DNA of 64,000 bases, from assembly GCA_000004695.1 (NCBI GenBank), contig CM000151.3:1472001-1536000 (forward strand), given 5' to 3'. Positions 1 through 64,000 of this stretch are shown piece by piece. Positions within the stretch are counted from its first letter, which is position 1. The number at the start of each line of letters is the position of its first letter. A program made the translations under genes and the position numbers. This DNA comes from Dictyostelium discoideum (Eukaryota). A model generated the notes under the pieces. That model worked only from the letters and a program-made list of their open reading frames with translations. It made no database searches and had not been told where the DNA came from.

Positions 1-38
1 TTTTTTTTTTTAAATCTATGAATTTAGTAATAACAGTA

Positions 39-2746
<2,708 letters not shown>

Positions 2747-2984
2747 TTTTTTTTTTTTTTTTTTTTAAATTAATATTTATAAAAATATAAATACTATAAA
2801 TACAAAAAAAAAAAAAAAAAAAAAAAATATTTATATAAAAAAAAAAAAAAACAATTCCATTTTTTATGTATAATAGCGAATATGGAGGAAATAAAAAAAA
2901 AAAAAAAAAATTTTTTTTTTTTTGAGGGCGAATTTTGTATTCTCTTAAAAAAGAAAAATTTGAGTGAAAAAAAAAAATCAACCG

Positions 2985-3021
<37 letters not shown>

Positions 3022-3262
3022 ATTCCCAAAATAGTTTTTTTTTTTTTTTTTTTTTAAACATATTTTCAGAGATTTTCCTTTAAATAAAAATATTAAAATA
3101 AAAAAATTAAAATTCTAATAAACAATATACAATTATTCCATTTTTTTAATTTTTTTAAACTTTTTTTTTTTTTTTTTTCTTTTTTGGGAAACGAAATGAA
3201 GAAATTAATAAATCTAATTTTTTCATATTTTTTTTTTTTTTTTTTTGGAATTTTTTAGTTTT

Positions 3263-3304
<42 letters not shown>

Positions 3305-3386
3305 AAAAACCAGTATTTTTTGGGTTTTTAATCATTTATTTTTTTTTTTTAATTAATTTTTTGAATTTTGATTGTGGAATAATAAA

Positions 3387-4202
3387 TTAAGATAAAAATG
3401 ATGGGATGCAATAATAACGTGGACAACCATTTGGTTTTGACGCATATGATTTTAAAGTGTATCCACCAGAACAACCTGGAACAACCAATGGACAAATTCC
3501 TCTATGTACACAACCACTGAATGATAAACAACGAGTTGCAGCGATAGTATAGGTTGGAATTGTACCATTGGCACATCTAACAGCAATTAATTCCTTTGGA
3601 CATAATTTTGGATCAGGTAAACTAATAAACATATAATCTATGGAGACGGTTTTATTTGAATCTATTCTTCCACTAACTGTGAACACAGATTCACCAGTGG
3701 TAACCTTATATTCCAACCAATCCATTGGAACAAACGATACATCTTGTGAGTAACTATTTTCAATTGAGTTTAGTTTCTCTGATTTGTTACTATTTAATTT
3801 CTTAATTTCAATATTTGAATTGGTTTCTTTTGAATCTACAATATAGAAATTATTCAATTCAGAATCGAAATTGAATGGTTTATCTGGCTTTGGTAATAGT
3901 CTAAAGATTTTTGATACTATAATCTCATCTTTTTTAATATCACCTTTTACAACTACCGTATATGATGGTGCAAATTTATATAGTGATTCATCAACTGTTG
4001 ATCCTCCACCCTTCACTGTTTGATTTAATGACTTAACATAAACTTCTGATTTATTTGAACCAACTTCACGAACGAAATAACCACCGCACATAGGATATGC
4101 ACATTTTCTTAAATCAGTTCTAATTGCCCAATATGATTCACTTGCATTTGCAACTAACGAAATTGTTGCAAAAAATACTATTAAACTTAAAATTATCTTC
4201 AT
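3387..4202 (-). CDS. Secreted cysteine-containing protein of unknown function, with a signal peptide.
   Basis: The N-terminus MKIILSLIVFFATISLVANA is a typical signal peptide. The C-terminal third is Cys-rich (CANGT..C..CVHRGICPLVVPGCSGGYTL..CPRYYC). The protein is 271 aa with no obvious introns. Function is unknown. Confidence 0.5.
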   Translation of the reverse strand: MKIILSLIVFFATISLVANASESYWAIRTDLRKCAYPMCGGYFVREVGSNKSEVYVKSLNQTVKGGGSTVDESLYKFAPSYTVVVKGDIKKDEIIVSKIFRLLPKPDKPFNFDSELNNFYIVDSKETNSNIEIKKLNSNKSEKLNSIENSYSQDVSFVPMDWLEYKVTTGESVFTVSGRIDSNKTVSIDYMFISLPDPKLCPKELIAVRCANGTIPTYTIAATRCLSFSGCVHRGICPLVVPGCSGGYTLKSYASKPNGCPRYYCIPSFLS

Positions 4203-5293
4203 TTTTTTTTTTTTATTATTATTTATTATTTAGCAAATAAAAAAAATAAAAAAAATTAATTATTTATACAATTTTTTTTTCTAAATATTTTTAAAATTAA
4301 AAATTAAAAAAATTAAAAAAAAAATAATTATTTTAATATATTAATTATTATATTAAATAAAGATTATTTATTTGAATTGGATGGTGATAAAAAAAAAAAA
4401 AAAAAAACATATTATTTTTTTTTTTATTTTTTTTTTAATAATTTTTATATTGGATAATTGCTCAGATCTAGTAAATGTGAATAACAATATTGTGTTACTT
4501 AAAAAAGTTGGTTATGATTAACCAAAAATTAAAAAGTAATCAAATAAAAATAAAAATAAAAAATAAAAAAAAAACAAAGAAATATTAAAAAAAAAAAAAA
4601 GTGTTTAATTTTTTTCCATTCTCAGTTAAAAGTATAATATGACTTTCCTACTTCATTTTAATAATTATCAAGTACTGAATCTCTCAAAACAAATTCAAAT
4701 AATTACTATTTATTTTTTAATAATTTAAAAAATAAAAAGAAAAAAAAAATTATATTAAATAAAATTAAACTAATATAATAATAATAAAATAATTAATTAA
4801 TTCAAATTATTTTTTTCTTTTTTTAAATAAATTTTTTTTTTTGTGAATAAAAAAAAAAATTTTTATTTTAATTAACAAAACTATAATAAATAAGATCTTA
4901 CAAAAACTATAATAAATAAAAAAATATATAATAAAAAAAATCAATACTTTGAGTTGATTAAAATAAATTATTCTTACCAAACAAAGTTAATTTAGTGAAT
5001 TCAATTTTTTGAGTCGATAAAGAGACTTGATTTATACCTTTATTTAATTTATTTAATTTTATTTTTTTTTTTAATTTAAATTTTATTTTTAATTTTTATT
5101 TTTTTCAAATTATTTTTTTTTTTTTTTTTTTTTTTAATTAAAACAACCACACTTGCGTGGTGGAATTTTATTGTAATTTATTAAAAAAAAAAAATAAAAA
5201 TAAAAAATCATACAAATACAAAATTTATATATATATATAATATTTTTAAATAATTATATTTTTTTTTTAAAATTTAAAATTAAAAAATTAAAA

Positions 5294-7498
<2,205 letters not shown>

Positions 7499-7555
7499 AA
7501 AAAATAACAAAAAAATGTGATAAATAAATTAAAAAAAAAGATTAATTTGTTTATT

Positions 7556-8371
7556 TTAAAATAATATTGAAATTATTAAAATTAATAAAAATGATGATGA
7601 TAATAATAATGATGATGAAGAATTTGGAGAATAATATGAATCATTATCATAACAATTTAATTTATATGATGGATTATCTGAACATAATAATTTAATTGTA
7701 TTAATTAAACCATCTTGATAACAATCACCATTTGAATAGGTTGAAACTGATGGAAAATATGGGTCACCAGAGAATAGTATTGAATCAAATGGACAATCAG
7801 GGTTTGTAATATATGAGCATTTATTAAGTTGACTTGTCACATTCACACATTTATTAAATGAATATTTAAAAAAGGTATCTGTATTTATATTTGATTGACA
7901 TGTTACATTCAATTGATTGAATTGTTGCCATAACCCATTCGAATTTTCATTACTACAATTAAATTGTGATGATAGTGTTGGCACAATTGTCATATCTTCA
8001 CAACCTGCTTTTTGATTTGAACTTGGTAAATCATAAATATCAATTTGGTACATGTATCCTGTTGGGGTTGATGCTGCTTTTGTTTGATTAATATTTATAA
8101 AACTATTCTCTATGCAATCATCATCAATATAAACACATGTTTCTAATTGAAAATTATAAATTCTACCAGTACATGATTGATCGAAACTTTGGATCTTTGG
8201 AATTGGTGATGATAATAATAAATTTGTTGCTAAATGTATAAATTGAATACTAAATGTAGTTTCTGTTTGTATTTCAATAGTTCTATTTGGTGCTGAATAT
8301 CCAAAACTTGATGAAATAAAAATACTTTGTGTAAAAATAATTAAAAAAAGAATATTTAAAATTTTACCCAT
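7556..8371 (-). CDS. Secreted or GPI-anchored cysteine- and N-glycosylation-rich protein of unknown function.
   Basis: The N-terminus MGKILNILFLIIFTQSIFISSSFG is a signal peptide. There are many NxS/T sites and about 16 Cys. The C-terminal Ser-rich stretch followed by a hydrophobic tail (SSSSLLLSSSFLLILIISILF) is typical of a GPI-attachment signal. Confidence 0.5.
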   Translation of the reverse strand: MGKILNILFLIIFTQSIFISSSFGYSAPNRTIEIQTETTFSIQFIHLATNLLLSSPIPKIQSFDQSCTGRIYNFQLETCVYIDDDCIENSFININQTKAASTPTGYMYQIDIYDLPSSNQKAGCEDMTIVPTLSSQFNCSNENSNGLWQQFNQLNVTCQSNINTDTFFKYSFNKCVNVTSQLNKCSYITNPDCPFDSILFSGDPYFPSVSTYSNGDCYQDGLINTIKLLCSDNPSYKLNCYDNDSYYSPNSSSSLLLSSSFLLILIISILF

Positions 8372-8926
8372 GTTTATTTTTTTTTTTTTTTATTTATCTT
8401 TATTTCTTTTTTTTTTTTTTTAATTTCACAAAAACTTTTTTTTTTTTTTTTTTTTTTTGGCACCAAGACAAAAAATTGGAAAAAAAAAAAAAAAAAATGG
8501 TTTTTTGTGTTTTGAAAACTCGTTGATTTTAAAATTTAAAACAGTTTTCAAAAGGTTTGGGTTTTTTTTTTTTTTTTTTTTATTTTATTTTATTTTATAT
8601 TATTTTTTATTAATTTAAATAAATTTGTTTTGTTTTCAAATTTGATATGGAAATAAATTAAAAAAAATAAAACAAAAAAAAATTACACCATTTTTTTTCA
8701 TTTTAATTATTTAATTATTTTTTTTATTTATTTATTATATGAATTTAGTATACAAAAAATAGAGAACCTAAAAATACACAAAATGAAATAAAAAATAAAA
8801 AAAAATCAATATAAATAAAAAATTAAAAAAATAAAAAATCTCACACCATTTTTTTCATTTTTTTTTTTTTTTTTTTTTGTTTAATTTTATTTTCAGTTTT
8901 TTTAAAACAATAATAATAATATATCA

Positions 8927-9670
8927 ATGAATAAAGTTAATATATTAAAATCTTTAATTTCAGTTAATACTAAATTAAATAATTTAAATAATTATTATTC
9001 TAGTAAACTTTTATCACCATCATCATTGTTATTATCATCATCATCATCATCATCGTCATCAAAATTTTATTATATTCAAAGAAACTACAGTGATACACAT
9101 AAAGATAAAAAAGAAAAGTATTATAATAATAATAATAATAATAATGAACCCCCTCCACCAAAGATTATAGTACCAAAAGAAAAATTAAATCTTCAATTTT
9201 CAAGATCAAGTGGTGCTGGTGGTCAAAATGTTAATAAAGTAAATACAAAAGTCGAAGTCAGATTCGACCTAAATAAAGCAGATTGGATACCGCCCTATGT
9301 AAAAGTTAATATGAGAGTATGTATTTTAATAATAATTTAAAAAAAAAAAAAAAAAAAAAAATTTATTTATAATATTAATTTTATTCTGTGATAATATTAC
9401 CACCAATTGAAGAGATTTTATAAAAAGAATGTAAATGATGATGATGAATTTATAATAACATCAAGTAAACATAGATATCAACATTTGAATATAAATGATG
9501 CAATGGATAAGTTGGACGATATATTAAAAGATTGTCAAATAATTGAAAAGGAAAGAATTGCAACTGAAATTCCATCCTATGCAAATGAAAGACGTTTACA
9601 TGATAAATCAATTAAAAAAGAAATAAAACAATCAAGAAAAAAGCCATCATTTGGTAGTTATTTTGATTAA
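8927..9670 (+). CDS. ICT1/mL62-like mitochondrial peptidyl-tRNA hydrolase (GGQ release-factor domain). Two exons: 8927..9316 and 9413..9670, with a 96-bp intron (gtatgt..ag).
   Basis: Exon 1 encodes FSRSSGAGGQNVNKVNTKVEVRFDLNKADWIPPYVKVNMR, with the universal GGQ motif and ICT1-type flanks. It ends exactly on a codon boundary before gtatgt at 9317. Exon 2 starts after ag at 9411-9412 and is in phase 0. It continues RFYKKNVNDDDEFIITSSKHRYQHLNINDAMDKLDDIL plus a basic tail. This matches the ICT1 C-terminal pattern (KNKINKxGELxLTSExSRxQxxNLADxLxKL). Confidence 0.8.
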
Positions 9671-9910
9671 GAAACAAACAAAAAGAAAATAAAAACAAAT
9701 AAACAACTAAACAAAAGAAATAGTCAAATAATTATTATTATTATTTTTTTTTTTTTTTTTTTTTTAATTTATTTAATTTATACAACCATTCTCTTGTTTC
9801 TCCTTTCTATCTATCTATTTGTCTTTAAAAAGTTTATTATATATTTTTATCATTCTTTTTTGATTTTTTGATTTTCTTTTTTTTTTTTGACTTTCTTTTT
9901 TTTTTTTTTT

Positions 9911-10437
9911 TTAAAGACCTCTACCTTTGGTCATTTCCATAATTTTATTGTGAGTTTTAATATTTTGTCTTGAAATTTGTTTATAATAACGTTGACCATC
10001 TTCTGGTGATAATAATTTTACTGGTTGATCATATGGTAATTGATCTTCAATTTCAAATAACCAATCTGGGTATTTTGAATTCTCATCTGGTAATTTGGTT
10101 TTAAAAATAGTTGGTGATAATTTTTCTAATTTTAATGGAAGATTACCTCTATCTATATTATTTATTATTTATTATTATTTATTATTATTTATTATGTTTA
10201 ACCAACCAAACATAAATTTAATAAAAATAAAATAAAAAAAAAAAAAACATGTAAGTTTTTTATGCTGATAAAAAGTGAAATATTGATCATTATTAATAAA
10301 TATTGCTTACCAAATCTTTTCTTTTTTGCTGCACCTGGTTTCTTTTTACCACCAGCGGCGGCCTTTCCTTTTGGTTCTGCTCTTGCTATGAAGTTTGCTA
10401 CACCAAAAATAGATTTACGTGTAATAAGTGAGAACAT
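9911..10437 (-). CDS. Mitochondrial ribosomal protein mL54 (MRPL54-like). Two exons, complement(10311..10437) and complement(9911..10152), with a phase-1 intron of ~158 bp.
   Basis: Exon 1 encodes MFSLITRKSIFGVANFIARAEPKGKAAAGGKKKPGAAKKKRF, a presequence-like Lys-rich N-terminus, then donor ggtaag. Exon 2, after acceptor atag, encodes RGNLPLKLEKLSPTIFKTKLPDENSKYPDWLFEIEDQLPYDQPVKLLSPEDGQRYYKQISRQNIKTHNKIMEMTKGRGL*. This matches the mL54 core (EYPAWLFQL..LDPE..YWRLLRKHNIWRHNRL). The hand translation was checked codon by codon and the stop is at 9911-9913. Confidence 0.75.
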
Positions 10438-10651
10438 TGTTTATATATATAAATTAATCTGAAAAATAAAAAAATTGTAAAAAAAAAAAAAAAAAAATGA
10501 AAAACGAAAAAAAAAAAATTAAAAAAAATAAAAAAATGAAAATAAAACAAAAAAAATGAAAATGAATAAAACCAAAGAAAATCAAAGAAAAAAAAAGAAA
10601 TTTTATTTTTATATTTGGTTTATTATTAATATTATTATTATCACTTTAAAT

Positions 10652-10685
<34 letters not shown>

Positions 10686-11406
10686 CCCATTTTTGGATTT
10701 TTATTTTGTTTATTATTATTTTTAATTAAAAAAAAAAAAAAAAAAAAAAGACATTCCAAATAAAAGGCAATGACCACCTCGAAAAAGACAAACTAGGAAA
10801 TAGAAATTTTCATTTTTTTTTTTTTTTTTTTTTTTTTTATTTTTTTCCAATACCCCAAACGGAATTAAAAATAAAAATTAAAAAAAAAAAAACAAATAAA
10901 ATAAGATAAATATTTTTTTTAAAAATTAAACACGTTGTTTTAATTCTTTTAAAAGAATATCTTGAACAATTTTGATTTTTTTATTTTTAAATTTTTTTTT
11001 TTTTTTATTTTTATTTTTTTTTTTTTTTATTTTAAAATTTTTTTTTATTATTTTTTTTTATTATTATTTTTTTTTTTCTTATCTTTATTACCAAATAAAA
11101 ATTTTAATATAATAAAGAATAAATAAAGGAAATAAAAAAAAATTAATAATAAATCAAAAAAAATAAAAAAATAATTAATTAATAAACAAAAAAATAAAAA
11201 AAATAAATAAAAATATAAAAATAAAAAAAAATAAAATAAAAATAAATAAATAAAAAAAAAAAAAAAAAAAAAATCAAAAAAAAATTTAAAATTTAATTTT
11301 TTTTTTTTTTTTTTTTTTTCGATTTTTTAAAATTTCTAAAATAAATACAAAATTAAAAAAAATATAAATAAAAACCTAATAGTATTAATAAATAATAATA
11401 AATAAA

Positions 11407-12594
<1,188 letters not shown>

Positions 12595-12626
12595 TTTTTT
12601 AATTTTTTTTTTTTAGGAAATTTTTT

Positions 12627-12660
<34 letters not shown>

Positions 12661-13979
12661 TTTAATTTTTATAATATTTGATAATAATAAATAATAAAAA
12701 ATCCATAATTAAATTATTGAATGTATAAACAAATAAAACATAATCCAACACGATATTTTTTTAAAAAACAAATTAAAATTTTAATGTTTTTTTTTTTATT
12801 TCCAAAAAATAATCTAAAGATATTTATTTTATTCTTTCAATGAAATAAACCTTTTTTTTTTTTTTTTTTTTTTTTTAATCTTGTTTAATTTATTTCCAAC
12901 CTATTTCGTTTAACTTTTTTTTTTTTTTTTTGATCCACTTGATGCAAACATTACGCAAGCCTTTTGTGTTGGCAGTTAATATCAAAAAATCTTAATTTTG
13001 GAAAAAAAAAAATTCTTTTTTTTTTTTCATTTTTTTATTTTTTTTATTTTTTTATTTTTTTATTTTTTTTTTTTTTTTTGTTTTTATTTTTATTTTCAAA
13101 CAATTTTAATTTTTTAAAGTTCTTATTTTTAATCAAATAAAAGTTGTAAAAATTGTATGTATAAATATTTTTTTATTTTTTTATTTTTTTTACTTTCAAA
13201 CTAAATTGTCGCAAAAAACAAAACAAAAAACAAAACTCAACATTTGGATGCTACGAATAAAAGATATTTAATAAAATTGATTTTATAAAAAAAATTTTAA
13301 AAATTAATAAAAAAAAAAAAAAAAATAAAAAAAAAAAAAAAAAAAAAATTTAAACACAAACCCCACTTTCAAAACAATACATTCTTTTTTATATTATTAT
13401 TTTTTTTTTTTTTTAAAAATTTTTCATAAATTTTCTTTTATTTTTTTTTTTTTTTCATTTTTTTTTTTTTTTAAATTAATTACATTGATTTTTCGTTGTA
13501 ACAAGATATATATTATAATAGTTCAAATTACTCAATTTTTAATATATTTTAAAAAAATAAAATAAAAAGCAAAAACTCAAAAAATAAAAAACTATAAAAA
13601 TAAAAAAAATAATAAAAATAAAAAATAAAAAATTCAAAAACAAAGAAAAAAAAAATATATTTTCATTGTCATACCTACCCATTCATTCAAAATTCTTTTA
13701 AAAGGAATCGAATCCTATATTAAAAGAAAAAATTATTATATTACTATAAAATAAAAAAGTGCAAAAAAAAAAAAAAAATAAAATAAAAGGGTAAATACTT
13801 AAACAATAAATCCACAGTCAACCACATACGTTTGATCAAAGGTTCTAAATTAAAATAATTTCCTTTCAAAAATCAAAAGTCAACCAAAAATATTTCAATT
13901 TTATTTTTCATTAATTTTTTTATTTTTTATTTTTTTTAAATTTTTAAATTTTTATTTTATTTTAGCCATTATTTATTTG

Positions 13980-13980
<1 letters not shown>

Positions 13981-14010
<30 letters not shown>
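13981..14010. repeat. (CA)14 / (TG)14 dinucleotide microsatellite in an intergenic AT desert.
   Basis: cacacacacacacacacacacacacaca is visible at 13981-14010. Confidence 0.9.
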
Positions 14011-14393
14011 CAGCATATAAATTAAACGTGTACATATAAACCAATATATCGTTTTAATTATTATTATAATTTCAATATTAAAACTACAAACCAATATTAA
14101 TAACTTAACTTTCATTATTTTTTTATATAAAACAAAAAAACAAAAAAAAAAAAAAAAAAAACAAAAAAAAAAAACAAATAAAAAAAACAAAAAAAATAAA
14201 ACATTACAAAATCAATACAGAACCAATTCACAAACCATTTTTTTTTTTTTTTTTTTTTTAATAATAAATTTTTATAGCAAGATCATCATCAAAAGTAATA
14301 GAAATAACGAGTGAGGAGCGAGACGAAAATAATAAATAAATAAATCAATCCACCCAAGGTAATATAATCTCAATAATTTAAATTTAATCATAT

Positions 14394-17300
14394 ATGAAAA
14401 TGACAGTTAAAGATGATAGTCAATTTCACCTCTTATTCACATCACTTCCGCTTGATGAAAAATTAATAGAAGGTAAATAAAAATATTTATTATTATTTTA
14501 TTTTTTAATTTATTTTTCCTAACCATTTTTATTATTATTATTAATTTTAGAATATACATGTAGTTATAATGAAGGAGCTGCAGTTTCAATTGGTAAATTA
14601 TATATTTCACAACAACATGTATCATATGCCTCAAAGATTGGGTCAACACATGTAATTATCATTTTTTTTTGAAGATCTATAAAAAAAAAAAAAAAAAAAA
14701 ACTAATTTTTTTATCAAAAAAAAATATATAAATTTAGATTATTTTACCAATTAAAGATATTATTTCAATTTCTAAAAAGAATTCAGTATATTTATTCCCA
14801 AATGCAATTGAGATTATAAATCAAAAAGATCATAAATACTTTTTTTCAGCATTTTTATCAAGAGATTTAGCATTTGCAACACTATCCACTATAATTAGTG
14901 CAGGTGGTGGTACAAGAACTAAAATTTTTGAGGATGCATTATTAGCTGAACAAAATAGTGGAATTAAAAATTCAAGCGATGAAATTGAACATCCATTATC
15001 GGCTTCATCAAATAGTACTGGTGAAAATCCATTCCAAGAAACTCCAACTTATTCAACTTTTAAAAATAATTCAGGTGAATCTACAAATAATAATAATAAT
15101 AATAATAACAACCAAGATGGTGCAAATAATAATAGTAATAATAGTAGTAATAATAATAATAATAATAGTAATAAAGAGGATGGCACTGATAGTAATAGCA
15201 ATAGTAGTGATAGTAGTAGATTTTTAAAATCTTCACCTTCACCAATACCATCACCATCTAATAAAATGTTAGGTTCAAGAATTGAAAGAAAAGATAGTTT
15301 CGAATCAAATAATAATAATAATAACAGTAACAATAATAATAATAATATTAATAATACAGCTATAGGTAGTGAATCATTAAATGGAAGTGGATCAGCATTT
15401 AGCGCAGGTAATTTGGATACAACTAAAAGAAATAGTTCACAACTTGATATACTTTCAAATCATAGACAATCACTAGAGGCTACAGACCAAATTGTTGGAG
15501 AAGATGATGGCTCAATAAATACCACTACTACCACCACAACTACAGCTTTACCAACAAATGAAAATGAACCAGCCAACTCTTCTCCACCTTTTGAACCAAT
15601 TTTATCACACCAAGACTCTTTATCAAATTTAAATTTAAATGTAAAAAATGAATCAACAACAACCACCACCAATAATTCAACCAATAACACTAATGATGCA
15701 CCACAATCACCACTAAAAGCATCACAAACTATTAACCCATCACCACCTTCACCTGTACAACGTAAAAATGGAAATCATAATAATAATCATAATCATACTC
15801 ACCATAATAATCATAATCACCATAATAATAACAACCATAATAACGAACAAAAAGAGAATAAATCACCACCAAATGTTAGTCCAACCAATATGTCTAAAGA
15901 AAATCATGAAAAACAGCAACAACAACCACAACCACAACAACAACCACAACAACAAAATAATAACGATAATAATAATGATTCATCAATGGCATCAGTATCA
16001 ACAACAACAACATCAACATCATCAACTACTACAACAACAACAAATGTATCAACAAATGCTACACCGGCAATTGAAAATTTTTCAGCCGATTCACCAAAGC
16101 TAACACATTTATCATTATTTGAGAAATTACCAACCAGCGATAAATGTGAACATATAACGATAGCAGAATTTGATGAGGCACCATGGTCAACAGAGAAATA
16201 CCAAATATCAATCTCTGAATTTTATCAACTCATTTGTAGAACCGATTTCTGGGGAAGTGTAAATACAACTCACTCTTATACTGAACAAAATTTAACAGAG
16301 TGGAAACAAACTAACAATTGCTGTATCCATAGAAATATGGATTTCAGAACTGCAATCTCCTTTAAGATTGGTCCAAAGAGTACTAGAGTCTATCAAACTC
16401 AACGTTGTAAATTAAAAAATAAGAGTGAATTCATTTTGCAATCCACTTCCGTTAGTAAAGATGTACCCTATGGTGATGCATTCTCTGTGGAAAATCTATT
16501 GGTCGTACAAGCCATTGACAATAGTTCATGTTTAACAAAATTATCTTCGAAAATTAAATTCACTAAATCGGTTTGGGGTCTATCTTCAATGATTCAAAAA
16601 ACCGCTTTACAAGGAAATAAAGAGTTTTTCGTACTTTGGAATACAATGGTTAGAAATCAAATTGAAACTTATGTTTACAATAAAATGAAAGAATTAAAGA
16701 AACCAATAGTTGTTCCAGTTTCAAATGTTAATGCATCTTCAACTAATACAACTCCAATTAAAAAACCTGTAATTGTAGCTTCTGCTTCAGCTGGTTCATT
16801 ACCAATTAATTCACAACAACCACAACAACAACAACCAGTACAACCACAACAAGTACAACCACAACAACCAGTACAATCCCAACAACAATCTCAACAAGTA
16901 CAACAACAACAACAACAACAACAACAAGTACAACAACCACAACAAGTACAACAACCACAACAACAAGTTCAACAAGCACAAAGAGTAGTACAATCAGTTT
17001 CACCAATTTCAGCTATAACTTCAACAACAACAACAACAACAACACCAGTTTCATCCCAATCATCAATTCAAACAACACCTTCAGTAGTAGTAGCAACTAC
17101 AACTCAATCAGTATTTACAATTGAGGAAGGTGAAACTCTTAGTTCAACAATATGGAAGAAAATGTCTATTATTGAAAAGGGTATTTTAGCAGGCGTATTT
17201 TTCTTATTTTTATCATTACTAATTGGATTAACCATTGGAATCGTTTCAAATTCAAATTCATCAAGATCATTAAATAATCAATTGTATAGATTCTCAGATT

Positions 17301-17629
17301 CATTGATACTATTAGATTCTAGAGTAAATTCATTGGCAACACAAACTCCACCAGATGATGGTAAAGTAGTATACACTTCAAATATTGGTAAAGATAGAAT
17401 TACCGCTTTAAGAGATCGATTAGAATTGGCAAATTCCTTATTGATGAGAGCTCAAAGTATGGTCTCAACACTCCAAGCCGAATTATCATTAGAGGATATG
17501 AAATCTACAAGATTCGAAAATTATAATTATGAAAATAACAATAGTAGTGGTTTATTTGGTCCTATATTTCTTACAATATTAATTGCCTCTGCTTCTATTG
17601 TTTTTTATAAATTTTATTTAAATAAATAA
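14394..17629 (+). CDS. GRAM-domain + VASt-like domain + C-terminal transmembrane protein, matching the Lam/Ltc/Aster (GRAMD1) sterol-transfer architecture. Three exons, approximately 14394..14472, 14551..14651, 14738..17629.
   Basis: Exons 1-2 encode FHLLFTSLPLDEKLIE/EYTCSYNEGAAVSIGKLYISQQHVSYASKIGSTH. Exon 3 continues IILPIKDIISISKKNSVYLFPNAIEIINQKDHKYFFSAFLSRDLAFATL. Together these fit the GRAM consensus (F..LP..E.L..Y.C.L...G.LYIS...F.S...IP...I......NAI.I.T....FF.SF..RD). A long N/S/T/Q-rich linker follows, then the conserved domain shared with the 5294 gene (about 16150-16650). Two hydrophobic helices lie near the C-terminus (GILAGVFFLFLSLLIGLTIGIV and LFGPIFLTILIASASIVFYKFY). Introns are GT..AG and phases were checked. 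The start coordinate is ±1 nt because of an A-run ambiguity. Confidence 0.75.
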
Positions 17630-17721
17630 AATAAAATAAAATATAATAAAATAAAATAAAATAAAAAAAAAAAAACAAACAAATAAATTTTTAAAAAAAA
17701 AAAAAGAAAAAAATTCTTTAT

Positions 17722-18672
17722 TTAAAATGAAAAAATTAAATTATTATTATTATTATTGTTATCAATAACATCAATACTATTTTTTTGAATAACATTTTTA
17801 ATTTTAATTAAAATTAAACGAGAAATAATTATTAAATTATTATTTTTAGAGAATGTTGGTAATGAATTTTCAAAGTAATTTATAAATACTCCTCTTAAAT
17901 ATCTTTTCTTTGTTTCTGTTACTTTGTCAATTGATTCATCGATTAAATCATTATCAAATATTATTGATTGATCAAATTTTAATTGATTTAATTTAATGAT
18001 ATAATCTCTTGAAGTTGTTATACTACTACCACTACTTCCACAACTATAACTAAAACTACTAAAAATAATAAACATAATTGATGAAATTAAAATTAATAAT
18101 TTAAAATCTTGAGAGTAATTAGGATGATTGAGAATTATATTTGAAAATGTTAAACCATGACAATTGAAAAATTTTTCAATGATTTCACAGGGGTGAAGTT
18201 GAATTAATTCTTTGTCATTTTCGATGAAATATAAAAGTCTATGAATTGAATTATTCGATGAGATTGATTTTATTAATTGTTTTCTATATTTTTTATCTAA
18301 TGTTTCAGATGGGAGAATTCCCATATTTTTAATAATATAGTCAAGTATTGAGTAATTTGAAGTTGAGAATAATTTTACACGAATATTATTAAAGTTCAAA
18401 TTTGAACTAATAAATATTAAGCGTGGGTCGATTTTACTATATTGTTTAAATAAAAGAAAATCTTTTGTATAGATAATATTATTTTTTGGTAATGTTTTGC
18501 CAATGTGCTCTTTATTTTGATTAAAATAAAAATGATATAGTTTTGGAAAAGTGAGTAAAAATAGATTACATTTATTATATAAATCATATGAACTAAAACA
18601 TAACCAACCTAATCTATTATTATCACATTTTGGATGTTTATATAAAAATCTACAAATATTGAAATATTCCAA
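17722..18672 (-). CDS. Hypothetical protein, 316 aa, with no recognisable domain and a hydrophobic/Ser-Gly stretch mid-protein.
   Basis: The ORF is uninterrupted and starts MEYFNICRFLYKHPKCDNNRLGWL. Codon usage is typical AT-rich Dictyostelium. It lies only 45 bp downstream of the stop of the preceding ORF, in a different frame. Confidence 0.4.
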   Translation of the reverse strand: MEYFNICRFLYKHPKCDNNRLGWLCFSSYDLYNKCNLFLLTFPKLYHFYFNQNKEHIGKTLPKNNIIYTKDFLLFKQYSKIDPRLIFISSNLNFNNIRVKLFSTSNYSILDYIIKNMGILPSETLDKKYRKQLIKSISSNNSIHRLLYFIENDKELIQLHPCEIIEKFFNCHGLTFSNIILNHPNYSQDFKLLILISSIMFIIFSSFSYSCGSSGSSITTSRDYIIKLNQLKFDQSIIFDNDLIDESIDKVTETKKRYLRGVFINYFENSLPTFSKNNNLIIISRLILIKIKNVIQKNSIDVIDNNNNNNNLIFSF

Positions 18673-18716
18673 TGATTTATTATGATTTATTAAAGTGAAT
18701 TGGTAATTTGAAAAGT

Positions 18717-20243
18717 TTAATTTTTAAAAATAAATTTCACAATTTCAAAATAACATTTCCTAATTGCTTGATCAATTGTTGGTTTTGGATTGTTTTCAAT
18801 TTTTTTTAATTTGTTTTTTGATAAATAAAATTCAAATGATTTAACATCACCATTAAATAAATTATCAGGTGAGAAATTTTCATTTACAACTTGATCGTAA
18901 TTGGAGATAAGTTGTTTATTTTCATATAAATATTTAACAATTTCAAATTTACTTGTAAAACATTCAATTGGATATTTAAAATCTTTTTTATATTTAAATA
19001 TAAATTGTATGAAAATATCAAGGTATTCAATATCAAAAAGATTATTTGTAATATTTTCTACTACTCTTTCTAATAGTTTTATATTATTTAAAACTATTGA
19101 ATTATTATTATTATTATTTTTAATTAAAGATTGAAATTCTTCTTTTGATGGATTGGATGAAAGGCTTGATAAAATTATATTAATGTTGACATCGGTTAGT
19201 GAATTTAAATCTTCAGAGTAGTTAATGTTACACATTGACACACCTGATTTTAATTGTAAATTTTTAACGAAACCACCCCAAATATATTTGACAACTTGGA
19301 AATCCAATGGTTTTTGTAAATCACTACCATTGACCAAGAGAAAAAGTTTAGAAGAATTGATTTCAATAGTAGGATTTCTTGGGACAATGCCCTGCTCAAT
19401 TAAAAGTTTTGCAAATTCCATTGAAGAGAATTTACATGCAACTTGAACTAATACTTCTTTTGAAAAATTCGATATTAATTTTTTAAATTCACTTGTTGTT
19501 AATAAATAAGTGAAATGTTTAACTAAATTTCTTTTGACCAATGAGTATAATAATACTTGTAATTTATCCACACCACCATTAAGTTCAATATCTTTTTTAT
19601 AAAATTGAATTTGTTCTAAAAATATTTTATAATTTTCACTTTCGCCAAAAGGTATTAAATTATTAATTTGATTGGTATTATGCACTATTTGAGGACCCAA
19701 AGTGAAATTGAACATTGGTTGGTTGTTTTCATCTTTTTCTCTTTTTAAAAATTGAAAAATTTCAAAATTTCCATTAGTTGATGCTGCAACATTTAATATT
19801 GTTTCTTTATTTTTTAAAAATTCTGGGTTCGATTTAAAATAGTGGTAAATTAATTTAAATCTTTGAAATGACAATTCTTTATAACTTAATAAAAGATGGA
19901 ATTCATTATCTGCAACGTTGCAGATATTATCTACATTTTGATCTTGTAACCTTAATTGACAATACCAATATTTTGCAGGATTTTGAATTGCAACTTTAAA
20001 AAAAAAGTCAACAAAATAATTGAATACTTGATACATCTTTTTTTTTAATAAAATTCCCAAGTTTAAATCTTGTGTTTTCATTGACTCTGTAATTTTATCA
20101 TAGATACTATAGTCTAAAAAACCTCCATCTTTTGAGTCTTCAAACATTTGTTCATATTTGACATATCCCCATATAATTTTTGAAATAACTAAATTATTGA
20201 ATACTTTTTTATATAATTTATACATTTTTAAATTAAATTCCAT
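18717..20243 (-). CDS. Hypothetical protein, 508 aa, with degenerate ankyrin-like repeats.
   Basis: Several segments resemble the helix-turn-helix ankyrin consensus (..AIRKCYFEIVKFIF.., ..EFAKLLIEQGIVP.., ..KYEIVKYLYENK..). Confidence is low and no search was run. Confidence 0.45.
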   Translation of the reverse strand: MEFNLKMYKLYKKVFNNLVISKIIWGYVKYEQMFEDSKDGGFLDYSIYDKITESMKTQDLNLGILLKKKMYQVFNYFVDFFFKVAIQNPAKYWYCQLRLQDQNVDNICNVADNEFHLLLSYKELSFQRFKLIYHYFKSNPEFLKNKETILNVAASTNGNFEIFQFLKREKDENNQPMFNFTLGPQIVHNTNQINNLIPFGESENYKIFLEQIQFYKKDIELNGGVDKLQVLLYSLVKRNLVKHFTYLLTTSEFKKLISNFSKEVLVQVACKFSSMEFAKLLIEQGIVPRNPTIEINSSKLFLLVNGSDLQKPLDFQVVKYIWGGFVKNLQLKSGVSMCNINYSEDLNSLTDVNINIILSSLSSNPSKEEFQSLIKNNNNNNSIVLNNIKLLERVVENITNNLFDIEYLDIFIQFIFKYKKDFKYPIECFTSKFEIVKYLYENKQLISNYDQVVNENFSPDNLFNGDVKSFEFYLSKNKLKKIENNPKPTIDQAIRKCYFEIVKFIFKN

Positions 20244-20517
20244 TTGCTAAAAAAAAATAAAAAAAAGAAAAAAAAAATAAAAATTTTAAACTTTTTCAAA
20301 AACAAATTATTTTTTTTTTCTCTTTTTTTTTTATTTATTAAAATAATTAAAAAAAAAATTTTCGTCCAATTTGATGTTTTTTTCTAATTTTCTTTTTTTG
20401 TTTATGTAATAATAATTTTTTTGTAATAGTTTGGAATATAAAAAAATTAAATTTTTTTTTTTGAATTGAAAAAAAACAAAATTTGATCGGTTTAAAAAGT
20501 TTTTCAAAATATCGATA

Positions 20518-20590
20518 GCTCGATTAGCTCAGTCGGCAGAGCGTGGTGCTAATAACGCCACGGTCGCAGGTTCGATCCCTGCATCGAGCA
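20518..20590 (+). tRNA. tRNA-Ile, anticodon AAT (decodes AUU/AUC/AUA via inosine), 73 nt, no encoded CCA.
   Basis: GCTCGATTAGCTCAGTCGGCAGAGCGTGGTGCTAATAACGCCACGGTCGCAGGTTCGATCCCTGCATCGAGCA folds as a cloverleaf. The acceptor stem is GCTCGAT/ATCGAGC, the D arm GCTC/GAGC, the anticodon stem TGGTG/CGCCA with loop CTAATAA, the T arm GCAGG/CCTGC with TTCGATC loop, and the discriminator is A. The internal A-box (TAGCTCAGTCGG) and B-box (GGTTCGATCC) are present. Confidence 0.85.
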
Positions 20591-20623
20591 ACGATATTTT
20601 AAAATATTGTGAAATAGATTACA

Positions 20624-20634
20624 GGTTCAATTCC
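20624..20634 (+). promoter_or_regulatory. Extra downstream B-box (ex-B box) GGTTCAATTCC, 34 bp 3' of the tRNA gene.
   Basis: It matches the B-box consensus GGTTCGANTCC. Many Dictyostelium tRNA genes carry a second external B box 20-40 bp downstream of the coding region. TFIIIC-type boxes are established knowledge. Confidence 0.5.
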
Positions 20635-20699
20635 CACTTCTGAAAAAGGGAAATAAAGATCCTGGAAATTAAAAAAAAAAAAAAAAAAAAAAAACCAAA

Positions 20700-21961
20700 C
20701 AACAAAAATGCTAGTGGATTTCAAGTTATTAATTTAATGAGAACCAAAAGAGCAAGATACCCACTAAAAGTAGGGGGCTGGAACATTTGGAATATAGAAT
20801 TGAGACAACTGGCGCAGAAACTTTGGATCATAAACCAGTTCATCCTAGCACTAGAAACCAAACAAACAAACTCATCTCATCACAAAAGCTGGGAATATCA
20901 GATCCAAAAAAACAAATTCACATCCAGATACCTAAAAGAAAACTTAGACGAATGGAACAAAATAAGAATAAAAAAAGCAATTTTCAACAATAATCTCACA
21001 TCCATAAAAAACGAAAATGGACAACCACTTTCACTGGCAGAATGGTATACCACAATTCAAGACCAAAATCCACCATCCCTAAAACGGAATTCCAATCATC
21101 TCTAAACTTAAGAGGCTACAGCTATAATCAACTCTTCAACAACATACTGAAGATAAAAGACCCTAAAACAAGAGACACAATGTTTAGATTCCATGCCAGA
21201 TGCCTTCCAATAAACTACCTTCACAACAAACAATGCCCACTCTGCAAAGAAGATATGAGCAAAGACCCATACGGTCACCTGTTCTTCTCATGCAAGAAAA
21301 CAAAACAATTCATAAAAATAAATAAACTCAAAAATTTCATCTATATTACCACAGGCAAAGGTAAAAACTGGCACCATACAAGAATTAGGCAAAATAACAA
21401 TTTCATTAATAGAATAACTCCAAAATTATCACCGATAGCCAAAAAAGATCAAGAAGTGAATGCAGATTACGCCAACCACAGATTCCACAAAGAATACTTT
21501 GAATGGAACTATAAAGCAATAGACTATGATCTAACCAGATCATTCGCATATAGAAACCTAATGGCCCTTATCCTCCACAACATTTGGATTTGGATTTGCA
21601 ATCAAATATACAGTGAAGATCCTTTAACAAATGAATCACTATCATACAGCTCCCTTCTAAAGAAATGGCACAAATTGGCCACTCTAGAATACATCAAAAA
21701 AGCAAAAGATCTAAAAAACTTATCAGCAAAAGACCATAATAACTTCAAAGATCCTAAGATCCTTCTCACCTCAACGATCAAGCTAAGAAAAACAACAGCT
21801 AATTACTATTGTATTCCAGAATCATCTCTCCCAAATATTATATCTTTTGATCAATTCATATGATTAAAATAACCCTTCAGCTTAAATGATAAGCCTATAA
21901 ATAAATATTAAATAAAAACTCGTATTAACACAGATGGATATATATCAATCTTGTTAATCCA

Positions 21962-21994
<33 letters not shown>
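20700..21994 (+). mobile_element. 5'-truncated non-LTR retrotransposon remnant, TRE3-like and tRNA-gene-targeted. It retains the ORF2 C-terminal Cys motif, a 3' UTR and an oligo(A) tail, and starts ~110 bp downstream of the tRNA-Ile gene.
   Basis: The ORFs 20737..21105 and 21042..21863 overlap in different frames, which suggests a frameshifted degenerate ORF2. ORF 21042..21863 ends with CPLCKEDMSKDPYGHLFFSCKKTKQF, the CCHC-type motif found at the C-terminus of non-LTR ORF2 proteins. Base composition is GC-richer than the surrounding DNA. An A28 tail lies at 21967-21994. The position of ~100 bp 3' of a tRNA gene is characteristic of Dictyostelium TRE3 elements. Subfamily not determined. Confidence 0.6.
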
Positions 21995-21997
<3 letters not shown>

Positions 21998-22757
21998 ATC
22001 TGATAAAGAATTTTAAAATATTATATATTTTATTTTAAAATTCTTAATTAGATTATTTTAAAAAAATAATACTTGTATGACACAATATTTAAAAAAAAAA
22101 AAATAAAAAAAAAAATTGTATTATCTTATTTATACCAAATTTTTCTTTAACATTAAATAATTCAAATAAAAATCGACTCAATTAAAATAAAAAAAAAATT
22201 TTAGATAAATATTAAAAATAAAAAATAAAAAAACAAAACAAAACAAAATAATTAGCAAATTAGTAGTTATAAAATTTTGATATCTAACCCAATTTCGTTA
22301 CCAAATATATTTATAATTAATTAATTAATTTTTTTGACTTTTAATTTTAAAGCAAAAAGGAATTTTGAAGGACCGATTCATTAAAATTTAGAATATTAAA
22401 TTTTTTTTTTATTCTGAAGTATAATAATAAAAATAATATAGATACCCCCCTACCTCTAACTGAAAAAATAAAATAAAATCTATAAATAGTGGTAAGTATC
22501 TAATTTAAGCAAAGATTAATTAATAAAGTTTAGGTATTTTTTTCGGATTTTTTTTCTCTTTTAAAAAAGTAGAAAAAAAAAAAAAAATCTAAAATCTACT
22601 TGTTTAAATTTGTCATTGACCAATGATATAAAAACATAGATATTTTTAAATTTCTTTTACTTCAAAAACTTGTATTAATTTGAAATAAAATTTAATATAC
22701 TAACAAAATTTTTTTTTCTGAGTGAATAATTTAAAGAAAAAAAAAGTTTAAAAAATC

Positions 22758-24718
22758 ATGGAATTTCACTCAACAAAAACCGAAATTAAAGAACTAAATT
22801 TACAAGTATGTAAAGAATCCGATATTGCAATCATAGGTGTTGGATTTAGATTACCAGGAGATAACAACGAACTAACTGAACTCTGGAAAAATTAAAAATG
22901 TGTTTTCGATGGGATTCAAGAATTTGAAAATGAAAGAATAACAAAAAATTATTCAATTCTCGACCAATTTAGTAGCAATAAAGCTGGTTTGGTAAATTTT
23001 GAACAATGGAAAAATTTCGTCCCAATTTTTTTTGGTATTTCAAATTCAGAATGTTCAAATATTGATCCACAACAAAGGTTATCATTAATATCGACTTGGG
23101 AAGCCTTGGAAGATGCTCATTTAGACCTGTTGAACTACGTGGAACAAATACGTCAGTTTTTATGGGTAGTTTCTCAATTGATTATACTCATGGTTTAAGA
23201 GATAGAAGTGATTCAAAACCAAATACTCTTGCATCAAATTTTCATTGCCTTTCAAATCGTATTTCATAATGTTTTGATTTGAGAGGTCAATCATTATCAA
23301 TTGATACTGCATGTTCATCATCTTCAAATGCAATTATTTCAGGATGTAAAACAATCATTGATGGTTCTTCAAACATTTCTATATGTGGTGGTTCAAATCT
23401 AATTATTGATCCATGTTTCTCAAATTCAATTTCATCTCAAGGAATGAATAGTCATTTGGGTCATTGTATGTCATTTGATGCTTCTGCCGATGGTTATGTT
23501 AGAAGTGAAGGATGTGGAATTTTAGTTTTAAAGAAATTATCTGAACCAATTAAATATGGAAATAAAATCTATTGTGAAATAAAAGGTTTTAGTTCAAATA
23601 ATGATGGAAATGTTGAAAAAGGTAATTTCTTTGCTCCTTCAGTTCTTGGTCAATTTTTAAATATAGAATTGGCTTTCAAATCAACCGTATTACCAGATGA
23701 TATTTATTTTGTAGAATGCCATGGTACAGGTACACCAGTTGGTGACCCAATTGAATTAGAATCAATTTCTAAGGCTTTAAAAATTTCTATTTCAAGATCA
23801 CCAAATTCACCATTATTAATTGGCTCATTTAAATCAAACATTGGTCATACTGAAGCAGCATCTGGTGTTGCATCATTAATAAAATGTTGTTTAATGTTTC
23901 GTCATCGTAAATTGGTTCCAAATATTAACTTTAATAAACCAAATCCAAGAATTAATTTTAAAGATTGGAATTTAAAAGTTGTTACTGAAAAAATATCATT
24001 CCCAAAAGACAAACAAATTTCAATAATTTTGGTGTTACTGGTTCAAATACATGTTTTATTTTATCTGAATACATTGAAGATAATAATAACAATAATGAAA
24101 TGGAAACTACAAATTTGTTAGAAAATGACGAATTTTTAATTCCATTCTCATCAATGACAAATAAGTCAATGGAAAAATATAAAAATCAAATCGAAAAATT
24201 CTAAGTCAACCAAATGGATTTTGTTGAATTTGTTTCAAAACAAATTTGTACGAAAACAACTCAATTAAGTCAAAGATCAGTGGTTTTTTCAAAATTAAAT
24301 TGGGAAGGTTATAATAAAGAAAGTATTTCAACTCAATCAAATAAAGTTTCAAATTTTATGATTAAATCAATTGAACCAACTGTTGTTTTTGTATTTCCTG
24401 GTCAAGGTCCACAATTTAATAAAATGGGAATTGAATTATATGAAAAAGAACTTGATTTTAGAAATTCAATGGATGAAAAAAATGAAATCTTTAAATCATT
24501 ATATGGTTATTCTGTTTTTGATAAATTAAGAAGTATTAAGGATGATGATAAAACTTTAATTGATTTACCATCATTTGGACAACCTGCAATGGTAATGATT
24601 GAAATATCATTATTTAAATTATTAAAAAATCATTGGAATATTCAACCATCTTTCATTGTTGGTCATAGGTATTTATAATTTTTTTTTTTGGAAATTAAAA
24701 TTAATTAATCATCCAAAT

Positions 24719-24758
<40 letters not shown>

Positions 24759-27700
24759 TTAATAGTTTAGGTGAAGTGGCTGCATCATTTTGTTCTGGTA
24801 TGATAGATTTAGAAACATGTTGTAAAATAGTTTATGTTAGAAGTACTTTACAAGATTCACTTGTTGGATTTGGTAAAATGTTATCTGTAACAATTACTAA
24901 AGAAGAATATAATAAAAATTATTTATCACAATTCCCTTCATTAGGAATTGCATGTTTTAATTCAAATAATTCAATTGTAATTTCTGGTAATGAACAAGAT
25001 TTAATTAAATTATCAAATCAATTAAAATCAAATTCAAAACCAAATTTATTTTTAGGTGCAAATGTCTCATATCATTCTTAAAGTCAAATTAAAATTAAAA
25101 ATGAAATGATTTCTGGTATTGGTCAGTATAAAAGTAATGAAGCAGTAACTCCAATAATTTCAACTTTAACATGTGAATTTTTTAATCCAACTCGACATCC
25201 ATTTAATGCTGAAAATAATTTTAAAAGTTCAAAATCACCTGTTTACTTTAAAGGAGCAATTGAAAGTTTATATAAACATATTGAAGATAATAATATTGGT
25301 AGTGGTGCAGTAACATTTGTTGAAATTCCTCCTCATCCAGTTTTATCATTTTATTTAAATGAATTAAAACCACAAAATTCAAATCATTTTTCACCAGATT
25401 CAATTTCAATTTTACCAACATTAAATAGAAAAAAAAATGATATAAAAGAAATTCAAAAAACTGTTTCAACTTTATATTGTCAAGGTTGTAATGTTAATTT
25501 TAAATCTCAATTCAATGGTATCAATAATATGAATGGTATAATTAACGTAAATAAAATATAATCAAAAGATTTACAAGATATCAATGGGATTTACAAAATT
25601 ATTGGAATGAAACATATGAAGCTTATTTGAATAAAATTAATGGTCCACCAATTACAATCTTGGGAAATTCAAATAGTTTAACCTCACCTTTAATTTCAAT
25701 GACAACTTTAAATGATATTTCAAAAGAACCATTCCATTGATCATGTTGTAAACGGTAAATTTTATTTCCCAGGTTGTGGTTATATAGATAATATTTTAAA
25801 TCTTTACCCAAACCAAGATTTATTAATTGAATATTTAGAATTTAAACTTCCATTTATTTTAAAAGAAAACAAAAATTTTGAAATGACAACAAATATAACT
25901 CAAACTGCACCAAATCAAAATAATGTTTATTTTCATATTAAAGATCAAAAAACAAATCAATGGGTTCAAAGTTCAAGAGGTAATTTTTCAGTTTTTAAAA
26001 AACAATTTTCCAATTCTCCCCGACCAACAATAAATAAATACAATATTAAATCATTGAAATTAGAACATAACTATAGTCATTTGTTAAAATCAGATTTTTA
26101 TGATTATGTAAAAAAAATTACAGGAATTAATTTCAAAGGTTGTTTCCAACGTGTTCAAGAATGCTGGATTGGAGAAAATTATTCTATTTTGGTTAAAATT
26201 TCAACTAATAATTTATTATCAGTTCATGATAACAAAGTATTTTTAAACCCATCAATAATTGATAATTGTTTACAAGGATTTTTTGTATCATCATTTATTG
26301 ATCCAAGTGTTGCTGTATTTGATAGAATTGAACATTTAAAAATTTATTCTTCAAATATTCCAAATGTTTCATCAAAGTTTAATGATGAAGAAACTTTTAT
26401 TTATGCAATTGCTAAAAATAATACAGATAGTAGTTTACCAAGTAATTCATTTAGTGGTTCAGTTGTTGCATTTTCAGAGAATGGTCAAATAATATTAGAA
26501 TCAAAAAATGTTATTGGTACATCATTAGTACCAGTTACTGATTGTACTATACCAGAATATCCAACTGAAGATTTTTTTTCATTTATTCTGGAGCCAATTG
26601 ATTCACAAATTTCAATAACACTTCCAAATCAATCAGTTAATGAGTTTGAAAATGAAAAGAACTCTCAACTAATCGATAGTTCAATCTATAAAAAGATGAT
26701 TTCAAATTTATTATTTAATAATCTAAAATTAAGACTTTCAAACCAAATTTCAAAAGAATTATTATTTAACAATTCTGTTGATCAATTATTAAAATTATTT
26801 TTAAACAAAGCCAATTCAAAATATTCAAGATTATTACATTTTGTTTTTGATACATTAAAAGTATCGATAGATGATTTGGATGAAATTAAATGTGATTTTA
26901 CAGGTTCAAGTGAACAATTATTATTTTCAAAATCATCAAAAATCATTTTAAAATTATTATTCCCAAGACCAAACATGATGATGAAAATCAAGATACACCT
27001 CAATCATTATTAGATAGTGGATTAATTGATAATTTATTTTCAAAATTAAATTTTGATATTTATTCATTATCAATTGCAAAAAAAATAATTTAATCAATTA
27101 AACCACTTTTGGACAACCAAACATTAAATTTTGAAAGTTCTTTCCAATCATAATCATTTAAACCATCTTATTATGATATTATTGCATTATCAAATGTTTT
27201 ACATGTAAATGATATTCAATTTAGTATCGAGCAAATTAATGGATTATTAAAATCAAATGGTGATCTATTATTTATAGAAATACCAAAATCAATAATTTAT
27301 TATATAACATTTGTTAGTTTTGAACAATGGTGGATTTTTTCTGATTACAACATTAGAAATGATAGATGTTGTATGGATGCAGATAATTGGGTAAAAATAT
27401 AATCAGTAAATGGTTTTAAAAATTCAATAATATCAAGTTCAAATAATTCATCACTTCCATTTATAATTCAAACTAAAAAACAAGAATTATTATTTGAACC
27501 AATTAACCAACATATGGATTTTGATATTATTTTATATACTGGCAATAGTAATGAAAATTCAAAAATTAATGATTTTATTAGTTTAATGAAAAATGAATTG
27601 TTTTTAAATAATAATGGTAAAATTAATATAATAAAAACAATTAAAGAACTTAAAAATCAAAAAATTCAAGATGAAATCAAATCAATTATTTTTTTTTTAC

Positions 27701-28320
27701 CATCAATTTTACCATTGGAAATGAATAATTATAATGAAACCTCATTGAAATTATTTGAAATGGGTCAATTCTTAATTGATAATAATAAAACTAAATGGAA
27801 AATTGTGGTAATTTCAGAAAATTCTCAATCAGAATCAATTAATTATTTAAATTCATCAGTTTTCGGTGTAATGAAATATTTTGAAAATACAAAAATCACT
27901 GTTTATTCGTTAGATTATGATAATCAATCAATTTCAAATATTGGTTAAATAAACAATTAATTCTTTAATATTAAATTCAAATAAACATATTCAAATAGAG
28001 TATATAATAAGGGAAAATAAAGTTTACTCGGAAAGATTGTATAGAGAATCTATTGATAAAACATTTTCAGTAAATTTCAACAATCAAATAAAAGAAAATA
28101 TATATGCAAAATTAAATACATCATTACAATATGAATCTAACTAACTTTAATATAATATAAATTTAAAGAATATGGCGCAGATAGTCTTCATGCTACAATC
28201 TTTAAAAATATGATTGAAAAACAATTCAACCAACTGAATATTTTAACAACTTCGCAAATCCAAACATTAACAATTAAATCAATAATTAAAATTAATGAAA
28301 AAGTAACAAAAAAAAAATAA
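22758..28320 (+). pseudogene. Type I iterative polyketide synthase pseudogene. KS-AT-DH-cMT..ACP remnants carry multiple in-frame stops and frameshifts, and it is internally shortened.
   Basis: The N-terminus MEFHSTKTEIKELNLQVCKESDIAIIGVGFRLPGDNNELTELWKN is followed by an in-frame TAA at 22893-22895, where the intact paralog at 63421 reads LLNGFDG. The KS motifs DTACSSS, ECHGTGTPVGDP and SNIGHTEAASG are spread over at least three frames (frame shift near 23140; TAA at ~23267 replacing Tyr in ISYCFD; frameshift near 24040; TAA at 24203). The AT domain has FVFPGQGPQ and GHS/LGE split by an intact GT..AG intron at 24669..24768. There are further stops at 25079 and 25559. The DH domain has HVVNGKFYFPGCGY, the C-MT region has LSNVLHVNDIQ..LLKSNGDLLFIE, and an ACP-like EYGADSLHA lies near 28190. 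Total length is ~5.5 kb versus ~8-9 kb for intact Dictyostelium PKSs, so internal parts (ER/KR) are missing. Confidence 0.8.
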
Positions 28321-28466
28321 AATAAAATAAAGTATCAATCTATATTATTTGTTATTATTTGGTTTTGTACAGATTTATTTATTATTTATTTATTTTATCT
28401 TTCAGTTTTTTTTTTTTTTTTTTTTGGTCTTTTTTTTTTTCACCATTTTTTTTTTTTTTTTTTATT

Positions 28467-30593
28467 TTATAACTCTACACTATCAATAAAAGAAGTTAAG
28501 AAAGAATAATAATTACTTTCAATTGGATTGATAATTTTAAATTTTGGAGAGTTTGAATATTGTGAATATTTTCTTGTGAAAAATAAAAGCATATCATTAT
28601 CTACTCTGTATTTTGTATTTTGATTGAAGCAATCTCTAACAGTTTTATCGACATCAACTGAAAAGTAATCTAAATCTGGTGGTGAGTAAATAGTTTGAGT
28701 TGAAGAACCAATATTTCTATTTTGATCGTCAACCATCGATGGATCATGGTACAACTCGATTGATTTCTTCCAATATGATTCAATACCGAATTTATAATTG
28801 AAATCTGTAACCAAAGAACGATCATTGTTTGAATTTGTCTTATCTTCAAATTCAGAGTTTAACTTTTGATTTGGATAAAAGAATGATCTTAGTGTAATCT
28901 TTTGATCTGCTGAAGAGAATTGTTGGTAATGATCATTTAAAAAGTTGTGAGCTGCTAATTTCAATTGGAAAAACTCTTGATAAAATGTATTCCAAACGAA
29001 AATCTCTTGAGAGAATCTTTTCAAAATCGTAAAAGCTACAGAAAAAACATGACCACCAAAATCTTTATTAAAATCCACTGCATATTGTAAATAATATTTC
29101 ATGAGTAATGGTGACATGAAAACACTAAAATTTTGAATCGAGATTACACCTCTACCATAATATTCTTCAATCTTTGGATATTTTGATTTTGCTTCTTTAT
29201 AATTATAACCTACAATCGATAAGAGAATTAAAAGTGGAATATCAGGATTATCAATTGGTAATAAAGAAACTGATTGTTGTGGTGATGTTGCTGCTGTTTG
29301 AATTAAATAACCCAACATTCTATTGGTAATATCATCCAATGGAATATTCTTTATATGAGTCTTTGGATTGTCAGATCTAATTTCATTGAGTACTATTGTG
29401 AATAATTCATTCAAACCTGATTGACCACCAATGAATTGTAAAACCCTATAGATATTTGGGTAATCATGAACGTTGAAACCATCGTCTGGTATTGAAAGTG
29501 GAGTAATACATTCATTCAAGTAATTGATATTATTATAAAAGTTTGGATTTGTTAATCTAAGGATTCTTGAATTTTCAAATACCAACTCACTTGGTAAAGC
29601 AAAACGACATGATACTGTTATAAAAATTCTAACATCATTGAATTTAATTTTTTGAAGTAATAATAATATATCAATTTCAGATTGTGGTAAATCATCAATT
29701 ATAATATGAATTAATGGTTTTTGTGATAAATTATCATTTTCTTTTTTCTTCTCTGAAATTTGTTGTGGTTGTTGCTCACTATCATTTATTTCAACATCAG
29801 TATCTAAATTCTTTTGTTGTGGTTGTAAACCAGTTATTTTTAAAACTAAATTATTAATTTCATTTTCTAAATTTGTTGAATAATTATCTTGATTAAATTT
29901 ATAATGCTGTTTTTTAATGAATGATAAAAATAATCTTTGATCATCATTTAATTTATCTACACCTAAACTATTACGCTCTAAATCCTGTTCGGTCTCTGGT
30001 TGAGGTTGATCATCCAATAATTCATCATCGTCATCATCTTGTTGTTGTTGTTGTTGTTGTTTCTCTAAAAATCTATCGATATATAAAAGTCTATGATAAA
30101 GAATTGTGTTTACACTATCATTATCCTCAAATGATGGAAAAATTGGCATCTCTTTAAATGATAATATGATCTTCTTTGGCTCATCAATCATTTTATCTCT
30201 TCTGAAATTAATATATTTTGAAGCAGCATGGGTCGATGAAACCTCTTGAAGATGTTCCTCCATTAATCTTGGATATGATGAATAACCACTCATAAATTCA
30301 TGTTTCATATGTTGAATGATTTTCTTGAATTTCTTTTTCTTTGCATTACTGTCATATTGATGATAGGCAACTATTGATGGTGTATCTTGAATTATATTTA
30401 AAAAATTACTATTTCTTTTTGAATCTGGTGAAATTACAAACATTATTGATTTGCCATACTTATTATCTTGTGTACAAAATCCTCTTTCAAATTCAATAAC
30501 TGATTCTGAAAGACCTAGCAATTGACGTTTAGTTTCATATTCTTTAAGTTTTGCATCAAATAATGGTTTTAGTTTAAATGATATTATTGAATT

Positions 30594-30624
<31 letters not shown>

Positions 30625-31040
30625 GATGATGGTAAATAATTATAGCTTGTTGGTGTATTAAATTCATTCTTTTGTTTCTTGTAACCATTATCTGCAATTC
30701 CCAATTGATTATTATTGCTATTGCTATTACTATTATTATTATTATTATTATTAATTTCCGCTTCATTTCTACTCATTAATGAATTGTTTGTATAACCATT
30801 TGTATCACGAATACCAGCGGTAATTTTATTACTTGAGTAATCTTTTTGTTGTTGTATTTGCTCTTCTTCCTTTTGTTTTCTTTGTGCACCACCAAATAAA
30901 ATTCTTTCTTGTTTTTCTTTTTCCACTGGTCCTTTTTTTAACATCCTCTTTAAATACACTAAACGAGTTTGTAATACCTGATCATCTCTATCAAATGTTG
31001 ATTCATCAAAAAATAATTGACCTTTATCTGCACCCTCCAT
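28467..31040 (-). CDS. Large hypothetical protein (~857 aa from MEGADKGQLFF) with a possible P-loop NTPase core.
   Basis: The printed ORF starts 17 codons upstream. The N-terminal region is charged and Q/N-rich. The central region carries a Walker-A-like KYGKS (..FCTQDNKYGKSIMFVISPD..), a hhhhDD Walker-B-like motif (PLIHIIIDDLPQ) and a sensor-like IFITVSCR, followed by a long alpha-rich C-terminal region. No family could be assigned from memory. Confidence 0.45.
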
Positions 31041-31230
31041 TTTTAATTTCTTTTTTCTAATTAATTTTAAATATTCAAAAATAAATATCATATTAATATT
31101 TTGTTATTCCATTACTAAATATATGAAATAATAATAATAAATAATAATAATAATAATAATAAATATATATATATATTTATTTATTTTTTCTATTTTATTT
31201 ATTATTAAAAAAAAAAAAATTAGAAATACA

Positions 31231-31261
<31 letters not shown>

Positions 31262-31628
31262 GAAACTAATCTTAAAAAAAAAAAAATGTTAATGAAAATA
31301 AAAAATGAATTTAAAAAATGTGTGTGATTCCACTATGAAATTAATTAAAAATAATAAAAAAAAAAAAATAATAAAAAAATTGAAAAAAAAAAAAATAAAA
31401 AATAAAAATTTAAAAAAAATAAAATTTTTAATTAGAAGAAAACAAGAAAAAAAAAAAAATTAAAAAAAAATAATTAAAAATAAAAAAAAAAATGAAAATG
31501 AAAAAAAAAAGATTTTCTTTTTTTTTTTTTTGATTGATTAATATTAAATTTTATTTTTTTTATTTTATTTTTTTTTTTTATTTTATTTTTTCAATTTTTT
31601 TTTTATTTTTTTTTTATTTTATTTCTTT

Positions 31629-31959
31629 TTATAAATATTCATTTACAAATTGTTTAACATTCTCTTCTTTTGCTAAATCTTCTTCTACTAAAGTTTTTGG
31701 TTTTGGGCCATCCTAAAAAAAAAAAAAAAAAAAAAAAATTATATTAAATAAAATAATGATGTTTAAATTATAAAATCCAGGGATTCCACGATGAAAAAAA
31801 AAATTTTTTAATTATTTTTTTAATAATTACCTTTGTTAAAAGCACAATTAAAGTTGGAATTGCTGTTAATTTTAATGTTGGATTTGTTCTATATGGATGA
31901 TTTGGGTTTCCACTTAAATCCATTTTTTTTTTTTTTTTTTTTTTTTTATCAGTACCCCC

Positions 31960-31998
<39 letters not shown>

Positions 31999-32125
31999 TA
32001 AATAAATAGTTTTAATTACCCTTCTCTTTCAATTTGACATTCAATATAGGTGATATTTTTTGGTAAATTCTCGAAAACTGAATTTACAATTGGTTCAGCT
32101 AGAATAACCATTATTAGTAAAGTTT

Positions 32126-32159
<34 letters not shown>

Positions 32160-32196
32160 GATAATGATAATGATAATGATAATGATAATGATAATG

Positions 32197-32227
<31 letters not shown>

Positions 32228-32469
32228 AAATAATAATAATAACAATAATAAAAAATAATAATAATAACAATAATAAAAAATAATAATAATAAAAAAAATA
32301 AAAAAATAAACTTACAAACTTGACAATCTCTGCACCATAATGAGCAAGTGGTTTTATCGATACTTGAAATAAATTGAACAAAAACAGTTTCATTAGATTT
32401 TAATGAATCTTGCAAAGTTTTATCAAAACCATCTGCGTTTGTAACAACGATTTTATTAACTAAACCCAT
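31629..32469 (-). CDS. Thioredoxin-fold protein of the TXNDC17/TRP14 (Clot) type. Four exons: complement(32316..32469), (32020..32098), (31831..31912), (31629..31712).
   Basis: The spliced protein is MGLVNKIVVTNADGFDKTLQDSLKSNETVFVQFISSIDKTTCSLWCRDCQV/SEPIVNSVFENLPKNITYIECQIEREG/GNPNHPYRTNPTLKLTAIPTLIVLLTK/DGPKPKTLVEEDLAKEENVKQFVNEYL*. It parallels TXNDC17 ([52 protein letters not shown]). The donors are GTAAGT, GTAATT and GTAATT, the acceptors are all AG, and the phases are consistent. Total CDS is 399 nt. Confidence 0.7.
32129..32224. repeat. (GATAAT)16 hexanucleotide microsatellite inside intron 1 of the TXNDC17-like gene.
   Basis: There are 16 perfect tandem copies of ataatg/gataat in the sequence. 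The ORF track turns them into artefactual poly-MI and poly-HY peptides (32050..32283, 32125..32469 tail). Confidence 0.9.
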
Positions 32470-32499
32470 TTTAGTGTGCGTATTAAATTAAAAAAATTG

Positions 32500-32533
<34 letters not shown>

Positions 32534-34527
32534 GTGGTTTTTTTCATTTTTTTTTTTTATCAAATTAAATGAAAAAAAAAATCTGAAAAAAAAATAAAAA
32601 TAAAAAATAAAAAATAAAAATAAAAATAAAAAATAAAAATAAAAATTAAAATAAAAAAAAAAAAATCAGATCACGATGGTGAAATTATTTTTGGGAAATT
32701 AAAATTCTATGTATGTTTATATTCTGTTTAAAAAAAGTGTAAAAAAATAAATAATTGTTAAACAAATTTAAAAAAATAGTATTGAATAATCTTATTTTAA
32801 AGATAAAAATAAAATTAATAATAAAAAAAAAAAAACAAAAAAATTTTCATTGGTTTAAATTATTTAAAAAAAAAAAAAAATAGAGGGATTTTTATTTTTT
32901 TTTAAAAAAAAAAGAGGAAAAAAAAAAAAAAAAAAAAAAAAAAAGAAAAATTAAAAATTAAAAATTAAAATAATAATCTTTTTCCAAAATTGGTCATTTT
33001 AAAATTTGAAATCTAGATAAAATATTGATATGTTTTTGAAGTTGATCCACCAATTTGGAAAATTTTTAAAAAAATCTATAGAAAAGGCATTAATAAATAG
33101 TTTGTATATTAAATAAAGTTTCTGAAATAATAATTATTAATTATGGTAATTTTAAAGTTTGAAAGATTTTTTTTAACTGTTCATTTTTTAAAAAAATTTT
33201 TACTTTTATCTTCTTACTATTTATATTTTGATTCTTATTTTTTTTAAAATAATAATAATAATAATAATAATATTAATTTTAATTTTTTCATTTTAAAAAT
33301 AAAATATTTATTTTTAAATTAAAAAGGAATTGTGGGCATCACAATTAGTATAATTAAAAAAATAAATATATTTTTTATATATGTGAAATTAATTTTAATT
33401 GGATACCAAATACTTCTTCAATAACTCAAACATTGGCAATAAGTAGTAATAATTATAAAATTATTAAAATCAAAAGCCAACAAACGATTATGTTTATTTA
33501 AAATAAATCTGATAAAAAAAAAAAAAAATACTTTTTTTTTTTTTTTTTTTTTTTATTTATTAAAATAAATATATTATTTTATTAATTTTTATATTTTGAA
33601 TTTTAATTTAAAATAGTAAAGCCAAACAAAAAAAAAAAAAAAAAAAACAAAAATAAAATATAACAAAAAAAAAATAAAATAAAAAAAAAATAAAATAAAA
33701 ACACCATATCCATCAATATTATCTAAATTTAAACCACACACATAAAAACACAAACAAAAATTAAATTAATAAAATCCACACAAACTAACAAATAGGGAGA
33801 GACATTTTTTTTTTATTTTATTTTTTTTTTATTTATATATATATATATATATAAATATTATTTTTAATGTGATGACTTATAATAATGATGATGATTATTT
33901 AATTATTATTTTTAATGGTGATTTTATATAATTATAGATAATATATATGTGGTGTTGTTTTTGTTGTTGTTTTCAATTTTTTTAAAATTTAATAAAATAA
34001 TAATTGAATAAACGTGGGTACAATGAATTAAAATAATTTTTACTAATGAATTGTATATATGTGTCGCATAGAGAGATATAAAAAAATGAGGTTGATATTG
34101 TTGGTCGTTTAAATAAGGGTAAATGTGGGGGGTGATAGTGGTGGTGTTTGATTTTATACATTTTAAAAAAATAAAATTATAATATTGGTATCTCTTTATA
34201 TTTTATCCATATAGGGGAATGGATTGATACAAATTTATTATTACTTTTTTCTTTTTTTTACAAACAATCCTTTTTTTAATTTATTTTATTTTTTATTTTT
34301 TTTAAATAAAATAAAAAAAGAAAAAAAAAAAAAAAAAAATTTTGTCTTTTAAAAAAATAATAATAATTCAATTACTATAAATTCAATTTATTTGTTTTTC
34401 TTTAATTGTATAAAATTTAATTAAATATAAAGAGTTTTTATTTTTTTTATTTAATTTAATTTTTAATTTTTTTTTTTTATATATTTTTTTTTCATAAAAA
34501 AAAAAAAAGGTATATCCAAACAGTTGC

Positions 34528-34561
<34 letters not shown>

Positions 34562-34876
34562 TATTATTATTTTTTAGTTAATACACATTCCAAATTCAAT
34601 TAATCAAGTTGATATTTTTTTTATTAAAAAAAAAAAGAAGTTGAACCCCCTATCATATAATTATTGTTATTTTCATATTATATTTATCTTAATTTCAAAA
34701 ACCACATTTTCAAAAAAAAAATACCCACTACACACTACACTGTCATATATTCACACCGCTAAACTAATAAAATTATACACATACAAAAACTCACACAATT
34801 TAAAGTCACACACACCACAAATAATTTATAAATATAAAAAAAAACAATTAAGTTTATTAATAAAAATAAACTCTAG

Positions 34877-34924
<48 letters not shown>

Positions 34925-35097
34925 ATATAAAAGTTTTTTTTTTTTTTTAATTATTAATTTCAAAAAATATTAAACCATTTTGTAATATAAAATCCATCTT
35001 AAAAAAAAAAAAAACTTTTTTTTTCAAAACAAAATTTTTCTAAACATTTTTTAAAAATAAAATAATTAAAAAAAATAAATTAATAAATAAAATAAAA

Positions 35098-35186
35098 ATG
35101 ACAATCATAAGTAAGTTTTTAATTTATTTAATTATTTTTAAACAAAAAATTTCTATAAATATTTCAAATTTACTAATCAAAAAATC

Positions 35187-35217
<31 letters not shown>

Positions 35218-35464
35218 ATAATTTTTATTAGATAATATTTCTACATTTGGATCAAAAAATAATATGGCAAATGCAACTCAAAAAATTGATTTCCAAAATA
35301 CAACAAATCAATTAAATACATCAAATAATATTTCAAATTCATTACAATCCAGTGCTAAAATCAATACAACATGTGATAATTCTTGTAGTCAAAATGATAT
35401 AATCATAGGTGGATACAAACTACCAAAAAGTAGTGAATTACCATATGATTGCACAATTTGTTGA
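35098..35464 (+). CDS. Small Cys-containing hypothetical protein (~81 aa) with two exons, 35098..35110 and ~35231..35464.
   Basis: ATG ACA ATC ATA A|gtaagt, a 120-bp AT-rich intron, then ..ttattag|AT AAT ATT TCT.. joins in frame to the printed ORF (MANATQKIDFQNTTNQLNTS..CDNSCSQNDIIIGGYKLPKSSELPYDCTIC*). The model is weak and there is no homology inference. Confidence 0.3.
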
Positions 35465-35845
35465 AAATAACAAAGTGCTCTCAACTTTAATATATAAATA
35501 TACTTTATTTTAAAATATTATTATAATTTATTAATAATAATATTTCAAATAAACAAAAATTTTTTAAAATTATAATAATATAATTAAAAAATACATATCG
35601 ATAAAAAAAAAAAAAAAAAATTTAAAAAAAAAAATAAAATAAATTAAAAAATTTAAAAAAAAAAAAAAAAAATATAATTTAATTATTTGTATTTTTTTGA
35701 AAATAAAAAATAACCCTTTTATATTTTTTATTTGTAAAAATATATATATATAAAACCCCCCCCTTTTTTATGGTAATTATTTACAAAATATTTATATATA
35801 TATTAATTATTTTTGAAATATTTTTTTTTTTATTTAATATTATTT

Positions 35846-36928
35846 TCAAAATAAAATTAATAAAATTAAAATTAAAGTTAAAGTCAATGATAATGAAATT
35901 AAATAATTTGAATTTGAATTTGATCTTTTTTGATTAGTTTTACGATTTGAACCACCATTATAGTTTGGATTTGCTGCATCTGGATTTACAAGGGAACCAA
36001 CATCAGTATCACATTTTAAAGATTTATAGTATGCTGATTTTCTTTGATCAAAATGTTCAGAAGCAAAGCAATTGTAACGATAACATTCCCAAATTGGATA
36101 ACAATCTTTACAAGTTAATGGTGAAACTGATGAACATCTTTTATCTTTCATACATTTTACAAATGAATTTATAGCTTGTAAACATCCATCATGTACCAAT
36201 GTAGTATTTGAACCCACACATTGTTTGTGACCGTCATTATTGCACATACAAACCCCAGTACCACAATCACCATCAACATAACACTCACTACCATATTTAT
36301 CATTACGTCTACAGATTTTATGTACTTTATCACACTCATCACCATTGAACACATCGCACAACTCTGGATTACCTCCACATGGGGTTGCGGTTTCTCTTGA
36401 ATATTTAGCAACACATTCATTCTTTTGGCAAATATGAGTGATTGGACACATTGAGTCACGGTCACATTGGTTACCTAGTACTACTGGTGAGCAGGTATTG
36501 GAATTCTCTTCACAATAATGGTTGAATGGACATTGAGAATCTGATGTACAATTACCATTATTAAGAACACATTTATAAAATTTGCATACTGATCCTTCAC
36601 CACATGTTCCACTATGACCCTCACCACAATCATCACCATTCTTTAAGTTTATATCACAAGTACCACTAATACATTTACCAATATTATTAAAAAACAATCC
36701 ACATTCTTCATCAGATTCACATGGATCACCAACTTGGACAATCTCTTGACATTTATTATTTTTACAAATATTTGGATATTCACAATCTGAACTTGATTGG
36801 CAATCTTCACCAATCTTTAATAAACTTATTAATGGACATTGTTCACTTCTTCCAAATATTTCACTATTACTTATACTAATCAAAAATATTAATGATATTA
36901 AAATTATTATTATTTTTATATTTTTCAT
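35846..36928 (-). CDS. Secreted protein with cysteine repeats (EGF/Dickkopf-like C-x-C modules), a signal peptide and a likely GPI anchor.
   Basis: The signal peptide is [22 protein letters not shown]. Cys modules recur ([21 protein letters not shown]; [23 protein letters not shown]; [23 protein letters not shown]; [19 protein letters not shown]). The C-terminal [24 protein letters not shown] hydrophobic tail suggests a GPI-attachment signal. Confidence 0.55.
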
Positions 36929-37484
36929 TTCTTTTTTTTTTTTTTTTGTTTAAATATTATTTGAACAAAGAAATAGAAAAAATAAAAAATTATATTTGTT
37001 GTTTTAAAAAAAAAAAAAAAATTAAACAAATATAAATAAAAATTATTTTAATTGTTGTTTAAATAATAAAAAATTAAACAAAAAAAAATAATAAAATAAA
37101 ATAAAACAAAGATGGAAAAAGGAATATTACTATTTTTTAAATTTTTATTTTAAAGTTTCAAATATATAAAGGTGATTTATTAAACCAATAATTTAACTAA
37201 CAAATATTTTAAAATGGTAAAAATACAAATAAATGGGGTACATTGTGTAATTTAATCAAATTTAAAATTAATTTTTTATAATATTATTAAAAAAAAAAAA
37301 AAAAAACCACACTTGTTTGTAGAATCTAGAAAATGTGGTCATCATACATCCTTTTTAAGTGAATTTCTATTAACAATTTATTAATTTATTGATATTTATT
37401 TGTTTTTTTTGTTTTTTTTCTATATACATCTGATTATCTTTTTTTTTTTTTTTTTTGTTTAATTAAATTAAACAATCAATTTTA

Positions 37485-37521
<37 letters not shown>

Positions 37522-37529
37522 ATAATATT

Positions 37530-40230
37530 TTAATATTGATTGGAATTATTTAAAACTTGAATCATTTTTTTAATTGTATTAAATTGAGATGATACTAAAG
37601 AGGTAGTTTGTAAATTAAATTTTGATCTAGCTGGGTATAACCAAGGTTTAATTACACTAATGAAAGAAGTTGTAGTTGGTCTAAGAATTGCTTCCCAATC
37701 TGGTTGTTGATTCTTTGGAATTGATGAAGTGATAGCAATATCAAGTGATAAAAATAAGCCTAATAATGTTGTAAATCCCAAAGCAGCTGAACCTCTTGAT
37801 AATGGCATAAAATTATACCAATAAAATGAAAGACATAAAATCAAATCACTAATTTCATCTAATAAAATTGATTCTTGATTCGATGGTGATGGTGATGGTG
37901 ATGATGATGATGATGATGATGAATTATCTATTAAATCTTCTTTAGAATTTATAATATTTTGATAAATAAAAACTTTATCAATTAATTGATCCCAAATAAT
38001 ATCTAATTCTTGAGAGTATTGTTCCCAACGATATGGTGTACTTGGTGTACGAATTGCAAATTCATAACCTTCTGGATGAATATATTGCAAAGTTAAACGA
38101 GTACCTTCCATAACTTTATTTTCATTTGACCTACTATAGCATGGAGTCACAACAAAGAAATCCTTTTTAATTAATTTATATAGATCTTTACAGGTGGTAG
38201 CAGATTCCAATTGATCTAGAATCGTTTGATTTGAAATTAAAGATGGATGTTGAATTGGTAAGAGTAATTTCATGATTTCAAATGATTTTTCAAACATTGG
38301 ATAATATCTTACCACCTTACATTGACCAGTGATAATTGGAGTATGTGAACCGAAACCCTCTTTAAACTGCTCTGGACTTAATAGATCACCCCACCAAACT
38401 GGATCATTTGGTTCAGAGATTTGACGCCACTTTACACCTATATCATAGAGATCTCTCCAACTAAATGTATGTTTCTTTGTTGAAACTGAACTACTTTTAC
38501 CATCCAATTGGAAAACGCTACTCTTTTTATTACCTGATAACCAAAGTTTTTTCAAAGTTTGTGCCATTTCAATCACTGATAGACCACATTGTAGTTTTTG
38601 TCTTGAATTTGTTAAGAAACCATCACAATTATATTGCAACATCTCTCCAATACGTTTTGCTTCTTTAAACAATGATAATTGTTCATTATTTAATTGATGA
38701 CAAATTTCAACATCAGCAACTGATTGATTAAAACTTGATTGTAATTGAAAGCCTAAACTAATACTATTGCAAGTTAATGAAGTATTTGGTATACGTTGAC
38801 ATTGAAATGTCTTTAAATAACAATTAATGAATCTATCAATGTTAAATGTTGATAAAGGTGTATTCAAATGATGATGAGTCCATAATGCTATCTCTCTTTG
38901 ATAAAAACAATTATGTAATGGATTAGTTTGTAAAATTTGGTCATAATCCGCTACTGCTTTTCTAAATGCACCAATACTTTGATTTACAATTCCACGGAAT
39001 TGACGTACATCAATGATTGATGATAATTCTTCACCACCACCACCACCACCACCACCACCACTATAATGATTACCAGTTTTAATATTACTACCACTACTAT
39101 TAGCACCACCACTACCATATAATTTTAAAAATAAATTCCAATCTTTAATTGCATCTAAATGACGACCTGAATTAAAGAATAATAAACCACGTAAATGTAA
39201 AGCGTTTGAATAATTTGGACAAATTTCCAATGCCTTTGTAAATGATTGATAGGATGGATCGAATTTACCAAGATCTTTCCAACATTGACCAATGTTTGTA
39301 TGTGAAGCCTCAAAGTATGGATCGATTCTTAAAGCCTCGGTGAATGCTTGATAGGCTTCCATTGGATATCCATTGACATTTAAACAAAGACCAATTCTAT
39401 TCCAAGCCAATTTATGTGATGGTTCAATCGAGGTAACCTTTTTAAAATCTTTTAATGCTCTTTCATAATTTCTCATTTGATAATGAAGTAAACCACGATT
39501 ATAATAAATATCATAATCATCCTCCTTATCGAATGCAACCGCTTGATTAAAATCTTCCAATGCTTCTTGCTCCATTGATTTTGCAACCTTTGATTGACCT
39601 CTACGCTTGTATGCATCGGAACTTGTATTATCCAACTCAATGGCTCTAGAGAAATCATTGATTGCTTCATTCAATTGGCCAAGGAATGCATTTGACGTAC
39701 CTCTACCCAAATACAATGATGGTACCAATGGGTTGTTATCAATTATCATTGTAAACAACTCAATTGCCTCTTCATATTGACCAGCATTAACAAATGTATT
39801 ACCTTGTGATATCAATGTTGCAATATTCTCTGTTGATAATTGTTCTAATAATTTATTTAATTCTTCCATTGAATCAGATTTAACAATAATTCCCCCCTCC
39901 TCCCCCTCTTCCTCTTCATCCTCTTCCTCCTCCCCAATATTATTACCATCTCCTTGTATATGTTGTTTTTGATGAATCTCTGATAATGATAAAGGTGGTG
40001 ACGATAATAAATCATCAATCATCTCTTGTTGTTCTTGTAAAAATTGTTGTTGTTGTTCTTGATAAATTAACATTTGCTGTTCTTGTAAAAATTGTTGCTG
40101 TTGTTGCTGTTGTTCTCTTATTGTCATTGTGTGGAATTGTTGCTGTGATTGTTGTGATAAATAAGGTGGTGGTGATGTTGAAATAAATATTGATGATGTT
40201 GTTGTAGTTTTTGGTGAAGAAATTGAAATA

Positions 40231-40265
<35 letters not shown>

Positions 40266-40862
40266 ATTATTAATATTACTATTAATATTATTATCATCAC
40301 CATCATCATTATCATCAATTGTAACTGATAAATAACCCCATGAATTATTTGCTTTTTTTCTTAAACTATTAACCAATTCAATATCATAATTTGATAATTG
40401 TTTTAAAGCTTTTGCTTTTCTTAATAATGCAATTTTATTATTTGGTTCTTTACATAAAATAACTTCACAATCTTTTATACAATGTTTATATAATTCTAAT
40501 TTATAATTACATGTTGCTCTATTACTAAAATTTTAGTAGGAGGAGGAAATAATAATAATAATAAAAAAAAAAAAAAAAAAAAAAAAAAAGTCAATAAATA
40601 ATTATTTTTTTTTTTTTTTTTTTCCATGAAAAAATTCCATTTTTAAAATTTAATAAATAAAATTAAAAAAATAAAAAAATAAAAAAAATTATTTTTTTAC
40701 ATACCACAATGCAATGATATCATTTGTATTTAATTCTATTAATTTATTTAGTATGTTCATACATTCCACATATTTTTCATTATTATAATATTCAATAGAT
40801 TGAATTTGATATTGATAAATATTTTCACTTTTAATATTTATTGGTGGGCTATTATTAATCAT
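37530..40862 (-). CDS. TPR-repeat protein of ~1050 aa. Two exons, complement(40705..40862) and complement(37530..40524), with a 180-bp intron (gtatgt..ag).
   Basis: The printed ORF (37530..40376) starts mid-TPR. Upstream, ATG at 40862 encodes MINNSPPINIKSENIYQYQIQSIEYYNNEKYVECMNILNKLIELNTNDIIAL, then donor tg|gtatgt. After acceptor ttttag, exon 2 continues CNRATCNYKLELYKHCIKDCEVILCKEPNNKIALLRKAKALKQLSNYDIELVNSLRKKA.., a canonical TPR (..SNRAxCYxKLxxYxxAIxDCxxALxLxPxNxKALxRRAxA). At least eight more TPRs lie at residues ~250-480 (GRGTSNAFLGQLNEAINDFSRAIELD.., AYKRRGQSKVA.., YYNRGLLHYQMRNYERALKDFKKVTSIEP.. and others), followed by a large C-terminal domain of unknown function. Confidence 0.7.
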
Positions 40863-41318
40863 TTTTTTTTTTTTCTAAATTATTTTTATATTTTTACATG
40901 TAAATTATTTTATTTAAAATTATTTTATTTTATAATTATTTATTATTATTTTATTTTTTGTATTTAATTTTATTTTTTTTATTTTTTATTTTAATAACCT
41001 CCAAATAGAAATAAATAAGAGAAAGTAATAATAAATTTGATGAGTTTAAAAAAAATGAATGAATGAAAAAAAGAAATAAAAAAAACACAAAAAAAAAAAA
41101 ATAAAAAAAAAAACATAAAAAAAAAATAAAAAAAAAAACACACACATTATTATTTTATTTTTTATTTTTTATTTTTTTTGTTATTTTTTATTTTTTTTTT
41201 TTTTTTCTACATACACTCCCAAAAAAAAAAAAAAAAAAAAAAAAACAACACTTTTAACACACACTGTGGTCATTTTTTTGATCCGATAATAGCTAAATTT
41301 AGTGGATGTTATTTGGGG

Positions 41319-41358
<40 letters not shown>

Positions 41359-41507
41359 AAATTAAATTTATTATTTTTCCAAATGTAACTATTATTATTA
41401 TTATTATTATTATTATTCTTGTATTTTTAATATAAATAAAAATAAAAAATAAAATATATTTTTATTTTTTTATTATTTATTATTATTATTATTATTATTT
41501 TTTTTTT

Positions 41508-42588
41508 TTAATTAATTTTTACAACTGTTCTAACTGATTTTTCATTAACTAACCATTCTTTTTCAATATCTTTTAAGTCAATTATTTTAATGTCAACTTT
41601 TAATTTACCTTGTTTGGCTAAAAGTAAAAGTTCATTCAAATGCTCTTTGTAATAGGTATGCATTTGGGTTGCAGGGAAACTACCTAAACCCGAGCCAAGG
41701 ATGGAGATTGCAGTACTTCTCAAGGCAGCGGATGGGAGGTTAATTGAGCTACCAGCCATTTCACCAACACTGACGATCTTGGTTACGTGGTATTGTTTTT
41801 GTGCGACAATGGACTTGATGATCATCTCTGTTGGCTGGCCCCATAAATAATCCAAAACGATGTCGATTGGCTGTTTGTCCAATATCTGCTTCATCTGTGC
41901 TGCTACACCCTCTTCAGAATTCAACACCAAAATCTCGTCGACCCCATAGTCAGCTTGGAGTTTCTTTAAGGCCTCTTCGTTTCTACCTGCTGCAATTACC
42001 TTTGAGGCACCACGAATTTTTGCGATTTGGACAGCCACTGAACCAGTTACACCGGTTGCACCATTCACCAATACCACATCACCCTTCTTAATCTCTGCTC
42101 TGAATAACAATGCCATGTCTGAGCCTAACAATGTGTTTGGTAGTGCTGCAGCAATGTATGGATCGACGTCATTTGATAATGGGGCATATTTACCTTTCTC
42201 AACCAAGGATTTCTCTGCAATCATACCATCACCAAAACAATAAACTAATTGACCATCCTCAAGTCTACCAACACCATCAATACCAACTGCTGTTGGGAAT
42301 TTAGTATATTTCATATAATGTCTTCCACTTACTCTTCCACGATCCAATTGTTTAATAGTTGATGCAATCATTGATACTTTAACAAAATCACCATGTTCTT
42401 TTGGTTCTGGGAATTCATCATATTTTGGTGATGTACCAATTTCATATAATACTTTTTTTTTAAAAAATAAAAAAAAATAAAAATAAAAATAAAAAAAAAA
42501 AAGATAAATAATTAGTATATCTGAAAAATCTAAAAATAAAAAAATAAAAAAATAATTATTATTTACCTGCTGCTTTCATTGTTGACAT
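41508..42588 (-). CDS. Medium-chain dehydrogenase/reductase (quinone oxidoreductase / zeta-crystallin-like, zinc-independent type). Two exons, complement(42567..42588) and complement(41508..42451).
   Basis: Exon 1 is ATG TCA ACA ATG AAA GCA GCA G|gtaaat (MSTMKAA). A 115-bp intron follows. Exon 2, after acceptor aaaag, reads VLYEIGTSPKYDEFPEPKEHGDFVKVSMIASTIKQLDRGRVSG.., then the nucleotide-binding motif VLVNGATGVTGSVAVQIAKIRGASKVIAAGRNEEALKKL (GxxGxxG type). The phase-1 junction was verified against the ORF frame. Confidence 0.75.
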
Positions 42589-42603
42589 TTTTTTTAAATA
42601 TAT

Positions 42604-42634
<31 letters not shown>

Positions 42635-43030
42635 TTTCTTTTTTTTTAATTTATTATTACTTTTATTGTTTTTATTGAAAATGAAAATTTTATTTTTTTT
42701 AATTTTAATTTATCCAAAAAAAAAAAAAAAAATGAAATTAAAAAAAAAAAAATTAAAAAAAATAAAATAAAATAAAATTTAGTTGCGAAGTCATAGTGCA
42801 AAAATTTCAGAGTTGATTCAAGAATATTCAGGAGCGATCCTTATTCTGAAAAAGTCTTTTTTTTTATGGGATCCAAATATTTAAAAAAATTATTTTTATT
42901 TTTTTTTTTTATTTTATTTTTTTTTTTTTTATTTATTTTATACTAAATTGGTTTTTATAGTTTTCATCAAAAAAAAAATTTTAATTTTAATTTTTTTTTT
43001 TATAATGGTATATAAATAGCTATTATTTTT

Positions 43031-43071
<41 letters not shown>

Positions 43072-43536
43072 TAAAAAAATCATAAAGTGTAAATGATTGG
43101 TGAAAAGGCATTTCAAAACCGGTTCTTTTTTTGAAATTTCTTTTTTCTCTTTTGCTGGAAAAAAAAAAAAATAAAAATAAAAAAAAAATAAAATTTTTTT
43201 TTTAATATTTTTTTTTTTTTTTTTTTGTTTTTTTTTTTTTTTTTTTGTTTTTTTATTTATATGTTATAAAATTTAATTTATTAAGTTTCTTTTTTTTTTT
43301 TTTTTTATTTTAAAATTACAGCTCACACACAAACACACCACTTGATATTTTAACTTGATATTTTTATTTTTTTTTTTATTTTTTCTTTTTTTTTAAAAAA
43401 ATTTTCTAATTTTTTAAGTTTTTCAATTATTAAATAAAACAATATAAATACACAACTACTTTTTATAAAAATACAATACAAATATAACATACAACAAATA
43501 TAAATAAATAAATAAATAAATAAAATATAATATAAA

Positions 43537-46014
43537 ATGAAACAATCCATATCAAATTATCAATTAGCAAATATGGCATCACCATTCCCAACCAAAGGAC
43601 CATTATATAATTTATCAGGAAAATATAAAGATCTAAGTTTTAATCAAGTACACGAAAATGATGAAGCTAGAATTGTTATTGTAAGTTTATCATTATTATA
43701 TTTATTTTTTAAAAAATTATTAATTTTTTTTTTTTTTTAAAAAAATTAGTTAAATGAACCATCATTACCACAATGGATGGGTAGTATTCATCCAAATGGT
43801 TCATTATATGAAGAACCATTAGATTTATCAAAAGCAAAAGAAGAACATAAATTATTTAGAGAATTATTAGAGAAAGAAGGTTGTACAGTATTTACAGTTA
43901 GAGAGATATTGACAGGTAGTTATGATCAAACAAAGTCTGAGGATATTCAACATCGTGTGAAATTGGAGGATTTCGCATTCAATTCCATGCATTATGAATT
44001 GGATTCACAACAGAATGTTCAAGAGTTATCAACAGAGGATAAACTTTTAATTTCTGATCAATATAAAAAGAAATGTATCGAATGTATGAGTAATGAACAA
44101 TTGGTAGAGGTTATATTGACTAGACCAACCATACGTTTAAGAAAGAGTGAACGTGATACAGAGTTACTCTCTACAGAATATTCATTCAAGCCATTGGTTA
44201 ATTTAATCTTTCAAAGGGATCAACAAATTACCACTGCCGCTGGTATCGTGTTGGCTAGTCTAAGCTCACCAATTCGTGCACCCGAAGTGCAAGTCATGAA
44301 ATTGTGTTTCGAGATACTCGGTCTCCCAATCGTCGGTGAAATCCCCGAGCCTGGCAAATTGGAGGGTGGTGACTTTTACCCAGTGGGCAGAGACCTCTCG
44401 CTCATTGGTGTTGGTCTTAGAAGTAACTTTTACTCTGTTCAGTATATGATGGAAAACGATCTATTCGGGACAACTCGTGTGGCTGTGGTAAAGGATTATT
44501 TCGACCAAAATCAACAACGTATGCATTTGGACACCGTTTGCAATATCATTGATGAGCGTGTTATGTTGATCTTGGAGGATATCTGTGGCGAGGATTCCCC
44601 AATTCGTCGTTTGGTCGATGAGTATACTCGTGATGACGAGGGTAATTATCATTTGACAAGAAATGATGTAGAGTATTCTCAATACTTGAAAGAGGAAGGA
44701 TTCGATTTAATCTATGCTTCAAATCAAAATCAAAAAGATTATGGTTGCAATGGTTTAAACATTGGTAACGGTAAATTCATCGTTGTGGATAGAGCCACCG
44801 CTAAAACCATCGCTCGTTCAACCAAAACCAATAGTCAATTGTTATTTGTAGATTTCCGTACAGTCACTAAAATGTATGGTTCAGTACATTGTTGTTCTCA
44901 AGTAGTATCAAGATTCGATCGTCCAAGACCAGGTGGTTCATTACAACATTCACCATCAAGTGATAAATTATCACCACAAATAATTCGCCGTAATAGTAGG
45001 GACAGCAGCAGCGGTAGTGGTAGTGATCAAGATGAAGATGGTTCTGATAAATTTTTAATGATTTCACCAACTGATTTCGTAAAGGATAGAATTGGTATGA
45101 ATGCAAGTTTAATTCGTCAACAAAGACAATTGATTTTACAAGATTATTCAAAACTTCATAAACTTTTAGTAGATGCTGGTGTACGTGTACATTTATTCTG
45201 TCATGAACCATATCATCGTACTGATAAAGCTGTTTTCGTTGCAGACTGGTTTTCAACACATGATAGAGATGAAATTAAATCAACTGAAAAGAATACCTTG
45301 GTACTTTATCCACTCTCAAATCAATCAAGAAGAAGAGAAAGAAGAGCTGATATCCTTAAATTTGGTTTCCTTCCAAAGTATACTCGTGTTTTAGATTTTA
45401 CCCCATGTGAACAAGGTAAATTAGAATACAATGAAACAACAATTGAACAATTTATTAAAGATAGTAGTAGTTTAGATGAATCATCATCACCATCAATTAA
45501 TGGAGATGATGGTTACTTTATTGATTTTAGTGAAATCGTTTTAGATAGAGAACATAGATTAGCATATTGTTCTACAAAGAATGATCGTCAATCAAAATTC
45601 ATCGACCTTTGGGCAAGTGCTTTAGGTTATAAAGTCATTAAAATCAATTCAAAAGAGGCAGCAAATAAATTCATTTTCATTGGTTCTAAATTTGCTCTCT
45701 TTTGTCCAAATGCTTTAAGTTCAAAAGAACAATCAGAAGAGGTAATTCAAGCTTTACAAACTACCTCTGCTAAAAAAGTCATTGAAATCACTGAAGAACA
45801 AATGAATAATTCTTGCGCAAAGATTATTCAAGTTAAAGGTAATCAAAAAACTCATCTCTTAATGTCCGATAAAGTAATGAACTCTTTTACTTCTAATCAA
45901 TTAACTGAATTAAAATCCTATGTTGATCAATTATTACATGCCGATATGTCAAATTTAGAAAATATGGGTGCTCATAATGATGGTATGATTAGTATGTTGG
46001 GTAGATTAGTTTAA
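43537..46014 (+). CDS. Two-domain amidinotransferase-fold protein (arginine deiminase / DDAH-like superfamily). Exons 43537..43680 and 43750..46014.
   Basis: Exon 1 (..SFNQVHENDEARIVIV) and exon 2 (LNEPSLPQWMGSIHPNGSLYEEPLDLSKAKEEHKLFRELLEKEGCTVFTV..) together resemble the N-terminus of arginine deiminase/DDAH enzymes (..L..V.VH.P..E...L.P.....LF.D......A..EH..F...L...GV.V..L). The first domain ends with a candidate catalytic Cys in KMYGSVHCCSQV. A second similar half follows (..GVRVHLFCHEPYHRTDKAVFVADWF..). The intron is gtaagt..ag in phase 0. Confidence 0.55.
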
Positions 46015-46513
46015 ATTAAAAAATAATAATAATAAATCAAAATCAAAATCAAAATCAATCAAAATCAAAATCGAAATCAAAAATTATTAAAATAATAACT
46101 ATAATAATAATGAAAGTAATAATATTTTATAAAAATAAAAATAATTATAATGTTATAAAAAAAAAAAATAAAAAAAAAATATCTTTTTTTGGTAAAATTT
46201 TTTTTCTTTTTTTTTTTAATTTAAAATAATAATAATAATATTAATAATAATAAAATAATAAACAAAAATAGAAATAAGTAAATAAAAAAAAAAAAAAAAA
46301 AAAAAATTAAATAAATCATTCTGTGTGTGTGTATGTGTGTGTGTTTTTTTTATTTTATTATTTATTTTTTATTTTTATTTTTATTATTTTTTTTTTCCTT
46401 TTTTTTTTTTCCTTTTTTTTTTATTATCATTTATTTTTTCAAACAAAATTAAACACATCACACAACAAAAAAAAAAAAAGTTTATTTTCAAATTAAAACA
46501 AATAATTAAAAGA

Positions 46514-47610
46514 ATGACAGAAGATTATATAAGATTATTTAGTCAAACTGCAATTGCAGATTTAGATAAAAATACAATGGTATCAATAAAGAAATCAGAA
46601 GATGTTGAGAAATTGTTAAGTGTATTATATGAAAATTCTTTATCAAGTTTACCAGTTATTGATGGGGAAGGAAAGAGAGTTATTGGATTCGTTGATACAA
46701 ATGATGTTTTATCATTATTGGCCAAACTTAAATTATCAAGTGATTCAAGTGATGATGATATTCGTTTATATTCAATTGGTTTCTTGAATTCAAATGTTAA
46801 TAATATAATGGATGAAAAAAAGAAAGATCAATTCGTAGTAGTATTAGAAGAGCAAAGTTTATTTGAAGTTTTAAAACTTTATGCAAATGGTGTACATAGA
46901 TTAGCATTGTTGACGGTTTTCTCGGATATTGAAAATATAGTTTCTCAATCGAATGTTATCAAATTTTTAAATAATAATCTATCGGTTTTAGGTCAATTGG
47001 GTGATACTACAATTGGTAGTAGTTTAATTAAGCCTTTCTTACCATCAAAAGAATCTTTAATTACTACAAAATCATCAACATTAACAATAGATTCTTTTAA
47101 AATTATGAATACTCATAAATGTTCTGCAATTCCAGTTTTAGAAGATTCAACAAATAAAATCATTGGTACATTAAGTGTTAATGATTTATATGGCATTAAT
47201 CAATCAACAATTAAATTATTATTAAATCCAACTGGTGAATTTATTAATTTAGATAATTCAAAAATTAAATCAAATAAAAATGTAATTAATAATAAAATAA
47301 ATAATAATAATAATAATAATAAGATTATTTAAAAAATATTAACATTATATTTTTTTAATTATATATGTAGAAACCTAATCATCAAATAGTTTTAAAACTT
47401 AATAATACATTTAAAGAAGCAATTCAAATTATATCAAATAATAAAGTTCATAGAATTTGGATTGTTGATGATAATAATATTCCAATATCATTAATATCAT
47501 TAACTGATATTTGCAAAATTATTGTAGAAGCTCCTTATCTACTTGAAGATCAACAAACTAATAATAACCAAAGAAATAGCGATAATTCAACTACAAACCA
47601 AAATAAATAA
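46514..47610 (+). CDS. CBS-domain protein (AMPK-gamma-like architecture). Exons 46514..47281 and 47371..47610.
   Basis: There are repeated CBS signatures (..VSIKKSEDVEKLLSVLYENSLSSLPVIDGEGKRVIGFVDTNDVLSLL.., ..NGVHRLALL.., ..CSAIPVLEDSTNKIIGTLSVNDLYGI.., and in exon 2 ..FKEAIQIISNNKVHRIWIVDDNNIPISLISLTDICKII). The intron is aaaaat|gtaatt .. tatgtag| in phase 0, verified codon by codon to the stop at 47608-47610. The printed ORF start at 46325 is a (TG)n artefact; the real ATG is at 46514. Confidence 0.65.
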
Positions 47611-47823
47611 AATATAATAAAATAAAAAATAATAATAAAATAAATAAATAAATAAAATAGAAATATAAATATAAATATAAATATAAATTAAAACAAATTA
47701 GGTTTTATTTTTTTTTTTAATGTTCTTATTTATTTATTTATTTATTTATTTTTAAAAATAAGATAATATTATTTAATATTATTATATGTTTGTGTATTTT
47801 TAATAATACAATTATATAATATA

Positions 47824-47854
<31 letters not shown>

Positions 47855-48312
47855 TGAATTTGAAATATATATATAAGAGTATTTAAACACCATTATATAT
47901 AATTACATCCCTTCCCTTCTTTTTTTCTTTTTTCCTTTTTTTTTTTTTCTTTTTTCTTTTCTTCTTTTTCTTTTTTTCTTCATGTTCATTTTCTTTTAAA
48001 AGGAGAAGGTTGTTGAAATAGTTTTTATTATTGTTGTTCTTATCTACTATTTTATATGGTTTAATGTTAGAATGATAATTCATCATTCTCTTTAGTTTGT
48101 AAACCTAATTGCACAGAGGTGAGTTTAAATTTTAATCTAATTTCACTTAGTGTATTCATTATATTTTCATCATTAAAATCTAAATGATAATCTTCTAATA
48201 ATTTGGTTAATTTCTCTAAATTTTGAATTCCTCTATTTGAATAAAAAAAAAAAAAAAAAGTTAGTGTAAATTAAAAAAAAAAGAGACAGACTATTACTAT
48301 ATACAATAAACT

Positions 48313-48570
48313 TTACCTAACAGAGAATTTTAAATTATTTTTATTATTGTTATTATTATTATTATTATTATTATTTATAGATACTAAATGATTCCAAACT
48401 GTTACACATGATTGATAATAACCAATTTCTTGACCTAATTCAATACCCTTTTCAAATCCTAATTGATAACCTTCAACATAACCTAATCTTTTACCATCAT
48501 CAATACCTTGTTCTTTTGATGAAATATATGCATCTGATTCTACTGATAATAATTGATCAAATTCTTTCAT
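48313..48570 (-). CDS. Yae1-domain (deca-GX3 motif) protein, LTO1/ORAOV1-like. It possibly continues into a short second exon, complement(48172..48232).
   Basis: RLGYVEGYQLGFEKGIELGQEIGYYQS has seven Gly spaced every 4th residue, the Yae1_N/LTO1 signature. A donor ag|gtaaag at 48317/48316 and an acceptor tcaaatag| at 48233 would append RGIQNLEKLTKLLEDYHLRF* (phase 2). That extension is uncertain. Confidence 0.5.
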   Translation of the reverse strand: MKEFDQLLSVESDAYISSKEQGIDDGKRLGYVEGYQLGFEKGIELGQEIGYYQSCVTVWNHLVSINNNNNNNNNNNKNNLKFSVR

Positions 48571-48759
48571 TTTTTTTTTACTTATTTTTGGAGTTTTAAA
48601 TAATGAAAAAAAAAAAAAAAAAAAAATTTAAAAAAATCCCTCGTTTTTTTTTTTTTTACTTTTTTTTTTTTTATTTTTTTTTTTTTTTATTAAATAATCT
48701 TTACCACAAAATTTATAAATCTTTTTTTTTTTTTTATTTATTTTTTTAAAAAAAAAAAG

Positions 48760-49299
48760 ATGGAATCAATAAAGAGTAATAATAAAGGTACATGTTGGTT
48801 TGATTGGGATGAATGGAAGAATATTTATAATAAATTATATTCAACAGATGAAAATGAACAAAGAAAAGCAATAAAGAGATTATCAGCATGGAGAAGTAGA
48901 AATAAATTACCAATATCAATTGAAGTTACAGGATATTTTGTAGAATTAAATTTAAATAGAAATTGTAGATCACAAAATGAATTAGAATTAGGGTTATCAA
49001 TGGCAATATCACGTATGGTAAATGGATTTGTTGATTCAACACGTGATATCTTAAAATTAAATAAAATCAATATGTTTAAGAAAGCAAATGAAATTAATTT
49101 ACCAACTATGTTTGTTGATATTAGACATGAATCAAGTCATGGTAAATTACCACATTTACAATTACTAAAACCAATTTCAATCACTGCTTTAGATTGGTTA
49201 AATGATTACTATTGGAAACCACAATTAACTCATTTACATTCACATTTTCAAAAAATTCGTTCATTTTTAAATATTTATAAAATCCAATCAGAGTTTGTA

Positions 49300-49330
<31 letters not shown>

Positions 49331-50810
49331 TTAAAAAATAATTTAATAAAAATATTAATATTAATTAATATTTTTAAATAAATAAATATAGAGAAGATAA
49401 TGGATTTATAAGGTATATTGAAGAATCAATGGAATTATTTAATGATATTAGTTCAGATATTTTAGGTAATATAATGATACCAATTTTAATTGATGAAGAT
49501 TATTTAATTTCAAATGAATTTTTACCACAAACAAATTCATATGCACATATTCCAAGTCAATTGAAAAAAATATATCAACCACTTCTTCAATTCCTTCATT
49601 CGAAATATCCTCATTTCTTAATTATTATTCTTTATCTTTTAATTGATAGAATTTGTAAATTTAAATTTTTACCACCACAATCAAAAAAACAAAAATCAAC
49701 TCCAATTCCATTAAATGATAATCAAGTATGTATTAATTTAATTTAATTTAGTAGTAATAATAATAATTATAATAATTATAATTTATCAATAATATTGATT
49801 ATTAATCATTTTAATTTTATTTTTTATAAAAGATTATTGAAAGTAAAATTTCATTAATGACACATTGGACATTATATTTTTTACAAGAATTTAATATTAC
49901 AGTTAAAAAACAAGAAGGTTTAGTTAATTATAAAATCGATTTACCATATAGACATATATTAGAGAAATGTATTGAAAATATTCATTCAAAATATTGTCAA
50001 AAGATTTTAAATGTTGCAATGAAGAAAAATTTAGATGGAAGTAAAAGAGTATATACAACAGCAACAAATAAAAAAAAGAATAAATTAAATTCAGCAACTA
50101 TTTCAAATTTGGACTCAACTGATTTAGATTTAGATCCTGATGAAAAAATAAATGATTCTGGTGAACCTCAAATAAACTATTCAGTCGATCAAGTTTTATC
50201 AAATTTAAATAGTAATAATAATAGTAGTGATATTAAAAATTTATCAACATCAACTTCAACTTCAAAATCAACAAAGTGGAAATTGCAAAATCAATGGATT
50301 TCCTCACCAATTGGTGTATTACCACCTCCAAATGATCAAAATTCTTCAACTTTTGATTTGTTGGATGACTTGGATGATAATTTAGATCTTGGTAATTTCG
50401 TTGAAGTTTCTTCAGTAGATTATACCACTAAAGATCCATCATTACACAATAGTCAATCTTTATTTTCAAAAATTAAAAATATATATCCAAATTTAAATAA
50501 GAATTCAATCATAAGAAAAGAATTTGTAAATGAAATTAAAAATGAAAAAGAAAATGAAAAAGAAAAAGAAAATAAAAATGAAAAAGAAAATAAAAATGAA
50601 AATGAAAATGAAAAGAATAAAGATGAAAATGAAAACAACAAAGATGAAAATGAAAAGAATGAAGAAGATGATGATGTAATTGAAATACCCCAACCAATTT
50701 TAAAAAAACAAAAAACCTCAACAACTTCAAGTGTTCCAAAAAAAAACCAACAAAAAGGAAAAACAAAAGGAAAAAGTAATGCTTTAGATGACTTTTTATT
50801 TTGGAAATAA
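48760..50810 (+). CDS. Las1-like pre-rRNA processing protein. Three exons, 48760..49292, 49392..49725, 49833..50810.
   Basis: The N-terminal Las1 signatures are W.DW.EW (CWFDWDEWKNIY), ..AIKRLSAWRSRNKLPISIEVTGYFVEL.. and the HEASH-type motif DIRHESSHGKLPHLQLLKPISITALDWLNDYYW. Splice junctions are ga|gtttgt..atag| (phase 2) and caa|gtatgt..aaaag| (phase 0). The total CDS is 1845 nt and in frame. The acidic KENE-repeat C-terminus is typical of Las1L proteins. Confidence 0.65.
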
Positions 50811-50911
50811 ATAAATAAATAAAAATAAAAAGGATTTGATCTTTTTTGTTTTAATATTACATTTATTATTATTTTATATTATTTATTTTTTTTTTTATTT
50901 TTTTTTTTTAA

Positions 50912-52243
50912 TTAAAATAATCTTGGATCATTTTTTCTTTCCCAAACAGGGTAACGATTACGATTACAATTATAAAACCATGGTAAAATAGCGACTTCTT
51001 TTTTAAAGAAATCATCCATTGTGCTAATATCTTGAATTTTATAAGCGTGGTCAGATTTTGTTTCTAATAAACGAAGTTCTAATTTTTGAATATTTCCATT
51101 TTGAATGTCATCTGAAAAATTTTTAACATGAGTTTCATTTTTGATACCACATTCAGTACATGATAAATATTTCACCATTTGGAATGGTAAATAACCATAA
51201 TGAGTCATATGCATTCCACCCAGCATATAGTGACCCGAAGTACCACGATTTCTAGATGGTGCTTTAGTTGTTGATTTTGCTCTTTTCAATGTATAAAAAG
51301 TCGGATCACCAAGTGTATATGGATTATTTGGTACTGAATAAAAAGGTTTAAAAACTTGATTAATTGGACCATACGGGAACCAAATACCAATATCAACAAT
51401 ATCAACACTTTTTCTAAATTGGCAATTCTTTAAATAATGTAAATTAATTCTTGCACTGATTTCATCGGTATCGCCAAACCCAATAATATCATCATCACCA
51501 TATTGGTTTGTTCTCTCATTCCAGTATAAAAACTTTTGCCAACGACGAGTTTCCTGATAACTTTCTGCATCGAATAAACCTTTACCATTCTCTTCATCAG
51601 TATCATCTAAAATTAAATGTACAACTTTATCTTGAAATTTAATGAAACGATCTTGAAATTTAACATGTTCCCAAATCAATGGTTTTTTCATTTTATGATA
51701 ATGTGTTACTGTTGATTCGAGAATAAAGAAATGGTCAATAACATCATATAATTCATTTAAATGAACTTCTAAAACATCAATATCGAAACCAATTTGTACC
51801 ATGTGTCCGATTTTAACAGGTTTATCACGTTTACCTGAGAATACTCTTGGATATTTCCCACAAACAGAATTATTAATAATTGGTAAAGGTTCAGGTTTAC
51901 ATGATTCATTAATTGGCACTAATGGCGGTTCAATTAAATAGTTTGATAATGTTAAAATCAACATTTGTGAATATTTATCTGTATTTTCAGTTTTACCAGT
52001 TCTTGCTGCTGCTTTAAAATCCTCCCATGGGAAATTATTCATGTCCTGTGTAAAATTCTTTCCTCTAAATTCATAATCTATATTATAATTTGATACTTGT
52101 TGTTTGTTATTTGATAAGTGATATATATTTTCTGTTTGGTAAACTTTTATAGATTGAGATAGATTTGGTAACAAATAAATCGTGTAGGTCGCCACAAAAA
52201 TTAGACCAATTAAAACAACAATCCTTGCAATTGTGTTGTTCAT
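50912..52243 (-). CDS. GT17-family glycosyltransferase (GnT-III / bisecting GlcNAc-transferase-like), type II membrane protein. Paralog 1 of 4, with a short stem and no PT repeats.
   Basis: The N-terminal signal anchor is MNNTIARIVVLIGLIFVATYTIYLL. The conserved catalytic region (..PVKIGHMVQIGFDIDVLEVHLNELYDVIDHFFILESTVTHYHKMKKPLIWEHVKF..VVHLILDDTDEENGK..DIIGFGDTDEISARINLHYLKNCQ..) parallels the mammalian MGAT3 core (INAINVNHEFDLLDVRFHELGDVVDAFVVCESNFTAYGEPRPLKF..DDVFIIDDADEIPAR). Confidence 0.7.
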   Translation of the reverse strand: MNNTIARIVVLIGLIFVATYTIYLLPNLSQSIKVYQTENIYHLSNNKQQVSNYNIDYEFRGKNFTQDMNNFPWEDFKAAARTGKTENTDKYSQMLILTLSNYLIEPPLVPINESCKPEPLPIINNSVCGKYPRVFSGKRDKPVKIGHMVQIGFDIDVLEVHLNELYDVIDHFFILESTVTHYHKMKKPLIWEHVKFQDRFIKFQDKVVHLILDDTDEENGKGLFDAESYQETRRWQKFLYWNERTNQYGDDDIIGFGDTDEISARINLHYLKNCQFRKSVDIVDIGIWFPYGPINQVFKPFYSVPNNPYTLGDPTFYTLKRAKSTTKAPSRNRGTSGHYMLGGMHMTHYGYLPFQMVKYLSCTECGIKNETHVKNFSDDIQNGNIQKLELRLLETKSDHAYKIQDISTMDDFFKKEVAILPWFYNCNRNRYPVWERKNDPRLF

Positions 52244-52937
52244 TATATTTTTTTTTTTTTTTTTTCTTTTTATTTTTATTTTTTTTTTTTTTTTTTCATA
52301 AAAAATAATTAAAATTTAAAAAAAATGCTATTTATATATATATATATAGATACCGAGATTTTTAAAAAACCAAAAATTTTACCACACTAAAACAATCGGA
52401 CTATTTCCAATTTTTTTTATTTATTTAATTTTTTAAATGATTAAAAAAAATTTTTTTTCCAATTTGCAAGAAAAACATTCACACTAAATTTCATAAAACA
52501 AAAAAACACTTTTTTTTTTTCTTTTTTTTTTTCTTTTTTTTTTTTATTTCTCCTTCAACTATTCACCAAAAAAAAAAAAAAAAACAAATTAAAAATCCAA
52601 AATATCTTGATGATGAGGGGGAATTTTTTTTTTTTTTTTCTTTTTTTTTTTTTATGAAATTCAAAAAAAAAAAAATAAATAAAAAATAAAAAATCGAACG
52701 AGTTCTTTGAAAACTGGTCCAAGTGTCTTTTGAAAGTGACTTTAAAATTCGAAAGGGTGGTTTTCACCAAGAGGCATTCAAAAATTATTGCTATTGTTTT
52801 TTTTTTTTTTTTTTCAAACCATTTCATACATCTTAAACGATTGTTGTTTTTTTTTTATCAAACCATTTCATACATCTTAAACGATTATTGTTTTTTTTTT
52901 ATTTTTTTTTATTTTTTATTTATTTATTTATTATATT

Positions 52938-54871
<1,934 letters not shown>

Positions 54872-54893
54872 TTTTTAAAAAATGGATCCTAAT

Positions 54894-54934
<41 letters not shown>

Positions 54935-55026
54935 AATAAGTTTTTTTTTTTTAATTATTATAATTAATATTTATAGTTTTGCATATATATATTATTCTGT
55001 ATTGACATTTACAAGAATTTCGCTTT

Positions 55027-55057
<31 letters not shown>

Positions 55058-55798
55058 TAAAATTATCCATATAAAAATATAAAAAAAATATAAAATATAA
55101 AAAAAAAACCTTTATGAAAAAAAAAGGTTAGAGGAAGTCCTAGATAAATAAAAAAAAAAAAAATTTCTGCGAAAGGAAGAAAAAAAATAAAAATAATAAT
55201 AATAAAAAAAAATTAAATTAAAAAGTAGTTAAAAATTTTGGTGCCAAAGGATGTACAAAAAATCCAAAATGTAAAGAACTCTTTTTTTAGATTTTTTTTT
55301 TTCCGTTTTTTTTATAAAATATTATTTTTTTTAATTATTTTTTTATTTTCGTGCATTAAAATTTTAATTCTTTTAATCGTGCATGCCTTGTCAGTCTGTC
55401 AAAAAAAAAATTTTTTTTTTTTTTTCGCCATGATGACATTTTAAAATTAAAAAAAAAAAAAAAAAGAAATTTGAATTGGAACTGGTAATTTGAAAAAAAT
55501 ATATATATTTTTTTTTTTACACATATATTCCCAAATTTATTTTATTTAGTTTTGTAAATGTAAAATTATATCTTTATTAACTAAAAAAATAATAATAATA
55601 ATAATAATAAATAAATTGAATTGAAACATTAAAAAAATTAAAAATTAATTATTCGCATAATGAAAAAAGAGGTTATGTGAAAATTTTGAAAAAAAAAAAA
55701 AATATCTGGTTCAAGTTGATTTTTTTTTTTGATTGAAAATTTGGTTATTTTTATTCTTTACTTTTAAAAATAAAAAAAGAAAAAGAATTTGTCAAATG

Positions 55799-55832
<34 letters not shown>

Positions 55833-56021
55833 ATATTTATTCTTTTTATTTTTCTCATTTTTCCACCTTTTTTTTTTTTTTAAAATCTTTTTTTTTTATT
55901 AATACACTATTTTGGTCATAATTTTTTTTTTTTATTTGAAAATTTAAAGAAAAATTAAAAAAAATTTAAAAAAAAAAAAAAATTAAATATAATTCTAAAA
56001 CTGTTGCTTGGATTTAAAATT

Positions 56022-57485
56022 TTAAAATAATCTTGGATCATTTTTTCTTTCCCAAACAGGGTAACGATTACGATTACAATTATAAAACCATGGTAAAATT
56101 GCGACTTCTTTTTTAAAGAAATCATCCATACTACTTAATTTTGAAATTTTATGAACATGATCAGATTTTGTTTTTCCTAGACGAAGTTCTAATTCTTGGA
56201 TTTTACCATTTAGAATATCATCTGAAAAATTTGTAATTTGATCCTCTCTTGTTATACCACATTCAGTACATGATAAATATTTCACCATTTGGAATGGTAA
56301 ATAACCATAATGAGACATATGCATTCCACCCAACATATAGTGACCTGAGGTACCACGATTTCTAGATGGTGGGTCAGATTTTGGTTTTGCTTTTGCCTTT
56401 TTCAATGTGTAATAAGTTGGATCACCGAGTGTGTATGGATTGCCTGGTACTGGGTAACCCGGTCTGAAGACTTGGTCAATTGGACCGTACGGGAACCAAA
56501 CGCCAATATCTACAGCATAGATATCTTTAATTTGACAATTCTTTAATAAATGTAAATTAATTCTTGCACTGATCTCATCGGTATCGCCAAACCCGATAAT
56601 GTCCTCATCACCATATAGATTCGTTCTTTTATTCCAGTCTAAGAATTTCTCCCAACGACGGGTTTCCTGATACCTTTCAGCATCAAACATATCTTTACCA
56701 TTCTCTTCATCAGTATCATCTAAAATCAAATGCACCACTTTATCTTGAAATTTAATGAAACGATCTTGAAATTTAACATGTTCCCAAATCAATGGTTTCA
56801 ACATCCTATGATAATGTGTTACTGTTGACTCTATTATAAAGAAATGATCTACAATATCGTATAACTCATTTAAATGAATTTCTAAAACATCAACATCGAA
56901 ACCAATTTGTACCAAGTGTCCGATTTTAACAGGTTTATCACGTTTACCTGAGAATACCTCTGGATATTTCCCACAAACATCATCACTAGGAGTTGGTAAT
57001 GGTTCAGGTTTACATGATTCATTAATTGGTACTAATGGTGGCTCAATCAAATATTTTGCTAATGTTAAAATCAACATTTGTGAATATTTATCTGTATTTT
57101 CAGTTTTACCAGTTCTTGCTGCTGCTTTAAATTCCTCCCATGGGAAGTTTTTCATATCAAGTGGGAAATCTCTTTCATGACCTAAATCTCCAACTATAAT
57201 TTTTTTTGTTTGTTCTGGTGTTGTTGTTAGTGCTGGTGTTGTTGTTGGTTTTGGTGTTTGAGTTTCTGTTGGAGTTTCTGTTGGAGTTTCTGTTGGAGTT
57301 TCTGTTGGAGTTTCTGTTGGTGTTTGGGTTTGTATTTGTGTTTGTGTTGGTGTTGGTGTATGAATTATATCTGTTTTTGAATAATTGTTTGTGGGTTGAC
57401 TGTAACTTGGTAATAAATATACAATAGATGCTAAAATAGTAATGCCAACTAAAACAAAAACCCACAGACGTGTACTGTTTAACAT
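56022..57485 (-). CDS. GT17-family glycosyltransferase paralog 2. Its stem contains a (PTET)n/(TQT)n mucin-like repeat.
   Basis: The likely start is the internal Met (MLNSTRLWVFVLVGITILASIVYLL); the printed ORF extends 8 codons upstream. The stem PTPTQTQIQTQTPTETPTETPTETPTETPTETQTPKPTTTP is encoded by near-perfect 12-nt repeats at ~57230-57330. The conserved GT17 core is as in the other paralogs. Confidence 0.7.
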   Translation of the reverse strand: MLNSTRLWVFVLVGITILASIVYLLPSYSQPTNNYSKTDIIHTPTPTQTQIQTQTPTETPTETPTETPTETPTETQTPKPTTTPALTTTPEQTKKIIVGDLGHERDFPLDMKNFPWEEFKAAARTGKTENTDKYSQMLILTLAKYLIEPPLVPINESCKPEPLPTPSDDVCGKYPEVFSGKRDKPVKIGHLVQIGFDVDVLEIHLNELYDIVDHFFIIESTVTHYHRMLKPLIWEHVKFQDRFIKFQDKVVHLILDDTDEENGKDMFDAERYQETRRWEKFLDWNKRTNLYGDEDIIGFGDTDEISARINLHLLKNCQIKDIYAVDIGVWFPYGPIDQVFRPGYPVPGNPYTLGDPTYYTLKKAKAKPKSDPPSRNRGTSGHYMLGGMHMSHYGYLPFQMVKYLSCTECGITREDQITNFSDDILNGKIQELELRLGKTKSDHVHKISKLSSMDDFFKKEVAILPWFYNCNRNRYPVWERKNDPRLF

Positions 57486-57991
57486 TTTTCTTTTCTTAAT
57501 ATTACACAATTTATAAAGTTTGTTTTTTTTTTTTTAATTTATTATTATTATTATATTATTATTATTATTATTATTATTTTAATATATACCTATTTATTTT
57601 TAATGAAATTATTTTTTATGTGAGAAATTTTAAACACTTTTTTTCAACCTTTTTTTCAAACTTTTTTTTATTTCGCCCAACTGTTTTTTTTTTTTTTGTG
57701 CACTGTAAATTTTGCCAAGTTGTCAAAAAAAAAAATCTGAAAAAAAAAAAAAAAAAAAAAATTAAATAAAAAAAACCTAAAACCAAATAATTAAAAAAAA
57801 AAAACTAAAAACAAGCACATTGGTTTTGGTTTATATATTTATTAGTTTTACATTTATTAGTTAACAAGTTTTGACAATTATTAATAATTTAACGCTTATT
57901 TCCAATTAAAAATTTTTTCTTTTTTTCTTTTTTTTTTTTTTTTTTTTTCTTTTCTTTTTTTTTTTTTATATTATTAGATTATTATTAAATT

Positions 57992-59455
57992 TTAAAATAA
58001 TCTTGGATCATTTTTTCTTTCCCAAACAGGGTAACGATTACGATTACAATTATAAAACCATGGTAAAATTGCAACTTCTTTTTTAAAGAAATCATCCATA
58101 TTACTTAATTTTGAAATTCTATTAGCATGATCAGATTTTGTTTCTAATAGACGAGATTCTAATTCTTGAATATTTCCTTTTCCAATATCACTTGAAAACA
58201 AGGTAATTTGATCCTCTCTTGTTATACCACATTCAGTACATGATAAATATTTAACCATTTGGAATGGTAAATAACCATAATGAGTCATGTGCATTCCACC
58301 CAACATATAGTAACCTGATTTACCACGATTTCTAGATGGTTTACCATTTTGAATTGCTCCTTTAATTGTGTAATAAGTTGGATCACCGAGTGTATATGAG
58401 TGACCTCTAACAGGGAAATCTGGATTGAAGACTTGGTCAATTGGGCCGTACGGGAACCAAATACCAATATCAATAGCATTGATGCCATCTCTAATTTGAC
58501 AATTCTTTAAATAATGTAAATTAATTCTTGCACTGATTTCATCGGTATCGCCAAATCCAATGACATCATTATCACTATATAGATTTGTTCTCTTATTCCA
58601 ATCTAAAAACTTTTGCCAACGACGGGTTTCCTGATACCCCTCTGCAGCGAATAAATCTTTACCATTCTCTTCATCAGTATCATCCAACACTAAATGCACC
58701 ACTTTATCTTGAAATTTAATGAAACGATCTTGAAATTTAACATGTTCCCAAATCAATGGTTTTTTCATCCTATGATAATGTGTTACTGTTGATTCGAGAA
58801 TGAAGAAATGATCTACAATATCGTATAGTTCATTTAAATGAACTTCTAAAACATCAATATCGAAACCAATTTGTACCATATGTGCAATTTTAACAGGTTT
58901 ATCACGTTTACCTGAGAATACCTCTGGATATTTCCCACAAACATCATCACTAGGAGTTGGTAATGGTTCAGGTTTACATGATTCATTAATTGGTACTAAT
59001 GGTGGTTCAATTAAATATTTTGCCAATGTTAAAATCAACATTTGTGAATATTTATCTGTATTTTCAGTTTTACCAGTTCTTGCTGCTGCTTTAAAATCTT
59101 CCCATGGGAATTTAACCATATCATGTTTGAAATTTCTTTCAGTTTCAAAATCTAATTCTCCAACTGAAAATTTCGATGGTGTTTGAGTTTGAGTTGGTGT
59201 TTGAGTTGGTGTTTGAGTTGGTGTTTGAGTTGGTGTTTGAGTTGGTGTTTGAGTTGGTGTTTGAGTTTGAGTTTGAGTTGGTGTATGAGTTTGAGTTTGA
59301 GTTGGAGTTGGTGAAATTGTAGGTTTTGGTGTATGATATACTGTTGGTTGTTGAACACCATTTATCGATTGAGCAAAATTTGGTAATAAAAATACTATCA
59401 TTGTCATAATTATTAGACTAATGAAGACTAAAATCCAAACACGTGCTTGGTTCAT
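57992..59455 (-). CDS. GT17-family glycosyltransferase paralog 3. Its stem contains a (PTQT)n mucin-like repeat.
   Basis: The N-terminal TM is MNQARVWILVFISLIIMTMIVFLL. The stem PTISPTPTQTQTHTPTQTQTQTPTQTPTQTPTQTPTQTPTQTPTQTQTP is encoded by 12-nt repeats (ggtgtttgagtt)n at ~59165-59290. The core is >80% identical to paralogs 2 and 4. Confidence 0.7.
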   Translation of the reverse strand: MNQARVWILVFISLIIMTMIVFLLPNFAQSINGVQQPTVYHTPKPTISPTPTQTQTHTPTQTQTQTPTQTPTQTPTQTPTQTPTQTPTQTQTPSKFSVGELDFETERNFKHDMVKFPWEDFKAAARTGKTENTDKYSQMLILTLAKYLIEPPLVPINESCKPEPLPTPSDDVCGKYPEVFSGKRDKPVKIAHMVQIGFDIDVLEVHLNELYDIVDHFFILESTVTHYHRMKKPLIWEHVKFQDRFIKFQDKVVHLVLDDTDEENGKDLFAAEGYQETRRWQKFLDWNKRTNLYSDNDVIGFGDTDEISARINLHYLKNCQIRDGINAIDIGIWFPYGPIDQVFNPDFPVRGHSYTLGDPTYYTIKGAIQNGKPSRNRGKSGYYMLGGMHMTHYGYLPFQMVKYLSCTECGITREDQITLFSSDIGKGNIQELESRLLETKSDHANRISKLSNMDDFFKKEVAILPWFYNCNRNRYPVWERKNDPRLF

Positions 59456-59798
59456 TTTTATTATTTTATAAAATTATTTTACACATATATATACATATAT
59501 TTTTTTATTCTATTTATGATTTACTAGCTTTTTTTTTTTTTTTTTTCCAGTCCAAAAATTAATTTGTTGGTTTTTTTAAAATTTGTGCAAGGTGGTTTGA
59601 AAATCAAAAATATTAGTGTGCGAATAGTGGGACCATTGATAAAAAAAAAAAAAAAAAAAAAAAATTTGTGAAAAAAAAAAAAAAAAAATTAAAAATAAAA
59701 AAAAAACTTTAAAAAAAAAAAATGAATAAAAAAAAAAAAATTAAACCAAATATCGATCTGTTGGGTGTGCTGACACAGTGTTTTGATAAATTCGTTGA

Positions 59799-59833
<35 letters not shown>

Positions 59834-59975
59834 AAAATTTAAAACAAGAAAAAAAAAAAAAAAAAAAAAATTAAAATTAAAAATAAAAAAAAAAAAAAAA
59901 ATAAATTAAAAATAACATTATTTTTATTTTTTATTTTTTATTTTTTTTTACTTTTAATAATCTTTTTTTTTTTTT

Positions 59976-60050
59976 TGGTGTCTCATTATTGTGTTATTTG
60001 GTGTTTCATAATTGTATTATTTGGTGTTTCATAATTGTACTATTTGGTCC
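59976..60050. repeat. Three and a quarter copies of a 23-bp tandem repeat (tggtgt[c/t]tcat[t/a]attgt[g/a][t/c]tatt) in the intergenic region between GT17 paralogs 4 and 3.
   Basis: Copies lie at 59976-59998, 59999-60021 and 60022-60044, with a partial copy at 60045-60050. They were read directly from the sequence. The repeat is ~520 bp upstream of the ATG of paralog 3 (minus strand). Confidence 0.85.
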
Positions 60051-60107
60051 AAACACTAACAAAAAAGGAAAAAAAACAAAAAAAATGGGTCAAATCCTTT
60101 TGTTAAA

Positions 60108-60154
<47 letters not shown>

Positions 60155-60190
60155 GAGTTGTATTTTTATTTTATTAATTTTTATTAAATT

Positions 60191-61510
60191 TTAAAATAAT
60201 CTTGGATCATTTTTTCTTTCCCAAACAGGGTAACGATTACGATTACAATTATAAAACCATGGTAAAATTGCAACTTCTTTTTTAAAGAAATCATCCATAC
60301 TACTTAATTGACGAATTCTATGAGCATGATCAGATTTTGTTTCTAATAGACGAAGTTCTAATTTTTGAATATCACCTTTTCCAATATCATTTGAAAATAA
60401 GGTAATTTGATCCTCTCTTGTTATACCACATTCAGTACATGATAAATATTTCACCATTTGGAATGGTAAATAACCATAATGAGTCATATGCATTCCACCC
60501 AACATATAGTGACCTGAAGTACCACGATTTCTAGATGGTGCTTTAGTTGTTGATTTTGCTTTTTTTATTGTATAATAAGTTGGATCACCGAGTGTGTATG
60601 GATTACTTGGTACTGGGAAATCTGGATTGAAAACTTGATTAATTGGACCATATGGGAACCAAATACCAATATCAACCATATCAACACCTGATTTTAATTG
60701 ACAATTCTTTAATAAATGTAAATTAATTCTTGCACTGATTTCATCGGTATCGCCAAACCCGATAATATCCTCATCACTATATAGATTTGTTCTTTTATTC
60801 CAATCTAAAAACTTTTGCCAACGACGAGTTTCCTGATAACTTTCTGCATCGAATAAACCTTTACCATTCTCTTCATCAGTATCATCCAAAACTAAATGCA
60901 CCACTTTATCCTTGAATTTTAAAAATCTATCTTGAAATTTAACATGTTCCCAAATTAATGGTTTCAACATTTTATGATAATGTGTTACTGTTGACTCTAT
61001 TATAAAGAAATGGTCAACGACATCGTATAACTCATTTAAATGAATTTCTAAAACATCAACATCGAAACCAATTTGTACCATGTGTCCGATTTTAACAGGT
61101 TTATCACGTTTACCTGAAAACACTCTTGAATATTTTGATGTGCATACTGAATCGTCGATAGGTGGTAATGGTTCAGGTTGACATGATTCATCTATTGGTA
61201 CTAAAGGTGGTTCAATTAAGTAGGTTGATAATGTTAAAATCAACATTTGTGAATATTTATCTGTATTGTCTGTTTTACCAGTTCTTGCTGCTGCTTTAAA
61301 TTCTTCCCATGGGAAGTTATTCATATCATATGTAAAATTCTTTCCTTTTGCTTCATAATCTATATCTGCTATTGAAAATTTTGATTTAGGTCTATAATAA
61401 CTTATTCCACTACTATATACAATTTGATTTATGCTTGGAATAAAATATATCATTAAGGTTAATATACCTAAACCTATAAAAACTAATAACCAAATTCTAG
61501 TACGATTCAT
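60191..61510 (-). CDS. GT17-family glycosyltransferase paralog 4, with a short stem and no PT repeats.
   Basis: The N-terminal TM is MNRTRIWLLVFIGLGILTLMIYFI. The conserved core carries DVDVLEIHLNELYDVVDHFFIIESTVTHYHKMLKPLIWEHVKFQDRFLKF..GFGDTDEISARINLHLLKNCQ.. and the C-terminal CNRNRYPVWERKNDPRLF shared by all four paralogs. Confidence 0.7.
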   Translation of the reverse strand: MNRTRIWLLVFIGLGILTLMIYFIPSINQIVYSSGISYYRPKSKFSIADIDYEAKGKNFTYDMNNFPWEEFKAAARTGKTDNTDKYSQMLILTLSTYLIEPPLVPIDESCQPEPLPPIDDSVCTSKYSRVFSGKRDKPVKIGHMVQIGFDVDVLEIHLNELYDVVDHFFIIESTVTHYHKMLKPLIWEHVKFQDRFLKFKDKVVHLVLDDTDEENGKGLFDAESYQETRRWQKFLDWNKRTNLYSDEDIIGFGDTDEISARINLHLLKNCQLKSGVDMVDIGIWFPYGPINQVFNPDFPVPSNPYTLGDPTYYTIKKAKSTTKAPSRNRGTSGHYMLGGMHMTHYGYLPFQMVKYLSCTECGITREDQITLFSNDIGKGDIQKLELRLLETKSDHAHRIRQLSSMDDFFKKEVAILPWFYNCNRNRYPVWERKNDPRLF

Positions 61511-61601
61511 ATTTATTTATTTATTTATTTATTACAATTATATATTTCATTAGTGTTCTATTAATTTAGATATTAATAAAAAAAAAAAAAAATTGGATTA
61601 G

Positions 61602-61646
<45 letters not shown>

Positions 61647-61816
61647 TCAACCGATCGACTATCCGAAATTAACCATTTTGTTTTTTCACACAAATAATTA
61701 CCAGATATTTTTAAAAAAAAGAAAAAGTTGGTATTAAAAAAAAAAAAAAAATAAAAAAAAAATTAAAATTAAAATTAAACAAAAATAAACCGTAAAAATT
61801 TAATACTGACGTAAAT

Positions 61817-61857
<41 letters not shown>

Positions 61858-61901
61858 TTTTAGTTTTCTAAAGAAAATTCAAATAAAAAAGACGTGTTCA
61901 A

Positions 61902-62360
61902 ATGAAAATTATTAATTATCAAGAGTGTCATCAAAAAGATCTTAAAAAACTTTCATATGAATGGTTAGAAAAATATGTTTCAATTGAACCAATCGATGAA
62001 GAGATGTTGAATAATCCAAAGAGTTTTATTTTAGATGGTGGTGGTCATATATTTATGGCACAACACGGTGAACATAATGAAACTGTAGGAACTGTCTCTT
62101 TAATACAAGTTGATGATAAAACTTTTGAATTAGCAAAATTAGCAGTCACTGAAAAATATCAAGGTTTAAAATTAGGTCAACATTTAATGGAACACTGTTT
62201 AAATGTTGCTAAACAACAAGGTGCAACTAAAGTTATTTTATATACAAATCAAAAATTAACAAAAGCAATTGGATTGTATAAAAAATTCGGATTCATTGAA
62301 ATACCATTAAATAATAATAAATATATAGAATCAGATTTAAAAATGGAATTATTATTTTAA
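61902..62360 (+). CDS. GNAT-family N-acetyltransferase, single exon, 152 aa.
   Basis: The acetyl-CoA-binding motif A is ..YQGLKLGQHLMEHCLNVAKQQGATKVILYTN.. (Q/R-x-x-G-x-G/A pattern), and the overall length and pattern fit small GNAT enzymes (..FMAQHGEHNETVGTVSLIQVDDKTFELAKLAV..). There is no intron, and it is compact relative to neighbouring genes. Confidence 0.65.
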   Translation: MKIINYQECHQKDLKKLSYEWLEKYVSIEPIDEEMLNNPKSFILDGGGHIFMAQHGEHNETVGTVSLIQVDDKTFELAKLAVTEKYQGLKLGQHLMEHCLNVAKQQGATKVILYTNQKLTKAIGLYKKFGFIEIPLNNNKYIESDLKMELLF

Positions 62361-62941
62361 ATTTATTTTATTAAAATATTATTATTTTTATTATTATTAA
62401 TATTATTCTTTTTTTTTTTTTCAAAAATTCTGCTTAACTTTTCTACAAACATTTGAATTTAGTGTGGTGCATGTCTGGATAAAAAAAAAAAAAATTTTCA
62501 AAAAAAAAAAAAAAGCGTTCCACAAGAACCACCCTTTTTTTTTTTTTGTCTTTTTTTCTCATATCAATTTTAACAATATCATTAGTTATTAAAATATGAT
62601 TTATAATTCTTTTTTTTTTTTTTTTTTGAAAAAAAAAATTCTCCAATCACAAATCTATAAATTATATTAATAAAAACCAAAAAAAAAAAAAAAAGTTCAA
62701 GCAAAGTGTGGTATGCAGGTAAAAATTTAAAAGAAAAAAAAAAAATTTAAAATCTTGCTTAACTTGTTTTTCTGAAAAAAAATATTTGCCAACCACAATT
62801 CCAAAAACATATTAATTTTTTACTACAAATCTATAAATTATATAAATAAAAAAAAAAAAAAAAAAAAAAGTATCCCCTCAAACAAAAACAATAATAATGA
62901 AAATAAAAAATTTAACCACCTAACACCATATTTCATATCAT

Positions 62942-62993
62942 AAAAAAAATTAACACCCTCATTTACTAGTAAATGAGGGTGTTAATTTTTTTT
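62942..62993. repeat. Perfect 52-bp palindrome, A8-TTAACACCCTCATTTACT|AGTAAATGAGGGTGTTAA-T8.
   Basis: The reverse complement of 62942-62967 equals 62968-62993 exactly, centred on ACTAGT. It sits in the intergenic region ~430 bp upstream of the PKS start at 63421. Confidence 0.9.
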
Positions 62994-63420
62994 ATTTTAA
63001 ATCATCACAAAAACAAACCAAAAAAAATAATTTTACACCAAAAATAATAAAAAAGAATATTAATAATGAAAATAATAACCGCTAAATAATTAAATTTGTA
63101 TATAAATTGGTTTTGTTTTTTTTTTTAAATCATTATTTTATATATATATTTTCGCTTACTCAATAACCAGTATTTAAATATTGAAAAGTTTTAATAATTT
63201 ACACAGAAAAACTATCACCAATCAATAATAAAATCATTCGCATCAATTAAAGAATAAATTATAACATAACTTTTTTCTTTTTTTTTTTTTTTTATTTTTT
63301 AAAATATTTTTCATCCACACTCCATTTTCATCCACCAATTTCCATTTTTAAAAAAATAAAAGAAAATTTTCTGGAAGAATAAAACGCTAATAATTTTTTT
63401 TTTTTCTACATATATATATA

Positions 63421-63963
63421 ATGAATATTAAATTAAATAATAATGATCAATATAGTGACAGAGATGTTGCAATTATTGGTATTGGCTTTAGGTTACCAGG
63501 TAATAGTAATCGTGGAACAGAATTATGGCAAAATTTATTGAATGGATTTGATGGTATCGTTGAAACATCTGATAGATGGTCAGATTCTTTTAAAGATTTA
63601 GGTGAAATTCATTGTAAAGATGCCGGTTTAGTAGAGTTGGAGGATTGGGAGTCCTTTGATCCAATTCATTTTGGTATTAATCCTGCCGAAGCTAAACAAA
63701 TTGATCCACAACAAAAACTATTATTAAAATCAACATGGGAAGCTTTTGAAGATGCTGGAATTGATCCATTATCATTACGTGGTACATATACAAGTGTATT
63801 CGTTGGAGCATCTTCTTCTGATTATTCAACATCAATGGCAGAGAATTATGAAAAGCCAAACTTTAATGTTTTCAATTCAACAACTGGTAGTATTGCAAAT
63901 AGAATATCATATTGTTTTGATTTTCGAGGTCCATCATTAACTGTCGATACTGCATGTTCAAGT
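63421..63963 (+). CDS. Type I polyketide synthase, 5' exon (KS domain N-terminus). It is apparently intact and continues beyond the window after a GTAAGT intron starting at 63964.
   Basis: MNIKLNNNDQYSDRDVAIIGIGFRLPGNSNRGTELWQNLLNGFDGIVETSDRW..FDPIHFGINPAEAKQIDPQQKLLLKSTWEAFEDAGIDPLSLRGTYTSVFVGASSSDY..CFDFRGPSLTVDTACSS, then gtaagtatttc. It is colinear with, and in frame across, the region that is disrupted in the pseudogene at 22758. Confidence 0.8.
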
Positions 63964-64000
63964 AAGTATTTCTTTTTTTTTTTTCTTTTTTAAAAAGGAA

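Follow-up and report, generated by a model that had tools for sequence, protein, structure and literature searches.

What lies behind the only tRNA gene in this 64-kb window, the whole stretch of Dictyostelium discoideum DNA that was analyzed, and how did it come to be there? An original prediction, made from the sequence alone, had read the locus as a tRNA-Ile(AAU) gene with an external B box (ex-B), followed by the remnant of a TRE3-type non-LTR retrotransposon. We found the following features.

20518..20590, + strand: tRNA-Ile(AAU) gene (ARAGORN and Rfam RF00005)
20597..20600, + strand: TTTT run, 6 nt past the end of tRNA-Ile (read from the sequence)
20624..20634, + strand: ex-B box GGTTCAATTCC (pattern match and conservation in orthologues)
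20671..20694, + strand: A24 run abutting the 5' junction of the element (read from the sequence)
20695..21863, + strand: TRE3 ORF2 remnant, about aa 830 to 1260 of the 1260-aa ORF2 P0032, after the reverse transcriptase (RT) domain
21234..21293, + strand: zinc-finger-type motif CPLCKEDMSKDPYGHLFFSC, CX2CX10HX4C (conserved in relatives)
21864..21966, + strand: 3' UTR of the element, 103 nt, ending in ...CAATCTTGTTAATCCAATATT (same 3' end in siblings)
21967..21995, + strand: poly(A) tail, A29 (read from the sequence)
21996..21998, + strand: CCA in the right flank, repeating the CCA after the left A-run (20695-20697)

The tRNA-Ile(AAU) gene and its external B box

Using ARAGORN, we found a tRNA-Ile gene with the anticodon AAT on the plus strand at 20518-20590. 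Rfam RF00005 matched the same gene over the full model with 64.1 bits (E=5e-13; gathering score, 29), and this was the sole tRNA or Rfam match within the 64-kb window. As is characteristic of a eukaryotic tRNA gene, it combines an above-threshold cloverleaf with an internal B box (GGTTCGATCCC, 20569-20579) and a T-run on its 3' side. The TTTT run is presumably the RNA polymerase III (Pol III) terminator. In AX4, the locus lies on chromosome 2 next to DDB_G0272134. We retrieved the orthologous tRNA-Ile loci of two related, diverged lineages (L005 and L006) via a neighboring gene and found that the tRNA sequence is 100% identical in both. The clean cloverleaf that had been predicted is thus borne out by two methods, and we concluded that the tRNA-Ile(AAU) gene is genuine.

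The prediction had also placed an ex-B about 34 bp 3' of the tRNA. We found that GGTTCAATTCC begins at nucleotide 34 (+34) after the end of tRNA-Ile, past the TTTT run, and that consensus and conservation agree with this assignment. The pattern GGTTCRANTCC has one match in the 64-kb window (0.06 expected). The block CAGGTTC[A/G]ATTCCCA[C/T]TTCTGAA is kept in both L005 and L006, and the spacer around ex-B has diverged there. A comparable ex-B occurs at +31 to +34 behind seven of the eight tRNA genes examined. The published dictyostelid ex-B has the consensus GTTCRAnYC, occurs at 66% of tRNA genes, and lies about 41 bp downstream of them (PMC3159450); published frequencies range over 66-80% (PMC3159450, PMC5911963). 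Like it, the window box fits GTTCRAnYC, lies tens of base pairs past the tRNA and beyond the T-run, and is without the GTC that marks internal B boxes; we found no feature in which the two differ. By sequence comparison, we concluded that 20624-20634 is a real dictyostelid ex-B that two diverged Dictyostelium lineages have conserved at this locus.

The element remnant and its relatives

We found a 5'-truncated non-LTR retrotransposon at 20695-21995; of a full length of about 5.2 kb, about 1.3 kb is left. A GC-richer segment had been predicted from about 20700; its composition (GC, 0.32 versus about 0.2 around it) held, but its start did not, as homology to the repeat family begins at 20694/20695. 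Measured from the end of tRNA-Ile at 20590, the element starts at +105 on the same (plus) strand, which matches the predicted canonical position about 100 bp downstream.

The remnant retains the last 430 or so codons of the 1260-codon ORF2, and its protein matches P0032 from NNKNASGFQ on. It is split into two frame pieces (20698-21105 and 21042-21863). These are ORF2 frames, as predicted, but a single frameshift accounts for them rather than several: a 1-nt deletion at about 21069 (CCAACC to CCACC) relative to siblings L001 and L002. An ATG-initiated ORF (21180-21863) is intact in the window, and the ORF2 stop codon is 21861-21863. Relatives in D. purpureum and D. dimigraforme share the CX2CX10HX4C finger. 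The ORF2 C terminus is about 190 aa farther on, so the Cys motif of the original prediction is conserved but is not strictly C-terminal. With the window fragment alone, Pfam gave a weak zf-RVT match only (E=0.021, below the curated cutoff). The predicted 3' UTR was recovered, and the same 3' end, CAATCTTGTTAATCCAATATT, precedes the poly(A) in all siblings compared (L001, three L002 copies, and L004). The tail, given earlier as A28 ending at 21994, is A29 and ends at 21995; sibling tails have about 20 to 31 A. Neither a promoter nor a 5' UTR of the element is left in the window copy.

The siblings are 97.5-99.4% identical. The window copy shares 99.4% DNA identity with the L001 copy over 956 bp, and 97.5% and 99.4% with the full-length element at L002 9457-14607 (positions 3931-5151 of that element); the L004 copy is 99.4% identical to the same full-length reference. 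In that reference, ORF1 encodes 359 aa, and ORF2, shifted to the -1 frame, begins before ORF1 ends. Its ORF2 product, P0032, has an RVT_1 domain at aa 551-760, a Cys/His finger, and a weak Exo_endo_phos match at aa 36-280 that is below the cutoff. The full-length L002 sibling thus has the layout published for TREs, and the window copy retains the part from behind the RT domain to the tail.

TRE3 elements are described as sharing the orientation of the tRNA gene and lying on its downstream side, at a distance of 40-150 bp (PMC5911963) or about 100 bp (PMC5006619). The siblings at three further loci, like the window copy, fall in this range. The L001 copy lies at +56 after tRNA-Leu(UAA), the L004 copy at +125 after tRNA-Ala(AGC), and the L002 element, which heads a tandem of three copies, at about +90 to +150 after tRNA-Leu(CAA), each on the tRNA strand. 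A relative with 65-72% aa identity in D. cf. discoideum (L003) begins 43 bp after tRNA-Lys, also on the same strand. The fifth copy, L007, is part of a transposon cluster; the 8 kb upstream of it contain no tRNA gene on the same strand, so direct tRNA adjacency holds at four of the five loci examined.

TRE3 elements have two ORFs, with endonuclease, RT, and zinc finger in ORF2, short UTRs, and poly(A) (PMC5006619); a -1 frameshift is required for ORF2, as stated for TRE3-A (PMC5911963). The family studied here shares with TRE3-A (formerly Tdd-3) the downstream distance, the orientation, the poly(A), the frequency of 5' truncation, copies in tandem behind a single tRNA gene, a pair of ORFs of which the second is in the -1 frame, the order of ORF2 domains, and a high number of near-identical copies in AX4. 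Nothing that we observed departs from the description of the family, of which the window copy represents a 3' piece of 1.3 kb with one frameshift. TRE5-A (DRE) belongs to the same TRE superfamily, also targets tRNA genes, and has the same ORF2 domain order. In contrast to the window element, TRE5 targets the region about 50 bp upstream of a tRNA gene, where it is oriented opposite to that gene, and its UTRs are modular (A/B/C; PMC3159450, PMC5911963); the 3' ends of the two also differ. L004 also contains a TRE5-like element, placed upstream of tRNA-Ala and oppositely oriented; its ORF2 and that of the family studied here share only 27% aa identity across endonuclease and RT. The family also resembles 5'-truncated human and other mammalian LINE-1 insertions in its endonuclease and RT, presumed target-primed reverse transcription, a poly(A) tail next to a putative A-rich target-site duplication, and 5' truncation that is possibly resolved by microhomology; RT relatives of the family at about 30% identity are annotated as LINE-1 type. 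Unlike the window family, LINE-1 does not target tRNA genes, and its ORF1 is unrelated.

In neither L005 nor L006 did the orthologous tRNA-Ile locus show any sign of the element. Compared with five siblings, the window copy has only two private substitutions and one private indel in about 900 bp; mismatches unique to it lie at 21713 and 21939. Together, these observations argue for a recent insertion. The AT-rich spacers of L005 and L006 have diverged, with other indels and an (AAT)n microsatellite, so the comparison addresses presence or absence of the element rather than a base-level empty site. Judged from these alignments, the window insertion is lineage specific and young.

Alternative readings of the fragment

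Taken together, family, architecture, position, and orientation support the predicted reading of a 5'-truncated, tRNA-targeted, TRE3-type non-LTR element, with minor corrections. We are highly confident that the locus holds a recent, dead, 5'-truncated TRE3-type insertion, most likely TRE3-A, 105 nt behind a functional-looking, ex-B-bearing tRNA-Ile(AAU) gene. In AX4, the family accounts for at least 15 called RT-bearing fragments (99% identity or more) and 9 to 10 called C-terminal fragments (98-100% identity over both sets), and three more distant RT groups have 1 to 2 called fragments each (46-61% identity). Because the family dominates the called fragments and TRE3-A is the most abundant TRE3, with the majority of TRE3 copies (PMC5006619), the window fragment probably belongs to TRE3-A, an argument from abundance that gene-calling bias could distort. 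The fragment could instead be TRE3-B, -C, or -D: the abundance depends on which fragments were called as genes, and D. discoideum strains do carry a minimum of two further TRE3-like C-terminal families (P0004 and P0008; 60-67% aa identity). The numerical dominance in AX4 and the overlapping ORFs with a -1 frame, which agree with the description of TRE3-A, speak against these subfamilies, and we consider them the less likely assignment.

A domesticated, expressed host gene is a different way to read the retained frame of 227 to 273 aa, which carries the zinc finger and the C-terminal region. Several AX4 gene models with a length of exactly 227 aa correspond to siblings (for example, DDB_G0277715 and DDB_G0292548), and the ATG-initiated ORF of the window copy could encode such a product. 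However, the copies, which each follow a different tRNA gene, are 99% identical in DNA, 3' UTR and poly(A) included, and neutral, recent insertions would be expected to look like this. Related lineages have no insertion at the locus, the element promoter and 5' UTR are missing, and the 227-aa product of the window has no called-gene record by exact look-up in an index that seemingly leaves out AX4, in which the 508-aa neighbor ORF and the AX4 proteins P0033, P0037, and P0039 had no match either. We therefore regard domestication as very improbable. Poorer still is the case for another tRNA-associated element (TRE5, Skipper-2, DGLT-A, or NLTR) or for coincidental proximity to the tRNA gene. Skipper-2 likewise inserts downstream of tRNA genes (PMC5006619), and L007 shows that a copy may lack an adjacent tRNA gene. 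Against other kinds of element stand the absence of LTRs and integrase, the poly(A) tail, the L1-type RT relatives, and, for TRE5, the low ORF2 identity, upstream position, and opposite orientation given above. Against coincidence, the four tRNA-adjacent loci all lie within 150 bp downstream on the same strand. Given a genome size of about 34 Mb and about 418 tRNA genes, such a position would arise by chance in roughly 0.1-0.2% of insertions. (The tRNA gene number is from PMC5633606.) This last explanation is already largely refuted, and we give it a negligible likelihood.

Junctions, proposed insertion mechanism, and significance

We looked around the window element for a target-site duplication, which target-primed reverse transcription is expected to leave in variable length. 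Both junctions consist of an A-run, A24 on the left and A29 on the right, followed by CCA, so an A(n)CCA duplication is possible but ambiguous, and an unambiguous one was not found. The left CCA (20695-20697) is also element sequence, a Pro codon (reference, GGCACCAAAC; window, AAAACCAAAC). We therefore rejected CCA as the definite end of an A(n)CCA duplication, and only microhomology or an ambiguous duplication can be claimed. As a candidate, the CCA may represent both the end of a target-site duplication and microhomology at the 5' junction. Among the siblings, the L004 copy has a clean 12-bp target-site duplication (TATTCATTTCCA), and the L001 copy has no recognizable one at its flanks.

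The A24 run itself is not unusual, because the 64-kb window contains 55 runs of at least 20 A or T. An A-rich tract occurs at the matching place in the orthologous loci L005 and L006. The run is probably native A-rich target DNA together with the left copy of a putative target-site duplication that contains oligo(A), and the A29 tail may include the A portion of the right copy. We also considered that A24 could be the poly(A) of an older, tiny TRE remnant. This was rejected, as the orthologous L005 spacer can be aligned to the sequence as far as GATCC, and that sequence has no match in the TRE-bearing loci examined.

We propose that an active master copy of about 5.2 kb would have supplied the RNA and an ORF2 protein with endonuclease, RT, and zinc finger. 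The complex would have been guided to the region downstream of tRNA-gene B boxes, perhaps via Pol III factors. Targeting via these factors has been demonstrated in the literature for TRE5-A only, and no experimentally established TRE3 targeting mechanism is described in PMC5006619. The endonuclease may then have introduced a bottom-strand nick into the A/T-rich tract that follows ex-B, where the poly(A) tail would prime reverse transcription on the T-run. The cDNA would have ended after about 1.3 kb, or may have been joined there at the ACCA microhomology, leaving the C-terminal third of ORF2, the 3' UTR, and the tail. A later 1-nt deletion would have broken the remaining frame. There is a slim prospect that the locus holds more than this. 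The 5' junction (A-run plus ACCA) might record a microhomology-guided truncation and, with the ex-B block and the A/T tract, could define a nick-site preference of the TRE3 endonuclease, or the intact 227-aa C-terminal ORFs might be expressed.

The combination of tRNA-Ile, ex-B, and TRE3 fragment is known biology. The arrangement is textbook in the Dictyostelium genome, so the locus is an ordinary one. A TRE accompanies 61% of the tRNA genes of D. discoideum (PMC5006619). The finding has little import beyond annotation. Database relatives of the element proteins are all named "hypothetical protein," and such models (the 227-aa family and one that translates through a tRNA gene) are TRE3 fragments that should be masked. 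Modest added value comes from the conservation of ex-B across lineages at the orthologous locus, where the surrounding spacer is not conserved, and from placing this particular insertion as a lineage-specific, young one. The locus is another case of retrotransposons sparing the genes of a compact genome by landing beside tRNA genes.

The tRNA-Ile gene and its external B box

The window has a GC content of ~22%. The full identity of the ORF upstream of the tRNA to an AX4 gene assigns it to D. discoideum AX4 or a strain nearly identical to it. ARAGORN called a single tRNA in the 64 kb, and the Rfam tRNA model matched the same interval end to end (64.1 bits, E=5e-13; gathering score, 29) with no noncanonical pairs flagged. 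Scanning all 64 kb at the gathering threshold gave no other Rfam family. The two methods thus agree on a genuine tRNA-Ile(AAU) at 20518-20590, as originally predicted. The features of the locus are as follows.

18720-20243, minus strand: ORF just upstream of the tRNA, AX4 DDB_G0272134 at 100% identity
20518-20590, plus strand: tRNA-Ile, anticodon AAT
20569-20579: internal B box GGTTCGATCCC, within the tRNA
20597-20600: TTTT run 3' of the tRNA, presumably the Pol III terminator
20624-20634: ex-B box GGTTCAATTCC, beginning 34 nt past the tRNA end
21234-21293: motif CPLCKEDMSKDPYGHLFFSC, of the form CX2CX10HX4C
21861-21863: stop codon
21864-21966: 3' UTR
21967-21995: poly(A) tail, A29

The consensus GGTTCRANTCC occurs once in the window, at the ex-B box, with 0.06 matches expected from shuffles. 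Via the gene neighboring the tRNA, we retrieved orthologous loci from a divergent D. discoideum strain (L005; flanking DNA ~91-92% identical to the window) and from D. cf. discoideum (L006; ~89%). We found that the tRNA is 100% conserved in both and that the block CAGGTTC[A/G]ATTCCCA[C/T]TTCTGAA around the ex-B box is nearly invariant; the tRNA-to-ex-B spacer and the DNA beyond the box have drifted. The sole consensus match and the conserved block bear out the predicted ex-B box 34 bp downstream. A similar box starts 31 to 34 nt past the tRNA end in seven of the eight tRNA genes from the loci examined. Previous work found the ex-B core GTTCRAnYC at 66% of D. discoideum tRNA genes, ~41 bp downstream (PMC3159450), and ex-B boxes at ~80% of them (PMC5911963), and both our box and its frequency behind tRNA genes agree with this.

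At L006, an LTR retrotransposon (2233-5806), whose 1031-aa product carries RVT_1, RNase H, and integrase domains, lies directly upstream of the orthologous tRNA, in the position described for DGLT-A-type elements, with no TRE3 behind. Set against the TRE3 in the window, this means that elements of different classes struck the same tRNA gene in independent events in the sister lineages.

Anatomy of the retroelement fragment

Two reading-frame pieces within 20698-21863 match only Dictyostelium "hypothetical proteins," the best at 99% identity. One member of the matched cluster, P0032 (1260 aa; UniParc, unnamed), represents an entire ORF2, with a Pfam RVT_1 domain at aa 551-760 and a weak, below-cutoff Exo_endo_phos match at aa 36-280. 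The window fragment aligns to P0032 from ~aa 830 (NNKNASGFQ...) through the final residue, and because the match starts only there, the fragment retains none of ORF1, the endonuclease, or the RT. DNA homology to a full-length copy (L002, 9457-14607; strain GCA_054883475.1), with identities of 97.5% and 99.4%, extends as far as the poly(A) tail. The element had been predicted from ~20700; it is present, but homology begins at 20694/20695, element position 3931 of 5151. Since the L002 copy has a ~76-bp deletion absent from the window, P0032, and another family copy (L007), the intact element is ~5.2 kb.

The ORF2-like frames, described as frameshifted, were confirmed by P0032, but the sole break is a 1-nt deletion at ~21069 (CCAACC to CCACC, relative to L001, L002, and P0032). 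The Cys motif CPLCKEDMSKDPYGHLFFSC held up and is conserved in D. purpureum and D. dimigraforme relatives; zf-RVT gave a subthreshold Pfam match only. The 3' UTR and tail both exist, but the tail is one base longer than the A28 first reported. All sibling copies share the 3' terminus ...CAATCTTGTTAATCCAATATT, followed by A20-31.

Assignment to TRE3

TRE3 is a non-LTR element with two ORFs, an ORF2 encoding endonuclease, RT, and a zinc finger, and a poly(A) tail; a -1 frameshift into ORF2 is stated for TRE3-A (PMC5006619, PMC5911963). In the L002 copy, ORF1 is 359 aa (9774-10853), and the ORF2 frame opens at ~10772 in the -1 frame, overlapping the ORF1 end. TRE3 lies 40 to 150 bp downstream of tRNA genes and shares their orientation (PMC5911963), and we found the following element starts past the tRNA end.

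Window: tRNA-Ile(AAU), +105, same strand
L001: tRNA-Leu(UAA), +56, same strand
L004: tRNA-Ala(AGC), +125, same strand; clean 12-bp target-site duplication TATTCATTTCCA
L002: tRNA-Leu(CAA), about +90 to +150, same strand; first of three tandem copies
L003 (D. cf. discoideum): tRNA-Lys(UUU), +43; 65-72% aa-identical relative

The L007 copy, in a transposon cluster, is an exception, with no same-strand tRNA gene in the 8 kb upstream. Tandem and nested arrays have been described for TREs (PMC5391098). The family's ORF2 is distinct from that of a TRE5-like element at L004, which is only 27% identical to P0032; the TRE5-like element lies upstream of the same tRNA-Ala(AGC) in the opposite orientation and has a 451-aa ORF1 and an RVT_1-bearing ORF2 (TRE5-A ORF1 is 51 kDa [PMC5911963]). 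Distant RT relatives (~30% identity) are annotated as LINE-1 type. Architecture, position, and orientation each withstood testing, as expected of a 5'-truncated TRE3-type element behind the tRNA.

Among AX4 called proteins, the window's family gives at least 15 RT-bearing fragments at ≥99% and 9 to 10 C-terminal fragments; three more distant RT groups (46-61% identity) give one or two each. Because the family dominates these fragments and TRE3-A is the most abundant TRE3 (PMC5006619), TRE3-A is the likeliest label and probably the right one, with the caveat that it comes from abundance, which gene-calling bias could distort.

Several other copies and relatives were seen. The tRNA-Ala(AGC) at L004 is flanked on both sides, by the TRE5-like element upstream (1-4302) and a 5'-truncated copy of the window's family downstream (4940-5806). 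At L002 (6518-6590), the first tandem copy, internally deleted, opens with a duplicated 37-bp 5'-terminal segment, GAAAAAA(A)CCGTACCGCGATCAAGAGGATACAAGATAC, and the next begins a little deeper in the element, at CAAGATACACG; these 5' ends may be relevant to the start site of the family's full-length transcripts. The L007 copy (9702-11244), a fifth of the family, lies among LTR-retrotransposon genes and is split at element position ~3662 by ~1.5 kb of DNA unrelated to it; on the opposite strand, a TRE3-like fragment (69% identical) follows ~146 bp behind a second tRNA-Ile(AAU) gene (14054-14126). The predicted start of P0004 (D. discoideum strain ACTFIW, gene ACTFIW_009326) reads through a tRNA-Ile(AAU) gene (…SQSAERGANNATVAGSIPASS…), after which comes a TRE3-like C-terminal fragment; this belongs to a sister subfamily and shares 67% identity with the window's. 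The model is an annotation artifact covering another tRNA-Ile copy with TRE3 behind. A diverged TRE3-like ORF2 C-terminal fragment at L001 (3532-4772, minus strand; ~47% aa and 65% nt identity to the family) lies ~1.1 kb from the tRNA-Leu gene in the opposite orientation. ARAGORN found no tRNA gene beside it on the same strand, and it may be an old copy with a decayed target or mark an orphan B-box target.

Insertion site, age, and mechanism

Compared with five siblings over ~900 bp, the window copy has as private changes two substitutions (21713 and 21939) and the 1-nt deletion. No element similarity, DNA or protein, was found within ±7 kb at L005 or L006. Because private changes are few and both orthologous loci are empty, the insertion is young and specific to the AX4 lineage.

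The base-level empty site is not recoverable from L005 or L006, given how far their AT-rich spacers have diverged and the other indels in them. The left junction reads ...GGAAATT-A24-CCAAAC(element) and the right (element)...AATATT-A29-CCATCTG. At the left, CCA is element sequence itself (the reference reads GGCACCAAAC). On the simplest reading, the target was ...ATT-A(n)-CCATCTG..., nicked in the bottom-strand T run; the duplication would be the A's, possibly ending in CCA, and the 5' end would have joined at ACCA microhomology. We take the chance of CCA after an A run to be ~0.005 in the window's composition, so its presence behind both runs is suggestive, not proof, of more than coincidence. 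The A24 is plausibly native target DNA, because L005 and L006 carry an A-rich tract there and the window is rich in long runs of A or T (55 of at least 20). The right flank includes, at 21999-22047, an inverted repeat with imperfect arms (TCTGATAAAGAATTTTAAAAT ... ATTTTAAAATTCTTAATTAGA), and L005 has a recognizable counterpart of one of them.

An L1-like element, directed to the DNA that follows a Pol III gene's B boxes, would have produced the insertion through target-primed reverse transcription, with 5' truncation afterwards. Of this, our data show the hallmarks in structure and the association of the family with tRNA genes. TRE3 would recognize TFIIIC or B boxes; interaction at the protein level with Pol III factors has been demonstrated for TRE5-A alone (PMC5911963, PMC5006619). 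We concluded that the original prediction was essentially right in both observation and interpretation and that the tRNA with its TRE3 fragment is a standard part of the D. discoideum genome that earlier work has described.

Follow-up and report, generated by a model that had tools for sequence, protein, structure and literature searches.

A decayed polyketide synthase pseudogene on Dictyostelium discoideum chromosome 2 and its intact orthologues in two wild isolates

The window analysed here, a stretch of 64,000 nucleotides of Dictyostelium discoideum chromosome 2, carries at 22758..28320 on the forward strand the remnant of a polyketide synthase (PKS) gene, preceded by a tRNA gene and a retrotransposon fragment. 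A single offset, which fits the published gene coordinates, places the remnant at about 1,481,189-1,486,751 of AX4 chromosome 2. The protein of the adjoining gene is 100% identical to DDB_G0272416; this neighbour is a low-complexity protein, for which the protein search returned only two matches. The features of the locus are as follows.

20518..20590, forward strand: tRNA-Ile(AAU) gene (ARAGORN)
20648..22447, forward strand: lineage-specific insertion with a non-LTR retrotransposon of APE-RT type, 3' part only; wild-isolate homology halts at 20647 and resumes at 22448
20737..21105, forward strand: retrotransposon-fragment ORF
21042..21863, forward strand: retrotransposon-fragment ORF
22758..24668, forward strand: exon 1 remnant, with KS, the linker between KS and AT, and AT as far as GH(S) (its N-terminal half)
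24669..24765, forward strand: intron 1, 97 nt, GT..AG, at a position common to the intact orthologue
24766..28136, forward strand: exon 2 remnant, with the C-terminal half of AT, DH, a region resembling a methyltransferase, and the structural region that precedes ER
28136..28137, forward strand: junction of a 2,077-bp deletion (orthologue L001, 15620..17696)
28137..28168, forward strand: 3' remnant of intron 2, ACTAAC..AG end only
28169..28320, forward strand: exon 3 remnant, with the C-terminal half of ACP (EYGADSL...)

The original TAA stop is kept at 28318-28320. In the stitched translation, Pfam found KS-N, KS-C, the KS extension, AT and PS-DH, that is, KS, AT and DH in the canonical order of the PKS family, while MT, ER, KR and ACP were not found. 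The KS cysteine (DTACSSS), HGTGT, GHTE and GHSLGE motifs are still legible, and a continuous frame with KR and a complete ACP is absent. In the AT active site GHS|LGE, intron 1 interrupts the serine codon, AG|T, and it sits at the same codon in the window and in the intact loci L001 and L005. The preliminary description had regarded this intron as intact and in phase at 24669..24768; it is real, with GT..AG and its phase kept, but it ends 3 nt earlier, at 24765, and its donor has lost the +5 G (GTATTT in the window vs GTATGT and GTATGC in the intact alleles). Its retention probably reflects plain inheritance, without a special role.

Two diverged isolates that bear the label D. discoideum have an intact orthologue at this locus (ACTFIW_011487, protein P0001, and ACTFIR_012430, protein P0124), and the 28-kb block shared with the wild-isolate locus is collinear at 90-93% nucleotide identity. 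The intact gene has three exons and two GT-AG introns, and encodes a 2567-aa protein whose domains run KS-AT-DH-(degenerate cMT)-(degenerate ER)-KR-ACP. Both genes come from the genome set of PMC12745789. The lesions of the window copy were mapped against the intact 2567-aa orthologue through a piecewise alignment from BLAST anchors, and include TAA stops at nine in-register positions, six small deletions that shift the frame, and two large deletions, one of 204 bp (in-frame) and one of 2,077 bp. All are on the forward strand.

22893-5, forward strand: TAA stop at Leu46 (TTA to TAA), exon 1
after 23125, forward strand: frameshift, -1, exon 1
23267-9, forward strand: TAA stop at Tyr171, exon 1
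after 23682, forward strand: in-frame deletion, -9, exon 1
after 24021, forward strand: frameshift, -10, exon 1
24202-4, forward strand: TAA stop at Tyr489, exon 1
25079-81, forward strand: TAA stop at Ser749, exon 2
25559-61, forward strand: TAA stop at Ser909, exon 2
after 25573, forward strand: frameshift, -1, exon 2
after 25738, forward strand: frameshift, -8, exon 2, with loss of W-L-K, the residues immediately preceding the catalytic His in the DH motif HxxxGxxxxP
after 26966, forward strand: frameshift, -1, exon 2
27091, forward strand: TAA stop at Glu1422, exon 2
after 27116, forward strand: 204-bp in-frame deletion, methyltransferase region, exon 2
27151, forward strand: TAA stop at Gln1510, exon 2
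27400, forward strand: TAA stop at Leu1594, exon 2
after 27943, forward strand: frameshift, -5, exon 2
27950, forward strand: TAA stop at Ser1779, exon 2
after 28136, forward strand: 2,077-bp deletion, which takes ER and KR along with the N-terminal half of ACP and the donor site of intron 2

The five stops named previously (22893, ~23267, 24203, 25079 and 25559) are all present and in register with the orthologue, four more had not been listed, and the "at least two frameshifts" proved to be six. The suspected loss of ER/KR-sized segments corresponds to the single deletion after 28136, whose junction shows a short (T)AAC microhomology, together with the smaller one after 27116. What looked like a +5 insertion close to the 3' end was rejected as a lesion, being located after the stop codon. 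None of these lesions occurs in the two intact alleles, and the sole other copy of the dead allele, in an independent assembly (L002) of a strain 99.65% identical to the window over 22.6 kb, carries all of them; an intermediate with some of the lesions, as the stepwise death of the preliminary description would leave, is not among these copies. With nine nonsense codons, six frameshifting deletions and the two large deletions, 22758..28320 cannot encode a PKS.

On this evidence the feature is very probably an unprocessed and unitary pseudogene, derived from a type I iterative PKS of the highly reducing type; the intact orthologue at this locus and the lesion map bear out the decayed PKS of the preliminary description. 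Ancestral intron 1 and a remnant of intron 2 are kept, at the same locus as the orthologue, as expected of an unprocessed copy. A close functional paralogue is absent in the AX4 lineage, in which the closest other AX4 or AX4-like PKS proteins found in the protein search are at most about 43% identical to the pseudogene.

Upstream of the gene, the tRNA-Ile(AAU) occupies a position that is conserved in D. firmibasis as well as in the wild isolates; the insertion begins 58 bp downstream of this tRNA gene and stops some 310 bp short of the PKS start codon. Pfam found nothing in the two retrotransposon ORFs themselves; the 273-aa ORF aligns to the C-terminal ends of 1189-1448-aa proteins with Exo_endo_phos and RVT_1 domains, and the corresponding interval of L001 has no such ORF. 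TRE3-type non-LTR retrotransposons of Dictyostelium integrate downstream of tRNA genes, and by its position the fragment can be called TRE3-like. Of the tRNA/TRE3 insertion hotspot proposed for this region, the conserved tRNA-Ile and a retrotransposon fragment remain, but a single lineage-specific fragment does not make a hotspot.

The possibility that the locus, though dead as a PKS, is retained because it yields a non-coding or regulatory RNA or codes for a short N-terminal peptide, is compatible with the pseudogene reading and, of the alternatives, survives best, but it is still unlikely. In its favour, the start codon, the boundaries of the intron and about 310 bp of promoter-proximal sequence are kept; however, conservation beyond neutral decay was not found, the lesions are evenly spread with a deletion bias, the splice donor is weakened and the retrotransposon fragment replaces the upstream region.

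The timing of the gene's death was approached through substitution patterns, in which the comparison with the L005 gene took in the first 5,640 nt (through the deletion breakpoint). Compared with each other, the two intact alleles give a Ka/Ks of 0.157, which indicates that they are under purifying selection and suggests that the orthologues in the relatives are functional. On the window branch, synonymous changes number 98, missense changes 102 and nonsense changes 10, for a dN/dS of 0.28, compared with 0.11 and 0.24 on the intact branches. Among window-unique amino-acid changes polarised with outgroups, 46 fall on the window lineage vs 10 on the intact-allele stem (49 vs 16 in an earlier two-way count). 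The window lineage has about three times more derived amino-acid changes. Indels in the intact lineages are in-frame only. The gene thus combines disabling mutations with relaxed constraint on its own lineage. A dN/dS of 0.28, far below 1, indicates a neutral phase that was short relative to the branch; under a simple two-rate model it would amount to about 0.014-0.026 substitutions per site, and, counting from the split from the wild isolates, the gene's death is estimated to fall in the last quarter to two-fifths of the elapsed time. Here it is proposed that constraint was lost well after that split, and that AT-biased substitutions and deletions would then have eroded the gene; the retrotransposon fragment, which lies about 310 bp before the start codon, may have been the initial hit or have come later.

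The same figures bear on whether the locus received a duplicated paralogue copy that was already dead on arrival, rather than decaying in situ. In the D. firmibasis syntenic interval a PKS gene was not found (locus L007 was assessed from the gene table and a tRNA scan only), and the closest sister-species homologues lie elsewhere, that of D. firmibasis on a different contig from the syntenic block; the copy must therefore have reached this site within the D. discoideum clade, which speaks for a dead arrival. Such an arrival is nevertheless very improbable, since the same-locus copies of the wild isolates are intact and under constraint, the dN/dS of the window branch shows constraint over most of its history, and the AX4 lineage lacks a close paralogue.

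Still less credible is a live gene in which further, unrecognised introns remove all stops and frameshifts. The automated annotation of the near-identical strain does invent introns to build two models here (826 aa and 623 aa), but even these do not give one PKS. The nine stops and six frameshifts all lie inside exons of the two-intron orthologue, and so the condition under which the preliminary description would have been refuted, additional introns that account for every apparent stop and frameshift, fails: at least ten new introns would be needed, and the rescued product would still be without ER, KR, half of ACP and part of the DH motif. It is just as implausible that the lesions are errors of sequencing or assembly in a region rich in A+T and in homopolymers, as the several 1-bp deletions near homopolymers might suggest, since L002 is base-for-base identical to the window over the 5.6 kb from 22700 to 28340 and its presumed source, PMC12745789, reports genomes assembled from long and short reads, while nine lesions arose by base substitution to TAA and two others are large deletions.

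For D. discoideum AX4, 40 PKS genes have been reported together with five pseudogenes interrupted by stop codons (PMC9618038). The published table of the 40 functional genes has no entry at the pseudogene locus, which is probably one of the five reported pseudogenes. It is, then, an ordinary dead copy, already known in kind, and the survival of the same gene intact in two wild isolates is the sole new point. For genome annotation the finding has low weight, since the AX4 PKS pseudogenes have been curated and published. The names pks1-pks45 leave gaps at pks4, 11, 12, 20 and 43, and, going by these gaps and the order of the listed chromosome 2 PKS genes, the locus may be pks11 or pks12. The other PKS gene of the window, the putatively intact paralogue of the preliminary description, which starts at 63421, is also missing from the published list of 40, and in the near-identical strain it is open for at least 2,690 codons; the search with its 181-aa first exon matched fragments only, the candidate filter evidently having missed full-length PKSs.

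With two intact orthologues, the locus offers a clean and roughly datable example of birth-and-death turnover in the large PKS repertoire of Dictyostelium, and the intact genes are a template for enzyme resurrection or metabolome comparison. The two spurious genes into which automated annotation of one new assembly turns the pseudogene could inflate PKS counts in comparative studies.

The isolates carrying ACTFIW_011487 and ACTFIR_012430 are probably CR116C and OT3A, with which AX2 still produces macrocysts (PMC12745789). The dead allele may be a loss-of-function variant within one biological species, with the intact allele of the tropical relatives selectively maintained, a reading held tentatively and with somewhat more doubt than confidence. 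If it is true, the laboratory lineage would be without one polyketide that its tropical relatives still make, and would serve as a natural knockout for identifying the polyketide product and its ecological role.

Compared with known systems, the window copy is closest to the two wild-isolate genes, with which it has the flanking genes and two intron positions in common, at 93% amino-acid and 95% coding-nucleotide identity; unlike it, these genes are free of the stops, frameshifts and large deletions and keep ER, KR and the full ACP. The nearest sister-species homologues, P0002 (D. dimigraforme), P0003 (D. firmibasis) and P0004 (D. citrinum), belong to the same PKS subfamily, with 51-59% identity and a KS-AT-DH-cMT-KR-ACP backbone; however, they are non-syntenic with the window locus, lack the ER domain, have an intact cMT motif and carry GHC[F/L]GE at the AT active site. 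The D. citrinum gene, the only sister-species copy in which the intron at the AT site was checked, lacks it, and adjoins a UbiA prenyltransferase and methyltransferases. As for TRE3-type elements, the upstream fragment shows homology to the C-terminal part of APE-RT ORF2 proteins and occupies a comparable site 3' of a tRNA gene, but the window has only a 1.8-kb, 5'-truncated piece from a single insertion.

When translated in three frames, the interval 22700..28400 of the AT-rich window (G+C ~22%) yields PKS-like stretches of peptide that shift from one frame to another, with stops interrupting them. Alignment with an intact orthologue located the lesions and upheld the preliminary description of the locus as a decayed PKS gene with an AT-site intron. 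By Pfam, the stitched translation of the relic (1809 aa) contains KS-N, KS-C, the KS C-terminal extension, AT and PS-DH, and no methyltransferase, ER, KR or ACP. As a query, it gave thousands of PKS matches, the outstanding one (3573 bits) being hypothetical protein ACTFIW_011487 of D. discoideum (P0001, 2567 aa), followed by proteins of D. dimigraforme, D. firmibasis and D. citrinum (51-59% identity), while the remaining D. discoideum PKSs reached at most ~43%. The locus of P0001 (L001) is collinear with the window across all 28 kb fetched, at ~90-93% nucleotide identity, in the following blocks:

L001 1-8242, window 12499-20647
L001 9651-14381, window 22448-27113
L001 14589-15619, window 27117-28136
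L001 17697-27887, window 28137-38227

Since both are flanked by the same genes, P0001 is the positional orthologue of the relic. Joining its three exons across two GT-AG introns (L001 11932-12026 and 17645-17732) gave back the annotated protein exactly. A second intact allele, P0124 (ACTFIR_012430, 2567 aa, at locus L005), is 97.9% identical to P0001 and has the same genomic context in another assembly, so the gene, for which comparison with relatives had been proposed, is intact in two wild isolates. The source of these assemblies appears to be the set of genomes in PMC12745789, and we infer the strain behind each locus-tag prefix. AX2-214 is part of that set, as are CR116C and OT3A, two diverged isolates provisionally kept in D. 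discoideum because they still form macrocysts with AX2, and also M4B and S6B, which may be cryptic species (PMC12745789).

Projection of the window onto the codons of the intact orthologue gave the following lesions and remnants of the relic (22758..28320, plus strand):

22893, TAA at orthologue Leu46
23267, TAA at Tyr171
24202, TAA at Tyr489
25079, TAA at Ser749
25559, TAA at Ser909
27091, TAA at Glu1422
27151, TAA at Gln1510
27400, TAA at Leu1594
27950, TAA at Ser1779
after 23125, frameshift, -1
after 24021, frameshift, -10
after 25573, frameshift, -1
after 25738, frameshift, -8, losing W-L-K immediately before the catalytic His of the DH motif HxxxGxxxxP
after 26966, frameshift, -1
after 27943, frameshift, -5
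after 23682, in-frame, -9
after 26019, in-frame, +3
after 27116, in-frame, -204
after 27206, in-frame, -3
after 28099, in-frame, -3
after 28291, in-frame, -3
after 28136, deletion of 2,077 bp (L001 15620-17696)
24669..24765, AT-site intron, 97 nt
28137-28168, last 32 nt of intron 2, beyond the deletion junction
after 28168, last exon with EYGADSL, original stop at 28318-28320

Every one of the nine nonsense codons is TAA; together with six small frameshifting deletions, and besides six in-frame indels, they bear out the core of the earlier lesion list and replace its count of at least two frameshifts. The suspected loss of ER/KR-sized segments corresponds to the 2,077-bp deletion, which eliminates ER and KR as well as half of the ACP (N-terminal) and the 5' portion of intron 2; short (T)AAC microhomology is present at its junction. 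On the window branch, T>A, C>T and A>T are the most frequent substitution classes; together with the all-TAA stops they may reflect an AT-biased mutation spectrum.

The lesions are not assembly errors: the same region of a near-identical strain (L002), taken from the separate assembly GCA_054883475.1 with ACTFIT as its locus-tag prefix, matches window 18464-41080 at 99.65% identity and has zero differences over 22700..28340. The automated annotation of that assembly places two gene models across the relic (L002 12893-18279), one of 826 aa and one of 623 aa; these models were rejected as artefacts of intron invention, and pseudogenes annotated in this way as protein-coding could inflate PKS counts.

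The AT-site intron interrupts the Ser codon (AG|T) of GHSLGE and retains its GT and AG as described earlier, with its end at 24765 rather than 24768. It lies at the same codon in both intact alleles and was therefore inherited; no intron is present at this site in the closest D. citrinum homologue or in the paralogue at 63421. The donor is GTATTT in the relic versus GTATGT (L001) and GTATGC (L005), so the +5 G has been lost.

Substitutions were counted over 1752 codons aligned across the window, L001 and L005, and assigned to branches by parsimony:

Two intact alleles, Ks 0.0645, Ka 0.0102, Ka/Ks 0.157
Window versus L001, Ks 0.143, Ka 0.029, Ka/Ks 0.20
Window branch, 98 synonymous, 102 missense, 10 nonsense, dN/dS 0.28
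L001 branch, 33 synonymous, 15 missense, 0 nonsense, dN/dS 0.11
L005 branch, 27 synonymous, 26 missense, 0 nonsense, dN/dS 0.24

Indels in the intact lineages are exclusively in-frame. Polarised by the three sister-species proteins, the amino-acid differences unique to the window include 46 that are derived in its own lineage and 10 that are derived on the stem leading to the two intact alleles; a two-way count gave 49 changes (window) versus 16. Modelled with two rates (omega 0.157, then 1), the neutral phase comes to ~0.014 substitutions per site, and the nine nonsense codons suggest ~0.026 (nonsense share of random changes 6.65%). Set against a midpoint-rooted lineage length of ~0.06, this suggests that the neutral phase took up about one quarter to two-fifths of the period after divergence from the wild isolates.

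AX4 chromosome 2 coordinates (PMC3188802 supplement) match the window under a single offset of +1,458,431:

DDB_G0272406 end, chr2 1476060, window 17629
DDB_G0272420, chr2 1494277-1495359, window 35846-36928
DDB_G0272186 start, chr2 1495961, window 37530

With this offset, and with the gene immediately downstream (857 aa) 100% identical to DDB_G0272416, the relic lies at about chr2:1,481,189-1,486,751. It is absent from the table of 40 AX4 PKS genes. The numbering of these genes presumably has gaps at pks4, 11, 12, 20 and 43, and from these and the listed chromosome 2 gene order the relic is probably pks11 or pks12. Five PKS pseudogenes with stop-codon interruptions have been reported (PMC9618038), and the family is curated by dictyBase. 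The relic is a unitary pseudogene of an ordinary kind, in a family for which pseudogenes are already known from this genome; what is new is solely that wild isolates hold an orthologue that is intact and maintained by selection.

The PKS at 63421, also absent from the 40-gene table, is represented in the window (63421-64000) by an open first exon ending at a GT donor. In the near-identical assembly (L004 1-8123), an 82-nt intron and at least 2511 more open codons follow, making at least 2,690 open codons overall; one wild isolate (L003 10001-10363, 11953-20363) has a 3037-aa PKS model and an extra 120-aa N-terminal duplicate just upstream. Window 50912-61510 (minus strand) holds four similar tandem ORFs (439-495 aa); the two checked (50912-52243, 60191-61510) are Glyco_transf_17 in the near-identical assembly's annotation, and mutual DNA identity is 85-90% on comparison with the wild isolate.

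Upstream of the relic, the expected tRNA and retrotransposon were found. tRNA-Ile(AAU) (20518-20590) is kept in L001, L005 and D. firmibasis. Homology with the wild-isolate locus is interrupted from 20647 to 22448 by a window-specific 1.8 kb with a 273-aa ORF, similar to the C-terminal ends of 1189-1448-aa proteins bearing endonuclease and reverse-transcriptase domains. The insert is therefore a non-LTR retrotransposon, truncated at its 5' end and situated behind a tRNA gene; in L001 the corresponding interval lacks an ORF of this kind. This position is expected of TRE3-type elements, and the fragment, TRE3-like by position, ends ~310 bp upstream of the relic ATG; it may have brought about the loss of expression or have inserted afterwards. 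In D. firmibasis, only ~0.8 kb separates the tRNA from the DDB_G0272416 orthologue, with no PKS found; between this orthologue and the next gene (L007 13768-15198) lies the tRNA-Ile gene alone. The D. citrinum homologue is sited elsewhere, adjoining a UbiA prenyltransferase and methyltransferases, without synteny to the D. discoideum locus. Judged from these two species, the PKS arrived at its site within the D. discoideum clade and was maintained there by selection, before dying in the lineage of the laboratory strain.

The D. citrinum neighbourhood (L006 2658-14575), where the PKS has a UbiA-type prenyltransferase on one side and two SAM methyltransferases on the other, resembles a biosynthetic gene cluster of small size. 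Methyltransferase motif I of P0001 and P0124 (residues about 1430-1445) is degenerate, IMIIDSKFT versus ILELGGGTC in the sister-species homologues, and their ER NADPH-binding motif (SDGFG, about 1970-1985) also reads as degenerate, so that both domains are probably inactive even in the intact alleles. The homologues of D. dimigraforme (P0002), D. firmibasis (P0003) and D. citrinum (P0004, L006 6001-12353) wholly lack the ER domain and have GHC[F/L]GE at the AT active site, with Cys replacing the nucleophilic Ser, in contrast to GHSLGE in the relic.

Follow-up and report, generated by a model that had tools for sequence, protein, structure and literature searches.

Coding minisatellites in the predicted lumenal stems of two GT17 glycosyltransferase paralogs of Dictyostelium discoideum

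Two repeat-bearing stems in a four-gene GT17 family

Two members of a four-member GT17 family on chromosome 2 of D. discoideum AX4 carry perfect 12-nt tandem arrays that encode, in frame, Pro/Thr-rich tracts located between the single N-terminal hydrophobic segment and the conserved domain, which begins at an FPWE motif. We interpret these tracts as coding minisatellites that belong to the lumenal stems of two glycosyltransferases of type II membrane topology, where they may form glycosylated stalks; this reading, with the glycosylated stalk included, is given a probability of about 75%. The four genes are all on the minus strand of the DNA stretch analysed (64 kb, hereafter the window), and their features are collected in Table 1.

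Table 1. Positions in the window of the four GT17 genes, their repeat tracts and the overlapping spurious ORFs
Feature	Position	Strand	Details
GT17 paralog 1 (DDB_G0272276)	50912..52243	-	443 aa; exact match XP_645228.1
GT17 paralog 2	56022..57485	-	487 aa, single exon; PF04724 54.6 bits
Paralog 2 signal anchor LWVFVLVGITILASIVYLL	57411..57467	-	residues 7-25, best 19-residue Kyte-Doolittle window
Paralog 2 Pro/Thr-rich tract	57207..57359	-	residues 43-93, TPTPTQTQIQTQT(PTET)5QTPKPTTTPALTTTPEQT
Paralog 2 perfect 12-nt minisatellite	57260..57320	-	61 nt, 5.08 copies
Spurious off-frame ORF in paralog 2	57175..57465	-	96 aa, ..NSNRNSNR.., overlaps the conserved GT17 frame
Spurious antisense ORF opposite paralog 2	57206..57427	+	73 aa, ..EFLLEFLL..
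GT17 paralog 3	57992..59455	-	487 aa, single exon; PF04724 53.5 bits
Paralog 3 signal anchor VWILVFISLIIMTMIVFLL	59384..59440	-	residues 6-24, Kyte-Doolittle mean 3.02
Paralog 3 Pro/Thr/Gln-rich tract	59174..59332	-	residues 42-94
Paralog 3 perfect 12-nt minisatellite	59187..59267	-	81 nt, 6.75 copies
Spurious off-frame ORF in paralog 3	59152..59361	-	69 aa, ..HQLKHQLK..
GT17 paralog 4 (DDB_G0272170)	60191..61510	-	439 aa; exact match XP_645232.1

All four proteins match the Pfam profile PF04724 (Glyco_transf_17) with 52.6-55.7 bits (E 5e-15 to 5e-14; curated threshold, 26 bits), the alignment spanning only positions 68-197 of the 348 of the profile. Their homologs are annotated at source as GT17 or β-1,4-mannosyl-glycoprotein GlcNAc-transferase. 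In an alignment of 63 sequences, G302, D303 and D305 of the GDTDE motif are invariant, together with 31 further columns; from general knowledge of GT-A enzymes, this motif is presumably the metal/nucleotide site. A GT17 class with four members in D. discoideum has been described by Sucgang et al. 2011 (PMC3188802). GT17 is present in D. discoideum and absent from D. purpureum, a distribution that tracks peripheral GlcNAc on N-glycans, and the enzymes are predicted to be β-1,4-GlcNAc transferases with N-glycan mannose as acceptor (PMC3188802, PMC11795075). The four-gene family is predicted to add bisecting and/or intersecting β-1,4-GlcNAc to N-glycans.

Each paralog shows the layout of a type II membrane protein: one hydrophobic window within residues 6-26 (Kyte-Doolittle mean 2.3-3.0), preceded by a basic tail devoid of acidic residues. 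The initial annotation of these genes as GT17 paralogs agrees with the profile matches as well as with the topology deduced from hydropathy and from AlphaFold2. No PDB chain matched the paralogs in sequence, and a Foldseek search of the PDB gave only weak matches to GT-A and nucleotidyltransferase folds (TM-score ≤0.26), so that no structural homolog informs the stem. An exact-sequence look-up found no entry for paralogs 2 and 3 in the protein collection, and nothing was retrieved with the DDB_G gene identifiers from the literature search.

The predicted organization of the two repeat-bearing proteins comprises a cytoplasmic tail of 5-6 residues, a signal-anchor helix, a disordered stem of ~90 residues and a catalytic domain of ~373 residues. 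Paralog 2 begins with the tail MLNSTR, whose six residues include one Arg and no acidic residue, and paralog 3 with the tail MNQAR; in both, the signal anchor, the long P/T stem and the GT17 catalytic domain follow in this order. The anchor of paralog 2 has a Kyte-Doolittle mean of 2.62, the next-best window reaching 1.19. This gene starts with the ATG at 57485 and not with the TTG at 57509. The AlphaFold2 model of paralog 3 (mean pLDDT 85.5) contains a helix at residues 3-23 (pLDDT 87-94), a segment without secondary structure at residues 29-104 (pLDDT <50) and a folded domain at residues 105-487, with pLDDT >90 in the catalytic domain. Since the predicted topology is type II, the stem tract is expected to face the secretory-pathway lumen, in which the enzymes of O-glycosylation operate.

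The tracts are ~50 residues long and consist of Thr alternating with Pro, Gln or Glu. The building unit is a 6-nt Thr-X element, in which ACN is followed on the coding strand by CCA (Pro), CAA (Gln) or GAA (Glu), and in AX4 these elements are ordered into perfect 12-nt super-units. The unit of paralog 2 (plus strand GGAGTTTCTGTT; coding strand CCA ACA GAA ACT) gives rise to (PTET)5 at residues 56-75, one repeat fewer than the (PTET)6 initially annotated; around this array, TRF delimits a longer, degenerate one (57219-57359; period 12, 11.8 copies, 82% matches). The unit of paralog 3 (plus strand GGTGTTTGAGTT; coding strand ACT CAA ACA CCA) specifies a run of six PTQT at residues 67-90. The whole tract contains eight, so the earlier count of (PTQT)7-8 was a fair one. 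Here, TRF reports a period-12 array at 59187-59309 (10.2 copies, 91% matches). The coding unit of paralog 3 is also expanded, 6.17 times, in the D. dimigraforme paralog 3.

The 12-nt tandem units first noticed at this locus correspond to perfect arrays, and besides these two the window contains no non-reducible perfect 12-nt array of at least 5 copies; none of at least 3 copies appeared in 200 shuffles of the sequence. As initially described, the repeats are confined to the stems of two of the four paralogs. The stems of paralogs 2 and 3 contain 26 Thr and 13 Pro each (45% Pro+Thr in paralog 2), and the GC content of the tracts is 38-39% vs 32-33% in the catalytic domain. The stems of paralogs 1 and 4, described from the beginning as short and repeat-free, have 44 and 41 residues, of which 5% are Pro or Thr, and lack any tandem array. 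A recent copying event from one array to the other was rejected: 3 of the 12 positions differ between the two units, the Thr codons ACA and ACT are swapped in phase, and the flanks of the tracts are paralog-specific.

The three ORFs that overlap the tracts in other frames or on the opposite strand had been regarded as artefactual. All of them are present, and they translate to repeat gibberish within the true genes. A separate gene or opposite-strand element was rejected on this ground and also because, in ten genomes, one uninterrupted frame runs through the P/T tract and the conserved GT17 domain.

Variation of the stems among genomes

Perfect tandem arrays are, in principle, a classic site of assembly error, and the reference could have collapsed or expanded them. 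We found no support for this explanation, which is extremely improbable. The separate assembly GCA_054883475.1 (a 3.6-Mb contig) contains paralogs 2, 3 and 4 with no differences and paralog 1 with one differing base. Over 13.8 kb it departs from the window by 22 mismatches and 66 gap positions, so it differs elsewhere while its arrays are nucleotide-identical. This was the only assembly recovered by an exact-protein contig look-up with paralogs 2 and 3, which returned no Logan short-read assemblies. Moreover, the arrays span just 61 and 81 nt, less than one sequencing read, and the frame is kept in all 10 assemblies.

Stem length was compared in ten syntenic genomes, reaching out to D. firmibasis, whose loci were retrieved via the orthologs of paralog 4. 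Paralog 2 has an intact ortholog at the same syntenic position in the nine other genomes. The N-terminal region measures 98-123 aa in paralog 2 and 92-127 aa in paralog 3; the corresponding lengths are 70-78 aa for paralog 1 and, in all ten genomes, an unchanging 65 aa for paralog 4. In D. discoideum assemblies, the length of paralog 2 is 487, 487, 482 and 478 aa and that of paralog 3 is 487, 487, 478 and 490 aa, paralog 4 having 439 aa throughout. The length change falls entirely in the P/T tract, the flanks and the catalytic part of 372-374 aa being of fixed length. The expectation that stem length varies between strains was therefore correct for paralogs 2 and 3. With sister species included, stems differ by up to ~35 residues. 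For instance, the N-terminal region of paralog 3 has 93 aa in one strain of D. citrinum and 113 aa in another, indicating that stem length is at most loosely constrained.

The variation had been anticipated as a change in copy number. Length does vary, but not merely by one 12-nt unit changing copies, since the unit itself turns over: repeat periods of 3, 6, 12, 18 and 24 nt occur across the genomes, including a 6-nt (TP)n and poly-Thr. The frame is unbroken and the flanks are conserved in the ten genomes. From D. discoideum to D. dimigraforme, Pro+Thr amounts to 28-49% of the paralog 2 and 3 stems vs 4-8% of those of paralogs 1 and 4. The lowest value belongs to the D. dimigraforme paralog 2, whose tract has largely drifted to (SQ)n(TQ)n, and the D. 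firmibasis paralog 2 and 3 stems are also visibly Thr/Pro-rich. In 10 of 10 genomes, back to D. firmibasis, paralogs 2 and 3 have the long P/T type of stem and paralogs 1 and 4 the short plain type, despite the homogenisation of the catalytic domains by gene conversion. Tract variation is real, but it is of the ordinary coding-repeat type for D. discoideum.

In-frame gain, loss and replacement of units thus change both the length of the stem and its repeat period, presumably through replication slippage or unequal exchange. [quoted passage not shown] Glycosylation would make the tract an extended, protease-resistant stalk. At roughly 0.25 nm per residue, its ~47-50 extra residues would put another ~12 nm between membrane and catalytic domain relative to paralogs 1 and 4. 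Stem length may thereby tune the reach of the enzyme in the Golgi lumen; the wide and seemingly unpatterned range of lengths argues against fine tuning. Selection probably acts on the composition of the stems and on their being long or short, the exact number of copies probably being nearly neutral.

An unlikely alternative is that the tracts are neutral low-complexity filler: slippage-prone Thr-X repeats would have been seeded a single time in an unconstrained linker and would have drifted since, composition, glycosylation and length being irrelevant and the long-versus-short pattern merely historical. Simple repeats pervade the D. discoideum genome (680 TRF rows in the window) and its coding regions tolerate them, so persistence of the tracts could reflect mutational inertia instead of selection. 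Sequence and repeat unit have turned over completely among close relatives, and the two D. citrinum strains are 20 residues apart. Stem divergence also equals or exceeds that of the largely non-coding sequence surrounding the genes: in D. discoideum and D. cf. discoideum assemblies the paralog 2 stem retains 66-78% amino-acid identity to AX4, and the surroundings 85-94% nucleotide identity. However, paralogs 2 and 3 have remained Thr/Pro-rich in every one of the ten genomes, without a single loss of the tract, whereas in the same repeat-prone genome paralog 4 is fixed at 65 N-terminal residues and paralog 1 is Pro/Thr-poor. Furthermore, the usual drift of this genome is towards poly-Asn and poly-Gln from AAT and CAA runs, as in the neighbouring sulfotransferase gene, and Thr-Pro codons are more G+C-rich than these products.

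The N-terminal module and gene conversion

Sequence identities indicate concerted evolution of the four catalytic domains through gene conversion, with paralog identity retained by the anchor-plus-stem module. Between paralogs, nucleotide identity is 88-96% in the catalytic domain vs 54-62% in the first 120 nt; between orthologs, the first 120 nt are 63-86% identical.

This pattern could mean that the stem is a paralog-specific module for sorting, oligomerisation or shedding and not a passive spacer. The P/T tract would then set the sub-Golgi position or the proteolytic release of the enzyme, giving near-identical catalysts different substrates or compartments. Tail, transmembrane segment and stem form the sole strongly diverged, orthology-preserving part of these proteins, the catalytic domains being homogenised, and there is a precedent in yeast: in Kre2p/Mnt1p, the tail, the transmembrane segment and a 36-residue lumenal stem are jointly needed to target a reporter to the Golgi (PMC2200012). 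Nevertheless, a sorting signal should be conserved in sequence and here only composition is conserved. Conversion tracts may also end at the repeats just for want of homology beyond that point. We consider such a module quite unlikely.

An extension of the same idea, which we regard as highly doubtful, is that this module and not the catalytic domain decides the role of each GT17 paralog, gene conversion keeping the four catalytic domains nearly interchangeable. A long O-glycosylated stalk (paralogs 2 and 3) or a short stem (paralogs 1 and 4) would then hold one and the same catalyst at unequal distances from the membrane or in separate cisternae. If it were true, distinct bisecting and intersecting GlcNAc products, or the modification of different glycoprotein classes, could result. 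Natural stalk-length alleles would then shift the N-glycome between isolates, possibly affecting cell-cell recognition.

Comparison with known systems

For the preferred reading, that of glycosylated stalks encoded by minisatellites, the closest precedent is the prespore glycoprotein PsA of D. discoideum, whose O-glycosylated spacer consists of Pro/Thr tetrapeptide repeats that are polymorphic in copy number. The repeat unit is PTVT, present in 3-5 copies that bear O-GlcNAc. Gooley, Marshchalek and Williams (1992, Genetics 130:749) reportedly described the O-glycosylated tandem repeats of PsA and their size polymorphism. The likeness, within the same organism, lies in a short tandem repeat spacer of strain-variable number beside a membrane attachment. 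However, PsA is a GPI-anchored surface antigen with a C-terminal spacer, whereas paralogs 2 and 3 carry an N-terminal stem in type II Golgi-type enzymes. They also differ from PsA in their PTET, PTQT, TP or TQ units, in a repeat period that itself varies between strains, and in that their glycosylation is putative.

Yeast Kre2p/Mnt1p and mammalian ST6Gal-I share the succession of tail, signal anchor, flexible lumenal stem and globular catalytic domain, but typical type II Golgi stems are non-repetitive, unlike those of paralogs 2 and 3. A perfect tetrapeptide array was seen in none of ~50 non-dictyostelid GT17 homologs inspected. The stems of other GT17 homologs are mostly non-repetitive, indicating that the P/T stalk is dispensable for GT17 function. 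In the literature searched, no description was found of minisatellite-encoded, strain-variable stems in such enzymes.

Mammalian MGAT3 (GnT-III) is the founding member of CAZy GT17. The paralogs resemble it in belonging to the PF04724 family, in the conserved acidic GDTDE motif and in the predicted β-1,4-GlcNAc transferase activity; they differ from it in covering only part of the Pfam profile, and a bisecting or intersecting acceptor is predicted at family level. Thr/Pro-rich units encoded by minisatellites, with predicted dense O-glycosylation, are also a feature of MUC1 and of Trypanosoma cruzi gp72, whose Thr/Pro-rich domain reads PTVTPTPP... (PMC3630849). These are secreted or surface mucins, while the tracts of paralogs 2 and 3 are much shorter (~50 residues) and lie in the stem of an enzyme.

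Provided that the stalks are glycosylated and that stalk length is of consequence, the locus would offer a natural allelic series for the stand-off distance that a glycosyltransferase needs from the Golgi membrane in order to reach its substrates, with four near-identical catalytic domains, two stem classes and stalks differing by up to ~35 residues among wild isolates. The tandem array of genes could also help to find out which individual genes account for the bisecting and the intersecting GlcNAc-transferase activity in Dictyostelium. Should the tracts be no more than tolerated repeats, they would constitute a neat case of coding repeats turning over in a genome rich in them and would call for caution with off-frame ORFs. 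The two tract regions are usable as strain-typing markers.

The GT17 paralogs and their predicted architecture

The window belongs to chromosome 2 of D. discoideum AX4. Its four GT17 paralogs (p1-p4) all match the Pfam family PF04724 (Glyco_transf_17), with scores of 52.6-55.7 bits (cut-off 26). Overall identity among them is 75-80%, and nearly all the differences lie within the N-terminal 70-115 residues. The GT17 class has been recorded for D. discoideum and is absent from D. purpureum (PMC3188802, 2011). The p1 and p4 products are on record, but neither the protein collection nor the contig index has an AX4 reference entry for the exact 487-aa products of p2 and p3, which are on record from the assembly GCA_054883475.1 only; the homology search hits likewise included no p2 or p3 protein from D. 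discoideum. These AX4 records may be missing because the gene models differ or because repeat-rich proteins were dropped. No paper treating the stems of the four D. discoideum GT17 genes was found in the literature search.

Each paralog contains one strongly hydrophobic window of 19 residues, located within residues 6-26 (Kyte-Doolittle mean 2.3-3.0), the next-best window elsewhere in these proteins reaching at most 1.23. It is preceded by an N-terminal tail of 5-7 residues with one or two basic and no acidic residues. By sequence, tail and window together carry the signature expected of a type II signal anchor. In the AlphaFold2 model of p3, built from 63 homologs (mean pLDDT 85.5), a helix spans residues 3-23, residues 29-104 are devoid of secondary structure with pLDDT below 50, and a confident fold (pLDDT mostly above 90) extends from about residue 105 to the C-terminus. 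The repeat tract therefore falls in a predicted disordered stem, in agreement with the initial annotation, which had placed it between the anchor and the catalytic domain. No PDB chain, and no solved GT17 structure, matches by sequence, and a Foldseek search with the modelled p3 catalytic domain (residues 105-487) returned only weak GT-A-type PDB matches (TM-score ≤0.26). GT17 appears to be structurally uncharacterised within the libraries searched.

Features of the GT17 locus (positions in the window)
Feature	Position	Strand	Description
44-nt intergenic repeat	52803-52902		2.3 copies matching at 96%; immediately downstream of the sulfotransferase gene, between it and p1
p1	50912-52243	minus	single exon, 443 aa; product identical to XP_645228.1 (DDB_G0272276)
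Sulfotransfer_2 gene (PF03567)	52938-54871	minus	between p1 and p2; two ORF pieces, 52938-53528 and 53624-54871
(ATT)69	54404-54610		very long poly-Asn tract of the sulfotransferase gene
p2	56022-57485	minus	single exon, 487 aa counting from ATG
p2 degenerate period-12 array (TRF)	57219-57359		around the perfect core; 82% matches
p2 perfect 12-nt array	57260-57320	minus	61 nt, 5.08 copies, coding unit CCA ACA GAA ACT
p3	57992-59455	minus	single exon, 487 aa
p3 perfect 12-nt array	59187-59267	minus	81 nt, 6.75 copies, coding unit ACT CAA ACA CCA
p3 degenerate period-12 array (TRF)	59187-59309		around the perfect core; 91% matches
23-nt intergenic repeat	59974-60048		TTTGGTGTTTCATAATTGTATTA; 3.3 copies, 92% matches; upstream of p3 (between p3 and p4)
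p4	60191-61510	minus	single exon, 439 aa; product identical to XP_645232.1 (DDB_G0272170)
GNAT acetyltransferase gene (PF00583)	61902-62360	plus	flanks the GT17 cluster
Polyketide synthase start	63421-63993	plus	large gene, ketoacyl-synthase N-terminus; flanks the GT17 cluster

The 12-nt arrays of p2 and p3

The perfect arrays encode (PTET)5 in p2 (residues 56-75) and six consecutive PTQT units in p3 (residues 67-90), the whole p3 tract containing eight PTQT. Thus, the earlier estimate of (PTQT)7-8 was fair for p3; for p2 the array is present, but the proposed (PTET)6 is one unit too high. No other irreducible perfect 12-nt array with at least five copies occurs in the 64 kb, and none of 200 shuffles produced a perfect 12-nt array of even three copies. 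TRF detected no tandem array in the coding 5' parts of p1 and p4, whose stems are, as had been described, repeat-free; their Pro+Thr content is 5% versus 44-45% in p2 and p3. Also present are the three ORFs previously regarded as artefactual; all of them arise within the real genes where the repeats are read off-frame or antisense (NSNR.., EFLL.., HQLK..). The AX4 units of p2 and p3 are unlike at 3 of their 12 positions, and the phase of the two Thr codons is swapped between them; both arrays are therefore independent recent expansions, neither copied from the other.

An assembly artefact, which the initial annotation had named as the outcome that would undo its reading, was rejected as the origin of the arrays. 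The syntenic 21-kb locus of GCA_054883475.1, retrieved via its p4 ortholog, shows 22 mismatches and 66 gap positions against the window over 13.8 kb (p1 differs by one base) and was therefore not copied from the reference; its p2, p3 and p4 are nucleotide-identical to those of the window. Both arrays are also shorter than one sequencing read.

Stem variation and conservation among ten genomes

Further syntenic loci came from two D. discoideum, two 'D. cf. discoideum' and two D. citrinum genomes, D. dimigraforme and D. firmibasis. Gene order is kept in all the fetched loci, and every p2 and p3 gene is intact in the ten genomes. The N-terminal region, taken as the stretch between the start codon and the conserved FPW motif, measures 70-78 aa in p1, 98-123 aa in p2, 92-127 aa in p3, and 65 aa in p4 in all ten. 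For D. firmibasis p4 a corrected start was used: the annotated one (L009, the D. firmibasis locus, 375-1754; 409 aa, MVYSSG start) is too far downstream and truncates the 5' end, and an in-frame upstream ATG extends the protein by MNRTRIWLLVLICLFGMTLIIYFVPSINQ, regaining the signal anchor and the 65-residue region. The catalytic part is 372-375 aa long, except in one D. cf. discoideum p2 (379 aa).

As had been anticipated, stem length differs between strains, and this polymorphism is real: within D. discoideum, p2 has 487, 482 or 478 aa and p3 487, 478 or 490 aa, and 20 residues separate the p3 N-terminal regions of the two D. citrinum strains in length. The flanks of the tract are conserved (in p3, ..VYHTPKP and PSKFSVGELDFETERNFKHDM..). 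Beyond copy-number changes, the repeat unit itself has been replaced, so that the tracts evolve in frame in both unit number and unit type. For instance, p2 of one D. discoideum assembly carries (ACACCA)9.7, that is (TP)n, and p3 of another carries a 24-nt unit (TQTQTQTP). The p3 of both 'cf. discoideum' genomes has 18-nt units; D. dimigraforme has (SQ)n(TQ)n in p2 and, in p3, the 12-nt TQTP unit of AX4 expanded 6.2 times; and D. firmibasis has poly-Thr and (TP)n. All the tracts share a 6-nt basic element, Thr-X (where X stands for Pro, Gln, Glu, His, Lys or Ser), and the Thr/Pro-rich composition of the stem is conserved.

GCA_054859385.1 and GCA_054859355.1, both labelled D. discoideum, show only 85-95% identity to positions 50160-62414 of the window, with many indels, and GCA_054883475.1 is far closer to AX4 at the GT17 locus (99.4%). 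This divergence would indicate either that the region is hypervariable or that the isolates come from deeply diverged lineages.

The catalytic domains of the four paralogs, by contrast, evolve in concert. In a neighbour-joining tree of these domains the four D. firmibasis paralogs cluster together and not with their positional orthologs, and sliding windows reveal mosaic tracts along the catalytic region. Over most of it (about 800 nt), p2 and p3 of D. firmibasis share 97-100% identity. In two D. discoideum assemblies, about 300 nt of p3 match p4 of the same genome at 93-97%, a stretch where AX4 p3 shares only 72-82% identity with them. Between paralogs of one genome, nucleotide identity is 88-96% in the catalytic domain and 54-62% in the first 120 nt of the CDS; between orthologs of different species the values are 85-88% and 63-86%. 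Tree, mosaic tracts and regional identities thus show gene conversion homogenising the catalytic domains, the module of tail, anchor and stem keeping paralog identity. The best available argument that the class of stem matters is this paralog-specific module together with the pattern of two long P/T stems and two short plain stems, which is kept in all ten genomes; it is only indirect. Conversion tracts may stop simply where homology stops.

Possible functions of the stems and neighbouring genes

The observation in the initial annotation is confirmed and its reading supported wherever it was testable, with the coding minisatellites lying in a predicted disordered lumenal stem. The arrays would change through replication slippage or unequal exchange, which fits their units being perfectly identical, synonymous positions included. 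Mucin-like segments extend by about 0.25 nm per residue as a rule of thumb. If the Thr residues of the tracts were O-glycosylated in the Golgi, each tract would be drawn out into an extended stalk, and the extra 47-50 residues would give p2 and p3 about 12 nm more reach than p1 and p4; O-glycosylation and reach are the stem functions that we infer. The wide scatter of lengths, as in the p3 of the two D. citrinum strains, lends no support to fine tuning by copy number. [quoted passage not shown]

This is a known sort of feature and a new example of it, from an organism well known for its coding repeats. Stems are standard in type II Golgi glycosyltransferases, and the PsA glycoprotein of D. discoideum has a PTVT repeat unit in 3-5 copies. 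PsA is the nearest precedent, its tandem repeats being reported as O-glycosylated and variable in number between strains (Gooley et al. 1992). A glycosyltransferase stem can also contribute to targeting, as indicated for Kre2p/Mnt1p (PMC2200012), and protist surface proteins often have Thr/Pro-rich glycosylated domains, e.g., gp72 (PMC3630849). Among about 50 non-dictyostelid GT17 homologs the stems are variable and some are Ser/Thr/Pro-rich; none of these stems contains a perfect tetrapeptide array. What the analysis adds is a direct demonstration, from ten assemblies, that the stems are polymorphic, and the picture of homogenised catalytic domains set against paralog-specific stems.

The sulfotransferase gene between p1 and p2, which also encodes an N-terminal hydrophobic segment, keeps its position in most fetched loci. 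Since D. discoideum N-glycans are sulphated, it may form with the GT17 genes a small N-glycan-modification gene cluster. The 23-nt and 44-nt intergenic repeats are unusually complex for AT-rich DNA and could be promoter elements. The GNAT and polyketide synthase genes are both kept in most of the syntenic loci.

Follow-up and report, generated by a model that had tools for sequence, protein, structure and literature searches.

The window analysed here is a 64,000-nucleotide stretch of Dictyostelium discoideum AX4 chromosome 2. It contains a long perfect palindrome in the 1060-bp intergenic region (62361–63420) between the gene for a GCN5-related N-acetyltransferase (GNAT) and a polyketide synthase (PKS) gene (Table 1). 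The palindrome lies 579 bp past the GNAT stop at 62360 and 425 bp short of the PKS ATG at 63421, close to the ~430 bp given in the original prediction. There is no open reading frame of note in the intergenic region. The downstream PKS is roughly 3000 amino acids long, and a protein search with its exon 1 returned three short fragments as the sole matches. Immediately upstream of the GNAT gene are four tandem paralogues of glycosyltransferase family 17 (PF04724; 50912–61510, minus strand), which are ~86–88% identical in DNA and form an array kept in all of the assemblies compared below (8/8).

The palindrome was first described as a perfect 52-bp inverted repeat in AT-rich intergenic DNA (62942–62993) with the letters A8-TTAACACCCTCATTTACT|AGTAAATGAGGGTGTTAA-T8. 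This description is accurate and slightly understated; an inverted-repeat finder shows that the symmetry runs two bases further on each side (AT...AT), such that the palindrome is perfect over 28+28 = 56 bp (62940–62995) with zero spacer and ends at the mismatched pair c62939/t62996.

Table 1. Features of the GNAT–PKS intergenic region and the adjoining genes, in window coordinates.
Feature	Coordinates	Strand	Remarks
GCN5-related N-acetyltransferase (GNAT), upstream gene	61902–62360	+	ORF identical to AX4 XP_645233 / Q559V1
Extra CCCTCA box GTATCCCCTCAAAC	62875–62880	+	75 bp upstream; conserved in L003
Tandem repeat unit 1 TAACACCATATTTCATATCATAAAAAAAAT	62921–62950	+	Unit 2 begins at 62951, TAACACCCTCATTTACTAG...; two-unit layout also in L006
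Perfect 56-bp palindrome, no spacer	62940–62995	.	Repeat finder; identical copy in L001 at 11035–11090
Left arm ATAAAAAAAATTAACACCCTCATTTACT, 6 C, 0 G	62940–62967	+	Fits local C-rich strand; unit 2 of local ~30-bp tandem repeat
A8 tract, outer left arm	62942–62949	+	Present as A5–A6 in L003 and L006
C-box core CACCC of left arm	62954–62958	+	Offset from conserved flank CATATCATAAAAA equals that of L006 C-box TTTAGACCC
Symmetry centre ACTAGT	62965–62970	.	Predicted 4-nt hairpin loop CTAG
Right arm AGTAAATGAGGGTGTTAATTTTTTTTAT, 6 G, 0 C	62968–62995	+	Compositional outlier on + strand
G-box core GGGTG of right arm	62977–62981	+	GGGTGTTAAT vs GGGGGATAAT, 8/10
T8 tract, outer right arm	62986–62993	+	
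PKS exon 1, ketoacyl-synthase N-terminus	63421–63968	+	Splice donor GTAAGT at 63969

The palindrome is real, non-random and far beyond chance, and the early judgement that a chance origin is highly improbable is upheld by two comparisons that agree. The longest perfect arm with at least three G/C is 11 nt in 60 locally shuffled windows vs the 28 nt observed, and in 207 kb of Dictyostelium DNA (the 64-kb window plus seven orthologous or related ~20-kb loci totalling 143 kb) the runner-up among perfect inverted repeats with spacers of up to 6 nt has arms of 16 nt, all A/T. A search of the 64-kb window for the 18-nt arm with up to three mismatches finds the two arms only (0.09 expected), and the window has no second copy of the 28-bp core (0 expected). 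The strong hairpin or cruciform potential that had been foreseen is also evident in computed folds: the single strand is predicted to form a 26-bp stem with a 4-nt loop, with a free energy of -24.4 kcal/mol as DNA (z = -11.4) and -30.8 kcal/mol as RNA (z = -10.4; -0.55 kcal/mol/nt). A separate long 'inverted repeat' at 31439–31589 was rejected as just an A-rich run beside a T-rich run.

The two arms differ in how they fit their surroundings. A ~30-bp tandem repeat (TAACACC... at 62921 and 62951), also present in L006, one of the orthologous loci, supplies the left arm as its second unit, and the arm follows the C-rich bias of the + strand; for both reasons it is probably largely ancestral. The C:G count of the + strand is 16:1 in the 69 nt left of the palindrome and 52:19 in the 425 nt to its right, and G makes up 6 of the 28 nt of the right arm vs ~4% of the flanking + strand. 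Across the PKS promoter (62871–63420) the coding-strand C:G count outside the palindrome is about 68:20, and the CACC/CCAC boxes at 62914, 62922, 63036, 63216, 63315 and 63332 are in a single orientation throughout. Three copies of CCCTCA cluster within ~100 bp at the palindrome, though the hexamer is not enriched in the window as a whole (7 found vs 6.4 expected). The distal intergenic DNA (62420–62870) contains scrambled local duplications, possibly repeated promoter modules; these include a pair of G-rich boxes (AGTGTGGTGCATG at 62461 and AGTGTGGTATGCAGG at 62705), a second duplicated pair (TTCTGCTTAACTT at 62428 and TCTTGCTTAACTT at 62752), and ACAAATCTATAAATTATAT...A-run at 62649, repeated at 62825 with 93% identity.

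Orthologous loci were obtained from seven further assemblies through the GNAT protein cluster. L001, L003 and L006 are labelled D. discoideum, L004 is D. cf. discoideum, L005 is D. dimigraforme, and L002 and L007 are D. citrinum. The 56 bp are unchanged in L001, which is 21 substitutions in 12.2 kb (0.17% divergence) away from AX4 and so an independent isolate; an assembly or cloning artefact is thereby excluded. The other six loci (L002–L007) have no convincing match to the arm 18-mer with up to four substitutions; the sole arm-like match, a weak one with four mismatches, lies inside the L007 PKS gene. Among the eight assemblies compared, the palindrome is restricted to the AX4-type lineage (AX4 and L001).

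This distribution bears on several readings of the palindrome, one of which is a transcribed RNA hairpin that would either be cut by Dicer (DrnB) into small RNAs or serve as a structural part of a noncoding RNA. The modelled -0.55 kcal/mol/nt easily passes the -0.2 kcal/mol/nt cut-off applied to D. discoideum miRNA precursors, and most miRNA loci of this species are intergenic (PMC6161686), yet the described precursors are longer and imperfect, unlike this perfect 26-bp stem with its 4-nt loop, the flanking structure does not lengthen the hairpin, and the hairpin is not conserved in strains or species beyond AX4 and L001. The arm, as DNA or RNA, has no match in the full-text literature searched, and the arm sequences have none in the searched supplementary tables of two D. 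discoideum miRNA surveys. Rfam matches over 61500–64000 at permissive E-values (ohsC and several mir families) were rejected as shape-driven; all are sub-threshold, the best, ohsC, scoring 29 bits vs a gathering score of 50. A functional RNA hairpin is thus highly improbable.

Next to no probability attaches to a bidirectional intrinsic (bacterial-type) terminator, an assembly or cloning artefact, or chance. The A8-stem-T8 layout does fit a terminator-like pattern on both strands, of which the scan found 5 sites vs 0.1 in shuffles, but the locus is nuclear and eukaryotic, where intrinsic termination is inapplicable, and G-C pairs account for only ~5 of the 20 counted in the stem. Artefact is countered by the identical sequence in a different isolate, and chance by the shuffles and the 207 kb of real background. 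The 28-bp core has no exact match in GTDB genomes, JGI metagenomes or IMG/VR, collections without Dictyostelium, which disfavours a bacterial or viral origin.

At the GNAT–PKS locus L003 and L006 are 5–10% divergent from AX4, which suggests that the assemblies labelled D. discoideum include cryptic species or very old haplotypes. The eight orthologous promoters, aligned with MAFFT, have a mean column identity of 51% and are essentially unalignable between species, and the informative loci for alignment of the site are L003 and L006. The intact PKS coding sequences of these two are 96–98% identical to AX4 and their promoters 70–78%; this contrast, together with the partial PKS copies, marks the region as structurally and mutationally very dynamic. 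In the eight assemblies the GNAT and PKS genes are 0.94–3.8 kb apart. Between the GNAT gene and the intact PKS gene, L003 has a partial duplicate of the PKS 5′ end with a truncated promoter (10460–12960; 94–97% identical to AX4 exon 1), and L006 has a KS fragment and a C-terminal reductase fragment (10460–14183). The notion that AX4 represents a deletion junction between two tandem PKS genes was dropped on coding identities, the intact PKS genes of L003 and L006 (96–98%) being as close to AX4 as the L003 fragment (94–97%).

In the BLAST comparison of AX4 with L003, homology ends at window position 62953 and restarts at 62989. A dedicated alignment shows that the last 78 nt of the left flank are 75/78 identical to L003 and that identity collapses exactly at the A-tract/TTAA edge of the palindrome; the positional copy in L003 is deleted or rearranged from this edge onward. 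L006 aligns across the site with ~69% identity over the region. In the global alignment AX4 TTAACACCC pairs with L006 TTTAGACCC directly after the conserved CATATCATAAAAA, the central AX4 TCATTTACTAGTAAATGA pairs with L006 TCATATCTTGATAAATCA (12/18 identical), and AX4 GGGTGTTAAT pairs with L006 GGGGGATAAT (8/10 identical) directly before the conserved ATTTT[CA]AATCATC. The G-box GGGGGATAAT precedes ATTTT[CA]AATCATC in L003 as well as in L006. L006 has 11 + 37 extra nucleotides at the site, and its boxes are ~65–75 nt apart vs 18 in AX4.

A survey of G/C runs finds a C-box and then a G-box between -340 and -465 from the PKS ATG in AX4, L006 and L004, with a distance of 40–75 nt between the boxes in L006 and L004, and G-boxes at similar promoter positions in L003 and L005. 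The sequence and arrangement of these recurring G-boxes (TTGGGGGAT, TTGGGTGG) and C-boxes differ from AX4. L004 has an imperfect 18-nt inverted repeat (83%) in the same zone. Because L006 and L004 have boxes 40–75 nt apart, the spaced, imperfect C-box/G-box state appears, on short alignments in low-complexity DNA, to be ancestral and the compact perfect palindrome to be derived, and because L003 and L006 share the A8 tract as A5–A6, this tract is ancestral too. L006 has a perfect 14-bp AT-rich palindrome of its own (TCAAATTAATTTGA, followed by T9) at 13761–13774, inside the interval matching the AX4 palindrome, and the G-box regions of L003 and L006 include the mini-palindromes GGATAA..TTATCC and GGATAATATCC. 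The zone seems prone to inverted-repeat formation.

The same alignments bear on the proposal that the palindrome is the terminal inverted repeat of a tiny foldback element, or more generally the remnant or miniature form of a DNA transposon with a 28-bp terminal inverted repeat pair (CACCCTCATTTACT/AGTAAATGAGGGTG) and a piggyBac-type TTAA duplication. TTAA does lie on either side of the 28-bp core, homology with L003 stops near the core, and only AX4 and L001 have the core. TTAA is self-complementary, however, and its presence on both sides within a palindrome is automatic; moreover, the symmetry goes 10 nt past TTAA (A8 + AT), so that a 24-bp palindrome would have had to be there already and to be hit precisely at its centre by the insertion. 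There is no independent target-site duplication, the TATC and TTTA beyond 62940 and 62995 not being direct repeats. In the window plus 143 kb (207 kb in all) no further copy or half-copy was found save the weak four-mismatch match in the L007 PKS gene. L006 lacks the palindrome yet has a C-box equally far from the left flank, and L003 and L006 have different sequence at the site, a clean empty site (ATAAAAAAAATTAATTTTTTTTAT) being found in neither. The DNA transposon families described in D. discoideum are Tdd, DDT and thug, with no piggyBac or MITE mentioned in that account (PMC5633606). The palindrome resembles MITE and foldback transposons in consisting entirely of inverted repeat, in being non-coding and in its TTAA flanks, and differs from these and from thug, Tdd and DDT in being single copy in 207 kb, in extending its symmetry into the 'flanks' and in being partly homologous to haplotypes without a palindrome. 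The foldback proposal finds no support in the 207 kb compared, and a transposon origin of any kind is very unlikely.

The palindrome is most probably evolutionarily young and arose in place in the PKS promoter region. The best explanation, with a probability of roughly 0.55, is a lineage-specific template-switch or fold-back event that perfected an older imperfect inverted repeat and collapsed its spacer. Template switching and quasi-palindrome correction are well established (Ripley, Lovett). Three findings are those expected of such an event: all bases of one arm (28/28) are the reverse complement of the sequence directly beside it, with zero spacer; the palindrome occurs in a single lineage (AX4 and L001) with flanks collinear with those of relatives; and the right arm breaks the local strand composition. 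With C exceeding G in the flanks, a G-rich right arm is the outlier that reverse-complement copying is expected to leave, and the right arm is the probable product or target of such copying.

The mechanism, copying direction and consequences that we infer from the observed palindrome, its uniqueness and its distribution can be outlined as follows. The ancestral promoter would have held two boxes 40–75 nt apart, a C-rich one just inside the conserved left flank and a G-rich one just inside the conserved right flank, which together made a loose, imperfect inverted repeat. In the AX4 lineage a template switch during replication or repair (fold-back, or 'quasi-palindrome correction') would have allowed one arm to template the other, leaving 28 nt per side exactly complementary and eliminating the spacer. 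One consequence would be a second, inverted copy of the C-rich motif CACCCTCA ~450 bp ahead of the PKS gene, with a possible modest effect on transcription-factor occupancy. A cruciform with a 26-bp stem could also extrude in this AT-rich, easily melted DNA, making the palindrome a potential fragile site. The palindrome as such likely has no conserved function.

Several points weaken the template-switch reading. No haplotype near AX4 keeps an unambiguous pre-event state, and the boxes are aligned through short motifs in AT-rich DNA of low complexity. The AX4 T8-ATTT can alternatively be set against the L006 T9-ATTT, which would make the AX4 G-box nothing but a copy, and both arms are about equally like L006 (about 68–71%) and so favour neither direction of copying. 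A spacer-less product needs copying through the centre, which is less typical than arm correction. The opposite polarity, with an ancestral palindrome that degraded in the other lineages, is a less probable alternative.

Template switching that homogenises or expands imperfect inverted repeats is frequent in yeast promoters and can change expression (PMC13100816). The Dictyostelium palindrome is similar to these yeast promoter repeats in being a strain-specific perfect repeat <1 kb upstream of a gene whose relatives have imperfect or spaced versions, in having an arm that is the exact reverse complement of its neighbour, and in overlapping a putative transcription-factor motif. It differs from simple arm correction in being larger, at 56 bp without a spacer and with the probable loss of one of 40–75 nt. 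Unlike in the yeast cases, the ancestral repeat is weakly reconstructable, the nearest haplotypes being 20–30% divergent in AT-rich DNA. If the template-switch reading is right, the locus offers a clean social-amoeba example of template switching building long perfect promoter palindromes, set in a secondary-metabolite (PKS) region that is structurally hypervariable between isolates, and a concrete case of cis-regulatory turnover between AX4-type and other wild haplotypes. Most probably the instance is new and the mutational process already known, and the palindrome represents neither a new kind of element nor a conserved regulatory code.

The C- and G-boxes also invite a regulatory interpretation, and the original prediction likened CACCC/GGGTG to elements bound by developmental transcription factors and suggested a site for a dimeric factor. 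In Dictyostelium the GBF element of post-aggregative genes is (T/G)G(T/G)G(T/G)G(T/G) and is usually paired (PMC2257962). GGGTGT/ACACCC fits 6/7 of its positions (arm AGGGTGT), so that a resemblance stands, but there is no strict match in the intergenic region; a strict KGKGKGK scan gives 55 sites in the window and none in 62361–63420. Simple KGKGKGK counts are inflated, as many matches are supplied by (TG)n/(CA)n microsatellites, which lie at 13983–14011 and 46322–46344. The palindrome is like GBF G-boxes and CA-rich elements in having G/C-rich boxes in an AT-rich promoter with two half-sites close together, and unlike them in that the boxes are exact inverted copies inside 28-nt arms and lack a strict match.

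A selected symmetric site through which a dimeric or two-half-site developmental factor (GBF-like or PKS-specific) would control the PKS gene is, on balance, unlikely. The position ~450 bp upstream of the PKS ATG is a typical place for regulatory elements, orthologous PKS promoters also have C-box/G-box pairs between about -340 and -465, and the three clustered CCCTCA copies and the resemblance to GBF elements point the same way, as do TATAACCCCCTCATATTC in D. citrinum L007 (13/17 identical) and AATAACCCCTTCATATC in L002, both of which resemble the left arm. The dimeric site is at best weakly backed: the boxes recur in relatives, but the palindromic arrangement itself is absent from the haplotypes and species compared beyond AX4 and L001. 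Furthermore, no factor reads anything like 28 matched bases per arm, A8/T8 among them. Identity of the 56 bp in both carriers is uninformative on selection because the carriers differ by 0.17%.

The C-rich half-site taken singly may be a genuine PKS-promoter motif, since C- and G-boxes and left-arm-like motifs recur in relatives; TAAC[AC]CCCTCAT, which resembles the left arm, occurs in D. citrinum promoters. The half-site may accordingly be read as a promoter element that was duplicated in inverted orientation. The related motif ATAACCC(C)(C)T(T)CA is found upstream of the D. citrinum PKS genes (L007 12456–12473, at -228; L002 11889–11905, at -177) and at 21866–21885 of the window, ~900 bp upstream of a second PKS-like gene; it is possibly a shared PKS-promoter motif, with modest statistics.

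Strong instability in eukaryotes is usually reported for palindromes at least as long as this 56-bp one. The one described here differs from unstable palindromes in that its 56 bp are stable between two isolates (AX4 and L001), and is similar to the short cruciform-forming fragile sites described in a review (PMC7999016) in being perfect and spacer-less in easily melted AT-rich DNA. The breakpoint of structural variation in L003 coincides with the left edge of the palindrome. A lineage novelty with consequences, in which the inverted CACCCTCA doubled by the template switch rewires developmental expression of the PKS gene in NC4/AX4-type strains or in which the palindrome acts as a fragile site, is decidedly doubtful. 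If true, the symmetric cis-element would set PKS expression apart from that in other wild D. discoideum lineages, and a fragile palindrome may seed deletions and partial duplications in the PKS region of other haplotypes. Studies of cruciform formation and palindrome stability would find in it a defined 56-bp substrate set in an extremely AT-rich genome.

The window contains a second spacer-less quasi-palindrome at 21992–22059, which has no sequence similarity to that at 62940. Its 34-nt arms are 82% complementary and include inner perfect 14-nt arms (AAGAATTTTAAAAT/ATTTTAAAATTCTT), and it is situated ~700 bp upstream of the other, divergent PKS-like gene, in which PKS homology begins at ~22785.
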